Source of the DNA: Escherichia coli
GTDB taxonomy: Bacteria; Pseudomonadota; Gammaproteobacteria; Enterobacterales; Enterobacteriaceae
Direction: 5' to 3' (one strand)
Assembly: GCF_013315695.1 (NCBI RefSeq)
Contig: NZ_CP054353.1
Length of the DNA stretch: 64,000 bases
Part shown: one piece after another, positions 1 to 64,000 of the stretch
Layout of the letters: each line of letters starts with the position of its first letter
Numbering within the stretch: position 1 is the first letter of the stretch
Notes under the pieces: model-generated
Database searches by the model: none
Told to the model about the DNA's origin: nothing
What the model saw: only the letters and a program-made list of their open reading frames with translations
Position numbers and translations under genes: made by a program

Positions 1-364
1 TGATAGGAGTGTTGGTGCGAAAGCGCAGCTGCCAGAAAGTGAGGTCGCGAAACTGCCAGCGCATATGTAACAAGCTCTGCCAGACATCCAGCGCCAGAGT
101 AACGCGTTTAACCGAAAATTCGCCGCCATCTTTTAGTTCTGCACGGATGTCGTGCGCTTCAAGCGTCGGACCAAAATTCTGCCAGCTGGCTGAGAGCTGA
201 CTGGCTTCTACCGGCATGCCAGTCGCGGATTCTATTTTGTTGAGGATTTCCGGACGCCAGGCGTCAAGATGCGGTAAAGCAATACGCAGGCCGCTAACCA
301 GCAGGGCAGCGATCACAACGAGCGCAGCTCCAGTAAGCAGTAAAATCCCCGGCAATCGCCTCAC
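1..364 (-). CDS. yhdP: YhdP (AsmA-family envelope protein), N-terminal part only; gene runs off the window edge
   Basis: Reverse-complement of 1..364 translates from a GTG at 364..362 as (M)RRLPGILLLTGAALVVIAALLVSG..., matching the remembered YhdP N-terminus; lies immediately downstream of rng on the same strand. Not in the ORF track because the stop is outside the window. Confidence 0.8.
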   Translation of the reverse strand, partial: MRRLPGILLLTGAALVVIAALLVSGLRIALPHLDAWRPEILNKIESATGMPVEASQLSASWQNFGPTLEAHDIRAELKDGGEFSVKRVTLALDVWQSLLHMRWQFRDLTFWQLRFRTNTPI

Positions 365-431
365 CCGTCACTCCTTGTCTGCTAAAAATGTGACTCAAAA
401 ACCCTTTGCCGGATGGCGGCCCAGCATCTGT

Positions 432-1901
432 TTACATCATTACGACGTCAAACTGCTCCTGGTTATAGAGCGGTTCAATTTGTACTTTAACCTGTTTGCC
501 AACGAAAATTTCCACTTCCGCCAGCGAGTGTGACTCTTCGCCTTTCAAGGCTTCGGCTACTGCCGGAGAAGCATAGACCAGGAAACGGTCGGAGTCGTAA
601 GCATGGTGGACACGAACAATCTCGCGCATGATTTCATAGCATACCGTTTCCACGGTTTTCACCGTTCCGCGACCGTGGCAGGTTGGGCATTCGTTACACA
701 GTACGTGCTCAATGCTTTCGCGGGTGCGTTTACGCGTCATCTCCACCAGCCCCAGCGCCGAAAAACCATTAACGCTGGTTTTCACCCGATCTTTGCTCAA
801 CGCCTGCTCCAGCGAGTGCAGCACGCGGCGGCGGTGATCTTCATTATTCATATCGATGAAATCAATAATGATAATCCCGCCCAGATTACGCAACCGTAAC
901 TGGCGAGCGATAGCCTGCGTCGCTTCAATATTGGTATTGAAAATGGTGTCGTCCAGATTGCGATGACCGACAAACGCCCCGGTATTGATGTCCACGGTGG
1001 TCATCGCCTCGGTCTGGTCGATAATCAGATAGCCACCGGATTTCAGTTCTACTTTGCGTTCCAGCGCCCGCTGGATTTCGTTTTCGACATCAAAGAGATC
1101 GAAAATCGGCTGGCGTCCGGTGTAATGCTCCAGCTTGCTGGTCATCTCGGGAATGTACTCCGAGGTAAACTCCAGCAATGCTTCGTAAGTCAGGCGTGAG
1201 TCAACGCGAATGCGGTCGAGTTCGGCGTCGGCGAAATCACGCAGAACACGCTGCGCCAGCGCCAGTTCGCCGTACAGCTGATAACGGGTCTGTGGGCGCT
1301 TTTTACGCTCCATAACTTTGGTCCAGACGCGTTTCAGATAAGCGGCATCGGAGGCCAGTTCAGCCTCGCCAACCCCTTCCGCTGCGGTACGGATGATAAA
1401 CCCGCCCTGCTCGTCGCAATACTCTGCGACCACTTTTTTCAGGCGTTCACGTTCTGATTCGCTTTCAATTCGTTGGGAAACCCCAACGTGAGAAGCCCCT
1501 GGCATAAATACCAGATAGCGAGAAGGCAGCGTGATATCGGTGGTCAGGCGCGCACCCTTAGTGCCAAGCGGATCTTTCACCACCTGCACCATCAGATCTT
1601 GCCCCTGACGGACCAGCTCCGAGATGTCGCGCACCGTGAATTGCTTTTGTTCTTCACCCGCCACACATTCGGTGTGCGGCATGATGTCAGATGCATGAAG
1701 AAACGCGGCTTTATCCAGCCCAATATCTACAAAAGCCGCCTGCATACCCGGAAGTACACGACTTACACGACCCTTGTAGATATTGCCTACTATTCCGCGT
1801 CGCGCCTCACGTTCAATATGAATTTCCTGCAGAATACCGCCATCAATATACGCCACTCGCGTTTCCGAAGGCGTTACGTTTACTAACAATTCAGCCGTCA
1901 T
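432..1901 (-). CDS. rng: Ribonuclease G
   Basis: ORF-track protein 432..1919 contains [22 protein letters not shown]..., the remembered RNase G N-terminus; start placed at that Met (489 aa) rather than the upstream in-frame Met. Confidence 0.93.
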
Positions 1902-2484
1902 GTTTATCCCTTTTCTCACGCAGTGCGTTAAAATTACTTAATAATTCATACGTTTCAACCAGCGGTAAGCCGACTACGGCGTGATAGCTGCCATTTATCT
2001 TCCTGACAAAACAGCCACCCAGCCCCTGAATACCGTATGCACCTGCTTTATCTAACGGTTCACCGCTGGCGACATAGCCCGCGATGTCTTCGTCTGTTAA
2101 CGTTCTGAAAGTCACATCGGTGACCACCAGGCAATCGAGAATGTGCTGGCTGTCGGCCAACGCCACTGCCGTCATTACCTGATGGGTCTGACCCGATAAT
2201 TTGCGCAACATCTGCGCCGCATGCTCTGCGTCGCGCGGTTTCTCCAGTACTTCTCCGTTCAGGATAACGATAGTATCCGCACCCAGCACCGGGAGATCCT
2301 GCGCCGTTTGCGCGACACCCGCCTGTGCTTTCTCGCGCGCCAGACGCACAACATACTGCTGCGCGCTCTCCTGCGGCTGACGCTGCTCCTCAATGCCCGT
2401 AACAATACGTTCAAAGGTTACGCCAAGTTGCGCAAGTAACTCCTGACGACGCGGAGAACCGGAAGCTAAATACAGAGAAGTCAT
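1891..2484 (-). CDS. yhdE: Maf-like nucleotide pyrophosphatase
   Basis: 197-aa translation [21 protein letters not shown]... (Maf family); position between mreD and rng as in E. coli. Confidence 0.93.
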
Positions 2485-2492
2485 AGAAACCT

Positions 2493-4084
<1,592 letters not shown>

Positions 4085-4149
4085 AAGTTATGCGTATTCT
4101 CGTATCAGACCAGGCAGGGTAAACAGACGCTTCCCCTGCCTGCATCCGA

Positions 4150-5319
<1,170 letters not shown>

Positions 5320-5497
5320 TTACAAATCTCTGCCTGAGTCCAGAAAGGCTTAATGCATCAGCAGCATTCCTCGCCTGTTTGCAACCGCGTAAGGTCATTC
5401 ATCTGCATATGTGCTGCAACAATCTGGCGAGCAGACAAGCACACTCCCATGAGACGCAGCGCGCGTTATTCTACGTGAAAACGGATTAAACGGCAGG

Positions 5498-7438
5498 TTA
5501 AACCGAGTATCTTTGTGAATATTTTTTCACGTTAGTATCAAGTGGCTGTGAGGACGCGAAAAAATCCCCTTGCCCACCTGTAACACCGCGCTGAATCAGG
5601 GTCTGCCACTCGCTTCGCGAACGCACGCCGGTGGCGTAAACCTGGGTGCTGGTCCCGGAGCAGGCTTCCACCAGGCTTTGAACCAGCAGCTGGTTCTCCG
5701 TTCGCTTCTCAATGTTTCTGACCAGCCCCGGATGGAGCTTGAGTAACTCAACATTAAGTTCTTTGATCCAACTGGTGCTTACCAGCGTCAAACCAGCCTG
5801 GTTGACGGCTACCCGTACCCCTAAAGCATTCACTAAACGAATAACAGGTTGTAAGCGACTGATATGTTGACCTACATCGGCCTCTGCAAGTTCAATAATT
5901 ATGCGTTTTCGTTGCGATCTTTCACATTGCATTAACGTATCGCGCAGCCAACGCTGAAAACGCGGGCGAATCAGCGACTCAACGGTAACCTGAATCGCCA
6001 GATTTTCCTCCGGCCAGTAACGCAATAGTGGAATCAGACGGCTGATTTGCAGGCGGTCATACTCTTCCGATAAGCCAAACTGCAAGACCATCGGCATATA
6101 CTCCGCCGAGCTAACCTCTTCATTACCATCGAAGATGCGGCACATGAGTTCGCGATGATGAACCTGACCTTCGCGAGTAACCGCCGGTTTTTGATAAAGG
6201 CGCGGGCCGCCGCGACTCAGCATTTGCTCGATAAGCGTACGCCAGCGAACATTACCGCGTCCTTTTTCAGGCAACGAGTCATCGTAAATAGCCCAGCTAT
6301 TGCCGCCCTGCAATCCCGCATTACGCGTGGCAGACTCTGCATGTTCCATTACCTGCTCGGTATCCTGACCACTACGCCAGGCACAGATACCAATGTGGAT
6401 CATATCGTCGCGATCGAGCATTTTATTGTTCGGCAAGGTATCGACGGCTTTGATTAACTGACTGGCGATGCTCTCTGCCTCTTTTAACGTCCGGTGCGGT
6501 AACAGCGCAGCAAAATCACTGCGGTGGTAACGCGCCAGCAGTGCGCCAGGGTAGCGCATCATAAATGTCGATAGCAGATTCGTCAGAGAGAAGAACTGTT
6601 CTTCAACCTGGCTGTGCCCCCAGGTATCACTCAACATATTGAAATCCGGCAGACGAATCATCATCACGATCCCGTGGGTACCTACTTTCTCCTGATCTTC
6701 CAGTAACGTTGCTAACTGATTATCGAAGAAGAGTCGGTTATTGAGGCCGGTTTTCATGTCCTGGGCGGCATAAGAGCGGATCAGCGTATCAAGACGGCTG
6801 TGTTGTTCGCGTGCGTTCTGAATTTCACAAAGCAGCGTATCCAGCGCACTGCTGGTTCTGGGCGGCCATTCATAGATGGTTCCCAACACATTAGAGCCAC
6901 GCTCACCGTTTAAGATACGAGTAGCCCGGGTTTCCAGCAATTCTTGCCCGGCAAGTTGCCGTTGTAACCAGCGTACCGCCAGGAAGAGCATAAGAATGAT
7001 AAAGCCAATCGCCCCCGTGAGCGGCGCGGTAGTCATTAAAGAATGGAAATAGTTGCCCATCGGATCCTGATAAACCAGACGCAGCGACATCCCCGGATGC
7101 TTTATCAACGGAACGCTCAGTTCGCGAAACAGATCGCTGGTGCCAACCGGACGATAACTACCATTTCTGGCCAGGGTATATACCTGTTTATCACTATGCA
7201 GCAGGTCTACACGAACGATATCTGCTGACATCATTAATTCGGTAATTTGTGGCCTTAATGCGCTGAAGTCATTCGACACAAGATGGGTATCAATCGCCGT
7301 CGCCACCGCCTGAACGCGATGACTAAACTTATACTGAATGGCGTTGTAGAAACTTAGCGAACAGCCCAGCAAAGTCACAAAAATTGTTAACCCGGTGAGC
7401 AGCGTAACAAAGGCCGAAAATTTCGTCGTTAATCTCAT
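5498..7438 (-). CDS. csrD: CsrD, degenerate GGDEF-EAL protein that targets CsrB/CsrC sRNAs for decay
   Basis: 646-aa translation with N-terminal transmembrane segments and GGDEF/EAL-like domains; matches remembered CsrD (YhdA). Confidence 0.92.
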   Translation of the reverse strand: MRLTTKFSAFVTLLTGLTIFVTLLGCSLSFYNAIQYKFSHRVQAVATAIDTHLVSNDFSALRPQITELMMSADIVRVDLLHSDKQVYTLARNGSYRPVGTSDLFRELSVPLIKHPGMSLRLVYQDPMGNYFHSLMTTAPLTGAIGFIILMLFLAVRWLQRQLAGQELLETRATRILNGERGSNVLGTIYEWPPRTSSALDTLLCEIQNAREQHSRLDTLIRSYAAQDMKTGLNNRLFFDNQLATLLEDQEKVGTHGIVMMIRLPDFNMLSDTWGHSQVEEQFFSLTNLLSTFMMRYPGALLARYHRSDFAALLPHRTLKEAESIASQLIKAVDTLPNNKMLDRDDMIHIGICAWRSGQDTEQVMEHAESATRNAGLQGGNSWAIYDDSLPEKGRGNVRWRTLIEQMLSRGGPRLYQKPAVTREGQVHHRELMCRIFDGNEEVSSAEYMPMVLQFGLSEEYDRLQISRLIPLLRYWPEENLAIQVTVESLIRPRFQRWLRDTLMQCERSQRKRIIIELAEADVGQHISRLQPVIRLVNALGVRVAVNQAGLTLVSTSWIKELNVELLKLHPGLVRNIEKRTENQLLVQSLVEACSGTSTQVYATGVRSRSEWQTLIQRGVTGGQGDFFASSQPLDTNVKKYSQRYSV

Positions 7439-7589
7439 CCTTGTGTTAACTCCGATAGTGAGGAAGCGGGCATACTAGCAAATCAGATTTATCTCGCAAT
7501 TTATTGCGCTTCATCGGCTTTGCTTTTCCATTAGCGAGTATAGTCTTCAGAAATTATTTTCCAATCCATCATGCACATGAGGACCACTT

Positions 7590-8564
7590 ATGCAGGCGTT
7601 ACTTTTAGAACAGCAGGACGGCAAAACTCTCGCATCAGTACAGACTCTGGACGAAAGTCGCCTGCCGGAAGGCGATGTCACGGTTGATGTTCACTGGTCG
7701 AGCCTGAACTACAAAGATGCGCTGGCAATTACCGGTAAGGGAAAAATCATCCGTAATTTTCCGATGATTCCTGGGATCGATTTTGCCGGAACTGTACGCA
7801 CCAGCGAAGATCCGCGTTTTCATGCCGGTCAGGAGGTGTTACTCACTGGCTGGGGCGTTGGTGAAAACCACTGGGGTGGGCTGGCGGAGCAGGCGCGAGT
7901 GAAAGGTGACTGGCTGGTTGCCATGCCGCAAGGGCTGGACGCGCGTAAAGCAATGATTATCGGTACTGCCGGTTTTACCGCCATGCTGTGTGTGATGGCG
8001 CTGGAAGATGCCGGTGTTCGCCCGCAGGACGGCGAGATTGTCGTAACGGGTGCCAGTGGTGGCGTCGGCAGTACCGCCGTGGCGCTGCTGCATAAGTTGG
8101 GTTATCAGGTCGTTGCCGTTTCCGGTCGCGAAAGTACCCATGAATATCTGAAAAGTTTAGGAGCCAGCCGTATTCTCCCTCGCGATGAGTTTGCCGAATC
8201 CCGTCCTCTGGAAAAACAAGTCTGGGCTGGGGCAATTGACACCGTTGGCGACAAAGTGCTGGCAAAAGTGCTGGCGCAAATGAATTACGGCGGCTGCGTG
8301 GCGGCCTGTGGTCTGGCGGGTGGTTTTACTCTGCCAACCACGGTCATGCCATTTATTCTGCGTAATGTCCGTTTGCAAGGGGTGGATTCAGTAATGACGC
8401 CACCAGCACGCCGCGCACAAGCCTGGCAGCGACTGGTCGCCGATTTACCGGAATCATTCTATACCCAGGCGGCAAAAGAGATATCTCTGGCAGATGCACC
8501 GAAGTTTGCCGAGGCCATCATTAATAACCAGATCCAGGGTCGCACGCTGGTGAAGGTTAACTAA
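7590..8564 (+). CDS. acuI: Acryloyl-CoA reductase / quinone oxidoreductase-like (MDR superfamily)
   Basis: 324-aa translation MQALLLEQQDGKTLASVQTLDESRLPEGDVTVD... with Gly-rich nucleotide-binding motif (VTGASGGVGS); matches remembered YhdH/AcuI. Confidence 0.92.
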   Translation: MQALLLEQQDGKTLASVQTLDESRLPEGDVTVDVHWSSLNYKDALAITGKGKIIRNFPMIPGIDFAGTVRTSEDPRFHAGQEVLLTGWGVGENHWGGLAEQARVKGDWLVAMPQGLDARKAMIIGTAGFTAMLCVMALEDAGVRPQDGEIVVTGASGGVGSTAVALLHKLGYQVVAVSGRESTHEYLKSLGASRILPRDEFAESRPLEKQVWAGAIDTVGDKVLAKVLAQMNYGGCVAACGLAGGFTLPTTVMPFILRNVRLQGVDSVMTPPARRAQAWQRLVADLPESFYTQAAKEISLADAPKFAEAIINNQIQGRTLVKVN

Positions 8565-8600
8565 CCATTTAGCAAGGATTAATAAGAGAGGGAACTCATT

Positions 8601-9431
8601 TTGAAATCATTATTCAATCGGTTAACGGGAAAAGCGGTTAGCCGGACAGCTTTCGTCGAACATCTTGGTCATGAAGTTGTACAACATCATCCAAACTGGA
8701 AAGTCATGATTTCGACTGACCATAAATTGATGCGCATTGATACGGGTCACCAAACGGTGGAAATCACTCTTGATGATGCCTACAAACGTTATCAAGCCGC
8801 ACCAGACCCGCTGGAAGAAGTGGCTGCAGATATGCTGAAACAGCTTGCAGAAATGCTGCCGACCGGGCGCTGTATTGTTCCGGTGATTAAAGAAAAAGCC
8901 TGGCTGGATACCGTTCGCCAACAGCTTAGCCAGTATGAATCTGATCCAGAGATCCTCAACGCCTCGCTGGATTTTGCCTGGGAAGACTTTAACGATGAGT
9001 TAATTATCTTGTTTGCTGAAGATGGTAGCGAAACCATGCGCTATCTGATGCGCTACGAAGTGACCATTGACCGCGAACAAGCCATCAATAATTTGAAGCA
9101 AATATTGCCGGAAGTTTCGGCTGAAATCGTTGATACAGGCGCAAACGCTGGAAAAGTTGCCGTTATCTCCGCAGGGGGTACTTATGAGCCCAGTCTGATG
9201 CTCATTGACGATCTTTGGGTGCAATCACCCGATCCTGAATGCGGCGACCTGTTAGTGACTGTTCCCTCCAGAGGAAAACTGTTTTTCACCTACAATGATC
9301 AGCCAGCAAATCTCAGCGCATTACGACAGTTAACAGAACAATGCTTCCGTGAGGATGACCATCCTCTGACAACACAGATATTCATCCGCCGTAACGGTCA
9401 CTTTTATCCCTGGGTAGAAACCTTGCATTAA
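8601..9431 (+). CDS. Hypothetical protein, 276 codons, function unknown
   Basis: Long uninterrupted ORF 36 bp downstream of acuI, TTG start preceded by a purine-rich stretch (agagaggg); first in-frame ATG is at 8706. Composition is protein-like, with some rare codons (AGA, ATA, CGA). A hairpin plus T-tract lies about 65 bp downstream. I do not recognise the product. Confidence 0.45.
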   Translation: MKSLFNRLTGKAVSRTAFVEHLGHEVVQHHPNWKVMISTDHKLMRIDTGHQTVEITLDDAYKRYQAAPDPLEEVAADMLKQLAEMLPTGRCIVPVIKEKAWLDTVRQQLSQYESDPEILNASLDFAWEDFNDELIILFAEDGSETMRYLMRYEVTIDREQAINNLKQILPEVSAEIVDTGANAGKVAVISAGGTYEPSLMLIDDLWVQSPDPECGDLLVTVPSRGKLFFTYNDQPANLSALRQLTEQCFREDDHPLTTQIFIRRNGHFYPWVETLH

Positions 9432-9494
9432 CGCAACCTCCGTCATGCTTGAAAAAGCTTGTCGGAGTATGTGATGAATGCTGCAAACTCACCG

Positions 9495-9527
9495 AAGCCG
9501 ATTTTGCCACCAAATCGGCTTTTTTAT
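9495..9527 (+). terminator. Candidate intrinsic terminator downstream of the 276-codon ORF
   Basis: Inverted repeat gccgattt / aaatcggc around a short loop, followed by ttttttatt. Confidence 0.5.
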
Positions 9528-9989
9528 TGTCACGCGGCAAATTCTGAATGCATCACATAGCCGCACTGCCGCCTGACAAAACAGTTTACCTTCTGCAAAA
9601 TGGGGGGAATAATCTGATTTTATTTGATTACAAATTAACCACTTAAACCTATTTAATGCTGAGCATTGTCAGTCGGTTGATTTTGCGTGCTTTAGCATTC
9701 ACATCTATCCAGACGATGCAGTGAAAATTGGGTAATCCCCAGCAACCGCTGCGTAATGTCGTCTATCTTGTCGCGATCCTGGCATCCCTACATTATTTGT
9801 GGTCTGTGAAGATTATCTCATTGCAGCCCCTCATCTTCGCAGGGCTGGCTTTACAGCTTTTCACCTTACGTTATAAGAAGTTCCGTCGATGATGGCGCTA
9901 ATTTCGTGAATTGTGCGGCTTGTTGCAAATTACACGGTGTTGAAGGTTATTTACATGTTAGCTGTTGATTATCTTCCCTGATAAGACCA

Positions 9990-10035
9990 GTATTTAGCTG
10001 CCAATTGCTACGAAATCGTTATAATGTGCGACCTC
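9990..10035 (+). promoter_or_regulatory. Candidate accBC promoter, -10 hexamer tataat at 10020..10025
   Basis: Perfect tataat about 270 bp upstream of accB; the accBC promoter is known to sit unusually far upstream of accB. The -35 assignment is ambiguous by eye. Confidence 0.4.
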
Positions 10036-10296
10036 GTCCTCCCTGACGCAGTTTTTGCGCTGCGGAAAAGGTGACATTGGCGCAACGAAGGTATATTTTG
10101 TTTTTTGCCGGAGGATAGCAGCAGATCGCTGCACAATGTCCGTCAAGTCTAACATTGACACTCTGGGGCAAAATAGACCGGCGTCCCGGCCTGCTGGAAT
10201 TTATCGCTATGCATACAGCTGTCGGGGCATACGCTTTACAGACGGCGGTGAAACGCCTGTCACAATCACACTAAACAAAGAGTACGGAACCCACTC

Positions 10297-10767
10297 ATGG
10301 ATATTCGTAAGATTAAAAAACTGATCGAGCTGGTTGAAGAATCAGGCATCTCCGAACTGGAAATTTCTGAAGGCGAAGAGTCAGTACGCATTAGCCGTGC
10401 AGCTCCTGCCGCAAGTTTCCCTGTGATGCAACAAGCTTACGCTGCACCAATGATGCAGCAGCCAGCTCAATCTAACGCAGCCGCTCCGGCGACCGTTCCT
10501 TCCATGGAAGCGCCAGCAGCAGCGGAAATCAGTGGTCACATCGTACGTTCCCCGATGGTTGGTACTTTCTACCGCACCCCAAGCCCGGACGCAAAAGCGT
10601 TCATCGAAGTGGGTCAGAAAGTCAACGTGGGCGATACCCTGTGCATCGTTGAAGCCATGAAAATGATGAACCAGATCGAAGCGGACAAATCCGGTACCGT
10701 GAAAGCAATTCTGGTCGAAAGTGGACAACCGGTAGAATTTGACGAGCCGCTGGTCGTCATCGAGTAA
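10297..10767 (+). CDS. accB: Biotin carboxyl carrier protein of acetyl-CoA carboxylase
   Basis: 156-aa translation [28 protein letters not shown]... with Ala/Pro-rich linker and the biotinylation motif [10 protein letters not shown]. Confidence 0.97.
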
Positions 10768-10777
10768 CGAGGCGAAC

Positions 10778-12127
10778 ATGCTGGATAAAATTGTTATTGC
10801 CAACCGCGGCGAGATTGCATTGCGTATTCTTCGTGCCTGTAAAGAACTGGGCATCAAGACTGTCGCTGTGCACTCCAGCGCGGATCGCGATCTAAAACAC
10901 GTATTACTGGCAGATGAAACGGTCTGTATCGGCCCTGCTCCGTCAGTAAAAAGTTATCTGAACATCCCGGCAATCATCAGCGCCGCTGAAATCACCGGCG
11001 CAGTAGCAATCCATCCGGGCTACGGCTTCCTCTCCGAGAACGCCAACTTTGCCGAGCAGGTTGAACGCTCCGGCTTTATCTTCATCGGCCCGAAAGCAGA
11101 AACCATTCGCCTGATGGGCGACAAAGTATCCGCAATCGCGGCGATGAAAAAAGCGGGCGTTCCTTGCGTACCGGGTTCTGACGGCCCGCTGGGCGACGAT
11201 ATGGATAAAAACCGCGCCATTGCTAAACGCATTGGTTATCCGGTAATTATCAAAGCCTCCGGCGGCGGCGGCGGTCGCGGTATGCGCGTAGTGCGCGGCG
11301 ACGCTGAACTGGCACAATCCATCTCCATGACCCGTGCGGAAGCGAAAGCTGCTTTCAGCAACGATATGGTTTACATGGAGAAATACCTGGAAAATCCTCG
11401 CCACGTCGAGATTCAGGTACTGGCTGACGGTCAGGGCAACGCTATCTATCTGGCGGAACGTGACTGCTCCATGCAGCGCCGCCACCAGAAAGTGGTCGAA
11501 GAAGCACCAGCACCGGGCATTACCCCGGAACTGCGTCGCTACATCGGCGAACGTTGCGCTAAAGCATGTGTTGATATCGGCTATCGCGGTGCAGGTACTT
11601 TCGAGTTCCTGTTCGAAAATGGCGAGTTCTATTTCATCGAAATGAACACCCGTATTCAGGTAGAACACCCGGTTACTGAAATGATCACCGGCGTTGACCT
11701 GATCAAAGAACAGCTGCGTATCGCTGCCGGTCAACCGCTGTCGATCAAGCAAGAAGAAGTTCACGTTCGCGGCCATGCGGTAGAGTGCCGTATCAACGCC
11801 GAAGATCCGAACACCTTCCTGCCAAGCCCGGGCAAAATCACCCGTTTCCATGCACCTGGCGGTTTTGGCGTGCGTTGGGAGTCTCATATCTACGCGGGCT
11901 ACACTGTGCCGCCGTACTATGACTCAATGATCGGCAAACTGATTTGCTACGGTGAAAACCGTGACGTGGCGATTGCCCGCATGAAGAATGCGCTGCAGGA
12001 GCTGATCATCGACGGTATCAAAACCAACGTTGATCTGCAGATCCGCATCATGAATGACGAGAACTTCCAGCATGGTGGCACTAACATCCACTATCTGGAG
12101 AAAAAACTCGGTCTTCAGGAAAAATAA
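10778..12127 (+). CDS. accC: Biotin carboxylase subunit of acetyl-CoA carboxylase
   Basis: Translation from [33 protein letters not shown]... (449 aa), ATP-grasp fold; the ORF-track start at 10739 is an upstream extension overlapping accB. Confidence 0.97.
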
Positions 12128-12172
12128 TTTGTGATGCGCGGTGTTTTCATCGCGCTTAGCAAAGAACGTAAT

Positions 12173-12206
12173 CAACGCCGGGCCTGTTAACGCTGCCCGG
12201 CGTTTT
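12173..12206. terminator. Bidirectional intrinsic terminator shared by accC (+) and the convergent island gene (-)
   Basis: GC-rich inverted repeat cgccgggc ... gcccggcg followed by ttttta on the plus strand; sits between two convergent stop codons (12127 and 12219). Confidence 0.6.
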
Positions 12207-12218
12207 TATTGCCGTTAG

Positions 12219-13265
12219 CTAACGGTAGCTTGCAATTTCCGCTTTCAACGCGCTAATTTCAGCATCGCCATCAACAATTCCCAGCTCAAAGCAGTATGTC
12301 TTTGTTTCCCCTGGCTCTATAAAGGGCAGACGCCCCTGCGCTCGTTCTTTATCACGACCGTCAGGAAAACTATTGCTGACCTCCAGCCCCATAACATATT
12401 CACCCGCGCCTAAATTTTTCCAGTGGATAAAGTTGGGTAGCTGCATGGTGTCGAATTTCTCGTAAATTCCCCACCCCAGTTCGGCGTTCACCAGCGCAAC
12501 TTTACTCATCCCCTGACTGTCGCTATTCAACGTGAGATAGTAAACCTGCTCGTCAAAACCGGGCTGTGGGGTACAAATCTCCAGATGACTGGTTAACCCT
12601 TCCGCCGCATGCGGGGTTCGTGGCGTTACGCTTTTAGCCGACAGCAAGATTTCTGCCTGTGGCGATAATAAAGGCCAGCCGTAATTAAAGTGATAAAGAA
12701 TTTGCAGCGGCTGGCGGGTGAAACCATGATTAGTCACCTTGTCTTCAATGCGCAGCACATTTTCGCCATAACGGCAGCGAATGGTCCTTTCCAGCGTCAG
12801 ATTTTCACCGAACAATCGTGTTTCCCGTACTTTGCCATTGATGACAAATTCAATGCCGTCGTCGGTCCGTTCTGTGCGATACCCCACCTCTTCTGCTGGA
12901 GTCGCAGCCAAACGCCCGTGTAACCCCAGCGTTTCTCCGTTATCCTCACAGGGCGTGCCAATGTAGCTAAGTCCGCAGGTAGTCAGTAACCCCGCGTAGA
13001 AGCTACGTAAAAACCCGTTGCCCTGAGACTCAAAAAAAGCGGGGGCGACAATGCCGTTGGGGGTGATAAAAGAGAGCGCAGTATCCTTGTAGCTGGCCCA
13101 TGCAATATCCAGCGCGCGATCTTTTACCACCGTAAATGCCAGTCCCGCACCAGTACGGACATCAAACGCTTCTGTCCCCTTTGCTCTGCCACTACGTAAC
13201 TCATAGTGTTTAATTCCGGCAACCTGCGAGAGATCGCCAATCCACGACCAAATTTCGTTTTTCAT
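12219..13265 (-). CDS. Island protein, 348 aa; possibly aldose-1-epimerase (mutarotase)-like, assignment tentative
   Basis: Complete ORF whose stop/start overlaps the start of the downstream kinase gene (13262..13265), i.e. operon-coupled. No signal peptide or transmembrane segment seen. Family call is impression only. Confidence 0.65.
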   Translation of the reverse strand: MKNEIWSWIGDLSQVAGIKHYELRSGRAKGTEAFDVRTGAGLAFTVVKDRALDIAWASYKDTALSFITPNGIVAPAFFESQGNGFLRSFYAGLLTTCGLSYIGTPCEDNGETLGLHGRLAATPAEEVGYRTERTDDGIEFVINGKVRETRLFGENLTLERTIRCRYGENVLRIEDKVTNHGFTRQPLQILYHFNYGWPLLSPQAEILLSAKSVTPRTPHAAEGLTSHLEICTPQPGFDEQVYYLTLNSDSQGMSKVALVNAELGWGIYEKFDTMQLPNFIHWKNLGAGEYVMGLEVSNSFPDGRDKERAQGRLPFIEPGETKTYCFELGIVDGDAEISALKAEIASYR

Positions 13266-14224
13266 TGTGCTGCTTCCCGAATGGACATGTCATGGCGCTG
13301 GATGAACGCTTCGATTTCCGCAAGGCGAGACGTTCCCTCCATTGGGCCACGTCGGGTTACCGCCAGTGCACCGCAGGCGTTGGCATATTGTAATGCCCGA
13401 TGGGCGTCAAACCCTAGCTGGCGGCAGGCAATCCACGCGCCACCAAAACAGTCTCCCGCACCGGTCGGGTCAACTTCTTCCACCGGATAGCTCTCAACAT
13501 GAAACTGCTCATTCGCGGAGTAGTAACTGGCACCTTGATTGCCGCGCTTCACAATCACCTCTTTAACACCTTCTTCAAGAAAACCAGCGATTGCACGCTC
13601 CGGTGTCGAGTGTGGCGACAAGAGCAACACTTCTCCCTCGCTGGGCATATAGATATCTGTTAACTCAAGAACAAAGTGGAGGGCGTCACGCATTTCTGGA
13701 ATATCGAGCATCTCTTTCCGAATATTAGGGTCAAAAGAAATAACGCCACCATTCTCTTTTACAATGGTTACCGCTTTCTTTACTGCGTCTACCATATGGA
13801 ATGAAAACAGGGATGAACCCATAATATGAAAATGGGTACAGTCCTTCAGAATATTTTCATCAACATGCTGCGCCGATAATTTACCGCAAGCGGCATTCTT
13901 GATATTAAAAATAAAATCGCGATCGCCAGAGTTATGATAAGTAACAAAGGCACTCCCGGTAGCTTCCAGAGGTAAGACTGAAATCCCCCTGATATCCACA
14001 CCGTCAGCAGCCAGACGATGTATATTAATATCACCAAAGCCATCATTCCCCACACAGCTAATGATGCCGCACGGAACGCCAAGACGTGTCACCTGGTCGA
14101 TAAAAATAGCGGGTGCGCCACTGGGATAAGGGCCGTTCCAGATACCTGGTTGATCAAATGGCTGGCCGATTTTACTCGCCATAATTTCAACCAGAATTTC
14201 TCCAATTGTGAAGACCTTACTCAT
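13262..14224 (-). CDS. pfkB/ribokinase-family sugar (phosphate) kinase, copy 1
   Basis: 320-aa translation with the family's C-terminal signature DPTGAGDCFGGA and an N-terminal Gly-rich substrate region. Confidence 0.85.
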   Translation of the reverse strand: MSKVFTIGEILVEIMASKIGQPFDQPGIWNGPYPSGAPAIFIDQVTRLGVPCGIISCVGNDGFGDINIHRLAADGVDIRGISVLPLEATGSAFVTYHNSGDRDFIFNIKNAACGKLSAQHVDENILKDCTHFHIMGSSLFSFHMVDAVKKAVTIVKENGGVISFDPNIRKEMLDIPEMRDALHFVLELTDIYMPSEGEVLLLSPHSTPERAIAGFLEEGVKEVIVKRGNQGASYYSANEQFHVESYPVEEVDPTGAGDCFGGAWIACRQLGFDAHRALQYANACGALAVTRRGPMEGTSRLAEIEAFIQRHDMSIREAAQ

Positions 14225-14245
14225 ATGATTAATTCCTTGAAATGA

Positions 14246-15235
14246 TTAGCTGCGTTTTCTTTTATTTCTTACGTCAAAATAAACGGCTACAAGAATGACT
14301 AATCCTTTAACCACCATCTGATAGAAATAGGGAACGTTCATTAAGTTCATGCCATTATTAATAACGCCGATGGTTAATGCCCCGATTACCGTCCCCACCA
14401 CGGTTCCATAGCCGCCGTTCAGGCTGGTGCCTCCCAGTACAGCCGCAGCAATAGCATCCAGTTCGTAGCTCAACGCGGAATTCGGTTGCCCGGAATAGAG
14501 GCGTGAGGCGAGGATCATCCCGCTGATACCTGCCAGCACAGCTGTAATCATAAAGACTTTTATTTTCAAGCGGGTGACATTTATCCCTGAATAAACTGCC
14601 GCTTCTTTATTACCACCAGTGATATAAATCTTTCGTCCAAAGGTTGTTTTAGTAAGAATGAAATGGTTAATCAGCAATAAGATAATTAATATCCAGATTG
14701 GAATAGGTATATAGAGAAATTCTCCATTCCCCAGCGCCAGAAAGGCATCATCTTTAATCATGATGGGCATACCATCGGTCACTATATAAGCGATACCACG
14801 GAAGATCCCCATAGTAGCAACGGTGACAATAAACGACGGGATCCCCGCTATAGCCGTCAAGCCACCATTTATCATCCCCAGAGCCAGGGCTGCAATAATG
14901 GATAATGGGACCAATAAAATAAATGGAATTCCCCATGAAGCCCCAAGCGCAGCAAATGTGCCAATCAATGCAATGGTTGAACCAACCGATAAATCAATAT
15001 CGCCAAGCAAAAGTACGTAAGTCATTCCATAGGCGGTAATTGCAATTATCGAAACCTGAAGAATAATATTAGTAATGTTATTGGCGGTAAAAAAACTGTC
15101 ATTAATAAAACTGAACAGAATGATTAACACCACCATTCCACTGAGGATACCGCCATATTGCCTGAAGACTTTTTTAAAATTATTTGCAATGGGAATTTCC
15201 GAAGGTTTCGGACTGGCAAGAGTTTTCTCTGTCAT
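14246..15235 (-). CDS. ABC sugar transporter permease (RbsC-like)
   Basis: 329-aa highly hydrophobic protein with multiple predicted membrane spans; immediately downstream of, and contiguous with, the ATPase gene. Confidence 0.85.
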   Translation of the reverse strand: MTEKTLASPKPSEIPIANNFKKVFRQYGGILSGMVVLIILFSFINDSFFTANNITNIILQVSIIAITAYGMTYVLLLGDIDLSVGSTIALIGTFAALGASWGIPFILLVPLSIIAALALGMINGGLTAIAGIPSFIVTVATMGIFRGIAYIVTDGMPIMIKDDAFLALGNGEFLYIPIPIWILIILLLINHFILTKTTFGRKIYITGGNKEAAVYSGINVTRLKIKVFMITAVLAGISGMILASRLYSGQPNSALSYELDAIAAAVLGGTSLNGGYGTVVGTVIGALTIGVINNGMNLMNVPYFYQMVVKGLVILVAVYFDVRNKRKRS

Positions 15236-16735
15236 TTAACGTACTCCTGTTGCAGCGGTCATTACCTGTGTCTGCGTTAAATTTTCACATGAATAAATAT
15301 CGGCAATCGTTTTATTACGCATTACCACCAGACGATCGCTAAGTGCCATGACTTCTGGCAGTTCAGAGGACACCAGAATAATTGCTGTCCCTGCCGCAGC
15401 CAGTTGACGTATCACGTTATAGATTTCAAATTTTGCGCCGACATCCACTCCGCGCGTTGGCTCATCGAGCAATAAAATACGCGGAGTTTTCTCCAGCCAC
15501 TTCGATAACACGATTTTCTGTTGATTACCGCCGCTCAGTGCTCCCACTGCCTGATGTACAGAACTCACTTTAGTGTTCATTCTGGCAATTGATTGCAGCG
15601 TCTTCGCCTCTTCTTGTCGGTGATTGATAAGTCCTATCCGCGAAGCGTTATATTGAAACGCCACATGGTGCGTGTTCATATTGACGTCGTGCATCAGCAC
15701 TAACCCTTCTTCCTTGCGGTTTTCGGTCACAAAAGCAATGCCATGATCAATAGCCTGTTTGGGATTAGCGATCCTGACTTCCTTACCATCAATCAACACA
15801 GTCCCGTGATACGAAACGAGGCCAAATAGCGCCTTCATCACATCGGAACGCCCGGCCCCCACCAGGCCAAAAAATCCGAGGACTTCCCCCGGACGCACAG
15901 CGAAACTGACCTCTTTAAAAAGCGAAGGATGGGAAAGGTTTTTTACTTCCAGTTTTGCAGGAACATTTTCATCCGGCTTTTCCCCAAGACGTGCTGGCCA
16001 AATATTTTTCATTTCCCGACCAACCATTTGGGCAATCAAATGCTGGATATCACTGTTTTTCTTTTCATGCGTAGCGATATACTCACCGTCGCGGATCACC
16101 GAAATATCATCTGAAATCCGCATAATTTCATCCATGCGATGAGAGATATAAATAACCGCACAACCTCGCTGCTTTAATTTCTCAATAATGTTAAACAGAA
16201 TCTCTGCTTCATTATCACTTAGCGAAGATGTCGGTTCATCCATAATCACGACATCTGCTGCATAGCTTAAGGCTTTGGCAATTTCTACCAGTTGCCTATG
16301 TGCCATCGACATATTGCCGACCATTTCCAGCGGATCCAGTGGGATGCCCAGTTCCGCGAGGAGATTCTGGCAATCTGCGAGCATTTTTTTATCGTTAATA
16401 ATGCCAAAACGTCGCGGTTCATTATTGGCATAAATATTTTCCGCCACGGTCATATTATTACTCAGGCTCAGTTCCTGAAAAATAATCGCAATCCCTAACT
16501 GGCGAGAATGCTGCGGATTATTAATGGTGATGGTTTCACCACGTAGTGTTATCGTTCCCTGGGTTGGCGGATAAACACCGGCGAGTATTTTCATTAATGT
16601 CGATTTACCGGCACCATTCTCGCCTAATAAAGTATGCACCCGCCCTTTACGTAAAGAGAGGGTAATATCTTTTAATGCCTGAACATGACCAAATGTCTTC
16701 GCAATATGCGAAACATCAAGAATAACATCCGTCAT
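15236..16735 (-). CDS. ABC sugar transporter ATP-binding protein with duplicated nucleotide-binding domains (RbsA-like)
   Basis: 499-aa translation with two Walker A motifs (GENGAGKST; GLVGAGRS) and two ABC signature motifs (LSGGNQQK-type), typical of monosaccharide importer ATPases. Confidence 0.9.
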   Translation of the reverse strand: MTDVILDVSHIAKTFGHVQALKDITLSLRKGRVHTLLGENGAGKSTLMKILAGVYPPTQGTITLRGETITINNPQHSRQLGIAIIFQELSLSNNMTVAENIYANNEPRRFGIINDKKMLADCQNLLAELGIPLDPLEMVGNMSMAHRQLVEIAKALSYAADVVIMDEPTSSLSDNEAEILFNIIEKLKQRGCAVIYISHRMDEIMRISDDISVIRDGEYIATHEKKNSDIQHLIAQMVGREMKNIWPARLGEKPDENVPAKLEVKNLSHPSLFKEVSFAVRPGEVLGFFGLVGAGRSDVMKALFGLVSYHGTVLIDGKEVRIANPKQAIDHGIAFVTENRKEEGLVLMHDVNMNTHHVAFQYNASRIGLINHRQEEAKTLQSIARMNTKVSSVHQAVGALSGGNQQKIVLSKWLEKTPRILLLDEPTRGVDVGAKFEIYNVIRQLAAAGTAIILVSSELPEVMALSDRLVVMRNKTIADIYSCENLTQTQVMTAATGVR

Positions 16736-16795
16736 AATGACCTCGGTGTCACAACAAAACGTCGATAACGTTTTGTTGTGAAATGAAGATGTTTA

Positions 16796-17686
16796 TCATT
16801 TACCTGTATAAACGCCGGGTTGTACCGGGATCATTTTTTCTACCGGTTTACCATTGAGGTGATCAACAGCGGCATCAATGGCTTTAGCACCCATTTGATC
16901 GGGATATTGCCGAATCACGGCCGCAAACGTTTTTTCACTGTCAACGGCATCACGCGCTTCTTTCATGCCGTCAAAACCAATGATTTTGATGTTGTCGTTA
17001 TGCGCAGATTTCGCTGCGATAACCGCTGCCAGCGCCGCATCATCACCAAAGCCAAACAGACCATTCAGGTTGGCATTTGCCTGCATAATGTTTTGCGCAG
17101 TCGTTAACGCTTCAGCCCGCGTAATACCAGGCTGTTCAGCAACAATTTTAATATCCGGTGTATCGCTTAACCCTTTCTTAAAACCATCAACGCGCGCAAC
17201 CACCGATTGTAATGCCGGATAAGAAATAATGGCTACAGTACCTTTACCATTCAAAAGTTTGCCCATTAACTTGCCTGCTTCAACGCCTCCCGCGTAGTTA
17301 TCGGTCGCAACATGCGATACGACCGGAACGCCTTCCGCAGCGACGTCGACGGTGATAACGGGAATACCGGCCTTATCGGCTTTAATTATCGCCGCCTGGA
17401 CGCCTTTCGAATCGACCGGAGAGATAATAATGGCATCCACTTTTTTAGTAATAAAATCCTCAACATCAGAAAGTTGTTTGTTTAAATCCTGATTGGCAAT
17501 AGAGACACTTAAATTGACATTGTCTTTTTTTGCCTCTTCTTTCATGGCATTCGCAAGATCAATATAGAAAGGATGTTGCTGTGTTAATAATGACGCACCA
17601 ATTTTATACTCTTTTGCCAACGAGCTTTGCGAGAACAATGCCAGGCTCACCAACATAGCTGAACCAAGTAATTTAATATTTTTCAT
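16796..17686 (-). CDS. Periplasmic sugar-binding protein (RbsB-like)
   Basis: 296 aa with N-terminal signal peptide (MKNIKLLGSAMLVSLALFSQSSLA) and periplasmic-binding-protein-like sequence. Confidence 0.85.
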   Translation of the reverse strand: MKNIKLLGSAMLVSLALFSQSSLAKEYKIGASLLTQQHPFYIDLANAMKEEAKKDNVNLSVSIANQDLNKQLSDVEDFITKKVDAIIISPVDSKGVQAAIIKADKAGIPVITVDVAAEGVPVVSHVATDNYAGGVEAGKLMGKLLNGKGTVAIISYPALQSVVARVDGFKKGLSDTPDIKIVAEQPGITRAEALTTAQNIMQANANLNGLFGFGDDAALAAVIAAKSAHNDNIKIIGFDGMKEARDAVDSEKTFAAVIRQYPDQMGAKAIDAAVDHLNGKPVEKMIPVQPGVYTGK

Positions 17687-17721
17687 AAATAATCCTCATT
17701 GTTTTTGTAGGGTACAACATC

Positions 17722-18603
<882 letters not shown>

Positions 18604-18697
18604 TTACAAAATGAAGAAAGAGAATCTTCACTTTCATTTTGAAAGCAAACTAGCACAGCAAAAGCGGCAAAAAGCGTGATGCATGTCGAATATCATC

Positions 18698-18722
18698 AAA
18701 ATAACTTACAAAAAATAACTTA
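18698..18722. repeat. Tandem direct repeat aaaataactta (two copies, 14-bp register) in the divergent island control region
   Basis: Exact 11-bp repeat at 18698..18708 and 18712..18722, between the divergent aldolase operon and the DeoR-family regulator gene. Confidence 0.35.
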
Positions 18723-18917
18723 ATTTGTTTTTTACTTTGTAAGTGAAACCAATGACACCTCTGCATAAATATGAATATATTCATTTATTTTTCAATGTAT
18801 TAAGCTATTTTCGTTGCGATTTTTGACCCATGATTTTCTTTTCGAATTGTCGATATTATTGAAGGGTAACTTTCAAAGAAAAATACAAGGGGCTATAGTG
18901 TTACGCATTAAAGGCCA

Positions 18918-19748
18918 ATGAAGAGTGTTAACGTGCCGAGAAAATCGTCTAACCTACTGAAACGCAGATTAAAAATTGCAGAAATTGTTGCCGCCCAGGG
19001 TGAAATCAAAGTTGATGACTTATCTGCGCAACTTGGTGTCTCTAGCGTGACGATCCGCGGCGATCTCAGTTATCTGGAGCAACAGGGATATTTAAAGCGA
19101 TCATTTGGCGGTGCTATTGCGACACCACTCTCCTCTGAACCAGAAGCGATACAACCGATCGCGCCGTTGTCTCTGGCACAACAAATGGAAATAGCACGAC
19201 ATTGCGCACGGTTAATTCGGGATCGTGACACGCTATTTCTTGGACATGGGACAATCTGCCGTAAGATCATTCCCTTGCTCAGCGAAGTGAAAAAACTGCG
19301 TCTGATCACCAACGATCCCGAACATGCGCTGCTGGCAAATCAGTTTATTGATGGCGAAATAATACTGGCTGGCAGTGAAATGCTGCGCCCCGATACCGCA
19401 CTGGCCGGAAAACCTCTCGAACAGGCACTTCAGCATTTCACCATTACACATAGCATTCTGGAAATCAGCCATCTGGATGCTGATGGTACTTTAAATATCA
19501 ACGTTCCCAGACTTGCCGCTGCCTGGCAGCTCTGTTTCGATAATGCCCAGAATAAGACGGTTATCGTTGCCGCCGATCCTGCGCCATCAACGGCTGCTAT
19601 CGGGCATTTGCATCAAGCAGAAAATGTGATCGTCAGCCGCAGCATTAACGAACAATATCAGCAACAATTGCAGTCGGCTGATTTCGTTATCCTTTATACC
19701 AGTAATGAGTGCTTTACCTGGTCCAATCGCGAAAGGCTTCAGGAATGA
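18918..19748 (+). CDS. DeoR-family transcriptional regulator
   Basis: N-terminal helix-turn-helix pattern ...IAEIVAAQGEIKVDDLSAQLGVSSVTIRGDLSYLEQQGYLKRSFGGA..., as in GlpR/DeoR proteins; transcribed divergently from the transporter/aldolase operon. Confidence 0.8.
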   Translation: MKSVNVPRKSSNLLKRRLKIAEIVAAQGEIKVDDLSAQLGVSSVTIRGDLSYLEQQGYLKRSFGGAIATPLSSEPEAIQPIAPLSLAQQMEIARHCARLIRDRDTLFLGHGTICRKIIPLLSEVKKLRLITNDPEHALLANQFIDGEIILAGSEMLRPDTALAGKPLEQALQHFTITHSILEISHLDADGTLNINVPRLAAAWQLCFDNAQNKTVIVAADPAPSTAAIGHLHQAENVIVSRSINEQYQQQLQSADFVILYTSNECFTWSNRERLQE

Positions 19749-19758
19749 GAGGGGTTTT

Positions 19759-20715
19759 GTGACAATAACTATCTGCGCTATGGGCGAATTGCTGGCCGAG
19801 TTTTTGTCCCGCAACCCACATCAAAAATTCACTCAGCCTGGGGAGTTTATCGGGCCATTTCCCAGCGGTGCACCAGCAATTTTTGCTGCTCAGGTGGCAA
19901 AACTGTCCCATCGGGCCATCTTCTTCGGATGTGTTGGTAATGATGATTTTGGCCGACTCATTATAGAGCGTCTCCGTCATGAAGGTGTCATTACCGATGG
20001 GATTCACGTTATGAACAATGCCGTCACAGGTACGGCGTTCGTGAGTTATCAAAATCCCCAGCAGCGGGATTTCGTCTTTAATATCCCTAACAGCGCCTGC
20101 GGTTTGTTTACTGCCGAGCACATTGATAAGGATCTGCTTAAACAGTGTAACCATCTGCATATTGTGGGCTCATCGTTGTTCTCATTTCGCATGATCGATG
20201 TCATGCGTAAAGCAATAACGACGATCAAATCGGCTGGCGGAACCGTTTCTTTCGATCCCAATATTCGCAAAGAGATGCTGAGCATTCCTGAAATGGCGCA
20301 GGCCCTCGATTATTTGATTGAATATACGGATATTTTTATCCCCAGCGAAAGCGAACTCCCTTTCTTCGCGCGTCACAAAAATCTGTCAGAAGAACAGATT
20401 GTTAGCGATCTTCTCCACGGCGGCGTAAAACATGTGGCGATAAAACGCGCCCAGCGTGGGGCCAGCTATTACAAGCTTAAAAACGGTACATTACACGCCC
20501 AGCATGTTACAGGCCACGATATCGAAATTATCGATCCAACGGGTGCAGGCGACTGCTTTGGCGCAACGTTTATCACTCTTTTCTTATCCGGTTTCCCGGC
20601 ACACAAGGCGCTGCAATATGCAAATGCCAGCGGCGCGCTCGCCGTAATGCAGCAAGGTCCGATGGAAGGGATATCCTCACTGACTGACATTGAAGACTTT
20701 TTGCAGCAGCACTGA
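19759..20715 (+). CDS. pfkB/ribokinase-family sugar (phosphate) kinase, copy 2
   Basis: Paralogue of the 13262..14224 kinase (shared blocks PSGAPAIF, GSSLFSF, SFDPNIRKEML, DPTGAGDCFG, LQYANA.GALAV). Start set at GTG 19759, just after the regulator stop and a gagagggg stretch; the ORF-track start at 19705 overlaps the regulator. Confidence 0.85.
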   Translation: MTITICAMGELLAEFLSRNPHQKFTQPGEFIGPFPSGAPAIFAAQVAKLSHRAIFFGCVGNDDFGRLIIERLRHEGVITDGIHVMNNAVTGTAFVSYQNPQQRDFVFNIPNSACGLFTAEHIDKDLLKQCNHLHIVGSSLFSFRMIDVMRKAITTIKSAGGTVSFDPNIRKEMLSIPEMAQALDYLIEYTDIFIPSESELPFFARHKNLSEEQIVSDLLHGGVKHVAIKRAQRGASYYKLKNGTLHAQHVTGHDIEIIDPTGAGDCFGATFITLFLSGFPAHKALQYANASGALAVMQQGPMEGISSLTDIEDFLQQH

Positions 20716-20807
20716 ACGGCAATTTTCTGTCAGATTATTTTCCCTGCCTGAAGAGTTGCCGTAGAATTGCCCGTTTCTCGTATCCCCCCATGAGGAGGAC
20801 CCCTTCC

Positions 20808-21050
20808 GTGGACACTCGTTTTGTTCAGGCCCATAAAGAGGCGCGCTGGGCGCTGGGGCTGACCCTTTTGTATCTGGCGGTATGGTTAGTAGCCGCTTAC
20901 TTACCTGGCGTTACCCCCGGTTTTACCGGCTTTCCACGCTGGTTTGAGATGGCTTGCATCCTGACGCCGCTGCTGTTTATTGGACTGTGCTGGGCGATGG
21001 TGAAATTTATCTATCGCGATATCCCACTGGAGGATGACGATGCAGCTTGA
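20808..21050 (+). CDS. yhdT: Small membrane protein YhdT
   Basis: Translation (V/M)DTRFVQAHKEARWALGLTLLYLAVWLVAAYL... (80 aa) from a GTG; overlaps the panF start. Confidence 0.85.
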   Translation: MDTRFVQAHKEARWALGLTLLYLAVWLVAAYLPGVTPGFTGFPRWFEMACILTPLLFIGLCWAMVKFIYRDIPLEDDDAA

Positions 21051-22491
21051 AGTAATTCTACCGCTGGTCGCCTATCTGGTGGTGGTGTTCGGTATCTCTG
21101 TTTATGCGATGCGTAAACGAAGCACTGGCACCTTCCTTAATGAGTATTTCCTCGGCAGCCGCTCTATGGGCGGTATTGTGCTGGCGATGACACTCACCGC
21201 GACCTATATCAGTGCCAGTTCGTTTATCGGCGGGCCTGGAGCTGCTTATAAATACGGCCTGGGCTGGGTATTGCTGGCGATGATTCAGCTTCCTGCAGTC
21301 TGGCTTTCGCTCGGTATTCTCGGCAAGAAGTTCGCAATTCTTGCGCGCCGCTACAATGCGGTGACGCTGAACGATATGCTGTTTGCCCGCTACCAGAGTC
21401 GTCTGCTGGTGTGGCTGGCGAGTTTAAGTTTGCTGGTTGCGTTCGTTGGTGCGATGACCGTGCAGTTTATCGGCGGTGCGCGCCTGCTGGAAACCGCGGC
21501 GGGTATCCCTTATGAAACAGGTTTGCTGATTTTTGGCATCAGCATTGCGCTCTACACCGCCTTTGGCGGCTTTCGCGCCAGCGTGCTGAACGACACCATG
21601 CAAGGGCTGGTGATGCTGATTGGCACCATTGTGCTGCTTATTGGCGTGGTCCATGCTGCTGGCGGCTTAAGCAATGCAGTAGAGACGCTGCAAACCATCG
21701 ATCCGCAACTGGTTACGCCACAAGGCGCTGACGATATTCTGTCACCTGCGTTTATGACGTCGTTCTGGGTGCTGGTGTGCTTTGGCGTTATAGGCCTGCC
21801 GCATACTGCGGTGCGCTGTATCTCTTATAAAGACAGCAAAGCAGTACATCGGGGGATCATCATCGGTACGATTGTAGTCGCAATCCTGATGTTCGGTATG
21901 CATCTGGCCGGAGCGTTAGGTCGGGCGGTGATCCCCGATCTCACCGTACCGGACCTGGTGATCCCGACGTTGATGGTAAAAGTACTGCCACCGTTTGCTG
22001 CCGGGATCTTCCTTGCAGCTCCTATGGCTGCGATCATGTCGACGATCAACGCCCAATTGCTGCAAAGTTCCGCTACGATCATTAAAGATCTCTATCTGAA
22101 TATCCGTCCGGATCAAATGCAAAACGAGACGCGCCTGAAGCGGATGTCGGCGGTGATTACGTTGATTCTCGGCGCGTTGCTGCTGCTTGCTGCATGGAAG
22201 CCGCCTGAAATGATCATCTGGCTGAATTTGCTGGCCTTCGGCGGGCTGGAAGCTGTCTTCCTGTGGCCGCTGGTACTGGGTCTTTACTGGGAACGCGCTA
22301 ACGCCAAAGGCGCGCTAAGTGCGATGATCGTTGGCGGCGTGCTGTATGCCGTACTTGCGACACTGAATATTCAGTACCTGGGCTTCCACCCTATCGTGCC
22401 CTCGTTGCTGCTAAGTTTGCTGGCTTTCCTGGTCGGAAACCGTTTCGGTACGTCCGTCCCGCAAGCTACCGTTTTGACTACTGATAAATAA
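21040..22491 (+). CDS. panF: Sodium/pantothenate symporter
   Basis: Translation [30 protein letters not shown]..., multi-span SSS-family transporter; start at second Met of the ORF-track protein. Confidence 0.95.
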
Positions 22492-22502
22492 AGAGTTTTG
22501 CC

Positions 22503-23384
22503 ATGCCTTGGATCCAACTGAAACTGAACACTACCGGCGCGAACGCGGAAGATCTTAGCGATGCGCTGATGGAAGCGGGTGCCGTTTCTATCACTTTTCA
22601 GGATACCCACGATACGCCAGTATTTGAGCCGCTGCCGGGCGAAACGCGCCTGTGGGGCGACACCGATGTGATTGGTCTGTTCGACGCTGAAACCGATATG
22701 AACGACGTGGTGGCGATTCTGGAAAACCATCCGCTGCTCGGCGCGGGCTTCGCGCATAAAATCGAACAACTGGAAGATAAAGACTGGGAGCGCGAATGGA
22801 TGGATAATTTCCACCCGATGCGCTTTGGTGAACGACTGTGGATCTGCCCAAGCTGGCGTGATGTGCCGGACGAAAACGCCGTCAACGTGATGTTAGACCC
22901 AGGGCTGGCGTTTGGTACGGGTACCCATCCAACTACCTCTCTGTGCCTGCAATGGCTCGACAGCCTCGATTTAACCGGTAAAACGGTCATCGACTTTGGC
23001 TGTGGTTCCGGCATTCTGGCTATCGCGGCGCTGAAGCTGGGTGCAGCAAAAGCCATTGGTATTGATATAGACCCGCAGGCGATTCAGGCCAGCCGCGACA
23101 ACGCCGAACGTAATGGCGTTTCTGACCGTCTGGAACTCTACCTACCTAAAGATCAGCCAGAAGAAATGAAAGCCGACGTGGTGGTCGCTAACATCCTTGC
23201 AGGCCCATTACGTGAACTGGCACCGTTAATCAGCGTCCTGCCGGTTTCAGGTGGCTTGCTGGGCCTTTCCGGTATTCTGGCAAGCCAGGCAGAGAGCGTT
23301 TGTGAAGCTTATGCCGACAGCTTCGCTCTGGACCCGGTCGTGGAAAAAGAAGAGTGGTGCCGCATTACCGGTCGTAAGAATTAA
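22503..23384 (+). CDS. prmA: Ribosomal protein L11 methyltransferase
   Basis: 293-aa translation [26 protein letters not shown]... with SAM-binding motif ([15 protein letters not shown]). Confidence 0.95.
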
Positions 23385-23639
23385 CCTTCGCATCGCCGTA
23401 GGGTGACGCAAGGCGAAGTGCGAGCAAGGTCACAAAAGGCACGTTAATTTGCCCATTATTTACGCAAATTTGCGTGCCAAAATTTTCATTCATAAAGAAA
23501 AATTGAGAACTTACTCAAATTTCTTGGAGTGTAAATTTTAGTCACTATTTTCTAATATAATGATTTTTATGAGTAATTATCGCGCCAAGCTCATTTTAAA
23601 TGCAATTCTTTGATCCATCTCAGATGATTGGTCAAAGTT

Positions 23640-23690
23640 TGGCCTTTCATCTCGTGCAAAAAATGCGTAATATACGCCGCCTTGCAGTCA
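23640..23690 (+). promoter_or_regulatory. Candidate dusB-fis operon promoter (-35 ttcatc, -10 taatat at 23668..23673, GC-rich discriminator)
   Basis: Sequence tttcatctcgtgcaaaaaatgcgtaatatacgccgcc about 40 bp upstream of dusB; GC-rich discriminator is consistent with the known stringent/growth-rate control of fis. The preceding 250 bp is AT-rich, as expected for Fis/IHF sites. Confidence 0.5.
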
Positions 23691-23712
23691 CAGTATGGTC
23701 ATTTCTTAACTC

Positions 23713-24678
23713 ATGCGCATCGGACAATATCAGCTCAGAAATCGCCTGATCGCAGCGCCCATGGCTGGCATTACAGACAGACCTTTTCGGACGTTGTGCT
23801 ACGAGATGGGAGCCGGATTGACAGTATCCGAGATGATGTCTTCTAACCCACAGGTTTGGGAAAGCGACAAATCTCGTTTACGGATGGTGCACATTGATGA
23901 ACCCGGTATTCGCACCGTGCAAATTGCTGGTAGCGATCCGAAAGAAATGGCAGATGCAGCACGTATTAACGTGGAAAGCGGTGCCCAGATTATTGATATC
24001 AATATGGGTTGCCCGGCTAAAAAAGTGAATCGCAAGCTCGCAGGTTCAGCCCTTTTGCAGTACCCGGATGTCGTTAAATCGATCCTAACCGAGGTCGTCA
24101 ATGCAGTGGACGTTCCTGTTACCCTGAAGATTCGCACTGGCTGGGCACCGGAACACCGTAACTGCGAAGAGATTGCCCAACTGGCTGAAGACTGTGGCAT
24201 TCAGGCTCTGACCATTCATGGCCGTACACGCGCCTGTTTGTTCAATGGAGAAGCTGAGTACGACAGTATTCGGGCAGTTAAGCAGAAAGTTTCCATTCCG
24301 GTTATCGCGAATGGCGACATTACTGACCCGCTTAAAGCCAGAGCTGTGCTCGACTATACAGGGGCCGATGCCCTGATGATAGGCCGCGCAGCTCAGGGAA
24401 GACCCTGGATCTTTCGGGAAATCCAGCATTATCTGGACACTGGGGAGTTGCTGCCCCCGCTGCCTTTGGCAGAGGTTAAGCGCTTGCTTTGCGCGCACGT
24501 TCGGGAACTGCATGACTTTTATGGTCCGGCAAAAGGGTACCGAATTGCACGTAAACACGTTTCCTGGTATCTCCAGGAACACGCTCCAAATGACCAGTTT
24601 CGGCGCACATTCAACGCCATTGAGGATGCCAGCGAACAGCTGGAGGCGTTGGAGGCATACTTCGAAAATTTTGCGTAA
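23713..24678 (+). CDS. dusB: tRNA-dihydrouridine synthase B
   Basis: 321-aa translation [26 protein letters not shown]... (Dus family TIM barrel). Confidence 0.95.
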
Positions 24679-24703
24679 ACAGAAATAAAGAGCTGACAGA
24701 ACT

Positions 24704-25000
24704 ATGTTCGAACAACGCGTAAATTCTGACGTACTGACCGTTTCTACCGTTAACTCTCAGGATCAGGTAACCCAAAAACCCCTGCGTGACTCGGTTAAAC
24801 AGGCACTGAAGAACTATTTTGCTCAACTGAACGGTCAGGATGTGAATGACCTCTATGAGCTGGTACTGGCTGAAGTAGAACAGCCCCTGTTGGACATGGT
24901 GATGCAATACACCCGTGGTAACCAGACCCGTGCTGCGCTGATGATGGGCATCAACCGTGGTACGCTGCGTAAAAAATTGAAAAAATACGGCATGAACTAA
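24704..25000 (+). CDS. fis: Nucleoid-associated protein Fis
   Basis: 98-aa translation [98 protein letters not shown]. Confidence 0.98.
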
Positions 25001-25026
25001 TTCAGGTTAGCTAAATGCTTGATTAA

Positions 25027-25062
25027 AAAGGCGCTACTCGGCATGGGGAAGCGCCTTTTTTA
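25027..25062 (+). terminator. Intrinsic terminator after fis
   Basis: aaaggcgc ... gcgccttt inverted repeat followed by a T-run (ttttttat) about 25 bp after the fis stop. Confidence 0.55.
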
Positions 25063-25085
25063 TAGGTGTCACAAAGGGAGTGACC

Positions 25086-25970
25086 ATGAGAACAGGATGT
25101 GAACCGACCCGATTTGGTAATGAAGCAAAGACCATCATCCAAGGTGATGCATTAACCGAACTTAAAAAGATCCCCGCCGAAAGTGTAGATCTGATCTTTG
25201 CCGACCCACCGTATAACATCGGTAAAAATTTTGATGGTCTGATCGAAGCCTGGAAAGAAGATCTGTTTATCGACTGGCTGTTTGAAGTGATTGCAGAGTG
25301 CCACCGCGTTCTGAAAAAGCAGGGCAGCATGTACATCATGAACAGCACGGAAAACATGCCCTTTATCGATCTCCAGTGCCGCAAGCTTTTTACCATCAAA
25401 AGTCGCATCGTCTGGTCATATGACAGTTCTGGAGTGCAGGCGAAAAAACACTACGGCTCCATGTACGAACCCATCCTGATGATGGTGAAAGACGCAAAGA
25501 ACTACACGTTCAACGGTGATGCTATTCTGGTAGAAGCCAAAACCGGATCGCAGCGCGCGTTGATCGATTATCGCAAAAATCCTCCACAGCCTTACAATCA
25601 TCAAAAAGTACCGGGTAACGTCTGGGATTTTCCGCGCGTGCGTTATTTGATGGATGAATATGAGAATCACCCGACGCAAAAACCGGAAGCCTTACTGAAA
25701 CGCATTATTCTCGCCTCTTCCAACCCAGGCGATATCGTTCTCGACCCGTTTGCCGGTAGCTTTACTACCGGTGCCGTAGCCGCCGCCAGCGGGCGAAAAT
25801 TCATTGGTATTGAGATCAACAGCGAGTACATCAAAATGGGGCTTCGACGGCTGGATGTCGCGTCGCATTACTCTGCGGAAGAACTGGCGAAAGTGAAAAA
25901 AAGAAAGACCGGCAACCTGTCAAAACGAAGCCGGTTAAGCGAAGTTGACCCCGATCTCATTGCAAAGTAA
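25086..25970 (+). CDS. yhdJ: N6-adenine DNA methyltransferase YhdJ
   Basis: Translation MRTGCEPTRFGNEAKTIIQGDALTELKKIPAESVDLIFADPPYNIG... with the DPPY catalytic motif. Confidence 0.9.
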   Translation: MRTGCEPTRFGNEAKTIIQGDALTELKKIPAESVDLIFADPPYNIGKNFDGLIEAWKEDLFIDWLFEVIAECHRVLKKQGSMYIMNSTENMPFIDLQCRKLFTIKSRIVWSYDSSGVQAKKHYGSMYEPILMMVKDAKNYTFNGDAILVEAKTGSQRALIDYRKNPPQPYNHQKVPGNVWDFPRVRYLMDEYENHPTQKPEALLKRIILASSNPGDIVLDPFAGSFTTGAVAAASGRKFIGIEINSEYIKMGLRRLDVASHYSAEELAKVKKRKTGNLSKRSRLSEVDPDLIAK

Positions 25971-26053
25971 AGGAAGTGTAAGCCTGGTTTTCAGATTATT
26001 CATTTCGTGTATATTTCCTGCCAGACTTGGTTAAACATGCACAGGCTCAGGTA

Positions 26054-26233
26054 ATGATTCGCAAGTATTGGTGGCTCGTCGTTTTCGCTGTCTTCGTTTT
26101 TCTGTTTGATACTTTACTGATGCAGTGGATTGAACTGCTGGCAACAGAAACAGACAAATGCCGCAATATGAACTCAGTTAATCCACTAAAACTGGTTAAC
26201 TGTGACGAACTGAATTTTCAGGACAGAATGTGA
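26054..26233 (+). CDS. yhdU: Small membrane protein YhdU
   Basis: Translation MIRKYWWLVVFAVFVFLFDTLLMQWIELLATE... (59 aa) with one hydrophobic span; start taken at the internal Met of the ORF-track protein. Confidence 0.7.
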   Translation: MIRKYWWLVVFAVFVFLFDTLLMQWIELLATETDKCRNMNSVNPLKLVNCDELNFQDRM

Positions 26234-26235
26234 AT

Positions 26236-26898
26236 TTATATGACACTTAATTCATTCGTTTGATGAATTAATTTCGTTATGTTTTCATCTGGCATGAACA
26301 TTCTTAATACGTTATCGACCAGTGCGGGTGCTTGTTTATAAAGATCATAACCCGCCATATTCATTAACCAGTTTTGAACAATTCCGCTGAAGGCACCATC
26401 AATAATAATCATCACAACATCTAAATCGAGATTATTTGCTATACAACCTTGTTGCTGACATGCCTGCAATACTTCGCGGAGAGTCTGCGGATTAAAGCCC
26501 ATCTTTTCGCGTATCACTCCCTCTGCCAGCATCTCATCATTAAATTCACATTTGTGATATAAGATTTTCAGCAACGCCTGCTGGCGGGGAATTTTGGCAA
26601 TATATTGCAAGCCAACAATCAATTTTTCACGCAATTGCTGAAACGGGTCATGCTCTAACCCAGCAGTCAAGTGATCCTGGATTAACTCCCGCAATGAAGG
26701 CTGTTGCAACCACATCTCATTAAACAGTTGGGTCTTGTTCTCGAAGTGCCAGTAGATAGCGCCACGCGTAACGTTAGCGGCGTCGGCAATGTCGTTGAGC
26801 GTCGTCTTGCTTACGCCATGCTGCGCAAACTGGGCGATGGCAGTTTCAATCAGTTCTTGCCGGGTCTTCAGAGCTTCGGCTTTGGTTCTTTTTGCCAT
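26236..26898 (-). CDS. acrS: TetR-family repressor of acrEF (AcrS/EnvR)
   Basis: 220-aa translation MAKRTKAEALKTRQELIETAIAQFAQHGVSKTTLNDIADAANVTRGAIYWHFENK... (TetR helix-turn-helix), divergent from acrE. Confidence 0.92.
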   Translation of the reverse strand: MAKRTKAEALKTRQELIETAIAQFAQHGVSKTTLNDIADAANVTRGAIYWHFENKTQLFNEMWLQQPSLRELIQDHLTAGLEHDPFQQLREKLIVGLQYIAKIPRQQALLKILYHKCEFNDEMLAEGVIREKMGFNPQTLREVLQACQQQGCIANNLDLDVVMIIIDGAFSGIVQNWLMNMAGYDLYKQAPALVDNVLRMFMPDENITKLIHQTNELSVI

Positions 26899-27296
26899 GA
26901 TTAATTATTCAGGAAATAAATATATTCGACACAGAGTGAGAAAATAGCGAAGGTTAATCTATCACCTAATGTGTATTTATACGAGAGGCTAATATTGAGT
27001 TGCTATAAATCGTTAAATAAATAATATATATTATTTACCTAAGATACATTCACTACATCAATATATATTTCAATTTACGAGGATTTGATTCTACCTCTTT
27101 CAACCCGCGTCAAAATAAAACAGTAGAATATTAATCTTTTTTTGTGTTTATGTGCCTTGAGACGCCAGTATTCATAACTATTCCTTACATCGACGAATGA
27201 TAATTTGTAGGATAGCGAACTGTATTTTTCTTTCTGCGAGTTAACGCGTTGCCTTTTTGGGTAAATAACGCGCTTTTGGTTTTTTGAGGAATAGTA

Positions 27297-28454
27297 ATGA
27301 CGAAACATGCCAGGTTTTTCCTCCTGCCCTCCTTTATTCTGATCTCCGCGGCTTTAATCGCCGGTTGTAACGATAAGGGAGAAGAGAAAGCTCACGTCGG
27401 TGAACCGCAGGTTACCGTTCATATTGTGAAAACGGCCCCGTTAGAAGTTAAGACTGAATTACCAGGCCGCACCAATGCTTACCGTATAGCCGAAGTTCGC
27501 CCACAGGTTAGCGGGATCGTACTGAGTCGCAATTTCACTGAAGGCAGCGATGTGCAAGCAGGCCAGTCTCTGTACCAGATCGATCCCGCGACCTATCAGG
27601 CAAGTTATGACAGCGCGAAAGGCGAACTGGCGAAAAGTGAAGCCGCCGCCGCCATCGCGCATTTGACGGTAAAACGTTACGTTCCGCTCGTGGGTACGAA
27701 ATACATCAGTCAGCAGGAGTACGACCAGGCCATTGCTGATGCTCGCCAGGCCGATGCCGCCGTGATTGCCGCAAAAGCCACAGTCGAAAGCGCTCGCATC
27801 AATCTCGCTTATACCAAAGTGACTGCGCCAATTAGCGGACGTATCGGCAAATCGACTGTGACCGAAGGCGCTCTTGTCACTAATGGGCAAACGACTGAAC
27901 TGGCGACTGTCCAGCAGCTCGATCCTATCTACGTTGATGTGACCCAATCCAGCAACGATTTTATGAGGCTGAAGCAATCCGTAGAGCAAGGAAATTTGCA
28001 TAAGGAAAACGCCACCAGCAACGTAGAGTTGGTCATGGAGAACGGTCAAACCTATCCCCTGAAAGGTACGCTGCAATTCTCCGATGTGACCGTTGATGAA
28101 AGCACCGGCTCCATAACCCTACGTGCTGTCTTCCCTAACCCGCAACATACGCTTTTGCCGGGTATGTTTGTGCGCGCACGGATTGATGAAGGCGTCCAAC
28201 CTGACGCCATTCTTATCCCGCAACAAGGCGTTAGCCGCACACCACGTGGTGCTGCAACCGTGCTGATTGTTAACAATAAAAGTCAGGTTGAAGCGCGCCC
28301 TGTCGTTGCCAGTCAGGCGATTGGCGATAAGTGGTTGATTAGCGAAGGTCTGAAATCTGGCGATCAAGTCATTGTCAGCGGCCTGCAAAAAGCGCGTCCG
28401 GGAGAGCAGGTTAAAGCCACTACCGATACCCCCGCAGATACTGCATCGAAGTAA
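27297..28454 (+). CDS. acrE: Periplasmic adaptor subunit of the AcrEF-TolC efflux pump
   Basis: 385-aa lipoprotein (signal peptide plus lipobox LIAGC), membrane-fusion-protein family; matches remembered AcrE. Confidence 0.95.
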   Translation: MTKHARFFLLPSFILISAALIAGCNDKGEEKAHVGEPQVTVHIVKTAPLEVKTELPGRTNAYRIAEVRPQVSGIVLSRNFTEGSDVQAGQSLYQIDPATYQASYDSAKGELAKSEAAAAIAHLTVKRYVPLVGTKYISQQEYDQAIADARQADAAVIAAKATVESARINLAYTKVTAPISGRIGKSTVTEGALVTNGQTTELATVQQLDPIYVDVTQSSNDFMRLKQSVEQGNLHKENATSNVELVMENGQTYPLKGTLQFSDVTVDESTGSITLRAVFPNPQHTLLPGMFVRARIDEGVQPDAILIPQQGVSRTPRGAATVLIVNNKSQVEARPVVASQAIGDKWLISEGLKSGDQVIVSGLQKARPGEQVKATTDTPADTASK

Positions 28455-28465
28455 GGTAATCTGAC

Positions 28466-31246
28466 ATGGCAAACTTTTTTATTCGACGACCGATATTTGC
28501 ATGGGTGCTGGCCATTATTCTGATGATGGCGGGCGCACTGGCGATCCTACAATTGCCCGTCGCTCAGTATCCAACCATTGCACCGCCTGCGGTTTCTGTT
28601 TCAGCAAACTATCCGGGCGCTGATGCGCAGACTGTGCAGGATACGGTGACGCAGGTTATCGAACAGAATATGAACGGTATCGATAACCTGATGTATATGT
28701 CCTCCACCAGCGATTCCGCCGGTAGCGTGACAATTACCCTTACCTTCCAGTCCGGGACCGATCCTGATATCGCGCAAGTGCAGGTGCAGAACAAACACCA
28801 GCTCGCCACGCCGTTGCTGCCGCAGGAGGTTCAGCAGCAGGGGATCAGTGTTGAAAAGTCCAGTAGCAGCTATTTGATGGTGGCGGGCTTTGTCTCTGAT
28901 AACCCAGGCACCACACAGGACGATATCTCGGACTATGTGGCCTCTAACGTTAAAGATACGCTTAGCCGTCTGAATGGCGTCGGTGACGTACAGCTTTTCG
29001 GCGCACAGTATGCGATGCGTATCTGGCTGGACGCCGATCTGCTAAACAAATATAAACTGACACCGGTTGATGTGATTAACCAGTTGAAGGTACAGAACGA
29101 TCAGATCGCTGCCGGACAGTTGGGCGGAACGCCAGCGTTACCAGGGCAACAGTTGAACGCCTCGATTATTGCTCAGACGCGGTTAAAAAATCCGGAAGAA
29201 TTCGGCAAAGTGACCTTGCGCGTAAACAGTGACGGCTCGGTGGTACGCCTGAAAGATGTCGCACGGGTTGAACTTGGCGGTGAAAACTATAACGTTATCG
29301 CTCGCATCAACGATAAACCGGCGGCGGGCCTGGGTATTAAGCTGGCAACCGGCGCGAATGCTCTCGATACCGCGAAAGCCATTAAGGCAAAACTGGCGGA
29401 ATTACAGCCATTCTTCCCGCAGGGAATGAAGGTTCTCTACCCTTATGACACCACACCATTCGTCCAGCTTTCTATTCACGAAGTGGTAAAAACGCTGTTC
29501 GAAGCCATTATGCTGGTGTTCCTGGTGATGTATCTGTTCTTGCAGAATATGCGAGCAACGCTGATCCCCACCATTGCGGTACCCGTGGTGTTGTTAGGGA
29601 CGTTTGCCATCCTCGCCGCTTTTGGTTACTCCATCAACACACTAACGATGTTCGGGATGGTGCTTGCCATCGGGCTGCTCGTCGATGATGCGATAGTGGT
29701 GGTGGAGAACGTCGAGCGCGTGATGATGGAGGATAAGCTCCCGCCAAAAGAAGCGACGGAAAAATCGATGTCGCAAATTCAGGGCGCACTGGTGGGTATC
29801 GCGATGGTGCTGTCAGCGGTATTTATTCCAATGGCATTCTTCGGCGGTTCTACTGGGGCAATTTACCGCCAGTTCTCTATCACCATCGTTTCGGCAATGG
29901 CGCTTTCTGTTCTGGTGGCATTGATTCTTACCCCAGCGTTATGTGCAACACTGCTCAAACCCGTCTCTGCTGAGCATCACGAAAATAAGGGCGGTTTCTT
30001 CGGCTGGTTTAATACCACCTTCGATCATAGCGTTAACCACTACACCAACAGCGTCGGCAAAATCCTCGGTTCCACAGGACGATATTTACTGATCTATGCA
30101 CTAATTGTTGCTGGAATGGTGGTGTTGTTTTTACGTCTTCCGTCTTCCTTCTTACCTGAAGAGGATCAGGGAGTCTTTCTGACTATGATTCAGTTACCCG
30201 CTGGCGCGACGCAAGAGCGGACGCAAAAAGTGTTGGATCAAGTGACGGATTACTATCTGAAGAACGAGAAAGCGAACGTAGAAAGTGTCTTTACGGTTAA
30301 CGGCTTTAGCTTCAGCGGCCAGGCACAAAACGCCGGTATGGCCTTCGTCAGTCTGAAACCGTGGGAAGAGCGTAGTGGTGACGAAAACAGTGCGGAAGCG
30401 GTAATCCATCGTGCCAAAATGGAATTGGGCAAGATCCGCGACGGTTTTGTCATTCCATTCAATATGCCAGCCATTGTTGAACTGGGCACGGCAACGGGTT
30501 TCGACTTTGAGTTAATTGATCAGGCTGGGCTGGGTCACGATGCCCTGACCCAGGCCCGTAACCAGTTGCTTGGCATGGCGGCGCAACATCCTGCCAGCTT
30601 AGTCAGCGTGCGTCCTAATGGTCTGGAAGACACCGCGCAGTTTAAACTGGAAGTTGACCAGGAAAAGGCGCAGGCATTAGGTGTTTCACTTTCTGACATC
30701 AATCAGACCATTTCAACGGCGTTGGGTGGGACTTACGTTAACGACTTCATTGACCGTGGTCGCGTGAAAAAGGTGTATGTTCAGGCGGATGCCAAATTCC
30801 GTATGCTGCCAGAAGATGTCGATAAACTTTATGTCCGCAGCGCCAACGGCGAAATGGTGCCATTCTCTGCCTTTACCACTGCACATTGGGTGTATGGCTC
30901 TCCGCGACTGGAGCGCTACAACGGTCTGCCGTCAATGGAGATTCAGGGGGAAGCCGCGCCAGGAACCAGTTCCGGCGATGCCATGGCGTTGATGGAAAAC
31001 ATTGCGTCAAAATTACCGGCGGGCATTGGTTATGACTGGACGGGTATGTCATATCAGGAACGTTTATCGGGAAACCAGGCTCCCGCTCTGGTAGCAATTT
31101 CCTTTGAGGTTGTTTTCCTGTGCCTTGCTGCACTCTATGAAAGCTGGTCAATTCCTGTCTCGGTTATGTTGGTCGTGCCGTTAGGGATTGTCGGCGTGCT
31201 ACTGGCGGCAACACTCTTTAATCAAAAAAATGACGTCTACTTTATG
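28466..31246 (+). pseudogene. acrF: acrF (RND inner-membrane transporter) truncated at its 3' end by IS1
   Basis: Translation matches AcrF from [23 protein letters not shown]... through ...[11 protein letters not shown] (about 927 codons); the frame then runs into the IS1 inverted repeat and stops after 9 IS1-encoded codons (GDAANLLI*). Full-length AcrF is about 1034 aa, so roughly the last 107 codons are absent. Confidence 0.85.
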
Positions 31247-31301
31247 GGTGATGCTGCCAACTTACTGATTTAGTGTATGATGGTGTTTTTGAGGTGCTCC
31301 A

Positions 31302-31577
31302 GTGGCTTCTGTTTCTATCAGCTGTCCCTCCTGTTCAGCTACTGACGGGGTGGTGCGTAACGGCAAAAGCACCGCCGGACATCAGCGCTATCTCTGCTCT
31401 CACTGCCGTAAAACATGGCAACTGCAGTTCACTTACACCGCTTCTCAACCCGGTACGCACCAGAAAATCATTGATATGGCCATGAATGGCGTTGGATGCC
31501 GGGCAACAGCCCGCATTATGGGCGTTGGCCTCAACACGATTTTACGTCACTTAAAAAACTCAGGCCGCAGTCGGTAA
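31302..31577 (+). CDS. insA: IS1 InsA (transposition inhibitor / N-terminal part of the transposase)
   Basis: 91-aa translation [43 protein letters not shown]...; an A6C slippery run (aaaaaac, 31553..31559) lies near its 3' end. Confidence 0.9.
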
Positions 31578-31999
31578 CCTCGCGCATACAGCCGGGCAGT
31601 GACGTCATCGTCTGCGCGGAAATGGACGAACAGTGGGGCTATGTCGGGGCTAAATCGCGCCAGCGCTGGCTGTTTTACGCGTATGACAGGCTCCGGAAGA
31701 CGGTTGTTGCGCACGTATTCGGTGAACGCACTATGGCGACGCTGGGGCGTCTTATGAGCCTGCTGTCACCCTTTGACGTGGTGATATGGATGACGGATGG
31801 CTGGCCGCTGTATGAATCCCGCCTGAAGGGAAAGCTGCACGTAATCAGCAAGCGATATACGCAGCGAATTGAGCGGCATAACCTGAATCTGAGGCAGCAC
31901 CTGGCACGGCTGGGACGGAAGTCGCTGTCGTTCTCAAAATCGGTGGAGCTGCATGACAAAGTCATCGGGCATTATCTGAACATAAAACACTATCAATAA
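31496..31999 (+). CDS. insB: IS1 InsB frame (transposase InsAB' is made by -1 frameshifting from insA)
   Basis: 167-aa translation [64 protein letters not shown]..., matching remembered InsB. Confidence 0.88.
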
Positions 32000-32069
32000 G
32001 TTGGAGTCATTACCCGTTAATAAGAGAGTTAACTTATTAAGCGTTAGCGTTTATTACTGAGGTAACACC

Positions 32070-32291
32070 ATGAAAAGATTAATTCCTGTGGCATTGCTCA
32101 CCGCATTGCTGGCGGGCTGTGCTCACGATTCGCCCTGCGTTCCGGTTTATGATGATCAGGGGCGACTGGTTCACACCAATACCTGTATGAAAGGCACGAC
32201 TCAGGATAACTGGGAAACGGCTGGGGCTATTGCTGGCGGGGCAGCAGCTGTTGCTGGCCTGACGATGGGGATCATCGCTCTGTCGAAATAA
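32070..32291 (+). CDS. yhdV: Small lipoprotein YhdV
   Basis: 73-aa translation MKRLIPVALLTALLAGCAHDS... (lipobox LAGC) with a Gly/Ala-rich C-terminal hydrophobic segment. Confidence 0.85.
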   Translation: MKRLIPVALLTALLAGCAHDSPCVPVYDDQGRLVHTNTCMKGTTQDNWETAGAIAGGAAAVAGLTMGIIALSK

Positions 32292-32295
32292 CTGA

Positions 32296-32320
32296 ACAGA
32301 GCGCGGAGTACCGCGCTCTG
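32296..32320 (+). terminator. Candidate terminator hairpin after yhdV
   Basis: cagagcgcgg agta ccgcgctctg inverted repeat just after the yhdV stop; the following T-tract is weak (tttaa). Confidence 0.4.
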
Positions 32321-32721
32321 TTTAACGATACAGTATCTCACCATAAGATAAAATATTGCTATATTCTGCTGGCTAATTCCCTGCTGATTTAGCATGTTAT
32401 ATCGCGTTATTTCGCTGCTTTCGAAATAACGCATCAATTTAATTTTCACACTTCCCACCAGAATTATACTCACGCTAACAATCATTATTCTGCTTAGTAA
32501 AAAACGCGTAAATATTTTGCGCCAAAATGTGGCGCATGTTTCATTTTCGCACCATTGCGGGGCGCTGTTTTTATTATTTCCTGTCTACACTCAGCTTATT
32601 GCGACGCGAAATCGTGCGCAAAAACTGGCACTACTTTTGCTTATAAGAGGATGGCCACAGACAGGTAAAAGACGTTTCCCAAATGTCCTATAACGATAAT
32701 TTTCGCCTCACAGGAAGCATT

Positions 32722-33747
32722 ATGAAAAAGATGATGATAGCCACACTGGCTGCCGCCAGCGTGCTGCTTGCCGTTGCAAATCAGGCGCATGCTGGCGCGA
32801 CGCTTGATGCCGTACAGAAAAAAGGTTTTGTGCAATGCGGGATCAGTGATGGATTACCTGGGTTCTCTTATGCCGATGCTGACGGTAAATTTTCAGGTAT
32901 TGATGTTGATATTTGTCGTGGTGTTGCCGCTGCTGTATTTGGTGACGACACGAAAGTGAAATATACCCCGCTCACTGCAAAAGAACGCTTCACCGCTTTA
33001 CAGTCAGGGGAGGTGGATTTGCTCTCCCGTAATACGACCTGGACTTCATCTCGCGATGCCGGGATGGGAATGGCATTTACCGGCGTCACTTATTACGACG
33101 GCATTGGCTTCCTGACTCACGATAAAGCGGGACTAAAAAGCGCGAAAGAACTGGATGGCGCAACCGTCTGTATTCAGGCGGGTACTGATACCGAACTCAA
33201 CGTTGCCGATTACTTCAAGGCAAACAATATGAAGTACACACCAGTGACTTTCGATCGCTCTGACGAATCAGCGAAGGCACTGGAATCTGGTCGCTGCGAT
33301 ACGCTGGCCTCGGATCAATCACAACTGTATGCCCTGCGCATCAAATTAAGCAACCCAACTGAATGGATTGTCTTACCGGAAGTTATCTCTAAAGAACCAC
33401 TTGGGCCGGTAGTTCGTCGTGGCGATGATGAATGGTTCTCGATTGTACGCTGGACGCTTTTCGCCATGCTGAATGCTGAAGAGATGGGCATCAATTCCCA
33501 GAACGTCGATGAAAAAGCGGCTAATCCAGCAACGCCCGATATGGCCCATCTGCTGGGTAAAGAGGGCGATTACGGCAAGGATCTGAAGCTGGATAATAAA
33601 TGGGCTTACAACATCATCAAACAGGTGGGTAACTACTCGGAAATTTTTGAGCGTAACGTAGGTTCAGAAAGCCCGCTGAAAATTAAACGTGGGCAAAATA
33701 ATCTCTGGAATAACGGCGGTATTCAGTACGCGCCGCCCGTGCGTTAA
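32722..33747 (+). CDS. yhdW: Periplasmic amino-acid-binding protein of an ABC transporter (intact here)
   Basis: Translation MKKMMIATLAAASVLLAVANQAHAGATLDAVQKKGFVQCG... (signal peptide plus solute-binding fold); first gene of the yhdWXYZ cluster. Confidence 0.9.
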   Translation: MKKMMIATLAAASVLLAVANQAHAGATLDAVQKKGFVQCGISDGLPGFSYADADGKFSGIDVDICRGVAAAVFGDDTKVKYTPLTAKERFTALQSGEVDLLSRNTTWTSSRDAGMGMAFTGVTYYDGIGFLTHDKAGLKSAKELDGATVCIQAGTDTELNVADYFKANNMKYTPVTFDRSDESAKALESGRCDTLASDQSQLYALRIKLSNPTEWIVLPEVISKEPLGPVVRRGDDEWFSIVRWTLFAMLNAEEMGINSQNVDEKAANPATPDMAHLLGKEGDYGKDLKLDNKWAYNIIKQVGNYSEIFERNVGSESPLKIKRGQNNLWNNGGIQYAPPVR

Positions 33748-33814
33748 GTCGGTGTGAGGTAACGAGCGTCGCTACGGCGGCGCTCTCTTCAGCGTTATGC
33801 TTTCCGAGGTTTCT

Positions 33815-34996
33815 ATGTCTCATCGCCGCTCAACCGTTAAAGGCTCACTCTCCTTTGCCAACCCTACGGTTCGCGCCTGGTTATTCCAGATCCTTGCCGT
33901 TGTTGCTGTTGTCGGCATTGTTGGTTGGCTATTTCACAACACTGTGACGAATCTCAGTAATCGTGGCATTACTTCAGGTTTTGCCTTTCTGGATCGCGGC
34001 GCTGGCTTCGGTATTGTCCAGCATTTGATCGATTACCAGCAGGGTGATACCTACGGACGCGTTTTCATTGTTGGCTTACTCAATACGCTACTGGTTTCTG
34101 CATTGTGTATTGTATTCGCTTCTGTTCTGGGCTTCTTTATCGGTCTGGCGCGACTTTCGGATAACTGGCTGCTACGAAAGCTTTCCACAATTTATATTGA
34201 GATCTTCCGTAATATTCCGCCGCTGCTGCAAATCTTCTTCTGGTACTTTGCCGTGCTGCGCAATTTGCCCGGACCACGCCAGGCAGTGAGTGCGTTTGAT
34301 CTGGCCTTTTTGAGCAATCGTGGGCTTTATATTCCGTCGCCGCAGCTGGGAGACGGATTTATTGCGTTTATCCTGGCTGTTGTTATGGCTATAGTCCTTT
34401 CTGTTGGGCTATTCCTCTTTAATAAAACATACCAGATAAAAACCGGACAACTGCGCCGCACCTGGCCGATCGCCGCAGTGTTGATCATAGGTTTGCCTTT
34501 ACTGGCGCAATGGCTTTTTGGCGCAGCACTACACTGGGATGTCCCAGCCTTACGAGGCTTTAACTTCCGTGGCGGGATGGTTTTAATTCCTGAACTGGCA
34601 GCCTTAACGCTGGCACTTTCGGTTTATACCTCTGCATTTATCGCCGAGATTATCCGCGCTGGGATCCAGGCAGTGCCTTATGGTCAACATGAAGCGGCTC
34701 GGTCACTGGGATTACCCAATCCGGTTACGCTACGCCAGGTCATTATTCCCCAGGCACTGCGAGTGATCATTCCGCCGTTAACCAGCCAGTATCTCAACAT
34801 CGTCAAAAACTCCTCTCTTGCCGCCGCTATTGGCTATCCGGATATGGTTTCGCTGTTTGCTGGCACCGTGCTGAACCAGACGGGGCAAGCCATCGAGACG
34901 ATAGCCATGACCATGTCGGTCTATCTGATTATCAGCCTGACTATCTCGCTGCTGATGAATATCTATAACCGCCGCATCGCGATCGTTGAACGCTAA
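33815..34996 (+). CDS. yhdX: ABC amino-acid transporter permease
   Basis: Translation MSHRRSTVKGSLSFANPTVRAWLFQILAVVAVVGIVGW..., polytopic membrane protein. Confidence 0.9.
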   Translation: MSHRRSTVKGSLSFANPTVRAWLFQILAVVAVVGIVGWLFHNTVTNLSNRGITSGFAFLDRGAGFGIVQHLIDYQQGDTYGRVFIVGLLNTLLVSALCIVFASVLGFFIGLARLSDNWLLRKLSTIYIEIFRNIPPLLQIFFWYFAVLRNLPGPRQAVSAFDLAFLSNRGLYIPSPQLGDGFIAFILAVVMAIVLSVGLFLFNKTYQIKTGQLRRTWPIAAVLIIGLPLLAQWLFGAALHWDVPALRGFNFRGGMVLIPELAALTLALSVYTSAFIAEIIRAGIQAVPYGQHEAARSLGLPNPVTLRQVIIPQALRVIIPPLTSQYLNIVKNSSLAAAIGYPDMVSLFAGTVLNQTGQAIETIAMTMSVYLIISLTISLLMNIYNRRIAIVER

Positions 34997-35005
34997 GGAG
35001 TCATG

Positions 35006-36109
35006 ATGACAAAAGTATTGCTGTCTCATCCCCCGCGCCCGGCGAGCCATAACTCAAGCCGCGCGATGGTGTGGGTGCGAAAAAATCTGTTCTCCAGCTG
35101 GAGCAATAGCCTGCTGACTATTGGCTGCATATGGTTGATGTGGGAACTGATCCCACCGTTGCTGAACTGGGCATTTTTGCAGGCTAACTGGGTTGGCTCA
35201 ACGCGTGCCGACTGCACAAAAGCCGGTGCCTGTTGGGTCTTCATCCACGAACGATTTGGTCAGTTTATGTATGGGCTTTACCCACACGACCAACGCTGGC
35301 GAATTAACCTCGCATTACTGATTGGGCTTATGTCGATCGCACCAATGTTCTGGAAAATACTCCCGCATCGCGGTCGCTATATTGCGGTATGGGCGGTGAT
35401 TTACCCACTGATTGTCTGGTGGCTGATGTATGGCGGGTTTCTTGGTCTTGAGCGGGTTGAAACCCGGCAATGGGGCGGGCTGACGCTAACTTTAATTATT
35501 GCATCAGTTGGGATTGCGGGGGCGCTGCCGTGGGGGATCTTACTGGCGTTAGGTCGCCGCTCCCATATGCCGATTGTGCGTATCTTATCGGTCATTTTTA
35601 TCGAGTTCTGGCGCGGTGTACCGCTGATTACCGTTCTGTTTATGTCTTCGGTCATGCTGCCGTTGTTTATGGCAGAAGGCACCAGTATCGACAAATTGAT
35701 CCGCGCGCTGGTTGGCGTGATCCTGTTTCAGTCAGCATATGTTGCGGAAGTCGTGCGAGGCGGATTACAGGCGCTGCCTAAAGGGCAATATGAAGCGGCA
35801 GAGTCGCTGGCGTTGGGTTACTGGAAAACCCAGGGGCTGGTTATTCTGCCACAGGCGTTGAAGCTGGTGATTCCTGGGCTGGTAAATACCATCATCGCAC
35901 TTTTCAAAGATACCAGCCTGGTGATCATCATCGGGTTGTTCGATCTTTTCAGTAGCGTTCAGCAGGCAACCGTTGATCCCGCCTGGTTGGGTATGTCGAC
36001 GGAAGGGTATGTTTTCGCCGCACTGATCTACTGGATCTTCTGTTTCAGCATGTCACGTTATAGCCAACATCTGGAAAAACGTTTTAACACCGGGCGTACA
36101 CCGCATTGA
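35006..36109 (+). CDS. yhdY: ABC amino-acid transporter permease
   Basis: Translation [32 protein letters not shown]..., polytopic membrane protein. Confidence 0.9.
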
Positions 36110-36116
36110 GGACACT

Positions 36117-36875
36117 ATGAGCCAAATTTTACTGCAACCTGCTAACGCGATGATTACGCTGGAAAACGTCAATAAATGGTATGGGCAATTCCATGTTTTG
36201 AAAAATATAAATTTAACCGTGCAACCGGGCGAACGGATCGTTCTGTGTGGCCCTTCTGGTTCCGGTAAATCGACAACCATTCGTTGTATTAATCATCTGG
36301 AAGAACACCAACAGGGACGGATCGTGGTAGATGGCATCGAGCTTAACGAAGATATTCGCAATATTGAGCGCGTCAGGCAGGAAGTGGGAATGGTCTTTCA
36401 GCATTTCAATCTCTTCCCTCATCTGACCGTTCTACAGAACTGTACCCTGGCACCGATTTGGGTACGCAAGATGCCTAAGAAAGAGGCTGAAGATCTGGCG
36501 TTGCATTACCTTGAGCGGGTGAGAATTGCCGAACATGCCCAGAAGTTTCCCGGACAGATTTCTGGTGGTCAGCAGCAACGCGTTGCCATAGCACGTTCAC
36601 TTTGTATGAAACCAAAGATCATGCTGTTTGACGAACCTACGTCTGCGCTCGATCCGGAGATGGTGAAAGAAGTGCTGGATACAATGATTGGGCTGGCGCA
36701 GTCAGGTATGACAATGTTGTGCGTAACGCACGAGATGGGGTTTGCGCGAACCGTCGCTGACAGGGTGATTTTTATGGATCGTGGGGAGATAGTGGAACAA
36801 GCTGCACCGGATGAGTTTTTTGCGCATCCTAAGTCAGAGCGTACGAGGGCATTTTTATCGCAGGTGATCCATTAA
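36117..36875 (+). CDS. yhdZ: ABC amino-acid transporter ATP-binding protein
   Basis: 252 aa with Walker [10 protein letters not shown], signature ISGGQQQR and Walker [12 protein letters not shown]. Confidence 0.93.
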
Positions 36876-36889
36876 TTGAATGTTAGTTC

Positions 36890-36932
36890 GAAAAGCAAAA
36901 AGGCCATCCTTTCGGATGGCCTTTCGCTTGAT
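36890..36932 (-). terminator. rrnD operon terminator (also positioned to terminate yhdZ on the other strand)
   Basis: ggccatcc tttc ggatggcc perfect hairpin flanked by A/T runs, immediately downstream of the distal 5S gene. Confidence 0.7.
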
Positions 36933-36935
36933 TTG

Positions 36936-37055
36936 ATGTCTGGCAGTTCCCTACTCTCGCATGGGGAGACCCCACACTACCATCGGCGCTACGGCGTTTC
37001 ACTTCTGAGTTCGGCATGGGGTCAGGTGGGACCACCGCGCTACTGCCGCCAGACA
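36936..37055 (-). rRNA. rrfF: 5S ribosomal RNA, distal copy of rrnD
   Basis: 120-nt reverse-complement match to E. coli 5S rRNA (…ccatgccgaactcagaagtgaaacgccgtagcgccgatggtagtgtggggtctccccatgcgagagtagggaactgccag…). Confidence 0.9.
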
Positions 37056-37092
37056 AATTCTTTTCTAATCTGCCGAACTTTAACCTAAAAAG

Positions 37093-37168
37093 TGGTGCTG
37101 ATACCCAGAGTCGAACTGGGGACCTCACCCTTACCAAGGGTGCGCTCTACCAACTGAGCCATATCAGC
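37093..37168 (-). tRNA. thrV: tRNA-Thr
   Basis: Reverse complement reads gctgatatggctcagttggtagagcgcacccttggtaagggtgaggtccccagttcgactctgggtatcagcacca (anticodon GGT, CCA end encoded). Confidence 0.9.
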
Positions 37169-37180
37169 ACGCTAAATTTG

Positions 37181-37300
37181 ATGCCTGGCAGTTCCCTACT
37201 CTCGCATGGGGAGACCCCACACTACCATCGGCGCTACGGCGTTTCACTTCTGAGTTCGGCATGGGGTCAGGTGGGACCACCGCGCTAAGGCCGCCAGGCA
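37181..37300 (-). rRNA. rrfD: 5S ribosomal RNA, proximal copy of rrnD
   Basis: Second 120-nt 5S copy; reverse complement begins tgcctggcggcc and ends ctgccaggcat. Confidence 0.92.
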
Positions 37301-37394
37301 AATTCTGTTTATCAGACCACTTCTGCGTTCTGATTTAATCTGTTATCAAGCTTACTTATCGATGTCTCTTCCGCCAAAACATCTTCGGCGTTGT

Positions 37395-40298
<2,904 letters not shown>

Positions 40299-40481
40299 TC
40301 ACAACCCGAAGATGTTTCTTTCGACTCATCATCGTGTTGCGAAAATTTGAGAGACTCACGAACAACTTTCGTTGTTCAGTGTTTCAATTTTCAGCTTGAT
40401 CCAGATTTTTAAAGAGCAAAACTTCGCAGTGAACCTTTGCAGGTACACTCTGAAGTATTTTTTATTTAATCACTACAGAGA

Positions 40482-40557
40482 TGGTGGAGCTATGCGGGAT
40501 CGAACCGCAGACCTCCTGCGTGCAAAGCAGGCGCTCTCCCAGCTGAGCTATAGCCCC
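40482..40557 (-). tRNA. alaU: tRNA-Ala (UGC) in the 16S-23S spacer
   Basis: Reverse complement reads ggggctatagctcagctgggagagcgcctgctttgcacgcaggaggtctgcggttcgatcccgcatagctccacca. Confidence 0.92.
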
Positions 40558-40599
40558 ATAACATGTAGTTAAAACCTCTTCAAATTTGCGGTGCAAATT

Positions 40600-40676
<77 letters not shown>

Positions 40677-40744
40677 GTAGAGGTTTTACTGCTCATTTTC
40701 ATCAGACAATCTGTGTGAGCACTTCAAAGTACGCTTCTTTAAGG

Positions 40745-42286
<1,542 letters not shown>

Positions 42287-42413
42287 AAAAGTTTGATGCT
42301 CAAAGAATTAAACTTCGTAATGAATTACGTGTTCACTCTTGAGACTTGGTATTCATTTTTCGTCTTGCGACGTTAAGAATCCGTATCTTCGAGTGCCCAC
42401 ACAGATTGTCTGA

Positions 42414-42430
42414 TAAATTGTTAAAGAGCA
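42414..42430 (-). promoter_or_regulatory. rrn leader boxA antitermination element
   Basis: Reverse complement is tgctctttaacaattta, the conserved rrn boxA, in the leader between the P2 promoter and the 16S 5' end. Confidence 0.65.
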
Positions 42431-42470
42431 GTTGCGACGCGGCTTTCAGCTCACTGTCGCGAGGTGGCGT

Positions 42471-42498
42471 ATATTACGCTTTCCTCTTTCAGAGTCAA
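42471..42498 (-). promoter_or_regulatory. rrnD P2 promoter (-35 ttgact, 16-bp spacer, -10 taatat)
   Basis: Reverse complement of 42471..42498 reads ttgact ctgaaagaggaaagcg taatat, followed by a GC-rich discriminator (acgccacc). Confidence 0.6.
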
Positions 42499-42577
42499 CC
42501 CTGAATTTCAGGATTTTTTCTCTTTGTTGTTACGCCCACTTGTGAAGTGTTTCACGTTGTCGTCTCAACGGAGGCGC

Positions 42578-42605
42578 ATTATAGGGATCCCAATTTTTTG
42601 CACAA
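42578..42605 (-). promoter_or_regulatory. rrnD P1 promoter (-35 ttgtgc, 16-bp spacer, -10 tataat, GC-rich discriminator gcgcctcc)
   Basis: Reverse complement reads cttgtgcaaaaaattgggatccctataatgcgcctccgttg; an AT-rich upstream region follows toward yrdA, as expected for the UP element and Fis sites. Confidence 0.6.
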
Positions 42606-42757
42606 GTACTTTTTTGATCTTTTTTTCTGTTTGTTGCTTTTTCACCCTTTTTGCTGCATTCGCACACAAAACGGTGCTTTTTTGCATGCTAAAAGACTTG
42701 CACAAGGCCAATAATGCACCCAAAGTCATTAGTAAATCATTTATTGTTGAGGTAATT

Positions 42758-43312
42758 ATGTCTGATGTTTTACGCCCATACCGCGATCTTTTTCCACAAA
42801 TCGGTCAGCGCGTAATGATCGACGATAGCAGCGTCGTGATTGGTGACGTTCGTCTGGCTGATGATGTGGGGATCTGGCCGCTCGTTGTGATTCGTGGAGA
42901 TGTACATTATGTACAGATCGGAGCACGCACCAATATCCAGGATGGCAGTATGTTGCATGTCACTCATAAATCCTCGTACAACCCAGATGGCAACCCATTA
43001 ACCATTGGCGAAGATGTCACTGTTGGTCACAAGGTGATGCTCCACGGCTGCACCATTGGCAATCGAGTTTTGGTTGGGATGGCATCAATTTTACTTGATG
43101 GTGCAATAGTAGAAGATGATGTGATGATTGGTGCGGGTAGCCTGGTCCCACAAAATAAACGGCTGGAGAGCGGATATCTGTATCTCGGTAGCCCCGTCAA
43201 ACAGATCCGCCCGTTAAGTGATGAAGAGAAGGCCGGGTTACGCTATTCCGCGAATAACTACGTGAAATGGAAGGACGAATATCTGGATCAAGGTAACCAG
43301 ACCCAACCTTGA
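42758..43312 (+). CDS. yrdA: Hexapeptide-repeat (gamma-carbonic-anhydrase-like) protein YrdA
   Basis: Translation MSDVLRPYRDLFPQIGQRVMIDDSSVVIGDVRLADDVGIWPLVVIRGDVHYVQIG... (184 aa); the ORF-track start at 42464 is a spurious upstream extension through the rrnD promoters. Confidence 0.9.
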   Translation: MSDVLRPYRDLFPQIGQRVMIDDSSVVIGDVRLADDVGIWPLVVIRGDVHYVQIGARTNIQDGSMLHVTHKSSYNPDGNPLTIGEDVTVGHKVMLHGCTIGNRVLVGMASILLDGAIVEDDVMIGAGSLVPQNKRLESGYLYLGSPVKQIRPLSDEEKAGLRYSANNYVKWKDEYLDQGNQTQP

Positions 43313-43545
43313 TCATCTTCACTTTGTTCCTGAATTAAGTTTTCCGCTTCTTCTTCCAGGTCCCAGCGATGCTGACGAAAACTCGCTAACCACTGTTCTG
43401 GCGTATCTCCAGTAAAGCGATACGCCAGACTCTCGCCAGAGATCGCACATGTCAGTTTCATACCATTCACGAGAGCGGGAAAACATACACATTGTTTATT
43501 CTCGTCCCACTCTTCCCTATCCGGAAACTGGATGGCCTGATTCAC
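43288..43545 (-). CDS. yrdB: Small conserved protein YrdB
   Basis: 85-aa acidic protein immediately downstream of, and overlapping, aroE; matches remembered YrdB. Confidence 0.8.
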
Positions 43546-44360
43546 GCTGACAATTCCTGTTGCAATAGTTTGATGACCGGTTCTACATCAGGCAGAACGC
43601 CATGCCAAAGAAGGAAGGCATGAGCCGCCTGTGCCACCAGCATTCCTAAACCATCAGCATTACGCTTTGAGCCTCGCTGCTCACACCATGCCAGAAAAGG
43701 AGTTTTTCCTTTCTGATAGAACATGTCATAGCAATAAATGCCTGAATGAATGAGCGATGCCGGGATCGCGGGAATATCACCACTGATGCCACTGGATGTT
43801 GCATTAATAATGAGATCGAACTCATGCCCCTCCAGTTCGTCCATACCCAACGCCTGAATACTGCCCGTGTGCGCAAACAATTTAGCCAACTCTTCCGCGC
43901 GGGATACCGTCCGATTAGTGATTGTCACCGCGCAGTCCAGAGAAAGGAGTGGAAGTAATACACCACGAGACGCCCCACCAGCGCCGATGAGTAGAATACG
44001 TAAACCAGGACGGATAAAAGACAGACGTTCCAGATCGCTTAACAAACCTATACCATCGGTATTGTCACCCAGCAGGCGTCCATCTTCTAACCGCTTGAGG
44101 GTATTAACAGCACCAGCCAACGCAGCCCGTTCAGTAAGCTCATCCGCTCTGGCAAAAGCCTCTTCTTTAAAAGGTACCGTCACATTCGCACCTTTACCAC
44201 CAGCACTAAAGAAAGCGTTCAGTGTGTTGATGAAATCATTGATGGGTGCCAACACGCGCCCATAGGGATGTTCAATATTCAGTTGCTGAGCAAATTGCTG
44301 ATGAATGAATGGCGATTTGCTGTGGGCTATCGGATTACCAAAAACAGCATAGGTTTCCAT
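43542..44360 (-). CDS. aroE: Shikimate dehydrogenase
   Basis: Translation [39 protein letters not shown]... (272 aa), with NADP-binding GAGGASRG motif. Confidence 0.93.
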
Positions 44361-44364
44361 TATG

Positions 44365-44937
44365 TTACCCCTGTCGAAACAGTTCACCCGTCAGGGCATC
44401 GCGGATTTCTGAAGGATTTAAACGCCCCCCCGTTTCACCAGGCACAACCGGGAACGCCGCGCCAAATTGTGCGCGAACTTCGTCTACTGTTCGACAAGGC
44501 GGCAATCCACTCAAGTTGGCACTGGTAGAAACCAGCGGTTTACCATAAGCCTGGCACAAAGCAACCACCAACGGATGGTCGGTGACTCGTACAGCAAGCG
44601 AATCAAAGCGGCCCGTCAACCAGCGCGGTGTTGTCGCAGGCGCGGGAAAAACAAAGGTGACAGGACCTGGCCAGCGAGAAAATATAGTTTCACGCTGCGC
44701 GTCAGTCAGCATGGTGTCATCAATATAGGGTTTAAGCTGCTCGTAATTTGCGGCGATTAGAATCAGCCCCTTATCAACCGGACGCTGTTTTAACTCCAAC
44801 AGTCGCATCACTGCTGTTTCGCTATCAGGATCGCACCCGACACCGAAAACGGCTTCCGTTGGATAGGCGATGACACGTTCTTCATTGAGGACATCTATCG
44901 CAGCTGCGATAGCGTCTCCTTGCAGGTTATTATTCAC
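44365..44937 (-). CDS. tsaC: tRNA threonylcarbamoyladenosine biosynthesis protein TsaC (YrdC/Sua5 family)
   Basis: Translation ...[42 protein letters not shown]... (190 aa from a GTG at 44937). Confidence 0.9.
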
Positions 44938-44941
44938 GTTA

Positions 44942-45484
44942 TTATTCCGCCGAAACCGGCTTTCCACATTGTTTACTGGCACAAAAGTGTTTTACACCCT
45001 GCGCGGTTTTCTTTTCGATGAGTAGCGGATAATGACACTCAGGGCATTCTCCAGCTATGGGTTTGAAGTTAATGGCAAATTGACACTCCGGGTAGCGATC
45101 ACAGGAGTGAAACGTTTTGCCATAACGGGTGCGGCGCTGGACCAGATGGCCCGTCCGGCATTGGGGGCATGTAATTGCTGTTTCGTCCGGTTTATCGATA
45201 AGTTCAGTATGTTCGCATTCAGGGTAGTTACTGCAACCAATAAACATACCAAAGCGTCCCTGGCGTAATACCAGATTTGCGCCACATGCGGGGCAAACCT
45301 GCCCCTCCAGAACTTTGACGATATGTCCATCCGCTGAAGATTTCAGAGGACGGACGTAGTCACACGCCGGATACTGTGAGCATCCAAGAAACGGACCGTG
45401 TTTCCCGGATCGAATAACCAGTTCAGCCCCGCACTTTGGGCAGGACTCATTATTACGCACCGTGAACAGTGCTGATTTCGCCAT
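44942..45484 (-). CDS. yrdD: Zinc-ribbon DNA-binding protein YrdD (topoisomerase I C-terminal-domain-like)
   Basis: 180 aa with repeated Cys-x2-Cys zinc-ribbon motifs (CPKCGAEL..., CPACGANL..., CPQCRTGH..., CPECHYPL...). Confidence 0.88.
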
Positions 45485-45512
45485 AACAACTTATGCTGAA
45501 TTAAAGAAATGA

Positions 45513-45986
45513 TTAATGCAGCATACCTTCATTCACTTCAAAGAGTAATTCTTCCATTTGCTGGTACGCATTTTCGCAGCCCGGAATATTGAACAACACC
45601 ATCAGGATTACCCATTTCAGGTCTTCCAGGTCGAACTCTGCGGTATCCAGCGCGAGCACTCGCTCTATCACCATTTCACGGGTTTCAAGGTTAAGCACCT
45701 GAATTTGCTCAAGGAAAAGCAGAAAACCACGACAGCTGGCATCCAGCCTTTCACACTCTTCAGGGGTATAAATACGCATGGAGAGTGGATCAGAGGCCAG
45801 TTGCATCGGTTCTGCCAGTCCTTCCTGATAATCCGCAAGCTTTTCCAGCCAAAGCAGGGCATTGTAGATATCTTCTCGATCAAATCCTGCGTCGGTAAGA
45901 TCCTGTTCAAGTTTGTCTTGATCCACACGCAACTCAGCTTCTGTGTGAATATAGGTTTCAAACAAATACATTAGTACGTCGAACAT
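45513..45986 (-). CDS. smg: Smg protein (DUF494)
   Basis: 157-aa translation [54 protein letters not shown]... Confidence 0.9.
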
Positions 45987-47082
45987 GGCATGCCCTCCTC
46001 AATCGGACATAGCCGCCGGGTACAGCTGCGATCCATCCTGCTAACTCCAGTTCGAGTAGTTGAGTTACTACCTCTGGCACAGGTTGGCCGGCACGTTCAG
46101 CGACGACGTCAACAGGTGTTACCTCATCTCCTACGTTAGCCAGGAGCTCAGGAAATGGCAATGCCACGTCTTCCTGATCTGGTGAATAAAATGAATTTTC
46201 AGGGGCGTCTGGCAACCAGTGCAATCCAAATTGCAAGTTTTCCAGAATTTCTTCCGGTTCCGTCACAAGAATCGCACCTTGTTTTATTAACCAGTGAGGC
46301 CCTTCGCTTCCCGGATTCCCTAATGGACCCGGCAAGGCAAAAACTTCACGCCCCTGCTCAAGCGCACAACGTGCTGTCACCAGCGAACCACTGCGCAAAG
46401 CCGCTTCCACCACCAGTACACCTTTACTTAGACCACTGATAATGCGATTTCTTCGTGGGAAATTGTAAGCAAGGGGAGGAACATCGAGGGGAAATTCCGA
46501 GACAAGAGCCCCACCATGTTCAAGCAAACTGGTAGCCAGTCGGGCATGGCGACGCGGATGAATGGTATTAAGTCCATTCCCTAATACAGCAATGCTGACG
46601 CCATTTACCTGTAAGGCCGCTTTATGCGCCACACCATCGATTCCACGCGCCAGTCCACTCGTAATTGTCACTCCACGCGTCGCCAGAGTTTCGCAAAATA
46701 ATCGTCCCCAGCGTTCGCCATACCATGAATGCGCCCGACTCCCCACTACGGCAAGCTGAAATGAATGCAGCGCGTGCAGTTCTCCTTCAACAAACAGTGC
46801 GCCGGGGTAATCTGTCGTCGCAAGAAGTTGAGGAGGATAAAATTCGCTGTCCGCAGGAATTAAATGATGGTTGGGTTGCTCCAACCAAGAAAGTGAGCTT
46901 TCGATACTCTTTCGCGGAAATGAAAGAAAGCGTTGTGCCTGCCGCAATGTAAGCCCAGTTTGCTGCAATACAACCGCATCAATATGCGACTGTTTTGCCA
47001 GCCAGTGAGCTATACGGACCATATCATCGCCGTACAAGCTGCTGATGCTCATTAAACGCAGCCAAATTTCTGTATCGACCAT
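45958..47082 (-). CDS. dprA: DNA-protecting protein DprA (Smf)
   Basis: 374-aa translation with Rossmann-like DprA core (…[60 protein letters not shown]…). Confidence 0.92.
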
Positions 47083-47211
47083 CCTTATCTCCCTGCCATA
47101 AGCAGCCTTAGCAATCTTTGCGATTGGTCAGTGATGCTGTCAATCAGAGGGGGATTTGTCTAGAATAGAAGAAATAATCTTTCTAACTCCTGAACACATC
47201 TCTGGAGATTT

Positions 47212-47721
47212 ATGTCAGTTTTGCAAGTGTTACATATTCCGGACGAGCGGCTTCGCAAAGTTGCTAAACCGGTAGAAGAAGTGAATGCAGAAATTCAGCG
47301 TATCGTCGATGATATGTTCGAGACGATGTACGCAGAAGAAGGTATTGGCCTGGCGGCAACCCAGGTCGATATCCATCAACGTATCATTGTTATTGATGTT
47401 TCGGAAAACCGTGACGAACGGCTGGTGTTAATCAATCCGGAGCTTTTAGAAAAAAGCGGCGAAACAGGCATTGAAGAAGGATGCCTGTCGATCCCTGAAC
47501 AACGTGCTTTAGTGCCACGCGCAGAGAAAGTTAAAATTCGCGCCCTGGACCGCGACGGTAAACCATTTGAACTGGAAGCAGAGGGTCTGTTAGCCATCTG
47601 TATTCAGCATGAGATGGATCACCTGGTCGGCAAACTGTTTATGGATTATCTGTCACCGCTGAAACAACAACGTATTCGTCAGAAAGTTGAAAAACTGGAT
47701 CGTCTGAAAGCCCGGGCTTAA
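47212..47721 (+). CDS. def: Peptide deformylase
   Basis: 169 aa with the three deformylase motifs [14 protein letters not shown] and HEMDHLVG. Confidence 0.97.
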
Positions 47722-47735
47722 GGATAAGAACTAAC

Positions 47736-48683
47736 GTGTCAGAATCACTACGTATTATTTTTGCGGGTACACCTGACTTTGCAGCGCGTCATCTCGACGC
47801 GCTGTTGTCTTCTGGTCATAACGTCGTTGGCGTGTTCACCCAGCCAGACCGACCGGCAGGACGCGGTAAAAAACTGATGCCCAGCCCGGTTAAAGTTCTG
47901 GCTGAGGAAAAAGGTCTGCCCGTTTTTCAACCGGTTTCCCTGCGTCCACAAGAAAACCAGCAACTGGTCGCCGATCTACAGGCTGATGTTATGGTTGTCG
48001 TCGCCTATGGCTTAATTCTGCCTAAAGCCGTGCTGGAGATGCCGCGTCTTGGCTGTATCAACGTTCATGGTTCACTGCTGCCACGCTGGCGCGGTGCTGC
48101 ACCAATCCAACGCTCACTATGGGCGGGTGATGCAGAAACTGGTGTGACCATTATGCAAATGGATGTTGGTTTAGACACCGGTGACATGCTCTATAAGCTC
48201 TCCTGCCCGATTACTGCAGAAGATACCAGTGGTACGCTGTACGACAAGCTGGCAGAGCTTGGCCCACAAGGGCTTATCACCACGTTGAAACAATTGGCAG
48301 ACGGCACGGCGAAACCAGAAGTTCAGGACGAAACTCTTGTCACTTACGCCGAGAAGTTGAGTAAAGAAGAAGCGCGTATTGACTGGTCACTTTCGGCAGC
48401 ACAGCTTGAACGCTGCATTCGCGCTTTCAATCCATGGCCAATGAGCTGGCTGGAAATTGAAGGACAGCCGGTTAAAGTCTGGAAAGCATCGGTCATTGAT
48501 ACGGCAACCAACGCTGCACCAGGAACGATCCTTGAAGCCAACAAACAAGGCATTCAGGTTGCGACTGGTGATGGCATCCTGAACCTGCTCTCGTTACAAC
48601 CTGCGGGTAAGAAAGCGATGAGCGCGCAAGACCTCCTGAACTCTCGTCGGGAATGGTTTGTTCCGGGCAACCGTCTGGTCTGA
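47736..48683 (+). CDS. fmt: Methionyl-tRNA formyltransferase
   Basis: 315-aa translation [46 protein letters not shown]... with [15 protein letters not shown] motif. Confidence 0.97.
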
Positions 48684-48728
48684 TAGTCCACTCTTCTAAG
48701 CCCGGTCTTGCCGGGCATTTTTATACTT

Positions 48729-50018
48729 ATGAAAAAACAACGTAATTTACGTAGCATGGCGGCCCAGGCCGTTGAACAAGTCGTCGAGCAAGGGCAATCA
48801 TTAAGCAACATTCTGCCACCGCTCCAGCAAAAAGTTTCCGATAAAGACAAAGCACTTCTTCAAGAGTTGTGCTTTGGCGTACTGCGTACGCTTTCACAGT
48901 TAGACTGGCTGATTAATAAGTTAATGGCCCGTCCGATGACCGGCAAACAGCGCACTGTGCATTACCTGATTATGGTTGGTTTGTATCAACTGCTTTATAC
49001 CCGCATTCCACCTCATGCCGCGCTGGCTGAAACGGTTGAAGGCGCAGTTGCAATTAAGCGCCCGCAACTTAAGGGATTGATTAACGGTGTATTACGTCAG
49101 TTCCAGCGTCAGCAAGATGAGTTATTAGCCGAGTTTAATGCCAGTGATGCACGTTATCTGCATCCTTCCTGGTTGCTGAAGCGTCTGCAAAAGGCGTATC
49201 CCGAGCAGTGGCAATCCATCGTCGAAGCCAATAACCAGCGTCCGCCAATGTGGCTGCGCGTTAATCGTACGCATCATTCCCGCGACAGCTGGCTTGCATT
49301 GCTGGATGAAGCAGGAATGAAAGGTTTCCCGCATGCGGATTACCCTGATGCTGTACAGCTGGAAACACCTGCACCTGTTCATGCGCTACCCGGTTTTGAA
49401 GAAGGATGGGTTACCGTTCAGGATGCTTCAGCACAAGGTTGCATGACCTGGCTTGCTCCACAAAATGGTGAACACATTCTGGATCTTTGCGCTGCCCCCG
49501 GCGGTAAAACAACGCATATTCTTGAGGTTGCTCCAGAGGCGCAAGTTCTGGCGGTCGATATTGATGAGCAGCGCCTCTCTCGCGTTTACGACAATTTAAA
49601 ACGCCTTGGTATGAAGGCAACCGTGAAACAAGGTGATGGCCGTTACCCTTCCCAATGGTGTGGCGAGCAACAGTTTGATCGCATTTTATTAGATGCGCCT
49701 TGTTCAGCAACCGGTGTGATTCGTCGCCATCCGGATATTAAATGGTTACGTCGCGATCGCGATATCCCGGAACTCGCGCAATTGCAGTCTGAAATTCTCG
49801 ACGCCATTTGGCCGCATTTAAAATCCGGTGGAACCCTGGTCTATGCCACCTGTTCAGTGTTACCGGAAGAGAATAGCCTGCAGATTAAAGCCTTTTTGCA
49901 ACGTACCGCTGATGCCGAACTTTGCGAAACAGGAACACCAGAGCAACCGGGTAAACAAAATCTGCCTGGTGCCGAAGAGGGCGACGGCTTCTTTTACGCT
50001 AAGCTAATCAAAAAGTGA
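48729..50018 (+). CDS. rsmB: 16S rRNA m5C967 methyltransferase
   Basis: Translation [27 protein letters not shown]... (429 aa) with NusB-like N-domain and SAM methyltransferase domain ([20 protein letters not shown]). Confidence 0.93.
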
Positions 50019-50039
50019 TGAGATAACGGGTCGCGACTG

Positions 50040-51416
50040 ATGAAAATTATCATTCTGGGTGCCGGCCAGGTTGGCGGCACACTGGCGGAAAACCTGGTTG
50101 GCGAGAACAACGATATCACTGTTGTCGATACCAACGGTGAGCGTCTGCGGACCTTGCAGGATAAATTTGACCTGCGAGTCGTGCAGGGACATGGCTCTCA
50201 TCCACGCGTATTGCGGGAGGCAGGTGCCGACGACGCCGATATGCTGGTTGCTGTAACCAGTTCAGATGAAACCAATATGGTTGCCTGCCAGGTAGCCTAC
50301 TCACTTTTCAACACCCCTAATCGCATCGCTCGTATCCGCTCACCAGACTACGTGCGCGATGCCGATAAGCTATTTCATTCAGATGCTGTACCGATTGATC
50401 ATCTGATCGCACCAGAGCAGTTGGTTATCGATAATATTTACCGACTGATTGAGTATCCCGGCGCATTGCAGGTGGTAAACTTCGCTGAGGGTAAAGTCAG
50501 CCTGGCTGTGGTTAAAGCCTATTACGGCGGCCCGCTGATTGGTAATGCACTTTCGACCATGCGCGAACATATGCCACATATCGATACTCGTGTGGCAGCA
50601 ATTTTCCGCCATGATCGCCCCATTCGTCCGCAAGGTTCGACCATTGTTGAAGCTGGTGATGAAGTGTTCTTTATTGCCGCTTCACAGCATATCCGCGCGG
50701 TGATGAGTGAATTACAGCGACTGGAAAAACCGTATAAGCGGATCATGCTGGTTGGTGGTGGTAATATCGGTGCAGGGCTGGCGCGTCGTCTGGAAAAAGA
50801 TTACAGCGTCAAACTCATCGAACGTAATCAGCAGCGCGCTGCCGAACTGGCGGAAAAGTTGCAGAATACGATCGTCTTTTTTGGTGATGCGTCGGATCAA
50901 GAACTGCTGGCCGAAGAACATATCGATCAAGTTGATCTGTTTATTGCTGTCACCAACGATGACGAAGCCAATATCATGTCCGCCATGCTTGCCAAACGTA
51001 TGGGTGCGAAAAAGGTGATGGTATTGATCCAGCGTCGCGCTTATGTGGATCTGGTTCAGGGGAGCGTGATCGATATTGCGATTTCACCGCAACAAGCAAC
51101 TATTTCTGCGTTGCTTAGCCATGTGCGAAAAGCTGATATTGTTGGTGTTTCCTCACTGCGCCGCGGCGTAGCAGAAGCTATTGAAGCCGTTGCTCACGGT
51201 GATGAAAGCACCTCACGCGTTGTCGGCAGAGTCATTGATGAAATCAAGCTACCGCCAGGAACGATTATTGGAGCGGTGGTACGTGGAAACGACGTGATGA
51301 TTGCCAATGACAATCTGCGCATTGAGCAAGGCGATCACGTAATTATGTTCCTCACAGATAAAAAGTTTATTACCGACGTCGAAAGACTCTTCCAGCCAAG
51401 TCCTTTCTTCTTGTAA
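50040..51416 (+). CDS. trkA: Potassium uptake regulatory protein TrkA (tandem NAD-binding domains)
   Basis: 458 aa with two Rossmann motifs ([14 protein letters not shown]; [14 protein letters not shown]). Confidence 0.95.
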
Positions 51417-51429
51417 TTAATAAGGCGTC

Positions 51430-51460
51430 TAATGACGCCTTATTATTTCCCTTTGATTAT
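51430..51460 (+). terminator. Candidate intrinsic terminator after trkA
   Basis: aataaggcgtc taat gacgccttatt perfect hairpin followed by atttcc. Confidence 0.45.
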
Positions 51461-51545
51461 CAGGGATTAATTAAATTCACTCCTGGCAGGAAAATAGCTT
51501 AACATTTGTTAGACTTATGATTGTCGGCTTCATAGGGAGAATAAC

Positions 51546-51956
51546 ATGAGCATTATTAAAGAATTTCGCGAATTTGCGATGCGCGGGAACGTGGTGGATT
51601 TGGCGGTGGGTGTCATTATCGGTGCGGCATTCGGGAAGATTGTATCTTCACTGGTTGCCGATATCATTATGCCACCTCTGGGGTTATTAATTGGCGGGAT
51701 CGATTTCAAACAGTTTGCTGTCACGCTACGCGATGCGCAGGGGGATATCCCTGCTGTTGTGATGCATTACGGTGTCTTCATTCAAAACGTCTTTGATTTT
51801 CTGATTGTAGCCTTTGCCATCTTTATGGCGATTAAGCTAATCAACAAACTGAATCGGAAAAAAGAAGAACCAGCAGCCGCGCCTGCACCAACTAAAGAAG
51901 AAGTATTACTGACAGAAATTCGTGATTTGCTGAAAGAGCAGAATAACCGCTCTTAA
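51546..51956 (+). CDS. mscL: Large-conductance mechanosensitive channel
   Basis: 136-aa translation [59 protein letters not shown]... Confidence 0.97.
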
Positions 51957-52171
51957 CAAGCGCCTGAAAGCAGAAGGCCAGTGGTAAAAAAGTGATTTAC
52001 TTTCTTGCCACTGGCCTCCCAGTTCCCCCGATTGCCATGTTTTCCTTTTCGCATGTAACTGCCTTTCCCTTTCTTATTTCTCTCTACGCGCTGTCGGAAT
52101 AAGGGATCATGTAGTAATGCTTCTATCGCATTATCCTTTATCTGCCCTTTAGTATGCTGATATCGGCTCAT
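51953..52171 (-). CDS. arfA: Alternative ribosome-rescue factor A
   Basis: 72-aa translation [72 protein letters not shown]; convergent with mscL with a 4-bp overlap. Confidence 0.9.
51975..52017 (-). promoter_or_regulatory. Hairpin inside the arfA 3' coding region (the RNase III-processed stem that makes arfA mRNA non-stop)
   Basis: aggccagtgg ... ccactggcct 10-bp inverted repeat with a 23-nt loop, inside the last codons of arfA. Confidence 0.6.
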
Positions 52172-52226
52172 AAAAACTCCAATTGGTTATTTAACGGCGC
52201 GAGTGTAATCCTGCCAGTGTAAAAAA

Positions 52227-52652
52227 TCAACAGCCACTCTTAACGCCACTCGCCCCTTGTTCAAGAGCTTCAAGAATCGAGCAATAAACACTGCTATGGG
52301 CGGTCCCACAACAGGCATCGTTAAGGCGTTGGAGGGAACGCTGCATACTCTGCAACTCGGCTATCCGTGCTTCGACTTCCTGCAATCTTTCCTGCACAAT
52401 GCCTTTTGACTCCTGACAGGTATGGTGTTCAGGATCGATACGGATCGACAGCAACTCGCGGATCGACTCCAGACTGAAACCAAGTTGTCTGGCATGGCGG
52501 ATAAATTTCAATCGCTGGAGATCGCTTTCGGTATACAGGCGAAACCCACCTTCGGTGCGTACTTCATGCTCCATCATCTGCTGCTTTTCGTAATAACGAA
52601 TCGTGTCGGGTGTTACTTCCGCCATTTTTGCCAGCTCACCAATGCGATACAT
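52227..52652 (-). CDS. zntR: MerR-family Zn(II)-responsive regulator
   Basis: 141-aa translation MYRIGELAKMAEVTPDTIRYYEKQQMMEHEVRTEGGFRLYTESDLQRLKFIRHARQLGFSLESIRELL... with C-terminal Cys/His metal ligands. Confidence 0.93.
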   Translation of the reverse strand: MYRIGELAKMAEVTPDTIRYYEKQQMMEHEVRTEGGFRLYTESDLQRLKFIRHARQLGFSLESIRELLSIRIDPEHHTCQESKGIVQERLQEVEARIAELQSMQRSLQRLNDACCGTAHSSVYCSILEALEQGASGVKSGC

Positions 52653-52662
52653 ACATACTCCA

Positions 52663-53031
52663 CTAGTTATCGTTGATTTTGTTCAACAACTTGTCAGCAT
52701 AATCGCCGCGTAAAAAATCGGTACTCAATCCAGCTTGTCGCAGCTTCAATTCCAGTAATGACAATCGACGACTAACCTCTTGATATTGCGGATCATCATG
52801 ACGGATACCTTTGAGAATATCCAGAAGCTGTATTGCTTCCCTCCTATGCTCAAGTTCTGGCGGTAAGCAACCAGCGTTCTTCAGCAAGCGATACCCCGCA
52901 CGTAATTCCGGTGGCACATGAGAATCATCATCCAGAATCAATGGCTCGCCACTTCCCGGAAGATTATCAAACTCACCTTTGGATTGTGCCTCAGTAATAT
53001 GACGCTCTGCCCACTGGTCAAGTAACCACAT
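52663..53031 (-). CDS. yhdN: DUF1992-family protein YhdN
   Basis: 122-aa translation MWLLDQWAERHITEAQSKGEFDNLPGSGEPLILDDD... Confidence 0.85.
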   Translation of the reverse strand: MWLLDQWAERHITEAQSKGEFDNLPGSGEPLILDDDSHVPPELRAGYRLLKNAGCLPPELEHRREAIQLLDILKGIRHDDPQYQEVSRRLSLLELKLRQAGLSTDFLRGDYADKLLNKINDN

Positions 53032-53093
53032 AAATACTCCAGGGGATGAACAAAAAGAGTACAGCTATTGTAGATAAGTGGGGATACTACGGG

Positions 53094-53124
53094 TATAAAA
53101 AAACCCGCCGGGGCGGGTTTTTTT
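53094..53124 (-). terminator. Alpha-operon terminator downstream of rplQ
   Basis: aaaaaaacccgcc gggg cgggttttttt, a symmetric hairpin with A/T runs on both sides, 14 bp after the rplQ stop. Confidence 0.65.
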
Positions 53125-53137
53125 ACGTTGCTTCAGA

Positions 53138-53545
<408 letters not shown>

Positions 53546-53561
53546 TTAACCTGTGATCCGG

Positions 53562-54551
53562 TTACTCGTCAGCGATGCTTGCCGGTGGCCAGTTTTCCAG
53601 GCGCATGCCCAGAGACAGTCCACGGGAAGCCAGCACGTCTTTAATCTCAGTAAGAGATTTTTTACCAAGGTTAGGCGTTTTAAGGAGCTCAACCTCGGTA
53701 CGCTGTACCAGATCACCGATATAGTGGATAGCTTCTGCTTTAAGGCAGTTAGCAGAGCGGACAGTCAATTCCAGATCGTCAACAGGGCGCAGCAGGATCG
53801 GATCGAACTCTGGTTTCTCTTCTTTCACTTCAGGCTGACGTACATCACGTAAGTCAACGAAAGCTTCCAGTTGTTCAGCCAGAATGGTTGCCGCACGACG
53901 AATCGCCTCTTCAGGATCGATTGTGCCGTTGGTTTCCATTTCGATGACCAGCTTGTCCAGGTCGGTACGCTGTTCTACACGCGCTGCTTCAACATTGTAG
54001 GCAATACGCTCCACAGGGCTGTAGCATGCGTCGACCAGCAGACGGCCGATTGGGCGCTCATCTTCTTCCGAATGAATTCGGGTAGAAGCCGGCACATAAC
54101 CACGACCGCGCTGAACTTTGATACGCATGCTAATAGACGCGTTCTCATCGGTCAGGTGGCAGATCACGTGCTGCGGCTTGACGATTTCGACATCACCGTC
54201 GTGGGTGATATCGGCTGCAGTCACAGGGCCAATGCCAGATTTATTCAAGGTAAGAATAACTTCATCTTTGCCCTGAACTCTCACCGCCAGCCCTTTCAGG
54301 TTGAGCAGGATTTCCAGGATATCTTCCTGAACGCCTTCTTTGGTGCTGTACTCATGTAGTACACCATCAATCTCAACCTCGGTCACCGCGCAACCCGGCA
54401 TCGATGAGAGCAGAATACGGCGCAGTGCGTTACCCAGAGTATGGCCAAAGCCACGCTCTAAAGGCTCAAGGGTCACCTTGGCGTGCGTCGAACTCACTTG
54501 CTCGATATCAACCAGGCGCGGTTTTAGAAACTCTGTCACAGAACCCTGCAT
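53562..54551 (-). CDS. rpoA: RNA polymerase alpha subunit
   Basis: 329-aa translation [53 protein letters not shown]... Confidence 0.98.
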
Positions 54552-54576
54552 TGTGTCCTCTCTTTGGTACTAAGCT

Positions 54577-55623
<1,047 letters not shown>

Positions 55624-55636
55624 TCAATCACCCCGA

Positions 55637-57619
<1,983 letters not shown>

Positions 57620-57626
57620 CTGCTAC

Positions 57627-58760
<1,134 letters not shown>

Positions 58761-58765
58761 CTACC

Positions 58766-60073
<1,308 letters not shown>

Positions 60074-60100
60074 TTACTCCCGTGATTCAATTGGTGACAA

Positions 60101-60409
<309 letters not shown>

Positions 60410-60420
60410 GTAACCCTACC

Positions 60421-61776
<1,356 letters not shown>

Positions 61777-61809
61777 TAGAAAAAATAAACGGCTCATTTC
61801 TGAGCCGTT
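61777..61809 (-). terminator. S10-operon terminator downstream of rpsQ
   Basis: Minus-strand hairpin aaacggctca gaaa tgagccgttt followed by a U-run (atttttt in the transcript), 27 bp after the rpsQ stop. Confidence 0.6.
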
Positions 61810-61835
61810 TATTCGTATCGAGAGAGTGTACTGTA

Positions 61836-63764
<1,929 letters not shown>

Positions 63765-63769
63765 CTACC

Positions 63770-64000
<231 letters not shown>

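What the first reader, a model, noticed from the sequence alone, without database searches (positions are those of the whole stretch)
8601..9431. Unassigned 276-codon ORF between acuI and accB with its own terminator
An 831-bp uninterrupted frame starts 36 bp after the acuI stop, with a TTG (or internal ATG at 8706) start and a purine-rich upstream stretch, and is followed about 65 bp downstream by a clean hairpin plus T-run. An open frame this long is unlikely by chance in about 1.7 kb of intergenic DNA. I cannot match the product to a family from memory and am unsure whether this frame is annotated as a gene in reference strains. It could be a real, poorly characterised conserved protein, a recently pseudogenised gene, or an annotation casualty.
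Basis: seen in the sequence. Interest (0 to 1): 0.45.

Follow-up and report, generated by a model that had tools for sequence, protein, structure and literature searches.

The report
Intact yrdF gene, lost in K-12
The open frame is a real, already annotated accessory gene: the intact version of the E. coli K-12 pseudogene yrdF, encoding a divergent DUF1444/YtpQ-family protein of untested function that about 12% of E. coli strains still carry.

Summary
An 831-bp frame (8601-9431, TTG start) lies 36 nt after acuI and is followed by an intrinsic terminator (9494-9530). It is not an unannotated gene. RefSeq annotates exactly this frame and start as "DUF1444 domain-containing protein" or "hypothetical protein". 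K-12 MG1655 annotates the first 143 bp as pseudogene yrdF (b4697), fused to yrdE (b4646), a remnant of an msrQ paralog. The intact gene is in 666 of 5,426 complete E. coli genomes, always between acuI and accB, and in E. albertii. An unidentified enteric relative shows the likely ancestral order acuI-yrdF-msrP. Window-type and K-12-type loci are two different deletion derivatives of that order. dN/dS is 0.12-0.16, and the start and length are conserved, so the gene is under purifying selection. It sometimes decays, and one sampled E. coli allele is frameshifted. The protein scores below Pfam's DUF1444 threshold, but profile-profile comparison with true DUF1444 proteins gives 100% probability. 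It has no signal peptide and no fold match in the PDB. The only characterised relative, Bacillaceae YtpQ/CgoN, is a flavin-dependent coproporphyrinogen III oxidase, so a related tetrapyrrole or redox role is only a guess. Interest is low.

The parts
7590..8564 (+). acuI (yhdH), acrylyl-CoA reductase. This is the upstream gene and probably shares a transcript with the ORF.
   Evidence: ORF list; RefSeq annotation of the identical locus. No terminator-like or promoter-like site lies between the acuI stop and 8601. Co-transcription is inferred, not shown.
8586..8592 (+). Shine-Dalgarno-like GAGAGGG, 8 nt upstream of the TTG start
   Evidence: Read from the sequence. A similar GAGAAGGA precedes the ATG start of the 60%-identical homolog in L014.
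8601..9431 (+). Intact yrdF CDS (276 aa, TTG start), encoding a divergent cytoplasmic DUF1444/YtpQ-superfamily protein
   Evidence: WP_000838294.1; dN/dS; hhalign 100%; AF2 pLDDT 90.6; K-12 yrdF equals the first 143 bp.
8601..8743 (+). The part of the CDS that K-12-type genomes retain as pseudogene yrdF (b4697)
   Evidence: K-12 annotation; 139 of 143 bases identical; blastn junctions.
8744..9599 (+). 856-bp segment present in 666 of 5,426 complete E. coli genomes. K-12-type genomes have instead 101 bp of msrQ-paralog sequence that this window lacks.
9494..9530 (+). Intrinsic terminator of yrdF (11-bp stem, 7-nt loop, T-run)
   Evidence: A G+C-rich segment plus T-run lies at the same place in L013, ahead of msrP. 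The E. albertii copy has an interrupted T-run.
9527..9575 (+). Degenerate remnant of the 5' end of an msrP paralog (start codon region and Tat-signal codons, frameshifted). Coordinates are approximate.
   Evidence: Alignment with L013, where an open msrP reading frame (cut by the contig end after 50 codons) begins MQRRQILKALGISAAALSLP... right after the terminator.
9590..9892 (+). Remnant of the 3' part of an msrQ/yedZ paralog (equivalent to part of K-12 pseudogene yrdE, b4646)
   Evidence: PGAP pseudogene annotation in the identical locus. The K-12-type version is 65% identical to MsrQ residues 84-195. K-12 yrdE annotation.

Best explanation
The frame is a real protein-coding gene: the intact allele of the locus that K-12 carries as pseudogene yrdF. 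It encodes a 276-aa protein with no signal peptide, so probably cytoplasmic. The protein is a divergent member of the DUF1444/UPF0354 (YtpQ) superfamily. The gene starts at the TTG at 8601 behind a GAGAGGG ribosome-binding site. It is probably transcribed from upstream together with acuI (inferred), and its own hairpin plus T-run at 9494-9530 should end the transcript.

The ancestral order at this site was acuI-yrdF-msrP-msrQ-accB. In the window-type lineage a deletion removed most of msrP and the 5' half of msrQ and left yrdF whole. In the K-12-type lineage a different deletion fused yrdF codon 48 to the middle of msrQ. The gene is dispensable: 88% of complete E. coli genomes lack it. Where it is kept, it is under purifying selection.

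The biochemical function is not shown. My best guess, from the only characterised family member (Bacillaceae YtpQ/CgoN), is a flavin-assisted redox or tetrapyrrole-handling activity, such as porphyrinogen oxidation or heme/iron homeostasis. I give that specific step only about 0.2.
For: Real ORF beyond chance: 0 of 2,000 shuffles reached its length.

Annotation: the same CDS and start are annotated in RefSeq. The exact protein is on at least 1,000 contigs. K-12 yrdF (b4697) equals window 8601-8743 at 139/143 bases, and yrdE (b4646) follows it. A paper states both are pseudogenes (PMC7648144).

Distribution: 666 of 5,426 genomes carry the segment, on the chromosome only, one copy each. The gene is syntenic in E. 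albertii.

Ancestral order: contig L013 has acuI-yrdF-terminator-msrP. Each E. coli allele type holds sequence the other lacks.

Selection: dN/dS is 0.12-0.16 at dS of 0.06-1.0. Eight of nine fetched E. coli alleles are intact with a TTG start.

Family: Pfam DUF1444 aligns over the full length but below threshold, and NCBIfam PRK13668 gives E 2.5e-4. The exhaustive profile search found 2,017 representatives, and 79 of 85 top hits match PF07285. hhalign against true DUF1444 proteins gives 100% probability, E 3.9e-65. The AF2 model has pLDDT 90.6.

Localisation and transcript: no hydrophobic N-terminus. Terminator.

CgoN activity of YtpQ: PMC10965808.
Against: The function is untested, and the homology to CgoN is remote: 20.7 bits against a 221-bit equivalog cut-off.

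By established knowledge E. coli makes heme through protoporphyrin, so coproporphyrin III would have no obvious use.

S. aureus genetics left the DUF1444 function 'still unknown' (PMC6620371).

36 of 48 of the nearest relatives outside the Escherichia-type group (those that carry source names are from Verrucomicrobiota, Lentisphaeria, Pirellulales or Thermoanaerobaculia) have signal-like N-termini. That fits poorly with one shared cytoplasmic flavoenzyme role.

Four loci of distant relatives share no conserved neighbourhood and contain no heme genes.

The gene is lost in most E. coli, and some alleles are frameshifted or truncated.

No expression data were available, and co-transcription with acuI is inferred only from the absence of signals.
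Confidence: 0.9

Rival explanations
1. The frame is a neutral relic: a gene already released from selection and on its way to loss, still open only because too little time has passed.
For: It is absent from 88% of complete E. coli genomes. Frameshifted or truncated alleles exist: L010, P0005 at 198 aa, 199-aa E. albertii forms, and the frameshifted 38%-identical relative in two samples. Its former neighbours msrP and msrQ have decayed at this locus.
Against: dN/dS stays at 0.12-0.16 over comparisons with dS up to about 1.0 (E. coli vs E. albertii vs L013), and is 0.19 between the two 60%-class homologs. Start, length and family motifs are conserved. Eight of nine sampled E. coli alleles are intact.
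Confidence: 0.15
2. The gene is a horizontally acquired insertion in a minority of strains, not an ancestral gene lost by the majority.
For: GC is somewhat low at 0.455-0.48, against 0.50-0.58 in the flanking genes. Close relatives are very few (12 word-index hits). A 62%-identical homolog sits beside KfrA-type plasmid genes. dS against E. albertii is lower for this gene (0.27) than for acuI (0.51).
Against: K-12-type genomes keep the first 143 bp of the gene at the same site, so its absence there is a deletion. The same slot is occupied in E. albertii and in a roughly 78%-identical enteric relative. There are no repeats, integrase or mobile-element genes at the borders. No true plasmid copy exists in PLSDB.
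Confidence: 0.08
3. It is a chance open frame or a non-coding spacer, or the real gene lies on the opposite strand.
For: The TTG start is non-canonical. Several 74-99-aa ORFs lie on the opposite strand.
Against: 0 of 2,000 shuffles reach this length. The substitution pattern is codon-structured in this frame. Full-length homology to about 2,000 protein clusters. A confident fold prediction.
Confidence: 0.01

Closest known systems
E. coli K-12 pseudogene yrdF (b4697), with neighbouring pseudogene yrdE (b4646)
   Same: Same chromosomal slot, 36 nt after acuI. The 143 bp of K-12 yrdF match window 8601-8743 at 139/143 bases. yrdE corresponds to the msrQ-paralog remnant at 9590-9892.
   Different: The window carries the complete 276-codon gene plus its terminator. 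K-12 keeps only codons 1-48. K-12 keeps about 34 more msrQ codons (101 bp) than the window does.
YtpQ/CgoN of Priestia megaterium and Bacillus subtilis (DUF1444, UPF0354; oxygen-independent coproporphyrinogen III oxidase, PMC10965808)
   Different: The sequence relation is very remote: 16 bits against Pfam's gathering score of 23.8, and 20.7 bits against a 221-bit equivalog cut-off. By established knowledge the host lacks the coproporphyrin-dependent heme pathway. There are no heme genes nearby. Activity is untested.
DUF1444 family proteins of other phyla (named examples: Verrucomicrobiota, Lentisphaeria, Pirellulales, Thermoanaerobaculia), annotated 'YtpQ (UPF0354 family)'
   Same: These are the nearest large group, at about 30% identity over the full length, with hhalign probability 100%. 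Shared motifs are PVIK[DE][KR]xW, AEDxxxxxRYL, AGGxYExSLLL and PxR.
   Different: 36 of 48 of them carry signal-like or lipoprotein-like N-termini, and the Escherichia-type proteins carry none. The RD of the PxRD motif is RG in the Escherichia-type proteins.

Membership tests
Intact ortholog of K-12 pseudogene yrdF (b4697) | Same position and orientation directly downstream of acuI, with nucleotide identity to the annotated 143-bp remnant | tested here: met
   K-12 yrdF lies at 3404495-3404637, 36 nt after acuI. It is 139/143 identical to window 8601-8743.
Pfam PF07285 DUF1444 / UPF0354 superfamily | Score at or above Pfam's gathering threshold (23.8 bits) | tested here: not met
   16.0 bits, E 0.009, although the alignment spans residues 29-270 against model positions 15-254 of 264.
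Pfam PF07285 DUF1444 / UPF0354 superfamily | Full-length homology to proteins that do pass the family threshold | tested here: met
   The profile search returned 2,017 representatives. 79 of 85 aligned top hits match PF07285. hhalign of the Escherichia-type profile against 48 such proteins gives 100% probability, E 3.9e-65, over 251 columns.
Pfam PF07285 DUF1444 / UPF0354 superfamily | Conserved family motifs (PVIKD/E-R/K-x-W; AED...RYL; AGGxYExSLLL; P-x-R) | tested here: met
   N164 and P222 are invariant. K97, D141, G193, S198, W206 and R224, among others, are nearly invariant and present in the window protein. The D after R224 is G in the Escherichia-type proteins.
Pfam PF07285 DUF1444 / UPF0354 superfamily | Multi-domain alpha/beta fold with no counterpart among solved structures (as described for YtpQ in PMC10965808) | tested here: inconclusive
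CgoN / YtpQ equivalog (NCBIfam NF010189, PRK13668) | Score at or above the equivalog cut-off (221 bits) | tested here: not met
   20.7 bits, E 2.5e-4. It is not an equivalog.
CgoN / YtpQ equivalog (NCBIfam NF010189, PRK13668) | FAD-stimulated, oxygen-independent oxidation of coproporphyrinogen III to coproporphyrin III | not testable with these tools
   This is a biochemical assay (PMC10965808).
CgoN / YtpQ equivalog (NCBIfam NF010189, PRK13668) | Occurrence in a genome that has the coproporphyrin-dependent heme pathway (cpfC, chdC), or next to heme genes | not tested
   By established knowledge E. coli uses the protoporphyrin-dependent pathway. The neighbours here are acuI, msrPQ remnants and accBC. 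Four loci of distant relatives hold no heme genes.
Rho-independent (intrinsic) terminator | G+C-containing hairpin immediately followed by a T-run, downstream of the stop codon | tested here: met
   Stem 9494-9522 (11 pairs, 4 G-C) followed by TTTATTGTCA, with a run of six T spanning the stem's 3' end and the start of the tail. Fold z = -4.0.

The most novel reading that the evidence does not exclude
Intact YrdF might be a working cytoplasmic flavin-linked oxidoreductase of Gram-negative enterics, descended from the DUF1444/CgoN lineage. It once sat directly upstream of an msrPQ copy. It could, for example, handle porphyrinogens or heme, or pass electrons toward the heme/flavin protein MsrQ. 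On this reading, most E. coli shed it after that msrPQ copy decayed. The two deletion alleles would then be an old polymorphism shared across E. coli lineages and E. albertii.
Probability: 0.08. Interest if true: 0.5.

Novelty: already known. Interest (0 to 1): 0.15.

Why it matters
The finding matters little beyond housekeeping. It shows that the K-12 pseudogenes yrdF and yrdE are the wreck of an older acuI-yrdF-msrP-msrQ-accB arrangement. It shows that a whole, selected copy of yrdF survives in about one in eight E. coli, including O26:H11, O111, O145:H28 and SMS-3-5, and in E. albertii. It places the protein in the DUF1444/YtpQ superfamily. That family's only biochemical assignment (CgoN) is recent and is not backed by the genetics in S. 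aureus. A signal-less enterobacterial member in a genetically tractable host could help test what the family does.

Tried and rejected
Direct family assignment from single-sequence HMM scans gave only sub-threshold hits. Iterated profile work was needed.

A first AF2 run on a 5-sequence alignment was poor (pLDDT 53). It was replaced by an 85-sequence run.

A defence-system or phage origin was rejected: there were no PADLOC or PHROGs hits.

A plasmid origin was rejected: the four PLSDB 'plasmid' hits are three 4.8-4.9-Mb chromosomes mislabelled as plasmids and one 354-kb record, and three of the four, including that one, match only residues 1-48.

Genomic context of distant homologs gave no recurring neighbours.

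A search for an E. coli genome that still has msrP next to yrdF found none.

Literature searches for the RefSeq protein accessions found nothing.

The GTDB-representative scan found only E. albertii and one Haloferula relative. That scan depends on two peptide patterns, so absence elsewhere is not proven.

Full report
**1. The observation**

The ORF list shows a 276-codon frame at 8601-9431 (+) with a TTG start, 36 nt after the acuI stop at 8564. The sequence shows GAGAGGG at 8586-8592, 8 nt before the TTG, and an in-frame ATG at 8706.

A terminator-like hairpin lies at 9494-9522 (11 pairs, 7-nt loop) and is followed by a T-run. The 9480-9540 stretch folds at -20.4 kcal/mol, z = -4.0, and none of 200 shuffles folds as well.

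The acuI-accB interval is 1,732 bp and its longest stop-free run is 281 codons. Two thousand dinucleotide-preserving shuffles gave a mean of 118 +/- 26 and a maximum of 268.

**2. It is already annotated, and K-12 holds its wreck**

A megablast of 8400-10300 against 5,426 complete E. coli genomes matched 5,425 of them, but only 666 over the whole length. The 856-bp segment 8744-9599 alone is found in 669 genomes, 666 of them at full length. It is always a single chromosomal copy.

In every genome I opened that carries an intact copy, RefSeq annotates the same CDS with the same TTG start. The product name is "DUF1444 domain-containing protein" or "hypothetical protein". Examples are WP_000838294.1 in an identical locus, O145:H28 RM12761 and O26:H11 11368. 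SMS-3-5 also matched the variable segment at 100% and carries a 'hypothetical protein' annotation under the match, although I did not open that record. The exact window protein is recorded on at least 1,000 public contigs.

In K-12 MG1655 the interval carries two annotated pseudogenes:
- yrdF (b4697), 143 bp, starting 36 nt after acuI.
- yrdE (b4646), 394 bp.

K-12 yrdF is identical to window 8601-8743 at 139 of 143 bases. A paper that cloned this region states that yrdF and yrdE are pseudogenes (PMC7648144). Others use yrdE as a neutral site for a marker. So the window ORF is the intact allele of yrdF.

**3. How the two locus types relate**

K-12-type loci match the window up to 8743. They then carry 101 bp that the window lacks, and they rejoin the window at 9600. 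Those 101 bp, plus what follows, translate to a decayed MsrQ-like sequence that is 65% identical to K-12 MsrQ residues 84-195. PGAP marks the window's 9590-9892 as an msrQ/yedZ-type pseudogene.

A metagenome-derived contig (L013) is only about 78% identical to E. coli in DNA. It encodes a 78%-identical homolog directly after acuI. The homolog is followed by a hairpin and T-run, and then by an open msrP reading frame (cut by the contig end after 50 codons) beginning with a Tat-type signal, MQRRQILKALGISAAALSLP. The window's 9527-9575 still aligns to that msrP start but is frameshifted.

The simplest history is an ancestral order acuI-yrdF-msrP-msrQ-accB and two independent deletions:
- One runs from the start of msrP into the middle of msrQ. 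This gives the window type, which E. albertii also has.
- The other runs from yrdF codon 48 into msrQ, slightly further upstream. This gives the K-12 type.

Each type keeps sequence that the other lacks, so neither can be derived from the other by deletion alone. This history is inference from the alignments.

**4. It is a gene under selection**

I computed Nei-Gojobori estimates on codon alignments:
- Window vs other E. coli alleles: dN/dS 0.16-0.42, on few changes.
- Window vs E. albertii: 0.14 (dS 0.28).
- Window vs L013: 0.13 (dS 1.0).
- Between the two homologs of the 60% class: 0.19.
- acuI, for comparison: 0.03-0.07.

Eight of nine fetched E. coli alleles are open and start with TTG. 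One is frameshifted. The 60-62% homologs start with ATG at the aligned position, which supports 8601 over 8706 as the start.

Some decay is visible. There are truncated forms in E. coli and E. albertii and a frameshifted 38%-identical relative seen in two samples. The gene is therefore dispensable, but it is maintained where present.

**5. What the protein is**

Single-sequence scans gave only sub-threshold, full-length matches. Pfam DUF1444 scored 16 bits against a cut-off of 23.8. NCBIfam PRK13668 scored 20.7 bits against 221.

The word-index search found just 12 relatives. An exhaustive profile search of 1.84 billion representatives found 2,017 at E <= 1e-3 and 162 at E <= 1e-30, nearly all full-length proteins of about 280 aa. 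Of 85 aligned members, 79 match PF07285. Those that carry a source name come from Verrucomicrobiota, Lentisphaeria, Pirellulales and Thermoanaerobaculia, and many are labelled YtpQ/UPF0354.

A profile-profile comparison of the Escherichia-type group with 48 of these proteins gave 100% probability, E 3.9e-65, over 251 columns. Family motifs are retained. The protein is thus a divergent member of the DUF1444 superfamily. It is not an equivalog of Firmicute YtpQ.

The Escherichia-type proteins have no hydrophobic N-terminus. In contrast, 36 of 48 of the nearest relatives outside the Escherichia-type group have signal-like or lipoprotein-like N-termini.

**6. Function**

The only biochemical assignment in the family is Priestia megaterium YtpQ, named CgoN. 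It is a FAD-stimulated, menadione-coupled, oxygen-independent coproporphyrinogen III oxidase with a low turnover of 0.63 per min (PMC10965808). B. subtilis ytpQ was linked to iron homeostasis (PMC3176815). In S. aureus, the cgoX mutant's complete failure to grow aerobically or anaerobically led the authors to conclude that any contribution of the DUF1444 gene to heme synthesis is minimal and that its function is still unknown (PMC6620371).

By established knowledge, E. coli makes heme through protoporphyrin and has no obvious use for coproporphyrin III. The neighbours here are acuI, msrPQ remnants and accBC. Four loci of distant relatives share no neighbours and hold no heme genes. There are no hits to defence or phage families.

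I therefore commit only to a cytoplasmic DUF1444-type protein, most likely with a flavin-linked redox or tetrapyrrole-related activity. My confidence in that specific step is about 0.2.

**7. Origin**

GC is slightly low, at 0.455-0.48. One 62%-identical homolog lies beside KfrA-type plasmid genes. No true plasmid in PLSDB carries the gene.

The K-12 remnant at the same site, the synteny in E. albertii and the synteny in L013 all argue that the gene is ancestral here and was lost by deletion, not inserted.

**8. Verdict**

The finding is real but ordinary. It is a known, annotated accessory gene whose K-12 remnant already has a name. The useful additions are:
- the explicit link between intact yrdF and the DUF1444/YtpQ superfamily;
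- the reconstruction of the ancestral yrdF-msrPQ arrangement;
- the evidence for purifying selection.

The function remains untested.

Noticed in passing
window 9527-9892: The spacer upstream of accB holds remnants of a second msrP-msrQ (yedYZ) copy. There is a frameshifted msrP 5' end right after the yrdF terminator, and the 3' part of an msrQ paralog (K-12 yrdE). The working msrPQ of K-12 lies elsewhere, at b1971-b1972.
   Followed up: partly
window 9998-10025: This is the best sigma-70-like site in the interval (CTGCCA, 16-nt spacer, TATAAT; 10 of 12 matches). It lies about 270 nt upstream of the accB start at 10297, which fits a long accBC leader. It is fully conserved between window-type and K-12-type loci.
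   Followed up: no
L011 (E. albertii) 4990-6816 vs window 7590-9431: Synonymous divergence between E. coli and E. albertii is about half as large for yrdF (dS 0.27) as for the adjacent acuI (dS 0.51). This could reflect recombination between the species at this locus, or different codon constraints.
   Followed up: no
L004 3898-4731 and L005 698-1531: A 62%-identical yrdF homolog (ATG start) sits in a plasmid-like setting (KfrA_N, Aca2/YdiL antitoxin-like and ResIII fragment genes). The flanks are about 81% identical to enterobacterial plasmids, but the gene itself is absent from PLSDB plasmids.
   Followed up: partly
L006 2268-3112 and L007 926-1770: A 38%-identical relative lies after metL (homoserine dehydrogenase) and metF and before a ydjM-like gene, in an unidentified bacterium. 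It carries the same frameshift near codon 225 in two independent samples, so it is probably a true pseudogene.
   Followed up: partly
L021 (O157:H7 strain TR01) 1296-1550: This record appears to join the yrdF 5' end (window 8501-8782) to window 9559 onward and contains ambiguous bases at the junction. It is probably an assembly artefact and not a third deletion allele. It is one of 3 of the 669 matching records that lack a full-length match; the other two were not examined.
   Followed up: partly
protein of window 8601-9428: Some public records (a UniRef cluster and STK15711.1) name this protein 'Initiation of DNA replication'. Nothing in the sequence, family or context supports that label.
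   Followed up: no
window 8601-8743 and K-12 L016 1496-1660: In K-12-type genomes the truncated gene keeps its SD and TTG start. Together with the junction sequence it forms a 54-codon open frame (MKSLFNRL...MRIDTPLNSYY). Whether this stub is translated is unknown.
   Followed up: no

Follow-up and report, generated by a model that had tools for sequence, protein, structure and literature searches.

The 865-nucleotide interval upstream of accB in Escherichia coli is very probably a gene-loss scar around one conserved promoter

Introduction

The accBC operon of Escherichia coli has a described promoter and a long leader (Li & Cronan 1992/1993; James & Cronan 2004), and published papers describe activation of accBC by FadR, autoregulation by AccB and control of its expression by ppGpp and growth rate. 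A 2026 preprint adds that OmrA overproduction lowers accBC mRNA, with no mapped site. The accB transcription start site (TSS) comes from one 2009 genome-wide 454 dataset (PMC2760140), whose supplementary file 3 places it at −263 (7 reads), with a −35 element TAGCTGCCA and a −10 element GTTATAAT separated by a spacer of 16; the only other accB signal in that table is a single read at −40. Further upstream, the annotation of K-12 MG1655 has the pseudogenes yrdF (b4697) and yrdE (b4646) between yhdH (acuI) and accB, and both are stated to be pseudogenes (PMC7648144). The promoter, the long leader and two upstream pseudogenes are therefore known already, either from publications or from the annotation of K-12.

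Here, we dissect the DNA upstream of accB in a 64,000-nt stretch of E. coli DNA (contig NZ_CP054353.1, hereafter the window) and compare it with the corresponding loci of other Enterobacterales. An initial annotation of the window had singled out this interval as unusually long and suggested that it could harbour additional regulatory elements or a small RNA. We find that the whole interval is accountable as relics of three lost genes (msrP, msrQ and aroQ) around the known accBC promoter, which makes it an ordinary interval with no hidden regulator or small RNA.

Results

Gene context of the interval

The gene order in the window is csrD (minus strand), acuI/yhdH (7590–8564), a DUF1444-type ORF, the interval, accB and accC. 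From the last base of the DUF1444-type ORF (9431) to the first of accB (10297) there is a gap of 865 nt (9432–10296), which is long for E. coli, as the initial annotation had noted. The interval contains no intact gene and its longest ORF does not exceed 89 aa. The chromosome of E. coli isolate AF3 (NZ_OZ547117.1) matches 9432–10296 at 100%, and 9600–10296 is found at 95% identity or more in 5423 of 5426 complete E. coli genomes. The composition profile is unremarkable, with a mild AT-rich dip at 9500–10100, and a repeat search of 9400–10320 returned short pairs only, compatible with chance. The features discussed below are the following:

8601–9431, plus strand: DUF1444-type ORF, 276 aa (ORF list; PGAP 'DUF1444 domain-containing protein', WP_000838294.1)
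9463–9567, plus strand: msrP' relic, consisting of a Shine-Dalgarno sequence, a start codon and about 33 frameshifted codons (local DNA alignment)
9494–9527, plus strand: terminator-like hairpin (9494–9522) and T run (terminator scan)
9590–9895, plus strand: msrQ' (yedZ-like) C-terminal relic, MsrQ residues about 97–193 (tblastn, PGAP pseudogene)
9966–10003, plus strand: conserved promoter-upstream block, abutting the −35 (column conservation)
9998–10025, plus strand: sigma-70 promoter of accBC, ancestrally of aroQ-accBC (promoter scan, mapped TSS, conservation)
10034–10135, plus strand: 5' part of the accBC leader, probable ancestral aroQ 5' UTR (alignments)
10136–10274, plus strand: probable aroQ' relic, type II 3-dehydroquinate dehydratase (synteny, tblastn, multiple alignment)
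10275–10296, plus strand: aroQ-accB spacer, 22 nt, with the accB ribosome-binding region (alignments)
10297–10767, plus strand: accB (biotin carboxyl carrier protein), then accC (ORF list, RefSeq and K-12 annotation)

On the other side of the operon, an aldose 1-epimerase-family gene (12219–13265 and beyond, minus strand) and a sugar kinase gene directly follow accC. K-12 has the accC-yhdT-panF junction at this place; the insert is accessory and common to ST95-type strains.

The accBC promoter and its upstream block

A promoter scan of the interval returned five promoter-like sites against a chance expectation of 1.7 ± 1.3. The best of the five (10/12) combines a −35 CTGCCA (9998–10003), a 16-nt spacer and a −10 TATAAT (10020–10025), which lies 272–277 nt before the accB ATG. 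The published start at −263 corresponds to about 10034 in the window, so that the TSS is placed at about 10032–10034, and it was mapped with the same hexamers. Thus, the TATAAT that the initial annotation had pointed to about 270 bp before accB is the accBC promoter, and its description of accBC as autoregulated by AccB, controlled by growth rate and preceded by a long leader agrees with the papers, the leader being about 263 nt.

For the comparison across species, the promoter core AATTGCTACGAnnTCnTTATAATG (10004–10027) was searched in one genome per species, which yielded 53 loci from Yersinia, Serratia, Erwinia, Brenneria, Citrobacter, Klebsiella/Raoultella, Kosakonia, Enterobacter, Atlantibacter, Buttiauxella and others. 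Loci were chosen by an exact match to 21 promoter bases, and lineages with a diverged promoter (e.g., Salmonella) fall outside the sample. The exact match of the core in 53 species genomes, and with it the conservation of 10004–10027, is therefore given by construction. The 38 nt at 9966–10003 lie outside the pattern that fetched the loci, and their columns are at least 95% conserved across the 53 sequences, which span Enterobacteriaceae, Yersiniaceae, Erwiniaceae and Pectobacteriaceae. This conservation pattern looks like promoter-upstream binding sites. The block contains a FadR-box-like sequence, CCTGATAAGACCAGTAT (9977–9993), which resembles FadR operators and is a putative FadR box. The suggestion that 9530–9990 has no assignable function and may hide regulatory elements or a small RNA is not supported: msrP and msrQ relics lie there, and conservation is limited to 9966–10003, next to the −35.

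Constraint was also examined against Citrobacter with the same deletion in the leader (see below). Identity is 100% in the promoter block, 82% in the leader 5' UTR, 72–76% in the middle of the aroQ relic and 94–96% in the 3' end and spacer (10227–10296), as compared to 81% at accB third codon positions. Constraint in the leader is, by these identities, limited to its two ends. In total, only 9966–10030, parts of 10034–10135 and 10227–10296 appear constrained, while 10136–10226 and all DNA upstream of about 9966 seem to evolve like junk. Since there are only three constrained parts, deletion analyses of accBC can focus there.

The accBC leader as a decayed aroQ gene

By the distance between promoter core and accB ATG, the loci form two classes. 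This distance is 281–294 nt in E. coli, in the locus of CP089930.1 (L015), in eight Citrobacter loci and in Klebsiella grimontii, and 606–760 nt in the remaining 33 loci that extend as far as accB. In the long-gap loci, the space between promoter and accB is filled by a 150-aa ORF that matches PF01220 (DHquinase_II, E=7e−60) and is aroQ; the ORF is found in most loci, including every sampled genus outside Escherichia, Citrobacter and Klebsiella.

Multiple alignment shows the E. coli leader to be collinear with the aroQ loci, with an ATG at the ancestral position (10136) and a net internal loss of about 314 nt from aroQ. The most recognisable part is the 3' end: 10228–10274 (47 nt) corresponds to aroQ nt 407–453 including the stop codon, tblastn with AroQ finds 14 of 15 residues identical (the last 15 codons), and DNA alignment to aroQ gives z = 25–35 for this part, as opposed to z<2 for the rest (10136–10226). 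The middle, 10136–10226, is unrecognisable on its own and would belong to aroQ by its position and by collinearity. The aroQ-accB spacer and the preceding ~50 nt are nearly invariant, and the 5' part of the leader contains two conserved blocks, AAAGGTGACA (10067–10076) and GGTATATTTTG with a T run (10090–10106). As far as alignment and synteny can tell, then, the accBC leader (about 263 nt) is the former aroQ 5' UTR followed by an internally deleted aroQ relic. The initial annotation had overlooked this decayed gene, and no description of an aroQ relic turned up in a search of the literature on aroQ and accB in E. coli. In this species, the type I enzyme AroD takes the place of AroQ.

Several observations on individual leaders accompany this picture. 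The relic aroQ ATG opens a 62-codon ORF (10136–10324) whose stop codon lies 28 nt inside accB. Li and Cronan reportedly noted in 1993 that the unusually long accBC leader contains an ORF, and we presume that the 62-codon ORF is this 'ORF in the leader'. A change of the aroQ Shine-Dalgarno from GGAG to GCAG is seen in Citrobacter with the same aroQ deletion as well as in E. coli. In K. grimontii (L044) and Citrobacter amalonaticus (L019 and L036), aroQ decay differs from that of E. coli and the promoter-accB distance is still 281–293 nt; either independent loss or a length constraint may account for near-equal lengths reached by differing decay. In Yersinia and Serratia (L008, L009, L026, L029, L040, L047 and L049), accB lies 740–760 nt after the core, and the aroQ-accB spacer is about 85–130 nt long with a TATAAT of its own near accB, a sign that accB may have an internal promoter in these two genera.

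Relics of msrP and msrQ, and the upstream ORF

The initial annotation had found no assignable function for 9530–9990. Most of this stretch is covered by two relics, msrP' (9463–9567) and msrQ' (9590–9895), and pseudogenes are annotated here both in RefSeq and in K-12. The RefSeq record, 100% identical to the window, has a pseudogene at 9590–9892 ('cytochrome b family protein', 'internal stop; incomplete'; PGAP), and the same relic is named YedZ/MsrQ in other records. When K-12 and L015 MsrQ were used as tblastn queries, both matched 9590–9880 over residues 97–193 (E=1e−31 to 7e−32), and DNA identity to msrQ is 77–78%. The first ~96 codons are missing, an in-frame TGA interrupts the frame at 9722–9724, and the relic ends at its own stop codon (9893–9895). 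Database homologues of the relic bear YedZ/MsrQ names and carry PF01794 (Ferric_reduct); an 81-aa msrQ fragment searched alone has no significant Pfam family because it is too short. By its similarity to MsrQ, its disabling lesions and its synteny with intact msrPQ, 9590–9895 is an msrQ/yedZ pseudogene.

Intact msrP (Oxidored_molyb) and msrQ (Ferric_reduct) genes are found between acuI and accB in CP089930.1 (L015). In about 50 of the 53 loci, as in the window, msrQ ends ~114 nt before the promoter core, and acuI is about 1.8 kb further upstream in nearly all 53. E. coli has a functional msrPQ pair elsewhere, adjoining hiuH, and msrPQ is also present at 8 plasmid places in this species. Divergence between the E. 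coli msrQ relic and the intact copy of L015 amounts to 22%, whereas the flanking DNA is 90–100% identical, so that the history of the relic may exceed simple in-place decay. A recent move of msrPQ from the accB locus to the hiuH locus is conceivable, although the accB-locus pair of L015 (1568–3172) and the hiuH-locus pair of E. coli (L059, 3479–5119) share only about 86% DNA identity, as compared to 96–100% for the flanks. In strain M15 (L004), at the equivalent of about 9850–9860, the msrQ relic carries three extra tandem copies of the 8-nt GCTTTTCA; this 24-nt expansion is consistent with unconstrained DNA.

The product of msrP is a periplasmic methionine-sulfoxide reductase. The msrP' relic aligns with the start of msrP in CP089930.1 with a score of 79 (shuffles, 21.6 ± 3.7; z about 15), and its conceptual peptide KLTEADFATKSAFLL resembles the MsrP sequence QFTEADVTAESAFFM. 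Within the relic, 63 nt past the DUF1444 stop codon, lies a hairpin (9494–9522) with a 10–11 bp stem and a 7-nt loop, followed by TTTTTTATT. Its inverted repeat is 100% complementary, and a terminator scan found this one hairpin with a T run (9494–9527) where 0.8 were expected by chance. A homologous hairpin and T7 run are present within the intact msrP of CP089930.1, which indicates that the motif in msrP' was inherited. In the window, the msrP'-derived hairpin may serve as a terminator for yrdF.

The intact L015 gene offers an observation of its own: at about 1590–1625 (msrP codons ~8–20), a perfect 7-bp hairpin, AGCCGAT-N11-ATCGGCT, is followed by T7. It sits in the part that encodes the MsrP signal peptide, and thus has the look of an intrinsic terminator within an ORF.

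The upstream 276-codon ORF corresponds to yrdF, a pseudogene in K-12 but intact here. Its match to Pfam DUF1444 is weak (E=0.009, below cutoff). The full DUF1444 gene occurs in 669 of 5426 E. coli genomes; K-12-type strains retain just its first ~143 nt (yrdF), and a deletion joins this stub to a somewhat longer msrQ relic (yrdE). At the promoter-core loci of other Enterobacterales, the DUF1444 gene is absent in all 53.

Other readings of the interval

Could the leader act at the RNA level? Its transcript might form a cis attenuator or a terminated small RNA like Ysr190 (Yersinia sRNA 190), with a stem that closes the first ~60 nt ahead of the U-rich tract at 10096–10106, so that part of transcription would stop before accB. 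An outer stem, GACCUU...AAGGU, recurs in many species right before the conserved U-rich tract, conserved blocks surround this tract, and Rfam RF02764 (Ysr190) weakly matches 10000–10099. Ysr190 occupies the homologous place, extending from the promoter over the first ~70 leader nt up to the U tract. However, the match has 25.3 bits (E=0.51) against a gathering score of 66 and derives mostly from promoter DNA, no family reached threshold in an Rfam scan at permissive E-value, and E. coli does not conserve the hairpin predicted in Yersinia. RNAalifold of 22 Enterobacteriaceae leaders gave −2.1 kcal/mol, no consensus and 0 compensatory pairs; the E. coli leader fold does not differ significantly from shuffles (z=−1.34), and the median z of per-species folds is −0.45. 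In E. coli Term-seq tables, which cover 200 nt upstream of ORFs, there is no 3' end at the leader U tract and the only accB 3' end is a weak one at −63. It corresponds to 10234 in the window (K-12 3405373), is not Rho-dependent, has an intrinsic score of 2.1 and falls just upstream of a conserved GGCG-GUGAAA-CGCC hairpin. We consider early termination in the leader distinctly unlikely, and the small RNA proposed in the initial annotation finds no RNA element in the Rfam scan, RNAalifold or per-species folding. The conserved leader blocks could instead mark a second promoter, GTGACA-N17-TATTTT (10071–10099), which would also drive accBC (ancestrally aroQ-accBC). This site scores 9/12 in the promoter scan, and among 47 distinct leader sequences both hexamer blocks are conserved around a variable spacer of constant length. 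The 454 table, however, has its accB starts at −263 and −40 and none near −190 (PMC2760140), and elements that act in the RNA or bind protein would explain the blocks equally well, which makes a second promoter unlikely in our judgement.

Upstream of the promoter, a functional small membrane protein could be encoded by a 54-codon ORF (9728–9892) or by other ORFs of 9530–9990, or the region could hold an independent small RNA gene. The 54-codon ORF is intact and appears as a 'hypothetical protein' in many deposited genomes (54 aa, 234 contigs), and a promoter-like site lies at 9573–9613. On the other hand, the ORF corresponds to the last two transmembrane helices of MsrQ, after the in-frame TGA of a gene left without its first 96 codons, and both PGAP and the K-12 curators treat the region as a pseudogene. 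The relic, at 65–78% identity to intact msrQ, is decaying; one strain has a 24-nt tandem expansion within it, and Rfam has no match that would support a small RNA. A functional gene product from this region is thus highly improbable, and we retain the reading of the interval as gene relics around one promoter.

Discussion

We conclude with high confidence that the 865-nt interval is a gene-loss scar around one conserved promoter. The ancestral order would have been acuI, msrP, msrQ, promoter, aroQ, accB and accC, an order that persists in Yersinia, Serratia, Erwinia, Klebsiella/Raoultella, Enterobacter, Kosakonia and others. The events in the E. coli lineage were probably these: (i) a DUF1444 gene (yrdF) entered the locus by insertion behind acuI; (ii) deletion reduced msrP to a 5' stub and msrQ to a 3' stub; and (iii) aroQ lost about 314 nt internally. 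Three parts would still be functional, namely the promoter block (9966–10030), the former aroQ 5' UTR and the ~70 nt directly preceding accB, which would carry the accB translation-initiation region. RNA polymerase would start at about 10034 and transcribe a ~263-nt leader of aroQ debris, then accB and accC. The conserved leader ends have presumably been kept for accBC expression.

Has the debris acquired a function of its own? It is improbable, though conceivable, that the aroQ remnant was co-opted as a cis element for control of accBC after initiation. Such an element may comprise the last ~70 nt, with the GGCG-GUGAAA-CGCC hairpin and the weak −63 3' end, together with the former aroQ 5' UTR blocks, and possibly also the 62-codon relic ORF. 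If so, it would serve AccB autoregulation, repression by OmrA or growth-rate control, and autoregulation by AccB, a protein without a DNA-binding motif, would map to a leader derived from a pseudogene. For annotation, the gain from the gene-loss reading is that the accBC leader can be described as decayed aroQ, a small evolutionary footnote rather than a new kind of element, and that the strain-variable yrdF/msrP'/msrQ' arrangement would reflect two different deletions.

How does the window compare with the described systems? Its promoter and leader are the accBC promoter and long leader of the E. coli literature (Li & Cronan 1992/1993; James & Cronan 2004): same element, same locus and same hexamers. 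The yrdF/yrdE pseudogenes of K-12 occupy the same place as the window relics, and yrdE contains the msrQ' relic as its 3' part. In contrast to K-12, the window keeps an intact 276-codon yrdF and a short msrP' stub, and the 5' end of its msrQ' relic is about 100 nt shorter than in K-12-type strains. Because the 5' ends of this relic differ, the deletion end points differ also, which points to the window type and the K-12 type as two different deletions of one older arrangement. Finally, the aroQ-accB-accC cluster of other Enterobacterales and Gammaproteobacteria has several parts in common with E. coli: the promoter core, the blocks in the 5' UTR, the terminal 47 nt of aroQ and the spacer. E. 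coli differs from this cluster by the aroQ segment of about 314 nt that it has lost and by a Shine-Dalgarno changed from GGAG to GCAG, and for these two reasons what is a gene in the cluster would be only a leader in E. coli.

What the first reader, a model, noticed from the sequence alone, without database searches (positions are those of the whole stretch)
12128..12218. Island junctions show no mobility signatures; accC and the island share one hairpin
There is no integrase, transposase, tRNA or flanking direct repeat at either border (12128..12218 and 20716..20807). The left junction places the stop codon of the distal island gene 13 bp from the accC terminator hairpin, which then serves both convergent transcription units. 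This tidy arrangement suggests either an old acquisition now fixed in this lineage or an ancestral locus deleted in strains that have accC directly next to yhdT.
Basis: partly seen in the sequence, partly recalled or inferred. Interest (0 to 1): 0.3.

Follow-up and report, generated by a model that had tools for sequence, protein, structure and literature searches.

The report
Non-mobile borders of tagatose island
The two borders belong to the already published D-tagatose utilisation island of E. coli. They carry no mobile-element traces because the island is an old alternative version of the accC–yhdT spacer that strains swap by ordinary homologous recombination, so the finding is largely ordinary.

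Summary
Window 12128-20807 is an 8.68-kb, eight-gene block between accC and yhdT. It has no integrase, transposase, tRNA or flanking repeat. A strong hairpin (12174-12204, then U5) lies 14 nt from the stop codon of the last island gene.

The block is the published E. coli Nissle "tag cluster" for D-tagatose use (Ha et al. 2022).

New here:
- Similarity to island-free E. coli stops exactly at the accC stop codon and resumes at the yhdT start codon. The island replaces the 108-bp spacer rather than splitting it.
- The hairpin is therefore not the K-12 accC terminator. It is an island-specific terminator, conserved in other genera with two compensatory changes.
- It has a U-tract only in the accC direction, so shared two-way use is unproven.
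- The locus is strictly two-state in 5,425 complete E. coli genomes (1,421 island, 4,004 empty).
- The same island sits at the same site in at least six other genera and in a divergent Escherichia lineage. Its divergence and GC3 track the flanks.
- The empty spacer is likewise conserved in Salmonella, Klebsiella and Enterobacter.

Both versions therefore predate E. coli, and no flank SNP is linked to either state. The direction of the original event is unresolved.

The parts
10778..12127 (+). accC (biotin carboxylase). Its stop codon TAA 12125-12127 is the left limit of similarity with island-free E. coli.
   Evidence: in island genomes the match to the K-12-type query ends at query position 129, the accC stop
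12128..12218 (.). Left junction (91 nt). Island-specific spacer, single-copy, present only in the 1,421 island genomes.
12136..12155 (.). Hairpin 1 (8-bp stem GCGCGGUG/CAUCGCGC, UUUU loop). No adjacent U-tract on either strand. A hairpin with a different sequence occupies the same position in Superficieibacter, Enterobacter and K. spallanzanii.
12174..12207 (+). Hairpin 2 with a U5 tail. This is the intrinsic terminator of accBC in the island version. The 10-bp GC-rich stem is conserved in E. coli, Escherichia E69, Superficieibacter and two Enterobacter species, with two compensatory G-C to A-U changes. The minus strand has no U-tract.
12219..13265 (-). Last gene of the six-gene tag operon: DUF4432 / aldose-1-epimerase-family protein.
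   Evidence: PMC9720028
13262..14224 (-). PfkB sugar kinase of the tag operon.
14246..16735 (-). ABC transporter permease (14246-15235) and ATPase (15236-16735).
16796..17686 (-). Periplasmic sugar-binding protein.
17722..18576 (-). Class II tagatose-bisphosphate-family aldolase, first gene of the operon.
18577..18917 (.). 341-bp divergent control region between the two island units. The length matches the published description of the tag cluster.
18918..20715 (+). DeoR/GlpR regulator (18918-19748) and second PfkB kinase (19780-20715).
20716..20807 (.). Right junction (92 nt). Island-specific yhdT upstream region, single-copy. No terminator-like site lies between the kinase gene and yhdT. The core GTTGCCGTAGAATTGCCCGTTTCT...CCATGArGAGGA...CTTCC(G/A)TGG is conserved in Trabulsiella, K. 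spallanzanii and Enterobacter BIGb0383.
20762..20767 (+). TAGAAT, a -10-like box. It is the positional counterpart of TACAAT in the empty spacer. Promoter function is inferred only.
20788..20811 (+). Predicted leader hairpin that pairs the Shine-Dalgarno GGAGG (20794-20798) and the GTG start codon of yhdT.
20808..21050 (+). yhdT. The start codon is GTG here and ATG in the empty version. Similarity with island-free E. coli resumes at the second base of the start codon.
21040..23384 (+). panF and prmA, the conserved right flank available for homologous recombination.

Best explanation
The interval 12128-20807 is the D-tagatose utilisation island (the E. coli Nissle 'tag cluster'). It is not a self-mobile element. 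It is one of at least two old, mutually unalignable versions of the accC-yhdT spacer: the 8.68-kb island version and a 108-bp empty version.

Both versions are older than E. coli. Strains gain or lose the island when homologous recombination in the conserved flanking genes (accBC on the left, yhdT-panF-prmA on the right) swaps one version for the other. That is why neither border shows an integrase, tRNA, repeat or target duplication, and why the limits of difference fall exactly on the accC stop codon and the yhdT start codon.

The island version brings its own accBC terminator (hairpin 12174-12204 plus U5) and its own yhdT leader. The terminator is clearly built for accC. Whether it also ends tag-operon transcripts is plausible but only inferred. 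A hairpin without a U-tract might work this way, possibly helped by head-on polymerase collisions.

Shown: the anatomy, the two-state population structure, the same-site conservation across genera, the conservation of each version's non-coding borders, and the lack of linkage to flank SNPs.
Inferred: recombination as the transfer route, presence of the island in the ancestor of E. coli, and terminator function in either direction.
For: 1. Identity with the published cluster. Gene content, order and the 341-bp divergent spacer all match, as does the accC/yhdT position. The 13.1-kb accB-prmA stretch containing the island is 97.7% identical to ST131.
2. Replacement, not insertion. The alignment with an island-free strain breaks right after the accC TAA and resumes at the yhdT start codon. 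The island borders show no secure similarity to the 108-bp spacer (p = 0.04-0.12).
3. Strictly two states. 4,004 genomes are empty and 1,421 have the island, which accounts for all 5,425 genomes with the locus. Left and right island borders always occur together.
4. Age of the island version. The order accC-island-yhdT-panF-prmA is the same in Superficieibacter, Trabulsiella (3 genomes), K. spallanzanii, Enterobacter BIGb0383 and Serratia H1w (the Serratia contig shows only about 61% of accC); the Enterobacter ENT03 contig ends inside the island, so only accB-accC and the island could be checked there. Protein and nucleotide divergence ranks the same way as in the flanks. Island GC3 tracks flank GC3 from 46/60 in E. 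coli to 67/73 in Serratia.
5. A divergent Escherichia lineage (E69, plus a second genome, L093) carries the island at 86-94% identity. Its less-constrained flanks (acuI, acrS, panF) are also 89-94%.
6. Age within E. coli. The window, ST131/SC455 and 2013C-3250 islands differ by about 2-3%, as much as or more than their flanks.
7. Age of the empty version. The spacer is conserved in E. coli, Salmonella, K. variicola, E. asburiae and L098.
8. Recombination has uncoupled the island from its flanks. No SNP in the last 700 nt of accC or the first 800 nt of yhdT-panF is fixed between the two states. The island-bearing strain 2013C-3250 has flanks almost identical to island-free C600 up to both borders. 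Identical AccC, YhdT and PanF protein accessions occur in both states.
9. The hairpin is under selection. 95% of cells pair, and there are two independent compensatory G-C to A-U changes, in E69 and in Superficieibacter.
Against: - No recombination event was observed directly. No donor-type flank tract was found in any of the four island-bearing E. coli genomes examined (window, ST131, SC455, 2013C-3250), so recombination is inferred from the loss of linkage.
- The direction of the original event (insertion into an empty spacer, or deletion) is unresolved.
- E. albertii and E. fergusonii sequences could not be retrieved. The species-representative scan found no island in any other Escherichia representative, which weakens the idea that the island is ancestral to the genus.
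- Keeping two versions across genera requires inter-species recombination of at least one of them, which is unproven.
- The yhdT leader types are not strictly tied to island state. Island-bearing Superficieibacter and Serratia have longer right spacers with a more empty-like GTAcAATC box.
- The island's GC content is 47% against 54% in the flanks. The published paper reads this as evidence of horizontal transfer.
- The covariation support is modest (17 of 500 shuffles reach it, 6 sequences).
Confidence: 0.7

Rival explanations
1. Recent horizontal acquisition by a mobile element or phage into the B2/F ancestor, with the mobility genes and attachment repeats since lost. This is the reading suggested by the published GC-content argument.
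For: - Island GC is 47% against 54% in the flanks.
- The distribution is patchy and rich in phylogroup B2 (PMC9720028).
- The cluster lies outside the accC/yhdT site in Budvicia. Only the ABC transporter and kinase core is found in Rhizobium and Agrobacterium.
Against: - No mobility gene, tRNA, repeat or repeated border sequence is present.
- The site and orientation are the same in at least six other genera, with homologous non-coding borders.
- Island divergence and GC3 track the host flanks.
- There is about 10% divergence from the E69 lineage and 2-3% among E. coli island lineages.
- The 7-point GC offset also reflects comparison with highly expressed, GC3-rich housekeeping flanks.
Confidence: 0.1
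2. The island is ancestral, and island-free strains arose by a simple internal deletion between accC and yhdT.
For: - The island is present in the divergent E69 lineage.
- It is in clade I (2/2), B2 (93%) and F (73%) according to PMC9720028.
- The E. coli island lineages are deeply diverged.
Against: - The empty spacer is not a subset of the island borders.
- It is orthologous to the empty spacer of Salmonella, Klebsiella and Enterobacter, including a different terminator, -10 box, Shine-Dalgarno sequence and start codon.
- A deletion cannot generate that sequence. All 4,004 empty E. coli genomes carry that same spacer version (>=80% coverage).
Confidence: 0.1
3. A single old import of the island version into an Escherichia ancestor from another enterobacterial genus, by recombination through the conserved flanks. 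The empty version would then be the native Escherichia state.
For: - The empty version is the majority state across Enterobacteriaceae. No island was found in other Escherichia species representatives.
- Island-type border sequences are shared with other genera.
Against: - No close donor exists. The nearest non-Escherichia islands are only 75-82% identical, which is ordinary inter-genus distance.
- The flanks of island-bearing E. coli are fully E. coli-like up to the borders.
- This rival is compatible with the best explanation and differs from it only in direction.
Confidence: 0.3
4. The hairpin at 12174-12204 is a true bidirectional terminator shared by accBC and the tag operon.
For: - It is the only strong hairpin facing the tag-operon stop codon, 14 nt away.
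- The stem is equally stable on the minus strand, at -20 kcal/mol.
- Trabulsiella has a perfectly symmetric A5-stem-T7 terminator in a 45-nt accC-kinase spacer.
- Published single-molecule work reports that a stem-loop plus head-on polymerase collisions can end convergent transcription (bioRxiv 10.1101/2022.10.23.513370).
Against: - The minus-strand tail is GAUUACGUU, with no U-tract. The consensus scan calls no minus-strand terminator there.
- The same asymmetry is seen in Superficieibacter and both Enterobacter species.
- A second hairpin lies further downstream for minus-strand transcripts.
- No 3'-end data exist.
Confidence: 0.35

Closest known systems
EcN tag cluster for D-tagatose utilisation (Ha et al., iScience 2022, PMC9720028); listed as genomic region GR23 accC..yhdT in the BEN2908 comparison (PMC12928451)
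   Same: - Same position between accC and yhdT.
- Same eight genes in two divergent units separated by 341 bp.
- The 13.1-kb accB-prmA stretch containing the island is 97.7% identical to the B2 (ST131) copy.
- Same phylogroup-biased presence/absence.
   Different: Nothing differs structurally. The window copy is a rare sequence lineage: only 5 of 5,426 genomes are >=99% identical to it. The published paper infers horizontal transfer from GC content. The border and cross-genus comparison here points to an old resident version instead.
Core-flanked, non-mobile genomic islets of E. coli that are exchanged by homologous recombination of conserved flanks (established knowledge from comparative E. 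coli genomics)
   Same: - No integrase, tRNA or repeats.
- Sharp borders at core-gene ends.
- Presence/absence is uncoupled from flank SNPs.
- Another cargo (DoxX + KdgM) occupies the same slot in another enterobacterium.
   Different: Both versions here have recognisable orthologues in several genera. That depth is greater than is usually documented for such islets.
Integrase-type genomic or pathogenicity islands (tRNA-associated, flanked by direct repeats)
   Same: Patchy distribution and below-average GC content.
   Different: No integrase, no tRNA, no direct repeats and no repeated border sequence.
Bidirectional intrinsic terminators between convergent genes in E. coli (described from full-length RNA profiling; mechanism in bioRxiv 10.1101/2022.10.23.513370)
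   Same: A single GC-rich stem-loop lies between two convergent stop codons.
   Different: The canonical form has an A-tract and a U-tract flanking the stem. Here only the accC side has the U-tract.

Membership tests
EcN tag cluster (D-tagatose utilisation island) | Located between accC and yhdT | tested here: met
EcN tag cluster (D-tagatose utilisation island) | Six-gene minus-strand unit (class II aldolase, binding protein, ATPase, permease, PfkB kinase, epimerase-family) and a two-gene plus-strand unit (DeoR regulator, PfkB kinase), separated by 341 bp | tested here: met
   The spacer 18577-18917 is 341 bp.
EcN tag cluster (D-tagatose utilisation island) | High sequence identity to the copy in B2 strains | tested here: met
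   97.7% over the 13.1-kb accB-prmA stretch to ST131; 96-99% per kb within the island
EcN tag cluster (D-tagatose utilisation island) | Confers growth on D-tagatose | not testable with these tools
   Shown experimentally for E. coli Nissle in PMC9720028. Not tested for this strain.
Integrase-type mobile genomic island | Integrase, recombinase or transposase gene | tested here: not met
   Pfam on all eight proteins gives only metabolic, transport and regulator domains. The spacers are too short to hold remnants.
Integrase-type mobile genomic island | tRNA or tmRNA gene, or an attachment site, at a border | tested here: not met
   nearest tRNA at 37093; no Rfam match
Integrase-type mobile genomic island | Flanking direct repeats | tested here: not met
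   The longest shared direct word is 7 nt, against a shuffle mean of 7.6. Nothing was reported.
Integrase-type mobile genomic island | Atypical base composition | tested here: inconclusive
   47% GC against 54% in the flanks. However, island GC3 tracks host GC3 across genera.
REP / MITE / IS remnant at the borders | Border sequence repeated elsewhere in the genome | tested here: not met
   One place per genome for the right border. For the left border the median is 1 and the maximum 2; the one such genome inspected (N64) has the border split by a secondary IS200C insertion.
Intrinsic (Rho-independent) terminator, + strand (accBC) | GC-rich stem-loop followed directly by a U-tract | tested here: met
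   10-bp stem, -22 kcal/mol, U5 tail. Compensatory changes are seen across genera. Function was not measured.
Bidirectional intrinsic terminator | U-tract after the stem on both strands (A-tract and U-tract flanking the stem) | tested here: not met
   The minus-strand tail is GAUUACGUU, and no minus-strand call was made.

The most novel reading that the evidence does not exclude
The accC-yhdT spacer may be a long-lived cargo slot in Enterobacterales. It would hold several ancient, unalignable versions (empty, tag island, DoxX-KdgM) that cross species boundaries by recombination through the flanks.

On this reading the tag version predates E. coli, contrary to the published 'recent horizontal transfer' reading. 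It also rewires the yhdT-panF-prmA leader. That leader has a different -10 box, a GTG start codon, and a hairpin that sequesters the Shine-Dalgarno sequence and start codon. No terminator follows the island kinase gene. Pantothenate-transporter expression could therefore differ between island-bearing and island-free strains.
Probability: 0.35. Interest if true: 0.4.

Novelty: already known. Interest (0 to 1): 0.22.

Why it matters
The island itself matters. It lets B2-type, often pathogenic, E. coli grow on the sweetener D-tagatose. That is already published.

The border analysis adds a modest correction. The island looks like an old, recombination-exchanged version of a core spacer, not a recent mobile acquisition. 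Two practical consequences follow:
- It can move into any E. coli through flank homology alone, for example by transduction.
- Island-bearing strains carry a different accBC terminator and a different yhdT-panF leader from K-12.

This is useful for annotation and for anyone engineering or tracking the cluster. It does not open a new question.

Tried and rejected
1. Terminal inverted repeat. ATTGCCGTT (12208-12216) and AACGGCAAT (20715-20723) abut the two terminal stop codons. I rejected this as a repeat signature.

2. Cryptic similarity between the island borders and the empty spacer. Candidates were CCGGCsTTTTTATT at the terminator and GTAsAATTsCCCGyTTTCT at the -10 box and leader. Local-alignment shuffle tests give only p = 0.04-0.12. 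I keep this as a hint, not a result.

3. Mosaic flanks as direct evidence of an imported island. In 2013C-3250 the flanks are K-12-like right up to both borders, with no donor-type tract.

4. Closest Escherichia outgroups. I tried to retrieve E. albertii and E. fergusonii through YhdT homologues. The look-ups returned only other genera, E. coli variants, a second E69-type genome and a DoxX/KdgM-bearing locus.

5. Synonymous divergence between genera. It is saturated for island genes (pS about 0.7), so it cannot separate vertical descent from old transfer.

6. Rfam scan of 11500-21500. No match.

Full report
**What is there.**
The window is E. coli and is 100% identical to strain MSB1_4I. accB-accC (10297-12127, + strand) is followed by eight genes:
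- a six-gene minus-strand unit: class II tagatose-bisphosphate-family aldolase, periplasmic binding protein, ABC ATPase, permease, PfkB kinase and a DUF4432/aldose-epimerase-family protein (12219-18576);
- a plus-strand DeoR regulator and a second PfkB kinase (18918-20715).

After these come yhdT (GTG at 20808), panF and prmA.

**Checking the observation.**
- No tRNA lies closer than 37093.
- All eight proteins carry only metabolic, transport or regulator domains.
- The longest direct word shared by the borders is 7 nt, below the shuffle mean of 7.6.
- A general repeat search finds nothing that flanks the block.
- Rfam finds nothing.
- Each border sequence is single-copy and occurs only in island-bearing genomes, so neither is a REP, MITE or IS end.

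The hairpin is real. The stem is 12174-12183 paired with 12195-12204, 10 bp and GC-rich, at about -20 to -22 kcal/mol with z = -3.8. A T run follows to 12207. The stop codon of the last island gene (12219-12221) is 14 nt from the stem. A second, smaller hairpin lies at 12136-12155.

**Identity of the island.**
This is the published E. coli Nissle "tag cluster" for D-tagatose utilisation. It lies between accC and yhdT and has eight genes in two units separated by 341 bp. It is present in 93% of B2, 73% of F and 2/2 clade I genomes, and is rare in A, B1, D and E (PMC9720028). It is also listed as GR23 accC..yhdT in PMC12928451. The window spacer 18577-18917 is 341 bp.

**Breakpoints.**
I aligned an island-free strain (2FA, K-12-like) with both borders. 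Similarity ends immediately after the accC TAA and resumes at the second base of the yhdT start codon, which is ATG in the empty state and GTG in the island state. The 108-bp empty spacer is therefore replaced, not split.

The K-12 accC terminator (AAAAGGCCGGattttCCGGCCTTTTTT) is absent from the window, and the window hairpin is a different sequence. Shuffle tests give no secure similarity between the empty spacer and either island border (p = 0.04-0.12). K-12 against Salmonella empty spacers scores z = 50.

**Population structure.**
| State | Complete E. coli genomes |
|---|---|
| K-12-type empty spacer | 4,004 |
| Both island borders | 1,421 |
| Island essentially full length | 1,419 |
| Total with the locus | 5,425 |

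There are no hybrids. A few genomes have a disrupted left border; in the one inspected (N64) an IS200C lies between the two hairpins.

**Other taxa.**
A scan of one genome per species with the binding protein found the order accB-accC-island-yhdT-panF-prmA, in the same orientation, in:
- Superficieibacter electus
- Trabulsiella odontotermitis (2 genomes) and T. guamensis
- Klebsiella spallanzanii
- Enterobacter sp. BIGb0383
- Serratia sp. H1w (the contig shows only about 61% of accC)

In Enterobacter sp. ENT03 the contig ends inside the island, so only the accB-accC side could be checked.

Budvicia has the cluster elsewhere, and rhizobia have only the transporter and kinase core.

Island protein and nucleotide divergence from E. 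coli ranks the same way as flank divergence. Island GC3 tracks flank GC3 from host to host, from 46/60 in E. coli to 67/73 in Serratia.

The non-coding borders are themselves conserved:
- The hairpin-2 stem is shared by E. coli, E69, Superficieibacter and both Enterobacter species. It shows two independent compensatory G-C to A-U changes, and 95% of cells pair.
- The yhdT-proximal sequence GTTGCCGTAGAATTGCCCGTTTCT...CCATGArGAGGA...CTTCC(G/A)TGG is shared with Trabulsiella, K. spallanzanii and BIGb0383.

The empty spacer is equally conserved in Salmonella, K. variicola, E. asburiae and another genus. An unidentified enterobacterium carries DoxX + KdgM genes in the same slot with an empty-type leader.

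**Age within Escherichia.**
"E. coli E69" is equally distant from all four E. coli backgrounds tested: 89-94% in acuI, acrS and panF, and 95-98% in accBC and prmA. By inference it is a separate species-level lineage. Its island is 86-94% identical to the window island, in line with its less-constrained flanks. A second genome of this type also carries the island.

Inside E. coli, the window, ST131/SC455 and 2013C-3250 islands differ by about 2-3%. That is as much as or more than their flanks. The non-B2 carrier therefore did not recently receive a B2 copy.

**Uncoupling from the flanks.**
No SNP in the last 700 nt of accC or the first 800 nt of yhdT-panF is fixed between island-bearing and island-free genomes. 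The flanks of 2013C-3250 (island-bearing) are almost identical to those of C600 (island-free) up to both borders. Identical AccC, YhdT and PanF proteins occur in both states.

**Interpretation.**
Both spacer versions predate E. coli. They behave as alternative versions of one locus, swapped by homologous recombination in the conserved flanks. This explains the clean borders without invoking a mobile element.

A simple deletion cannot produce the Salmonella-like empty spacer. A recent insertion into the K-12 spacer would have left the K-12 terminator and leader in place. Within Escherichia, presence in E69, clade I, B2 and F favours an island-bearing E. coli ancestor. Without E. albertii and E. 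fergusonii the direction remains open.

The hairpin is the island version's accBC terminator. On the minus strand it lacks a U-tract: the tail is GAUUACGUU and the scan makes no call. The same asymmetry is seen in other genera that carry the epimerase-family gene. Only Trabulsiella, which lacks that gene, has a symmetric terminator. Shared use is therefore possible, for example through collision-assisted termination, but it is unproven.

No terminator-like site separates the island kinase gene from yhdT. The island-type leader is predicted to pair its Shine-Dalgarno sequence and GTG start codon. Any regulatory consequence of this is speculative.

**Verdict.**
The object is already known and its behaviour is ordinary for a core-flanked islet. 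Interest is low.

Noticed in passing
window 8744-9599 (ORF 8601-9431): An 856-bp segment holds most of a 276-aa ORF (8601-9431) and replaces 101 bp of K-12/ST131 sequence between acuI and accB. The ORF has no Pfam hit; RefSeq calls it hypothetical or DUF1444. Strain 2013C-3250 also has it (about 97% identical). This is a second clean presence/absence difference without mobility genes, 3 kb left of the island.
   Followed up: partly
window 31248-32014: 767 bp unrelated to the 520 bp found in C600 and ST131 replace the 3' end of acrF and the sequence downstream of it. The acrF reading frame in the window ends at 31273 (935 aa, against 1,034 aa implied by the acrF coordinates annotated in C600 and ST131).
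   Followed up: partly
L097 (E. coli N64), about 2399-2857: An IS200C transposase gene sits inside the left junction, between hairpin 1 and hairpin 2. About 7 of the 1,421 island genomes have a disrupted left junction.
   Followed up: partly
L095 1182-3000; L096: An unidentified enterobacterium (accC 89% and panF 82% identical to E. coli) carries DoxX and KdgM-family porin genes between accC and yhdT. It has two terminators after accC and an empty-type yhdT leader. The spacer is therefore a recurrent cargo site.
   Followed up: partly
window 20788-20811: The island-type yhdT leader is predicted to fold so that the Shine-Dalgarno GGAGG and the GTG start codon are both base-paired. An in-frame ATG at 20790 lies six codons upstream. 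Similar sequences occur in Trabulsiella and Enterobacter BIGb0383.
   Followed up: no
L009 (Serratia sp. H1w), both island borders: Copies of a CCCTCACCC...CCCTCTCCC palindromic repeat lie at both borders of the Serratia island. A stretch of about 1.5 kb, not examined further, lies between accC and the kinase where the epimerase-family gene would be.
   Followed up: no
L003 (CP089930.1, 'E. coli E69') and L093: This genome is deposited as E. coli but is 89-94% identical to all E. coli backgrounds in less-constrained genes. It is probably a separate Escherichia species-level lineage, and it carries an island version about 10% diverged from the window's.
   Followed up: partly
window 20738-22738 (panF): panF is unusually polymorphic among E. 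coli (93-98% between strains). The neighbouring accB, prmA and dusB-fis are near-identical between strains.
   Followed up: no

Follow-up and report, generated by a model that had tools for sequence, protein, structure and literature searches.

An Escherichia coli island between accC and yhdT is very probably an intact allele of the D-tagatose utilisation locus

In the 64-kb stretch of Escherichia coli DNA analysed here (the window), homology to K-12 ends at the accC stop codon (12127) and restarts at approximately the yhdT start (20808). K-12 has an empty site at this location, where accC and yhdT are direct neighbours with 108 bp between them, which bears out the view in the original prediction that these are adjacent core genes. 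The same prediction had placed eight genes between them, and all eight open reading frames were recovered at their predicted positions, intact and with no internal stops. The island and its genes are given below, with protein identities to E. coli Nissle 1917 (EcN).

12128..20807, no strand assigned: whole inserted island, accC stop to yhdT start, 8,680 bp
12189..12204, plus strand: terminator-like hairpin between the convergent accC and tagE genes, taking the place of the K-12 accC terminator
12219..13265, minus strand: tagE, DUF4432 protein with a galactose-mutarotase-like fold, 348 aa, 97% identical to EcN TagE
13262..14224, minus strand: tagD, D-tagatose kinase (pfkB family), 320 aa, 99% identical to EcN TagD
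14246..15235, minus strand: tagC, ABC permease (AraH/RbsC type), 329 aa, 99% identical to EcN
15236..16735, minus strand: tagB, tandem-domain ABC ATPase, 499 aa, 99% identical to EcN
16796..17686, minus strand: tagA, RbsB-like periplasmic binding protein with a signal peptide, 296 aa, 295/296 identical to EcN
17722..18576, minus strand: tagY, class II tagatose-1,6-bisphosphate aldolase (GatY subfamily), 284 aa, 98% identical to EcN
18918..19748, plus strand: tagR, DeoR-family repressor of tagYABCDE, 276 aa, 99% identical to EcN TagR
19759..20715, plus strand: tagK, second tagatose-kinase-like pfkB kinase, 318 aa if read from the likely GTG start at 19759

Although the eight genes had been listed correctly, their order on the minus strand had not; it runs aldolase, binding protein, ATPase, permease, kinase and DUF4432 protein. 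Profile models uphold the families originally assigned, namely a binding protein, an ABC ATPase, a permease, a GatY-subfamily aldolase, two pfkB kinases and a DeoR regulator, and the mutarotase-like character of the 348-residue protein holds at the level of its fold.

An AT-richness that had been judged by eye is matched by the computed composition. The GC content of the island is 46.3%, versus 50.6% for the remainder of the window, and the island is the lowest-GC 8.68-kb stretch within the 64 kb, with extremes in tagC (42.1% GC) and in the intergenic region (approximately 35%). A search at the island for flanking repeats, tRNA genes and an integrase found none of these. The island is found in 1,422 of 5,426 complete E. 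coli genomes, at one copy per genome. We believe that it was very probably acquired horizontally, as had been supposed from its composition and in agreement with the account of the Nissle 1917 locus, and that it became fixed between accC and yhdT in phylogroup B2 as well as in certain other lineages.

This insert is, with high probability, the locus by which E. coli utilises D-tagatose (tagYABCDE plus the divergent tagRK), in the form of an intact allele. The locus has already been published and thus is not new. It was first described from E. coli Nissle 1917, and has been treated by Ha et al. 2022 iScience (PMC9720028) and Park et al. 2025 Microb Cell Fact (PMC12226905). The assertion that an operon of such composition had not been characterised in E. 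coli was therefore wrong, and by the terms of the original prediction its claim to novelty fails, because the operon is characterised and its substrate, D-tagatose, is known. In Nissle 1917 all eight genes occupy the same insertion site, with identical order, orientation and lengths, and the 8,680 bp align colinearly and without gaps at 97.71% DNA identity, with protein identities ranging from 97% to 99.7%. The present allele differs by 32 amino acids, 10 of them in TagE, and at 15 intergenic positions, one of which lies within the operator tagO1. Given that the 2.3% divergence of the island DNA falls inside the range of the flanking core genes (0.4-4.6%), vertical descent in a non-Nissle lineage fits these data. 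Alleles at least 99% identical to the present one occur in only 5 of the 5,426 complete genomes. Judged from sequence, no test result speaks against the identification as the D-tagatose locus.

The control region has the same length (341 bp), promoters, CRP site and operators as that of Nissle 1917, for which Ptag, Preg, the CRP site and both TagR operators have been described (PMC9720028, PMC12226905). Its elements are as follows.

18603..18621, plus strand: tagO2, predicted TagR operator, exact match to the published sequence
18627..18645, minus strand: tagO1, predicted TagR operator overlapping the Ptag transcription start, 18/19 bases as published
18647..18690, minus strand: CRP site (TTCGA-N6-TCACG) and Ptag, with -35 TTTTTG, 15-bp spacer and -10 TAGTTT
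18872..18899, plus strand: Preg promoter (TTCAAA-16-TATAGT) of tagRK, as published

The composite of CRP site, -35 and -10 elements matches the published arrangement exactly, with a chance expectation of 0. In Nissle 1917, the six-gene operon has a single transcription start site, is induced by tagatose from more than 40-fold to more than 1000-fold, and is subject to catabolite repression, with CRP adding catabolite control (PMC9720028, PMC12226905). TagR of that strain is reported to be a repressor, and excess TagR represses the operon (PMC12226905). The AgaR, GlpR and SrlR models match the TagR protein encoded here over its full length, and an orthologue from Citrobacter (84% identical) carries the N-terminal HTH_DeoR (PF08220) and C-terminal DeoRC sensor (PF00455) domains; a search for solved homologues found none at E < 1e-3.

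Family membership suggests that TagA, TagB and TagC would assemble into a CUT2 importer that brings in free tagatose. The features of this ribose-type class are all present (an RbsB-like binding protein, an ATPase with both ABC domains in one polypeptide, and a BPD_transp_2 permease), and the Pfam domains behind the assignment are also seen in Citrobacter orthologues that are 83-93% identical. The importer genes are accompanied by one further structured element.

16749..16781, minus strand: perfect 15-bp RNA hairpin in the tagA-tagB spacer, without a U-tract, dG -23 kcal/mol, z -3.86

This hairpin is kept in Nissle 1917, Citrobacter and Superficieibacter, with pairing retained near the loop, and in Yersinia that position of the spacer is taken by a different hairpin. 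It is probably an mRNA stabiliser or a barrier to decay.

Once inside the cell, the sugar would be phosphorylated at C6 by TagD to yield tagatose-6-phosphate, host PfkA would add the 1-phosphate, and TagY would split the resulting tagatose-1,6-bisphosphate into DHAP and glyceraldehyde-3-phosphate, as the families of these enzymes imply. With the NCBIfam equivalog model TagKinase (NF049991), whose threshold is a whole-protein score of at least 420 bits, TagD scores 413.9 bits and thus falls just under the cut-off. TagD differs by three residues from the protein in PDB 3iq0/3k9e, which was deposited as 'putative ribokinase II'. TagY scores above the curated cut-offs of NF009374 (528.9 bits versus 383) and TIGR01858 (476.5 bits versus 443.55). 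Experiments with the Nissle 1917 genes have established that the six-gene operon is necessary and sufficient for growth on D-tagatose in K-12, B and W backgrounds, that an in-frame deletion of tagD abolishes this growth, and that host PfkA is needed when the operon is used (PMC9720028, PMC12226905). The proposed sequence of import, phosphorylation and class II aldol cleavage under DeoR repression is therefore essentially what has been demonstrated for the near-identical Nissle locus. The implication that the two pfkB kinases act one after the other did not find support, given that PfkA is needed for the second phosphorylation and that TagK is a paralogue of TagD.

It seems appropriate to question whether D-tagatose is the true substrate. 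The locus could instead serve another ketose or polyol-derived sugar, such as an oxidation product of galactitol or D-altritol or a rare ketohexose, with D-tagatose as a secondary substrate and TagK devoted to the main one. The nearest solved structures to TagA are indeed ribose-binding proteins, a related Sinorhizobium cluster handles both tagatose and galactitol, and TagK is under purifying selection without having an assigned role. However, the operon responds to tagatose with the more than 1000-fold induction noted above, growth on this sugar is lost when the cluster is deleted and gained when it is transferred, and no dehydrogenase or isomerase that could feed in another substrate is present among the island genes. 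We consider a different main substrate to be improbable, and D-tagatose is retained in what follows.

The second kinase had been correctly predicted to end at 20715, but the reading frame beginning at 19705 is over-extended. RefSeq uses the ATG at 19780, and a conserved start with a Shine-Dalgarno sequence (GAGAGGGG) is the GTG at 19759. The last of these appears most likely to be the authentic start; orthologues conserve the N-terminus VT[IL]TIC[AT]MGELL, and a cluster with 2,662 members has the 318-residue form as its representative. TagK shares 51% identity with its paralogue TagD and keeps the catalytic motif DPTGAGD, and its TagKinase score of 345.8 bits is clearly under the 420-bit cut-off. 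The presence of two pfkB kinases in a pathway with two phosphorylations raises the possibility that TagK is the missing tagatose-6-phosphate kinase, such that the island would encode the full route to the bisphosphate, and the PfkA requirement was shown solely with a plasmid that does not carry tagK. Such a role is very unlikely in our estimation. The best-matching family for TagK is the free-tagatose kinase, whereas the 1-PFK/pfkB hexose-phosphate models reach only about 50 bits; its resemblance to the tagatose-1-phosphate kinase (20-23% identity, and 21-23% for that of Klebsiella and Salmonella) is far lower than that to TagD; and tagK, which shares a transcript with tagR, is induced only about 2-fold by tagatose (PMC9720028, PMC12226905).

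We favour a different role, in which TagK, held at a near-constant level alongside TagR, would stand outside the bulk catabolic route. The published working model proposes free tagatose as the TagR effector (PMC9720028, PMC12226905); the original prediction had suggested a sugar phosphate. On our reading, TagK may phosphorylate the first tagatose molecules to enter and so generate the real effector. A DeoR regulator paired with a TagK-like kinase also adjoins PTS-type tagatose/galactitol clusters in Klebsiella and Salmonella, and Yersinia has such a pair next to its ABC-type cluster. A sensing pair would explain why similar genes lie beside both ABC-type operons (E. coli, Citrobacter, Yersinia) and PTS-type operons (Klebsiella, Salmonella). 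Two observations count against this role: in the published clusters of alpha- and beta-proteobacteria a DeoR regulator is present but TagK is not, and a ΔtagD strain that retains tagK fails to grow on tagatose (PMC9720028, PMC12226905).

TagE matches Pfam PF14486 (DUF4432) with an E value of 3e-104, and neither the Pfam aldose 1-epimerase model PF01263 (GalM) nor any NCBIfam model matches it. Its AF2 model (pLDDT 90.6) has a TM score of 0.90 to 3ty1 and of 0.62-0.66 to GalM structures. The beta-sandwich fold is thus common to the GalM superfamily, which includes PDB 3ty1 from Klebsiella, although identity to characterised mutarotases is only 10-17% and no DUF4432 member has a demonstrated activity. 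Residues H116, H192 and E295 are invariant across 45 homologues, and we presume from the resemblance of their motifs, rather than from superposition, that they are equivalent to the GalM catalytic residues. Unrelated sugar clusters also contain TagE homologues, positioned at the step that handles the free sugar. We suspect that TagE is a mutarotase-type enzyme that switches the imported free sugar between its ring or anomeric forms. It would thereby supply the furanose or open-chain tagatose required by a 6-kinase, since the pyranose ring ties up O6. It is only tentatively that we propose TagR and TagK as a portable sensing cassette and TagE as the first DUF4432 protein with an assignable activity, that of a ketohexose ring-form mutarotase feeding the 6-kinase.

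One might also argue that TagE and TagK are decaying passengers with no present function in E. coli. In a published genome survey, a few B2 strains are annotated as having a tagE or tagK pseudogene (PMC9720028, PMC12226905), and 10 of the 20 tagE differences from Nissle 1917 change the protein, a share above that of the other genes. Moreover, the ABC-type tagatose cluster of Yersinia is without tagE, and the pathway design therefore does not depend on TagE. In contrast, both genes are intact here, the catalytic motifs are retained in TagK and TagE, and comparison of E. coli with Citrobacter or Superficieibacter shows strong purifying selection on all eight genes (dN/dS 0.014-0.08), including tagE and tagK (0.05-0.08 between these genera). 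Decay of these two genes is quite unlikely on this evidence.

The island combines elements that are familiar from other systems. The tagatose/galactitol clusters of Sinorhizobium meliloti and Agrobacterium tumefaciens likewise have a CUT2 importer, a free-tagatose 6-kinase and a DeoR-type regulator, and in these species tagatose-6-phosphate is epimerised to fructose-6-phosphate (PMC9720028). Unlike the rhizobial clusters, the island has no tagatose-6-phosphate 4-epimerase, with the DUF4432 protein at that position, and it routes carbon via the bisphosphate by means of a class II aldolase and host PfkA. The PTS pathway of Klebsiella and Salmonella (gatY-tagKTH-gatZ) shares the end steps. Its GatY-type aldolase is 70-71% identical to TagY, and a divergent DeoR regulator and a TagK-like kinase (56-58% identical) adjoin the aldolase gene as they do here. 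However, that pathway uses PTS uptake and phosphorylation to tagatose-1-phosphate followed by a FruK-like 1-phosphate kinase, includes a GatZ subunit, and has neither the ABC transporter nor the DUF4432 protein. The gat (galactitol) and aga (N-acetylgalactosamine) operons of K-12 also have a GatY/KbaY-type class II aldolase and a DeoR-family repressor, with TagY 63.7% identical to GatY (PMC9720028), and the layout of CRP site and operators resembles that of aga. The GatZ/KbaZ-like partner and PTS genes that are typical of gat and aga are not found among the eight island products.

The tag locus already has acknowledged importance, both practical and ecological. With it, E. coli of B2 and related groups (ExPEC, AIEC and the probiotic Nissle 1917 among them) can use D-tagatose, a food sweetener, and the locus has been turned into a tagatose-inducible expression system. 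Its identification here supplies correct labels for eight genes and removes an apparent unknown operon. The remaining scientific value is modest, and may lie in the concrete hypotheses that the comparative pattern yields for tagE, tagK and the TagR effector.

The 8,680-bp insert between accC and yhdT is, by every sequence-based criterion, the tag locus, and both this operon and its substrate, D-tagatose, are already known. In E. coli Nissle 1917, eight genes that span 8.5 kb between accC and yhdT and are absent from K-12 were described as forming a six-gene operon and, divergent from it, a two-gene operon, with 341 bp between them (Ha et al. 2022, PMC9720028). The genes were named tagY, tagA, tagB, tagC, tagD and tagE, plus tagR and tagK, by Park et al. 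2025 (PMC12226905), who also mapped their promoters together with a CRP site and two putative TagR operators. The proposal in the original prediction that no characterised E. coli operon has this composition therefore fails, because the published Nissle 1917 locus is such an operon. Its pathway logic, in which a free sugar is imported, phosphorylated and cleaved as a ketose bisphosphate, was good and agrees with the mechanism published for the Nissle locus.

The island and its Nissle 1917 counterpart are 97.71% identical over 8,680 bp with zero gaps, and all gene lengths are equal, as is that of the 341-bp stretch that separates tagY from tagR. Protein identities range from 97% (TagE) to 99.7% (TagA). 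The eight ORFs originally read from the sequence are all present and uninterrupted, and the regulatory elements of the published locus can be placed among them.

Features of the tag locus (window coordinates)
12219-13265, minus strand: tagE, 348-aa protein, last in transcription order
13262-14224, minus strand: tagD, pfkB kinase
14246-15235, minus strand: tagC, permease
15236-16735, minus strand: tagB, tandem-domain ABC ATPase
16749-16781, minus strand: perfect 15-bp RNA hairpin in the tagA-tagB spacer (dG -23 kcal/mol, z -3.86)
16796-17686, minus strand: tagA, periplasmic binding protein
17722-18576, minus strand: tagY, class II aldolase, first in transcription order
18603-18621: tagO2, predicted TagR operator, exact match to the published sequence
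18627-18645: tagO1, predicted TagR operator, one mismatch to the published sequence
18647-18690: Ptag, promoter of tagYABCDE, composite CRP site/-35/15-bp spacer/-10, exact match (0 expected by chance)
18872-18899: Preg, promoter of tagRK, TTCAAA-16-TATAGT
18918-19748, plus strand: tagR, DeoR-family regulator
ending at 20715, plus strand: tagK, second pfkB kinase

The protein families named in the original prediction are each supported by NCBIfam, which also identifies the flanks as accC and yhdT. On the GatY-subfamily model (cut-off 383) the aldolase reaches 528.9 bits, and the best model for both kinases is 'tagatose kinase', at 413.9 bits for TagD and 345.8 bits for TagK (cut-off 420). The E. 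coli crystal structure in PDB entries 3iq0 and 3k9e, 3 residues apart from the TagD of the window, is in fact the tagatose kinase TagD. The molecule name in the PDB search output is still 'putative ribokinase II', not tagatose kinase.

Only 108 bp separate accC from yhdT in K-12 MG1655. K-12 homology of the window stops at the accC stop codon (12127) and restarts near the yhdT start (approximately 20808), which defines the insert; the 108-bp K-12 spacer, including the accC terminator, has been replaced by the island. The AT-richness that had been judged by eye is borne out by computation, as the island has 46.3% GC versus 50.6% in the rest of the window, is the 8.68-kb stretch of lowest GC in the 64 kb, and has GC3 values of 0.41-0.53 versus 0.52-0.63 for flanking genes. 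We found no flanking direct or inverted repeats, tRNA gene, integrase or transposase at the island ends, and no structured RNA or riboswitch matched Rfam at gathering thresholds over 8000-24000.

On the basis of family membership, TagABC would import free tagatose, TagD would convert it to tagatose-6-P, PfkA would generate the 1,6-bisphosphate, and TagY would cleave this product to DHAP and glyceraldehyde-3-P. Nissle deleted for the six-gene operon no longer grows on D-tagatose, and growth is rescued by a plasmid copy; the operon plasmid enables K-12, B and W strains to grow on tagatose, and in-frame deletion of tagD alone causes growth to be lost (PMC9720028). K-12 carrying the cloned operon does not grow when pfkA is deleted but grows when pfkB is deleted (PMC9720028). 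Tagatose induces the six-gene operon by >40-fold to >1000-fold, whereas tagRK changes by ~2-fold (PMC9720028). Furthermore, dRNA-seq revealed a single transcription start for each operon, and excess TagR blocked induction of the reporter as well as growth on tagatose (PMC12226905).

TagE has no NCBIfam match, and its sole Pfam match is DUF4432 (E 3e-104), for which a literature search found no functional study. Of its sequence relatives, only 3ty1 has been solved structurally; this is a Klebsiella structural-genomics 'hypothetical aldose 1-epimerase'. The AlphaFold model of TagE (pLDDT 90.6, built on 45 homologues) aligns with 3ty1 at a TM score of 0.90, with bona fide galactose mutarotases at 0.62-0.66 and with hexose-6-P mutarotases at ~0.6. 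Among TagE homologues of 44-83% identity, His116, His192 and Glu295 are invariant and lie within HG-, HxN- and LE-type motifs, which we take to resemble the catalytic His/His/Glu of GalM. Distant DUF4432 genes adjoin enzymes of unphosphorylated sugars in three contexts: a pfkB kinase with mannitol dehydrogenase; a fucose-isomerase-like protein with an FGGY kinase and a class II aldolase; and a CUT2 ABC importer with an SDR and a lactonase. A mutarotase would be expected in just such a setting. In the pyranose form of a ketohexose O6 is part of the ring, which puts this form out of reach of a 6-kinase. Thus, the most economical hypothesis is that TagE would interconvert ring forms or anomers. 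TagE is accessory, since the Yersinia cluster carries tagYABCD and tagRK without tagE. The tagE gene differs from that of Nissle 1917 at 20 nucleotides, and 10 of these differences alter the protein, whereas the other seven genes show 1-5 amino acid changes per 12-31 nucleotide differences. Such a pattern is a hint that constraint on TagE has been relaxed in E. coli, despite its low dN/dS (0.05) between genera.

The hairpin in the tagA-tagB spacer lacks a U-tract and lies directly upstream of the tagB Shine-Dalgarno sequence. Nissle 1917, Citrobacter and Superficieibacter share its stem, in which changes near the loop preserve pairing, and at the corresponding place in Yersinia there is an unrelated hairpin. 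The tagA-tagB hairpin may form a barrier to mRNA decay and so favour the message for the proximal genes tagY and tagA.

Among 5,426 complete E. coli genomes, 1,422 carry the island, in single copy in each. Over the island, strain MSB1_4I matches the window at 100% identity, and alleles at least 99% identical are present in only 5 of these genomes. According to a published survey, the cluster has a frequency of 93% among B2 and 73% among F genomes (PMC9720028), and the accC to yhdT interval is also listed as a genomic region common to ExPEC strains in a 2026 comparative paper. Because the 2.3% divergence of the island from Nissle 1917 falls within the range for flanking core genes, from 0.4% (accB) to 4.6% (panF), the data are consistent with vertical inheritance in a non-Nissle lineage. 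Between genera, the same accC/yhdT site is occupied in E. coli, Citrobacter and Superficieibacter alike, but synonymous divergence of island genes between E. coli and the other two (Nei-Gojobori) is saturated, with dS from 1.5 to undefined, versus 0.3-1.05 for adjacent core genes. This suggests that the island was gained separately, or its alleles replaced through recombination, rather than passed down by simple co-descent across the three genera, although weaker codon bias could contribute to the high island dS. All eight genes are under purifying selection between genera, with dN/dS values of 0.014-0.08 (tagK 0.053-0.081, tagE 0.052) that serve as a qualitative guide only, given the saturated dS.

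Other variable segments are present in the window. An IS1 element at approximately 31247-32014, whose InsA and InsB ORFs match NF033558, replaces ~520 bp of the Nissle 1917 sequence, comprising the acrF 3' end and downstream spacer. The acrF ORF (28466-31273) is truncated to 935 codons, and its product matches only positions 1-928 of a 1049-position AcrB-type model. A second segment (8744-9599) in the acuI-accB interval overlaps a 276-aa plus-strand ORF (8601-9431) with no significant Pfam or NCBIfam family, and is full length in 666 of the 5,426 genomes. The same site holds yrdF/yrdE pseudogenes in K-12, a YedZ-like pseudogene in Nissle, and an intact msrPQ-like gene pair in Citrobacter and Superficieibacter. 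A search of TagE, TagK, TagR and the 276-aa ORF for defence systems with PADLOC models gave only weak helix-turn-helix matches to TagR, and this reading was rejected. A 2022 directed-evolution paper on a tagatose pathway uses Bacillus licheniformis PTS genes and is not relevant.

The annotation of tagK also merits revision. The mechanical ORF starts at 19705 and overlaps tagR by 44 nt, and the RefSeq start (ATG 19780) loses the first beta-strand in the TagD alignment. A strong Shine-Dalgarno sequence, GAGAGGGG, precedes a GTG at 19759, from which the protein reads VTITICAMGELL, matching the GTG-initiated VTLTICTMGELL of Citrobacter and Superficieibacter orthologues. This start restores the N-terminal strand present in TagD, and the resulting 318-aa form serves as representative for a sequence cluster with 2,662 members. 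Thus, the RefSeq start probably cuts 7 residues off the protein.

TagK shares 51% identity with TagD, retains the DPTGAGD catalytic motif, and has just 21-23% identity to the FruK-like tagatose-1-P kinase found in Klebsiella and Salmonella, which makes it an unlikely candidate for the missing tagatose-6-P kinase. Relatives of the locus offer another perspective. Yersinia pseudotuberculosis carries its tagYABCD and tagRK genes (locus L013, 1191-8978; 61-85% protein identity) at another chromosomal site. A DeoR regulator followed by a TagK-like pfkB kinase is found beside garD in Klebsiella pneumoniae (locus L014, 7198-8951) and in Salmonella enterica (locus L015, 7157-8948), in both divergent from the aldolase-led PTS-type cluster gatY-tagK-tagTH-gatZABC. 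The kinase shares 56-58% identity with TagK and 53-54% with TagD. Tagatose enters these species via a PTS and is phosphorylated on entry, so a kinase of the free-tagatose type has no obvious place in the main route. A literature search gave no functional study of these regulator-kinase genes. The intergenic regions of Klebsiella and Salmonella contain operator-like motifs, but with 3-5 mismatches and in AT-rich DNA, and these were not counted as evidence.

Sugar phosphates are typical ligands of DeoR-family sensors; TagR has no solved homologue at E <1e-3 from which effector contacts could be drawn. Given that the regulator-kinase pair is steadier than the uptake system and that tagRK expression is near-constitutive, TagK might serve sensing, for example by making a phosphorylated effector. 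We consider this role less likely than not, as rhizobial clusters have the DeoR regulator without TagK, and ΔtagD cells, which still have tagK, fail to grow (PMC9720028). The occurrence of the pair next to PTS-type clusters is a new comparative point: judged from these gene neighbourhoods, the regulator-kinase pair is more constant than the uptake system and accompanies two tagatose uptake systems.

What the first reader, a model, noticed from the sequence alone, without database searches (positions are those of the whole stretch)
13262..14224. Two paralogous pfkB-family kinases bracket the island on opposite strands
The kinases at 13262..14224 (-) and 19759..20715 (+) share long blocks of identical residues (PSGAPAIF, GSSLFSF, SFDPNIRKEML, DPTGAGDCFG, LQYANA.GALAV) but are clearly diverged. 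Two kinases plus a bisphosphate aldolase suggests sequential phosphorylation (sugar to sugar-6-P to sugar-1,6-bisP), or two kinases for two related substrates. One copy sits in the transporter operon; the other is co-transcribed with the regulator.
Basis: seen in the sequence. Interest (0 to 1): 0.4.

Follow-up and report, generated by a model that had tools for sequence, protein, structure and literature searches.

The report
Two kinases of E. coli tagatose island
The two related sugar kinases are real, but they sit in the already published D-tagatose utilisation island of E. coli: one is the known tagatose kinase, and the other is an intact old paralogue, always paired with the island's repressor, whose job has never been tested.

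Summary
ORFs 13262..14224 (-) and 19759..20715 (+) are pfkB-family kinases, 51% identical (E 3e-116), and all the quoted motifs are shared.

The window is E. coli. The 8.5 kb insert between accC and yhdT is the published "tag" island (Ha 2022; Park 2025). It is present in 1,422 of 5,426 complete E. coli genomes.

K1 is TagD, the D-tagatose kinase. Its deletion abolishes growth on tagatose, and its crystal structure is PDB 3IQ0/3K9E.

However, the published evidence assigns the second step to host PfkA, in a K-12 host where K2 is absent.

K2 is TagK. It is co-transcribed with the repressor TagR, rises only about 2-fold on tagatose, and has never been tested.

New here:
- K2 is neither a recent duplicate nor a pseudo-enzyme. 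It keeps all catalytic and sugar-contact motifs, dN/dS is 0.14, and its clade has 100% bootstrap support.
- In 19 of 19 loci a K2-type gene directly follows a tagR gene. This holds in ABC-type islands and in the PTS-type tagatose clusters of Klebsiella, Salmonella (STM3251) and Gilliamella.

My reading is that K2 is a low-level tagatose-type kinase serving induction or salvage, not the bulk second phosphorylation. This is inferred, not shown.

Verdict: already known, modest interest.

The parts
12219..13265 (-). tagE: DUF4432 / 'aldose 1-epimerase family' protein, last gene of the tag operon; function untested
   Evidence: ORF. Pfam DUF4432, 348.6 bits. RefSeq annotation. Named tagE in Park 2025. 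Its ATG overlaps the K1 stop codon by 4 nt.
13262..14224 (-). K1 = tagD: D-tagatose kinase (tagatose -> tagatose-6-P), pfkB family
   Evidence: ORF. NCBIfam TagKinase NF049991 scores 413.9 bits against a cut-off of 420. About 99% identical (3 substitutions in 320 residues) to PDB 3IQ0/3K9E. Deleting the EcN orthologue ECOLIN_RS18675 abolishes growth on tagatose.
14246..15235 (-). tagC: ABC transporter permease
15236..16735 (-). tagB: ABC transporter ATP-binding protein (two ABC domains)
16796..17686 (-). tagA: periplasmic sugar-binding protein
17722..18576 (-). tagY: class II tagatose-1,6-bisphosphate aldolase (GatY-like), first gene of the operon
   Evidence: NCBIfam PRK12737 GatY scores 528.9 bits against a cut-off of 383, and TIGR01858 scores 476.5 bits against 443.55. 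Published as 63.7% identical to K-12 GatY.
18577..18917 (.). Divergent control region of 341 bp. It holds operator-like repeats tagO2 at 18603-18621 (+) and tagO1 at 18627-18645 (-), and the Preg promoter TTCAAA-16-TATAGT at 18872-18899.
   Evidence: Sequence. Motif search. Promoter scan. Published transcription start sites, operators and CRP site.
18918..19748 (+). tagR: DeoR-family repressor of the tag operon
   Evidence: Pfam HTH_DeoR and DeoRC. Overexpression blocks induction and growth on tagatose.
19759..20715 (+). K2 = tagK: second pfkB kinase, co-transcribed with tagR; function untested
   Evidence: ORF and start site. NCBIfam TagKinase scores 345.8 bits against a cut-off of 420. 51% identical to K1. 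dN/dS is 0.14. A tagR gene lies directly upstream in 19 of 19 K2-clade loci.

Best explanation
The two ORFs are old paralogues inside the known D-tagatose utilisation island of E. coli, inserted between accC and yhdT. The gene order is tagE-tagD-tagCBA-tagY on one strand, then tagR-tagK on the other.

Shown by published genetics: the ABC transporter imports D-tagatose, and K1 (TagD) is required for growth on it. The authors infer that K1 phosphorylates tagatose to tagatose-6-P. In a K-12 host that lacks K2, host PfkA makes tagatose-1,6-bisP. TagY is the annotated aldolase that would split this into DHAP and glyceraldehyde-3-P.

Inferred here: K2 (TagK) is an intact enzyme under purifying selection. 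It is not the bulk second kinase. It belongs to a separate clade found only in Enterobacterales and Orbales, and always lies directly downstream of the DeoR repressor gene tagR. The transport and first-kinase module across the divergent promoter can be either ABC plus K1 or PTS plus a FruK-like tagatose-1-P kinase.

K2 keeps the same residues as K1 at positions that align with canonical sugar-contact and catalytic sites. I therefore think it is most likely still a tagatose-type ketohexose C6-kinase, made at a low and nearly constitutive level together with TagR.

Its most plausible job is to phosphorylate the first molecules of sugar that enter a repressed cell. That would generate the phosphorylated effector of the DeoR-type repressor or its precursor. 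It would also salvage free intracellular tagatose. The effector step and the substrate of K2 are untested.
For: Identity of the island:
- The window is 100% identical to E. coli MSB1_4I, and the island is present in 1,422 of 5,426 complete genomes.
- Ha et al. 2022 (PMC9720028) describe the same eight genes, the 51% identity, the Tag- phenotype of the K1 deletion, and the PfkA requirement.
- Park et al. 2025 (PMC12226905) name the genes, map two transcription start sites, and show that TagR is a repressor. They state that the functions of the reg-cluster genes are unexplored.

K2 is intact and constrained:
- 79 columns are invariant across 50 K1- and K2-clade sequences, including GE..E, PSGAPAI, FDPNIRKEM and DPTGAGDCFG.
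- dN/dS between the window and strain EC958 is 0.04 for K1 and 0.14 for K2. K2 is 67-78% identical to its orthologues in Klebsiella huaxiensis, Yersinia and Serratia.

The two lineages are separate:
- The K2 clade has 100% bootstrap support and the Enterobacterales K1 clade 99.9-100%.
- K1 groups with proteins that NCBI names tagatose kinase.

Linkage to the regulator:
- A tagR gene sits directly upstream on the same strand in all 19 K2-clade loci examined, with a gap of -1 to 22 nt. Seven loci are ABC-type and 12 are PTS-type.
- A tagY aldolase gene heads the divergent operon in 18 of 19.

Same sugar pocket:
- Positions that align with the sugar-contact residues of S. solfataricus KDG kinase (2V78) carry the same residue in E. 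coli K1 and K2: G, A, F, I, R and D (the contact list is from memory).

Not a sugar-phosphate kinase subfamily member:
- K2 scores 51 bits against TIGR03168, cut-off 216.

Expression:
- tagRK rises about 2-fold on tagatose, while the first three genes of the tag operon rise more than 1000-fold and all six more than 40-fold.
Against: - No experiment addresses K2.
- The K1 deletion alone abolishes growth and tagatose consumption. Any tagatose kinase activity of K2 in vivo is therefore too low to support growth.
- The published model assumes that free tagatose, not a phosphate ester, is the TagR effector. That assumption is untested.
- In PTS-type clusters uptake already yields tagatose-1-P, so a priming kinase for free sugar is less obviously needed there.
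- The K2 clade has replaced several charged residues that are conserved in the TagK clade: D77, R179, E222, E250 and R268 in K1 numbering. It has gained K/R18, E29, H225 and an invariant P110 in a lid strand. These changes could alter specificity.
- One Enterobacter lineage keeps tagR and tagY-tagABC-K1 at the same chromosomal site without K2. One Erwinia copy is frameshifted. K2 is therefore dispensable in some backgrounds.
Confidence: 0.5

Rival explanations
1. K2 is the dedicated tagatose-6-phosphate 1-kinase, so the island encodes both phosphorylations (tagatose -> T6P by K1, T6P -> tagatose-1,6-bisP by K2) ahead of the TagY aldolase.
For: - The tag operon itself has no T6P kinase.
- K2-clade genes co-occur with a TBP aldolase in 18 of 19 loci. 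They are absent from about 60 alpha/beta-proteobacterial loci that use the GatZ-like T6P epimerase route and have no aldolase.
- The PfkA requirement was shown only in K-12, which lacks K2. It was never tested in EcN.
- Ketohexofuranoses are pseudo-symmetric, so a C6-kinase pocket could in principle accept T6P in a flipped orientation (inference).
Against: - The six-gene operon without K2 is sufficient for growth on tagatose in four laboratory strains, and that growth needs PfkA.
- K2 rises only about 2-fold on tagatose, while the first three genes of the operon rise more than 1000-fold. That is a poor fit for a bulk catabolic step.
- K2 is not in the LacC/FruK/PfkB subfamily: 51 bits against a cut-off of 216.
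- There is no net gain of basic residues at pocket-aligned positions, and two conserved arginines are lost.
- The Salmonella STM3254 deletion is negative for both galactitol and tagatose despite an intact STM3251.
- K2 is also kept in PTS-type clusters that already carry a FruK-like kinase for the step to TBP.
Confidence: 0.18
2. K2 phosphorylates a different but related substrate. Candidates are another ketohexose such as D-sorbose or D-psicose, tagatose-1-P at C6, or a sugar made inside the cell. The island would then serve two substrates.
For: - The K2 clade is distinct with 100% bootstrap support.
- It scores well below the curated TagKinase cut-off: 345.8 bits against 420.
- It has clade-specific fixed changes near the lid and pocket strands: I42->A, K109->P110, I14->F and I55->F.
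- It cannot replace K1 in vivo.
Against: - No additional transporter or enzyme is consistently linked to K2. Its downstream neighbours differ: yhdT in E. coli, garD in Klebsiella and Salmonella, hemN in Gilliamella.
- Positions that align with canonical sugar contacts are identical in K1 and K2.
- The only conserved partners of K2 are tagatose-pathway genes.
Confidence: 0.22
3. K2 is a redundant or decaying duplicate with no current role, carried along with tagR.
For: - It is absent from one otherwise intact island in Enterobacter sp. BIGb0383.
- It is frameshifted in Erwinia endophytica.
- Pseudogene calls have been reported in two B2 strains.
- Its dN/dS is higher than that of K1.
Against: - dN/dS of 0.14 indicates clear purifying selection.
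- The protein is full length, with every catalytic motif, across Enterobacterales and Orbales at 56-81% identity.
- The tight tagR-K2 junction is conserved in 19 of 19 loci.
Confidence: 0.05

Closest known systems
EcN 'tag' island of E. coli Nissle 1917 (tagK-tagR / tagYABCDE; Ha et al. 2022 iScience PMC9720028; Park et al. 2025 Microb Cell Fact PMC12226905)
   Same: Same eight genes, same order, same insertion site between accC and yhdT, and 97.7-100% nucleotide identity to other E. coli copies. K1 is the orthologue of ECOLIN_RS18675 (tagD) and K2 of ECOLIN_RS18705 (tagK). The 51% identity between the two kinases is stated in the paper.
   Different: Only allelic differences. The window is a non-EcN allele, 100% identical to strain MSB1_4I. 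The operator tagO1 differs from the published EcN sequence by one base.
Tagatose kinase of alpha- and beta-proteobacteria (S. meliloti TagD, A. tumefaciens; NCBIfam NF049991; cited in Ha et al. as Kohlmeier 2019 and Wichelecki 2015)
   Same: pfkB fold. These are ABC-transporter-linked free-tagatose kinases. They are about 51% identical to K1 and 47% to K2, and they group with K1.
   Different: Those systems send tagatose-6-P to fructose-6-P through a GatZ-like epimerase. They have no aldolase and no second kinase. Both E. coli kinases fall below the curated cut-off, K1 only narrowly.
PTS-type tag/gat regulon of Klebsiella and Salmonella (STM3251-STM3256 and the gat genes; Shakeri-Garakani 2004, cited in Ha et al.; PMC7972205; PMC6159554)
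   Same: It contains a K2-clade kinase (STM3251-like, 56-59% identical to K2) directly downstream of a DeoR regulator. This pair is divergent from an operon headed by a GatY-type aldolase.
   Different: Uptake is by a fructose-family PTS that gives tagatose-1-P. A FruK-like pfkB kinase of 304 aa (STM3254) makes the bisphosphate. There is no K1 and no ABC transporter.
lsrRK / lsrACDBFG of E. coli (from my own knowledge, not tested here)
   Same: A repressor and a kinase are co-transcribed, divergent from an ABC-transporter operon. In lsr the kinase product is the repressor's ligand. This is the mechanistic analogy I propose for tagRK.
   Different: LsrK is an FGGY-family kinase and LsrR is a SorC-type regulator. 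The lsr operon has no second kinase. No evidence yet shows that TagR senses a phosphorylated sugar.

Membership tests
pfkB / ribokinase-family carbohydrate kinases (PF00294) | Significant match to the family profile over the whole domain | tested here: met
   K1 scores 144.8 bits and K2 154.7 bits against a gathering cut-off of 25.8.
pfkB / ribokinase-family carbohydrate kinases (PF00294) | GAGD anion-hole and catalytic-Asp motif, and an N-terminal GG-type sugar loop | tested here: met
   DPTGAGDCFG and PSGAPAIF are present in both proteins and invariant across 50 clade members.
pfkB / ribokinase-family carbohydrate kinases (PF00294) | NxxE Mg/phosphate motif | tested here: inconclusive
   Both carry a Ser variant at the aligned position: PSEGE in K1 and PSESE in K2. 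The Ser is invariant across both clades and the terminal Glu is conserved in at least 90% of each clade. The alignment to the ribokinase NETE motif is from memory.
Tagatose kinase (NCBIfam NF049991, equivalog) | Score at or above the curated cut-off of 420 bits | tested here: not met
   K1 scores 413.9 bits, just below the cut-off, which is why RefSeq calls it 'sugar kinase'. K2 scores 345.8 bits. For both proteins this is by far the best-scoring family.
Tagatose kinase (NCBIfam NF049991, equivalog) | Required for growth on D-tagatose; product is tagatose-6-P | not testable with these tools
   Literature only. Deleting the K1 orthologue gives a Tag- phenotype. The product was not determined chemically. 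K2 has never been tested.
Hexose-phosphate kinases LacC / FruK / PfkB (TIGR03168, TIGR03828) | Score at or above the subfamily cut-off (216.4 and 292 bits) | tested here: not met
   K1 scores 46.0 and 41.6 bits. K2 scores 51.2 and 49.0 bits. K1- and K2-clade proteins average only about 19% identity to the FruK-like tagatose-1-P kinases in the PTS-type clusters.
lsrRK-like repressor plus inducer-making kinase module | Kinase co-transcribed with the repressor and divergent from the transporter operon | tested here: met
   There is a 10-nt gap between tagR and K2 and no room for a promoter. Published dRNA-seq finds only two transcription start sites. The arrangement is conserved in 19 of 19 loci.
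lsrRK-like repressor plus inducer-making kinase module | The kinase product is the ligand that releases the repressor | not testable with these tools
   No binding or deletion data exist. The published model assumes free tagatose is the ligand.

The most novel reading that the evidence does not exclude
TagK (K2) is a regulator-linked 'priming' kinase. It would be made constitutively with TagR and convert the first traces of incoming sugar into the phosphorylated effector, or its precursor, that releases the DeoR repressor. This would be a tagatose counterpart of LsrK/LsrR. The tagR-tagK pair with the aldolase gene would then be a portable sensing and cleavage core onto which either an ABC+TagD module or a PTS+FruK-like uptake module has been grafted across Enterobacterales and Orbales.
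Probability: 0.25. Interest if true: 0.45.

Novelty: already known. Interest (0 to 1): 0.25.

Why it matters
The island is a lineage marker of E. coli phylogroup B2, which includes ExPEC, AIEC and Nissle 1917. It lets these strains grow on the food sweetener D-tagatose, and it is being developed as a tagatose-inducible expression switch. The true inducer, and whether TagK produces it, would decide how that switch can be moved into other hosts. The authors note that the plasmid alone does not work in K-12. An answer would also explain why a second kinase is kept next to the repressor in both ABC-type and PTS-type tagatose clusters. As a scan finding, though, it rediscovers a published locus. 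Only the role of the second kinase is open.

Tried and rejected
- Recent duplication or gene conversion. Rejected: identity is 51%, and the clades separate with 100% bootstrap.
- Pseudo-enzyme. Rejected: all motifs are intact and dN/dS is 0.14.
- Rooting the tree with the FruK-like kinases under Kimura distances. This failed because the distances were saturated and gave NaN, so the bootstraps were meaningless. I redid it unrooted without the outgroup. Whether Enterobacterales K1 and K2 are each other's closest relatives stays unresolved (44% bootstrap).
- A Biopython bootstrap run timed out.
- Search for a net gain of phosphate-binding basic residues in K2. None was found at pocket-aligned positions. 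Most clade-specific charge changes could be paired gains and losses of opposite charge (for example K/R18 with E29, E250 with R268), though E222->H225 and D77, K115 and R179 do not all fit that pattern. They are more consistent with salt-bridge swaps than with a new phosphate site, but I had no 3D coordinates to verify this.
- Operator conservation across ABC-type and PTS-type clusters. CTT[TA]CAAAATGAAAG-like repeats occur in every intergenic region examined. The regions are AT-rich and I allowed up to 3 mismatches, so I do not count this as evidence.
- Literature searches for STM3251, STM3252 and ECOLIN_RS18705. No functional data turned up.
- Wichelecki 2015 could not be read.
Only 12 additional K2-clade loci were recovered, so '19 of 19' is a sample and not a census.
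Full report
OBSERVATION

The ORF list shows a 320-aa ORF at 13262..14224 (-). It also shows an ORF ending at 20715 (+) whose plausible starts are 19705, 19759 and 19780. BLASTP of the two products gives 159/311 identities (51%), 67% positives and E = 3e-116. Both match Pfam PfkB far above threshold.

Three details need adjusting.
- K1 is the second gene from the left edge, not the outermost. A DUF4432 gene (12219..13265) follows it, with a 4-nt ATGA overlap.
- RefSeq annotates K2 from ATG 19780 (936 bp). It also restores an N-terminal strand, M-x-x-x-I-C-T-x-GELL, that every orthologue has.
- The gap between tagR and K2 is only 10 nt.

WHAT THE LOCUS IS

The window is E. coli. The 8.7 kb query is 100% identical to strain MSB1_4I and 97.7-98.8% identical to most other copies. 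It is present in 1,422 of 5,426 complete genomes, always between accC and yhdT. GC content is 42-51% per gene, against 54-55% for accC, panF and prmA.

The gene content, is:
- a DUF4432 protein;
- pfkB kinase K1;
- an ABC permease, an ATPase and a periplasmic binding protein;
- a GatY-type class II tagatose-bisphosphate aldolase (528.9 bits against a cut-off of 383);
- and, divergently, a DeoR regulator followed by pfkB kinase K2.

For both kinases the best NCBIfam model by a wide margin is 'tagatose kinase' NF049991. K1 scores 413.9 bits and K2 345.8 bits, against a cut-off of 420.

THE LOCUS IS ALREADY PUBLISHED

Ha et al. 2022 (PMC9720028) describe exactly this 8.5 kb region in E. coli Nissle 1917. 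It has eight genes in two divergent operons separated by 341 bp. Their main results are as follows.
- The six-gene operon is necessary in EcN and sufficient in K-12, B and W strains for growth on D-tagatose.
- An in-frame deletion of the K1 orthologue alone abolishes growth and tagatose consumption.
- The proposed route is tagatose -> tagatose-6-P -> tagatose-1,6-bisP -> G3P + DHAP.
- K-12 carrying the operon needs pfkA, but not pfkB, to grow on tagatose.
- All six genes of the operon are induced more than 40-fold by tagatose, and the first three more than 1000-fold. The regulator and second kinase rise about 2-fold.
- They note the 51% identity between the two kinases explicitly.

Park et al. 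2025 (PMC12226905) name the genes tagK (K2), tagR, tagY, tagABC, tagD (K1) and tagE. They map only two transcription start sites and predict operators tagO1 and tagO2 plus a CRP site. They show by overexpression that TagR represses the operon. They state that the functions of the reg-cluster genes are unexplored. No tagK mutant exists.

In the window the operators lie at 18603-18621 (+) and 18627-18645 (-). The Preg hexamers lie at 18872-18899. K1 also has a structural-genomics crystal structure, PDB 3IQ0/3K9E ('putative ribokinase II'), about 99% identical, with 3 substitutions in 320 residues.

Sequential phosphorylation ahead of a bisphosphate aldolase is the right pathway logic. The evidence assigns the second step to PfkA, in a host where K2 is absent, and K2 is not needed for the heterologous phenotype. 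The PfkA test was never done in EcN, so a contribution from K2 is not formally excluded. Several facts argue against K2 being the bulk tagatose-6-P kinase.
- It is almost constitutive and expressed at a low level.
- It belongs to the free-sugar TagK lineage. It scores only 51 bits against the LacC/FruK/PfkB model, whose cut-off is 216.
- In Salmonella, deleting the FruK-like kinase STM3254 abolishes growth on both tagatose and galactitol, even though the K2 orthologue STM3251 is intact.

WHAT I COULD ADD ABOUT K2

(a) K2 is an intact, constrained gene. Across 22 K1/TagK-clade and 28 K2-clade sequences, 79 columns are invariant. They include GE..E, PSGAPAI, RDF.N, GSSL, FDPN.RKEM, P-S and DPTGAGDCFG. 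Between the window and strain EC958, dN/dS is 0.04 for K1 and 0.14 for K2. At longer range K2 evolves about 1.3-1.5 times faster than K1 but stays 67-78% identical.

(b) K2 is an old, separate lineage. In unrooted NJ trees the K2 clade has 100% bootstrap support and the Enterobacterales K1 clade 99.9-100%. Whether these two are sister groups relative to the alpha/beta-proteobacterial tagatose kinases is unresolved (44%). Within the K2 clade, the copies from ABC-type islands form one subclade (95%). The groupings in that subclade match those in the K1 tree: E. coli with K. huaxiensis, Serratia with Yersinia. This fits the two kinases travelling together in ABC-type islands.

(c) The linkage of K2 is to the repressor, not to the transporter. 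I examined 19 K2-clade loci.
- All 19 have a tagR gene directly upstream on the same strand, with a gap of -1 to 22 nt.
- In 18 of 19 a tagY aldolase gene heads the divergent operon.
- Seven are ABC-type with a K1 gene: E. coli, K. huaxiensis, Y. pseudotuberculosis, S. fonticola, Enterobacter ENT03, Superficieibacter and Budvicia.
- Twelve are PTS-type, with a fructose-family EIIBC and a FruK-like kinase of 304-306 aa: K. pneumoniae, S. enterica, Gilliamella, Zophobihabitans, Tatumella, Pseudocitrobacter, Erwinia and Enterobacter Ag1.

About 60 K1/TagK-clade loci from beta- and alpha-proteobacteria behave differently. They have ABC genes, one kinase and a GatZ-like protein, and some have a tagR-like gene. 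They have no aldolase and no second kinase. The GatZ-like protein is the tagatose-6-P epimerase of the published rhizobial pathway. Ha et al. searched only for loci containing K1 and the ABC genes, so they did not report the PTS-type link.

(d) The sugar pocket looks unchanged. I aligned K2 to S. solfataricus KDG kinase (2V78). The positions homologous to its KDG contacts and catalytic Asp are G34, Y90, Y106, R108, R166 and D258. That residue list is from my memory of the structure paper. At these positions E. coli K1 and K2 both carry G, A, F, I, R and D. Four of the six (G, A, R, D) are invariant across both clades. The clade-specific differences are mostly conservative hydrophobic changes in the N-terminal and lid strands (I10L, I14F, M15L, I42A, I55F). 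There are also charge changes, several of which could be opposite-charge pairs:
- lost in the K2 clade: D77, R179, E222, E250 and R268;
- gained in the K2 clade: K/R18, E29 and H225;
- plus an invariant P110.

I read these as salt-bridge and interface remodelling rather than a new phosphate site. I could not check this on coordinates.

MECHANISM I COMMIT TO

K1 (TagD) is the inducible bulk tagatose 6-kinase. This is shown genetically, with the reaction product inferred by the authors. PfkA supplies the second phosphorylation, shown in K-12. TagY is the annotated aldolase that would cleave the bisphosphate.

K2 (TagK) is most likely still a tagatose-type C6 ketohexokinase, produced at a low steady level with TagR. 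Its role would be to phosphorylate the first sugar that enters a repressed cell. That would yield the phosphorylated effector, or its precursor, of a DeoR-type repressor. It would also salvage free intracellular tagatose.

Two things support this. From general knowledge, DeoR-family sugar regulators usually sense sugar phosphates. From the data here, the tagR-tagK junction is invariant across a swap of transport type. The closest analogy is lsrRK.

This part is inference. I put about 0.5 on 'TagK-type free-ketohexose kinase that is not the bulk second kinase', and about 0.25 on the specific inducer-priming role.

Rival explanations and my confidence in each:
- dedicated T6P kinase: 0.18;
- different substrate: 0.22;
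- decaying duplicate: 0.05.

Points against my reading:
- the K1 deletion is fully Tag-;
- the authors assume free tagatose is the inducer;
- PTS-type clusters already deliver a phosphorylated sugar;
- one Enterobacter island lacks K2 and tagE, and one Erwinia copy is frameshifted.

VERDICT

The feature is real, correctly described and correctly sensed as a two-step phosphorylation pathway. It is an already characterised locus. The only open point is the function of TagK. The comparative result here, a conserved tagR-tagK(-tagY) core shared by ABC-type and PTS-type tagatose clusters, gives a testable hypothesis. Interest is low to moderate.

Noticed in passing
window 19759-19780: RefSeq starts the second kinase at ATG 19780 (311 aa). 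GTG 19759, with a GAGGGG Shine-Dalgarno, restores a conserved N-terminal beta-strand present in all orthologues. The database start is probably 7 codons too short.
   Followed up: yes
window 12219-13265 (tagE); L010 1750-3060; L015; L004; L027: The last gene of the operon varies. It is a DUF4432 'aldose 1-epimerase family' gene in E. coli, K. huaxiensis, Enterobacter ENT03 and Superficieibacter. It is a GatZ/KbaZ-like gene in Serratia fonticola and Budvicia. Yersinia pseudotuberculosis and Enterobacter BIGb0383 have nothing there. The function of DUF4432 in tagatose catabolism is untested. Weak DUF4432 homologues (29% identity) also follow the GatZ-like gene in two Pleomorphomonas loci (L059, L084).
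   Followed up: partly
L027 (Enterobacter sp. BIGb0383) 4556-10942: This is a natural variant of the island at the same accC/yhdT site. It has tagR and tagY-tagABC-K1 but no K2 and no tagE, and tagR is followed directly by yhdT.
   Followed up: partly
L043 (Erwinia endophytica) 10001-10938: The K2 orthologue in this PTS-type cluster is split between two reading frames near residue 210-220. This is either a frameshift pseudogene or an assembly error.
   Followed up: partly
L012 (E. coli D72) 3337-5613: An IS1A element is inserted in the ABC ATPase gene (tagB) of the island in a pig isolate. Both kinases there remain annotated as intact.
   Followed up: no
L016 (Tatumella morbirosei) 5535-10948: This PTS-type cluster has tagR-K2 but no aldolase gene next to it. 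The FruK-like kinase gene is the first gene of the divergent operon, and its match covers only 268 of 304 residues.
   Followed up: no
window 18577-18917 and the intergenic regions of L002, L004, L006, L008, L009, L010: Repeats resembling the published TagR operator (CTT[TA]CAAAATGAAAG) occur in the divergent control regions of both ABC-type and PTS-type clusters. Examples are CTTACAAAACGAAAG in Gilliamella and CTTTCAAAACGAAGG in Salmonella. The regions are AT-rich and mismatches were allowed, so significance was not established.
   Followed up: partly
protein P0122: One NCBI record carries a 493-aa protein with both PfkB and DUF4432 domains, 99% identical to K1. It looks like a K1-TagE fusion, probably from loss of the K1 stop codon at the 4-nt overlap.
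   Followed up: no
window 8601-9431 (+): A 276-aa ORF upstream of accB is annotated only as 'hypothetical protein' in RefSeq (WP_000838294.1). I did not examine it.
   Followed up: no
L023, L024, L029-L032, L035, L036 (Caballeronia, Paraburkholderia): In several Burkholderiaceae the order is tagR-like, then K1-like kinase, then GatZ-like epimerase, with the regulator directly upstream of the kinase. The regulator-kinase adjacency seen for K2 may therefore be ancestral to the whole family rather than an Enterobacterales invention.
   Followed up: partly

What the first reader, a model, noticed from the sequence alone, without database searches (positions are those of the whole stretch)
12219..13265. 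348-aa island protein of uncertain family at the distal end of the transporter operon
The protein is translationally coupled to the upstream kinase (overlapping stop/start) and has no export signal, so it is a cytoplasmic enzyme candidate. My assignment as mutarotase/aldose-epimerase-like is tentative. If correct, it would supply anomer or epimer interconversion for the imported sugar; if not, it is the least understood component of the cluster.
Basis: inference. Interest (0 to 1): 0.4.

Follow-up and report, generated by a model that had tools for sequence, protein, structure and literature searches.

The report
tagE, a putative tagatose mutarotase
The 348-residue protein is TagE, the last gene of the published E. 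coli D-tagatose utilisation island; it has the fold and catalytic residues of a sugar mutarotase, most likely helps turn imported tagatose into the ring form the kinase can use, and its activity has never been measured.

Summary
The ORF is real. It lies at 12219-13265 on the minus strand, encodes 348 aa, and its ATG overlaps the stop of the upstream PfkB kinase (ATGA). It has no hydrophobic leader and is under strong purifying selection (dN/dS 0.03-0.06).

It is not an unknown gene. It is tagE (ECOLIN_RS18670) of the accC-yhdT "tag" island described in E. coli Nissle 1917 in 2022 and 2025, and it is present in 1421 of 5426 complete E. coli genomes. RefSeq calls it "aldose 1-epimerase family protein". 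Both papers state that its function is untested.

- Pfam DUF4432 matches full length (E 3e-104).
- His116, His192 and Glu295 are invariant in the 50-sequence alignment and line up with GalM His104, His175 and Glu309.
- It is not a member of the classical PF01263 family by sequence.

Relatives sit next to sugar ABC importers and enzymes that act on free sugars: mannosidases, D-lyxose/mannose isomerase, dehydrogenase plus lactonase, and kinases.

My best reading is that TagE is a cofactor-free mutarotase for free D-tagatose (D-lyxo-hexulose). It would feed the furanose form to the 6-kinase, as RbsD does for ribose. This is ordinary and already published, and the biochemistry remains open.

The parts
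12219..13265 (-). tagE coding sequence (348 aa plus TAG stop). DUF4432 protein with a galactose-mutarotase fold.
13262..13265 (-). ATGA overlap: the tagE start codon overlaps the tagD kinase stop codon (translational coupling).
   Evidence: Sequence read. ORF coordinates.
13273..13278 (-). Shine-Dalgarno-like GGGAAG, 7 nt upstream of the tagE ATG, inside the 3' end of tagD.
   Evidence: Read directly from the sequence. This is inference, not a tested site.
12918..12920 (-). Codon for His116 (LGLHGR motif), the proposed equivalent of E. coli GalM His104.
   Evidence: Invariant in 50 of 50 homologues, in 72 of 72 and in 247 of 250. Aligned to GalM H104 by profile-profile alignment.
12690..12692 (-). 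Codon for His192 (ILYHFNYG motif), the proposed general acid equivalent to GalM His175.
   Evidence: Invariant and 249 of 250. Aligned to GalM H175.
12381..12383 (-). Codon for Glu295 (MGLEVSNSFPD motif), the proposed general base equivalent to GalM Glu309.
   Evidence: Invariant and 246 of 250. Aligned to GalM E309.
12175..12210 (.). GC-rich hairpin (ACGCCGGGC / GCCCGGCGT) followed by a T-run on the + strand. It lies between the convergent accC and tagE genes and is a likely shared terminator.
   Evidence: Sequence. The terminator-like scan hit a shorter version of this hairpin at 12189-12204.
13262..14224 (-). tagD, the PfkB-family D-tagatose kinase immediately upstream of tagE.
   Evidence: Pfam PfkB. 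NCBIfam TagKinase at 413.9 bits against a cut-off of 420. Deleting it in Nissle 1917 abolishes growth on tagatose (PMC9720028).
14246..17686 (-). tagC (permease, 14246-15235), tagB (double ATPase, 15236-16735) and tagA (RbsB-type periplasmic binding protein, 16796-17686).
17722..18576 (-). tagY, a class II tagatose-bisphosphate aldolase (GatY-like). It is the first gene of the operon.
   Evidence: Pfam F_bP_aldolase. NCBIfam GatY subfamily at 529 bits.
18918..20715 (+). Divergent tagR (DeoR regulator, 18918-19748) and tagK (second PfkB kinase; RefSeq start at 19780, end at 20715).
   Evidence: Gene names come from PMC12226905.
12128..20808 (.). The whole 8.68-kb insertion between accC and yhdT. 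It is absent from K-12.
   Evidence: BLAST of the K-12 junction against the window. GC profile. PMC9720028.

Best explanation
TagE is a soluble cytoplasmic sugar mutarotase that needs no cofactor. It belongs to the DUF4432 branch of the galactose-mutarotase fold.

By analogy with GalM, Glu295 would take the proton from the anomeric hydroxyl while His192 protonates the ring oxygen, with His116 and Arg87 holding the sugar. This opens the hemiketal ring so that it can re-close in another anomeric or ring form.

Its substrate is most likely free D-tagatose just delivered by the TagABC importer. D-tagatose exists mainly as alpha-pyranose, in which O6 is the ring oxygen. The next enzyme, TagD, phosphorylates O6 and so needs the minor furanose or open-chain form. 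TagE would speed up that interconversion so the kinase is not limited by slow spontaneous mutarotation. RbsD (ribose pyranase) plays this role next to RbsK, and GalM plays it next to GalK.

TagE is expected to be an accessory, rate-enhancing enzyme rather than an essential one.

Shown here: the fold, the conserved catalytic residues, operon membership, purifying selection, and the free-sugar contexts of relatives. Taken from the literature: induction by tagatose (PMC9720028). Inferred: the substrate, the direction (pyranose to furanose), and the non-essential role.
For: Fold and family:
- Pfam DUF4432 matches full length.
- The model has pLDDT 96.

Catalytic residues:
- H116, H192 and E295 are invariant in 50 homologues, in 72 of 72 and in 246-249 of 250. 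They are also conserved in 3TY1.
- Their local motifs (LHG, H-x-[YF]-x-N/FN, G-L-x-LE...PD) mirror E. coli GalM H104, H175 and E309.
- A full-length profile-profile alignment puts all three in register.

Operon:
- The ATGA overlap couples it to the tagatose kinase.
- All six genes are induced more than 40-fold by tagatose, and the six-gene cluster confers growth on tagatose (PMC9720028).

Relatives sit with enzymes that act on free sugars:
- An RbsB-type ABC importer, then DUF4432, then an SDR and a lactonase (L007).
- An ABC importer, then D-lyxose/mannose isomerase, then DUF4432 in Paenibacillus (L016).
- GH38/GH92 alpha-mannosidase, then DUF4432, then Lyx_isomer in Bacteroidota.
- Isomerase plus FGGY kinase plus aldolase plus DUF4432.

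An independent tag-like cluster:
- A Clostridiales MAG has an ABC importer, a class II aldolase, a PfkA-type kinase, a TagKinase-like PfkB and then DUF4432, with the same kinase-then-DUF4432 order (L034).

Chemistry and architecture:
- D-tagatose is D-lyxo-hexulose, so it shares the configuration of D-lyxose and D-mannose (established nomenclature). It is predominantly alpha-pyranose (PMC12429656).
- The same architecture is seen in K-12 galK-galM (7-nt overlap) and yphFEDCB.

Selection:
- dN/dS is 0.03-0.06.
Against: No activity has been measured for TagE or for any DUF4432 protein in the literature I could search. No single-gene tagE deletion has been reported.

Sequence-level homology to characterised mutarotases is not significant. 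hhalign against single GalM or YeaD sequences found nothing, and my four-paralogue profile gave only E 0.05. The residue equivalence therefore rests on fold plus motif order.

No GalM-fold enzyme is known to me that interconverts pyranose and furanose forms or that acts on a ketose.

Alpha- and beta-proteobacterial tagatose clusters work without a DUF4432 gene (PMC9720028).

The enterobacterial TagE clade has changed residues that are otherwise near-invariant: Pro296 to Val (next to the catalytic Glu), His244 to Leu, and Gly61 to Asp. Its chemistry could therefore differ from the rest of the family.
Confidence: 0.55

Rival explanations
1. TagE is a sugar-phosphate mutarotase. It would interconvert the alpha and beta furanose anomers of D-tagatose 6-phosphate, the product of TagD, to supply the anomer used by PfkA. 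Less likely, it would do the same for tagatose 1,6-bisphosphate to supply TagY. Yeast YMR099c and E. coli YeaD do this for hexose 6-phosphates.
Against: Many relatives sit in operons with no kinase, next to enzymes that take unphosphorylated sugars: SDR plus lactonase, D-lyxose/mannose isomerase, and GH38/GH92 mannosidases. GalM also uses an Arg for sugar hydroxyls, and TagE R87 aligns beside GalM N77/R78. Furanose-phosphate anomerisation is fast without an enzyme (general knowledge, not tested here).
Confidence: 0.15
2. TagE is a mutarotase for a different sugar carried by the same importer, not for tagatose. The candidate would be an aldose of lyxo configuration, such as D-lyxose, D-mannose or D-talose. 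On this reading the physiological substrate range of the island is broader than tagatose.
For: Of 68 non-enterobacterial relatives, 18 lie near alpha-mannosidases or D-lyxose/D-mannose isomerase. The family name and the fold point to aldoses. Tagatose is rare in nature. The island also carries a second kinase of unknown role, tagK (PMC12226905).
Against: tagE is induced more than 40-fold by tagatose together with the rest of the operon. The island has no aldose isomerase. The enterobacterial clade has diverged from the mannose-context relatives at conserved pocket-proximal positions (P296V, H244L), which fits a change of substrate.
Confidence: 0.15
3. TagE is a true epimerase or isomerase. One version is a tagatose 6-phosphate 4-epimerase giving fructose 6-phosphate. 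That would make it the positional counterpart of Sinorhizobium TagE.
For: It occupies the position held by the Tag-6-P epimerase gene in alpha- and beta-proteobacterial clusters (PMC9720028). The pfkA dependence of growth does not by itself separate the two routes, because fructose 6-phosphate also needs PfkA (my inference).
Against: No sequence or fold relation to known Tag-6-P epimerases was found; Pfam finds only DUF4432. The fold has no metal or NAD site, and I know of no member that inverts a non-anomeric carbon. The operon carries a dedicated tagatose-bisphosphate aldolase.
Confidence: 0.05
4. TagE is non-catalytic. It would be a stabilising or activating partner of the TagY aldolase (as GatZ is for GatY), or a sugar-binding regulator.
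For: GatY and KbaY need Z subunits, and the island has none (PMC9720028). DUF4432 is found with class II aldolase genes in several clusters.
Against: The mutarotase His/His/Glu set is conserved throughout the family. Most DUF4432 contexts have no aldolase: only 3 of 68 non-enterobacterial loci do. There is no similarity to GatZ/KbaZ.
Confidence: 0.05

Closest known systems
tagE / ECOLIN_RS18670 of the E. coli Nissle 1917 D-tagatose cluster (Ha et al. 2022, PMC9720028; 2025, PMC12226905)
   Same: It is the same gene, in the same accC-yhdT island, with the same gene order tagYABCDE and divergent tagRK. Most E. coli copies are 98-99% identical at the nucleotide level. It carries the same annotation, 'aldose 1-epimerase family protein'.
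   Different: Nothing of substance differs. The allele in this window is identical to strain MSB1_4I. The published work did not test the gene's function.
PDB 3TY1, KPN_04629 of Klebsiella pneumoniae ('hypothetical aldose 1-epimerase', a structural-genomics entry)
   Different: It is a distant paralogous branch. No function or ligand information was available to me.
Galactose mutarotase GalM (Pfam Aldose_epim PF01263; E. coli GalM, L. lactis 1L7J)
   Different: There is no significant sequence similarity. GalM acts on aldopyranose anomers, whereas the proposed TagE substrate is a ketohexose. TagE carries an extra C-terminal helix (residues 334-345).
RbsD D-ribose pyranase (rbsDACBK operon), and FucU
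   Same: The proposed role is the same. It would convert the pyranose form delivered by an RbsB-type ABC importer into the furanose form, whose terminal hydroxyl the PfkB-family kinase can phosphorylate.
   Different: The fold and family are unrelated; Pfam reports only DUF4432 for TagE. This is an analogy of function only, and it is inferred.
YeaD / yeast YMR099c hexose-6-phosphate mutarotase
   Different: These enzymes act on sugar phosphates. The DUF4432 contexts point to free sugars.

Membership tests
Pfam DUF4432 (PF14486) | A full-length match to the family HMM above the gathering score. | tested here: met
   348.6 bits against a cut-off of 32.5, E 2.9e-104. Residues 29-329 cover profile positions 2-303 of 304.
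Galactose-mutarotase-like fold (superfamily level) | A beta-sandwich fold that superposes on stand-alone mutarotases. | tested here: met
   [not shown]
Galactose-mutarotase-like enzymes | Catalytic His (substrate positioning), His (general acid) and Glu (general base) are conserved. | tested here: met
   H116, H192 and E295 are invariant in 50 and in 72 homologues, and 246-249 of 250 in a wider set. They align to GalM H104, H175 and E309 in a full-length profile alignment, although its E-value is only 0.05. The motifs were compared directly.
Galactose-mutarotase-like enzymes | Measured mutarotase activity on a defined sugar. | not testable with these tools
   No biochemical data were found for any DUF4432 protein. 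The Nissle papers state that the function is untested.
Aldose 1-epimerase family proper (Pfam Aldose_epim PF01263: GalM, YeaD, YphB, YihR) | Sequence match to the family model or to its members. | tested here: not met
   Pfam lists only DUF4432 at E up to 0.01. hhalign of the DUF4432 profile against GalM or YeaD gives probability below 1%. A HMMER profile search of the PDB reaches only 3TY1.
RbsD/FucU pyranase-mutarotase family | Homology to RbsD or FucU. | tested here: not met
   No such Pfam or NCBIfam hit, and the fold is different. Only a functional analogy is proposed.
Tagatose-6-phosphate 4-epimerase (the Sinorhizobium/Agrobacterium 'TagE') | Homology to the known Tag-6-P epimerases. | tested here: not met
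   DUF4432 is the only family found. PMC9720028 calls the two sequences 'highly divergent'. The shared gene name is a coincidence of nomenclature.
E. coli tag (D-tagatose) operon | Located in the accC-yhdT island, co-oriented with tagYABCD and the last gene after it. | tested here: met
   Gene order and annotation. Junctions with K-12. Description in PMC9720028 and PMC12226905.

The most novel reading that the evidence does not exclude
DUF4432 is a distinct, so far uncharacterised family of mutarotases. It has about 3,200 clusters at 50% identity. On this reading it is specialised for lyxo-configured sugars: D-mannose released by GH38/GH92 mannosidases, D-lyxose, and D-tagatose (D-lyxo-hexulose). 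The enterobacterial TagE clade would then have a remodelled pocket (P296V, H244L, G61D). It would be the first GalM-fold enzyme shown to act on a ketohexose, converting tagatopyranose to the furanose form needed by the 6-kinase, as a structural newcomer doing RbsD's job.
Probability: 0.3. Interest if true: 0.5.

Novelty: already known. Interest (0 to 1): 0.27.

Why it matters
The tag island marks the B2 and F phylogroups (extra-intestinal and adherent-invasive E. coli, and the probiotic Nissle 1917). Tagatose is entering the diet as a sweetener and is being used as an inducer for engineered Nissle strains.

TagE is the only structural gene of the operon without an assigned reaction. Knowing whether it sets the rate of tagatose entry into glycolysis would help to model or tune that pathway.

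More broadly, a measured activity for TagE would give a first function to DUF4432, a large family found next to mannosidases and sugar importers in gut Bacteroidota and Bacillota.

None of this is surprising to a specialist. The gene, its label and the open question are already in print.

Tried and rejected
1. Direct profile comparison of the DUF4432 alignment with single GalM and YeaD sequences gave no significant alignment. A HMMER profile search of PDB sequences reached only 3TY1. The residue equivalence had to come from a weaker four-paralogue hhalign (E 0.05) together with fold searches.
2. NCBIfam has no model for the protein.
3. Literature searches for DUF4432, PF14486, 3TY1, KPN_04629, mannose/tagatose/fructose mutarotase, and tagatose plus mutarotase returned no biochemical characterisation.
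4. The AlphaFold-database Foldseek library was not available.
5. I considered that TagE replaces GatZ as an aldolase partner. I rejected this because the catalytic residues are conserved and most family contexts lack an aldolase.
6. I considered a Tag-6-P 4-epimerase, because of the position it shares with Sinorhizobium tagE. I rejected this on fold and lack of homology.
7. I considered that the ORF might be decaying. I rejected this: dN/dS is 0.03-0.06 and the gene is full length in nearly all carriers.
8. I could not place the invariant arginines in three dimensions because model coordinates are not exposed. The question of free sugar versus sugar phosphate therefore rests on genomic context only.

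Full report
**Observation**

The window holds an ATG-initiated ORF of 348 codons at 12219-13265, on the minus strand. Its start codon overlaps the stop codon of the upstream 320-aa ORF (13262-14224) as ATGA. A GGGAAG hexamer lies 7 nt upstream of the start.

The product has no hydrophobic leader and no membrane segment. The maximum Kyte-Doolittle mean over 19 residues is 0.96.

It is the last of six co-oriented genes:
- a class II tagatose-bisphosphate aldolase (17722-18576)
- an RbsB-type binding protein (16796-17686)
- a double ATPase (15236-16735)
- a permease (14246-15235)
- a PfkB kinase that scores 414 bits on NCBI's tagatose-kinase model
- this ORF

A DeoR regulator and a second PfkB kinase are transcribed divergently. 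A 9-bp GC hairpin (12175-12203) separates the ORF from the convergent accC.

**Identity of the locus**

The 8.7-kb segment matches 1422 of 5426 complete E. coli genomes and is 100% identical to strain MSB1_4I. RefSeq there annotates the ORF as 'aldose 1-epimerase family protein' between accC and yhdT.

K-12 homology ends exactly at the accC stop codon (12127) and resumes at the yhdT start (20809). GC falls to 0.42-0.45 inside the segment.

This is the D-tagatose cluster described in E. coli Nissle 1917 (PMC9720028):
- The six genes are induced more than 40-fold by tagatose.
- The cluster confers growth on tagatose to K-12, B and W strains.
- Deleting the kinase abolishes growth, and PfkA is required.

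A 2025 paper names the genes tagY, tagA, tagB, tagC, tagD and tagE, plus tagR and tagK (PMC12226905). The ORF under study is tagE (ECOLIN_RS18670). Both papers call it a putative aldose 1-epimerase, and the first lists its untested function as a limitation.

**What the protein is**

Pfam assigns residues 29-329 to DUF4432 (E 2.9e-104) and to nothing else. NCBIfam has no model.

The only solved relative by sequence is 3TY1 from Klebsiella, a structural-genomics 'hypothetical aldose 1-epimerase' (E 3e-32 with the single sequence, 1.7e-56 with a profile).

The family is large. There are 3177 clusters at 50% identity with E up to 0.001. They are spread over Bacillota, Bacteroidota, Poribacteria, Armatimonadota, Chloroflexota and some archaea. 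Outside a few Enterobacteriaceae (83-85% identity), the nearest relatives are only 45-57% identical. This fits horizontal acquisition.

**Catalytic residues**

In the 50-sequence alignment the invariant residues include His116, His192 and Glu295, together with Arg50, Asp53, Arg87, Arg118, Asn179, Asn194 and Tyr290. The three candidates remain invariant in 72 locus-derived homologues and hold in 246-249 of 250 more distant ones. They are also conserved in 3TY1.

Their local motifs parallel those around the E. coli GalM residues at positions 104, 175 and 309:

| TagE residue | TagE motif | GalM residue | GalM motif |
|---|---|---|---|
| His116 | LGLHGR | His104 | NQLHGG |
| His192 | ILYHFNYG | His175 | MTNHVYFN |
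| Glu295 | MGLEVSNSFPD | Glu309 | LALESEFLPD |

From my own knowledge, these are GalM's catalytic His, His and Glu. The PDB lists the equivalent L. lactis mutants H96N, H170N and E304Q.

Sequence-level homology to PF01263 is not demonstrable. The tool's hhalign against single GalM or YeaD sequences found nothing. A profile of 251 DUF4432 sequences against an alignment of the four K-12 paralogues (GalM, YeaD, YphB, YihR) gave a full-length alignment with E of only 0.05. That alignment does place all three pairs in register, and it puts Arg87 beside the GalM Asn77/Arg78 sugar-binding pair.

I therefore treat TagE as a sister family with the same fold and the same catalytic equipment. I do not treat it as a member of the classical aldose 1-epimerase family.

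**Genomic context of relatives**

I looked at six contexts with precomputed Pfam calls and at 80 loci from reference genomes. For the 80 loci I called ORFs myself and scanned the same-strand neighbours against Pfam.

Among 78 immediate neighbours the most frequent families were:
- GH38 alpha-mannosidase: 10
- GFO/IDH/MocA oxidoreductases: 6
- GH92 alpha-mannosidase: 3
- FGGY kinases: 3
- SDRs: 3
- MFS transporters: 3
- D-lyxose isomerase: 2
- PfkB kinases: 2

One gene further out, the counts were D-lyxose isomerase 4, RbsB-type binding proteins 4, GH92 3 and FGGY 3.

Of the 68 non-enterobacterial loci, 18 carry a GH38, GH92 or D-lyxose/D-mannose-isomerase homologue. Many of these are Bacteroidota with one conserved arrangement, so they are not independent observations.

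Individual cases are telling:
- ABC importer, then D-lyxose/mannose isomerase, then DUF4432 in Paenibacillus (L016).
- LacI, then ABC importer, then DUF4432, then SDR, then lactonase (L007).
- Isomerase, FGGY kinase, class II aldolase and DUF4432 (L004, L005).

A Clostridiales MAG (L034) has an ABC importer, a ROK kinase, a class II ketose-bisphosphate aldolase, a PfkA-type phosphofructokinase and a PfkB whose best model is tagatose kinase (279 bits). DUF4432 comes directly after that kinase. This is a second, self-contained tag-like cluster with the same kinase-then-DUF4432 order.

These are the places where mutarotases are normally found: after a transporter or glycosidase and beside the first enzyme that acts on the free sugar. 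K-12 itself shows the same layout in galK-galM (7-nt overlap), yihQ-yihR and yphFEDCB.

**Proposed mechanism**

D-tagatose is D-lyxo-hex-2-ulose. Its pyranose ring has the configuration of D-lyxopyranose, which D-mannopyranose also shares at the three carbons next to the anomeric centre. This is established nomenclature.

The mannose and lyxose contexts of the family and the tagatose context of TagE are thus chemically coherent. That link is my inference.

Tagatose is predominantly alpha-pyranose (PMC12429656). My recollection of Angyal's NMR data is that furanoses make up about 10% or less; I did not check this here.

In a ketohexopyranose O6 is the ring oxygen, so a 6-kinase needs the furanose or open-chain form. 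I propose that TagE opens the hemiketal ring by acid-base catalysis, with Glu295 as base and His192 as acid. This would accelerate equilibration and supply TagD. RbsD does the same for RbsK in the ribose operon, which is served by a homologous type of importer.

The role should be accessory. Alpha- and beta-proteobacterial tagatose clusters lack DUF4432.

Shown: fold, residues, operon membership, selection and contexts (induction by tagatose comes from PMC9720028). Inferred: substrate, pyranose-to-furanose direction, and dispensability. My confidence is about 0.55.

**Rival explanations**

- A tagatose-6-phosphate anomerase, like YeaD and YMR099c, is compatible with the fold and with the position after the kinase. 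It fits the kinase-free contexts of relatives poorly (0.15).
- A mutarotase for another lyxo-configured aldose taken up by the same importer cannot be excluded (0.15).
- A true C-4 epimerase, suggested only by the position it shares with Sinorhizobium tagE, has no support from fold or homology (0.05).
- A GatZ-like non-catalytic partner of the aldolase is contradicted by the conserved catalytic residues and by the many aldolase-free contexts (0.05).

**A caution, and a lead**

The enterobacterial TagE clade differs from the rest of the family at positions that are otherwise nearly fixed:

| Position | Residue in 250 relatives | Residue in enterobacterial TagE |
|---|---|---|
| 296 (next to catalytic Glu295) | Pro in 250 of 250 | Val |
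| 244 | His in 206 of 250 | Leu |
| 61 | Gly in 236 of 250 | Asp |
| 188 | Met in 216 of 250 | Gln |

The Clostridiales tag-like homologue keeps the family consensus at these positions.

The clade is under strong purifying selection (dN/dS 0.03-0.06). This therefore looks like a functional shift rather than decay. It could reflect adaptation to the extra hydroxymethyl group on the anomeric carbon of a ketose, or it could reflect something I have not foreseen.

**Verdict**

The gene and its cluster are already published and annotated, so the finding is not new. What remains open is the biochemical activity of TagE and of DUF4432 as a whole, for which I found no experimental data.

Interest is modest, at about 0.27.

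Noticed in passing
window 12381-12383 region (TagE residues 61, 188, 244, 296): Enterobacterial TagE replaces the family-invariant Pro296 (250 of 250 relatives), which sits next to the catalytic Glu, with Val. It also replaces His244 (206 of 250) with Leu, Gly61 (236 of 250) with Asp, and Met188 (216 of 250) with Gln. The Clostridiales tag-like homologue keeps the consensus. This may be a specificity switch.
   Followed up: partly
window 19780-20715 (+), tagK: A second PfkB kinase sits beside the DeoR regulator. It scores 346 bits on the tagatose-kinase model and is reported as 51% identical to TagD. It is induced only about 2-fold by tagatose and has no known role. The mechanical ORF starts earlier (19705) and overlaps the end of tagR.
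   Followed up: no
window 12128-20808: The island replaces the entire 109-bp K-12 accC-yhdT spacer, including K-12's own accC terminator hairpin. It supplies a new hairpin after accC and a new yhdT upstream region.
   Followed up: yes
window 8601-9431 (+): A 276-aa TTG-started ORF is annotated 'hypothetical protein' (WP_000838294.1). It lies between a zinc-dehydrogenase gene (7590-8564) and accB, in a low-GC stretch (0.447). No Pfam family scores above cut-off; the only hit is a sub-threshold DUF1444 match at E 0.009.
   Followed up: partly
L034 (Clostridiales MAG JAJUJH010000033.1), 582-9152: A self-contained tagatose-like cluster. It has an ABC importer, a ROK kinase, a class II aldolase, a PfkA-type phosphofructokinase, a 189-aa protein with no family, a TagKinase-like PfkB, and DUF4432.
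   Followed up: partly
H36, E. coli ATCC 25922 (NZ_CP037449.1 1495443-1496488); protein P0017: The tagE match in ATCC 25922 spans 1046 nt instead of 1047, which may be a frameshift. A 493-aa PfkB+DUF4432 'fusion' protein at 97% identity (P0017) probably reflects a frameshift across the ATGA overlap rather than a real fusion.
   Followed up: no
L013 (E. coli E69, CP089930.1) 9001-10047: This E. coli strain carries a tagE allele with dS of about 0.49 relative to the window (95% protein identity). That is far more divergent than usual within the species and suggests a separate acquisition or an old allele.
   Followed up: no
[not shown]
   Followed up: no
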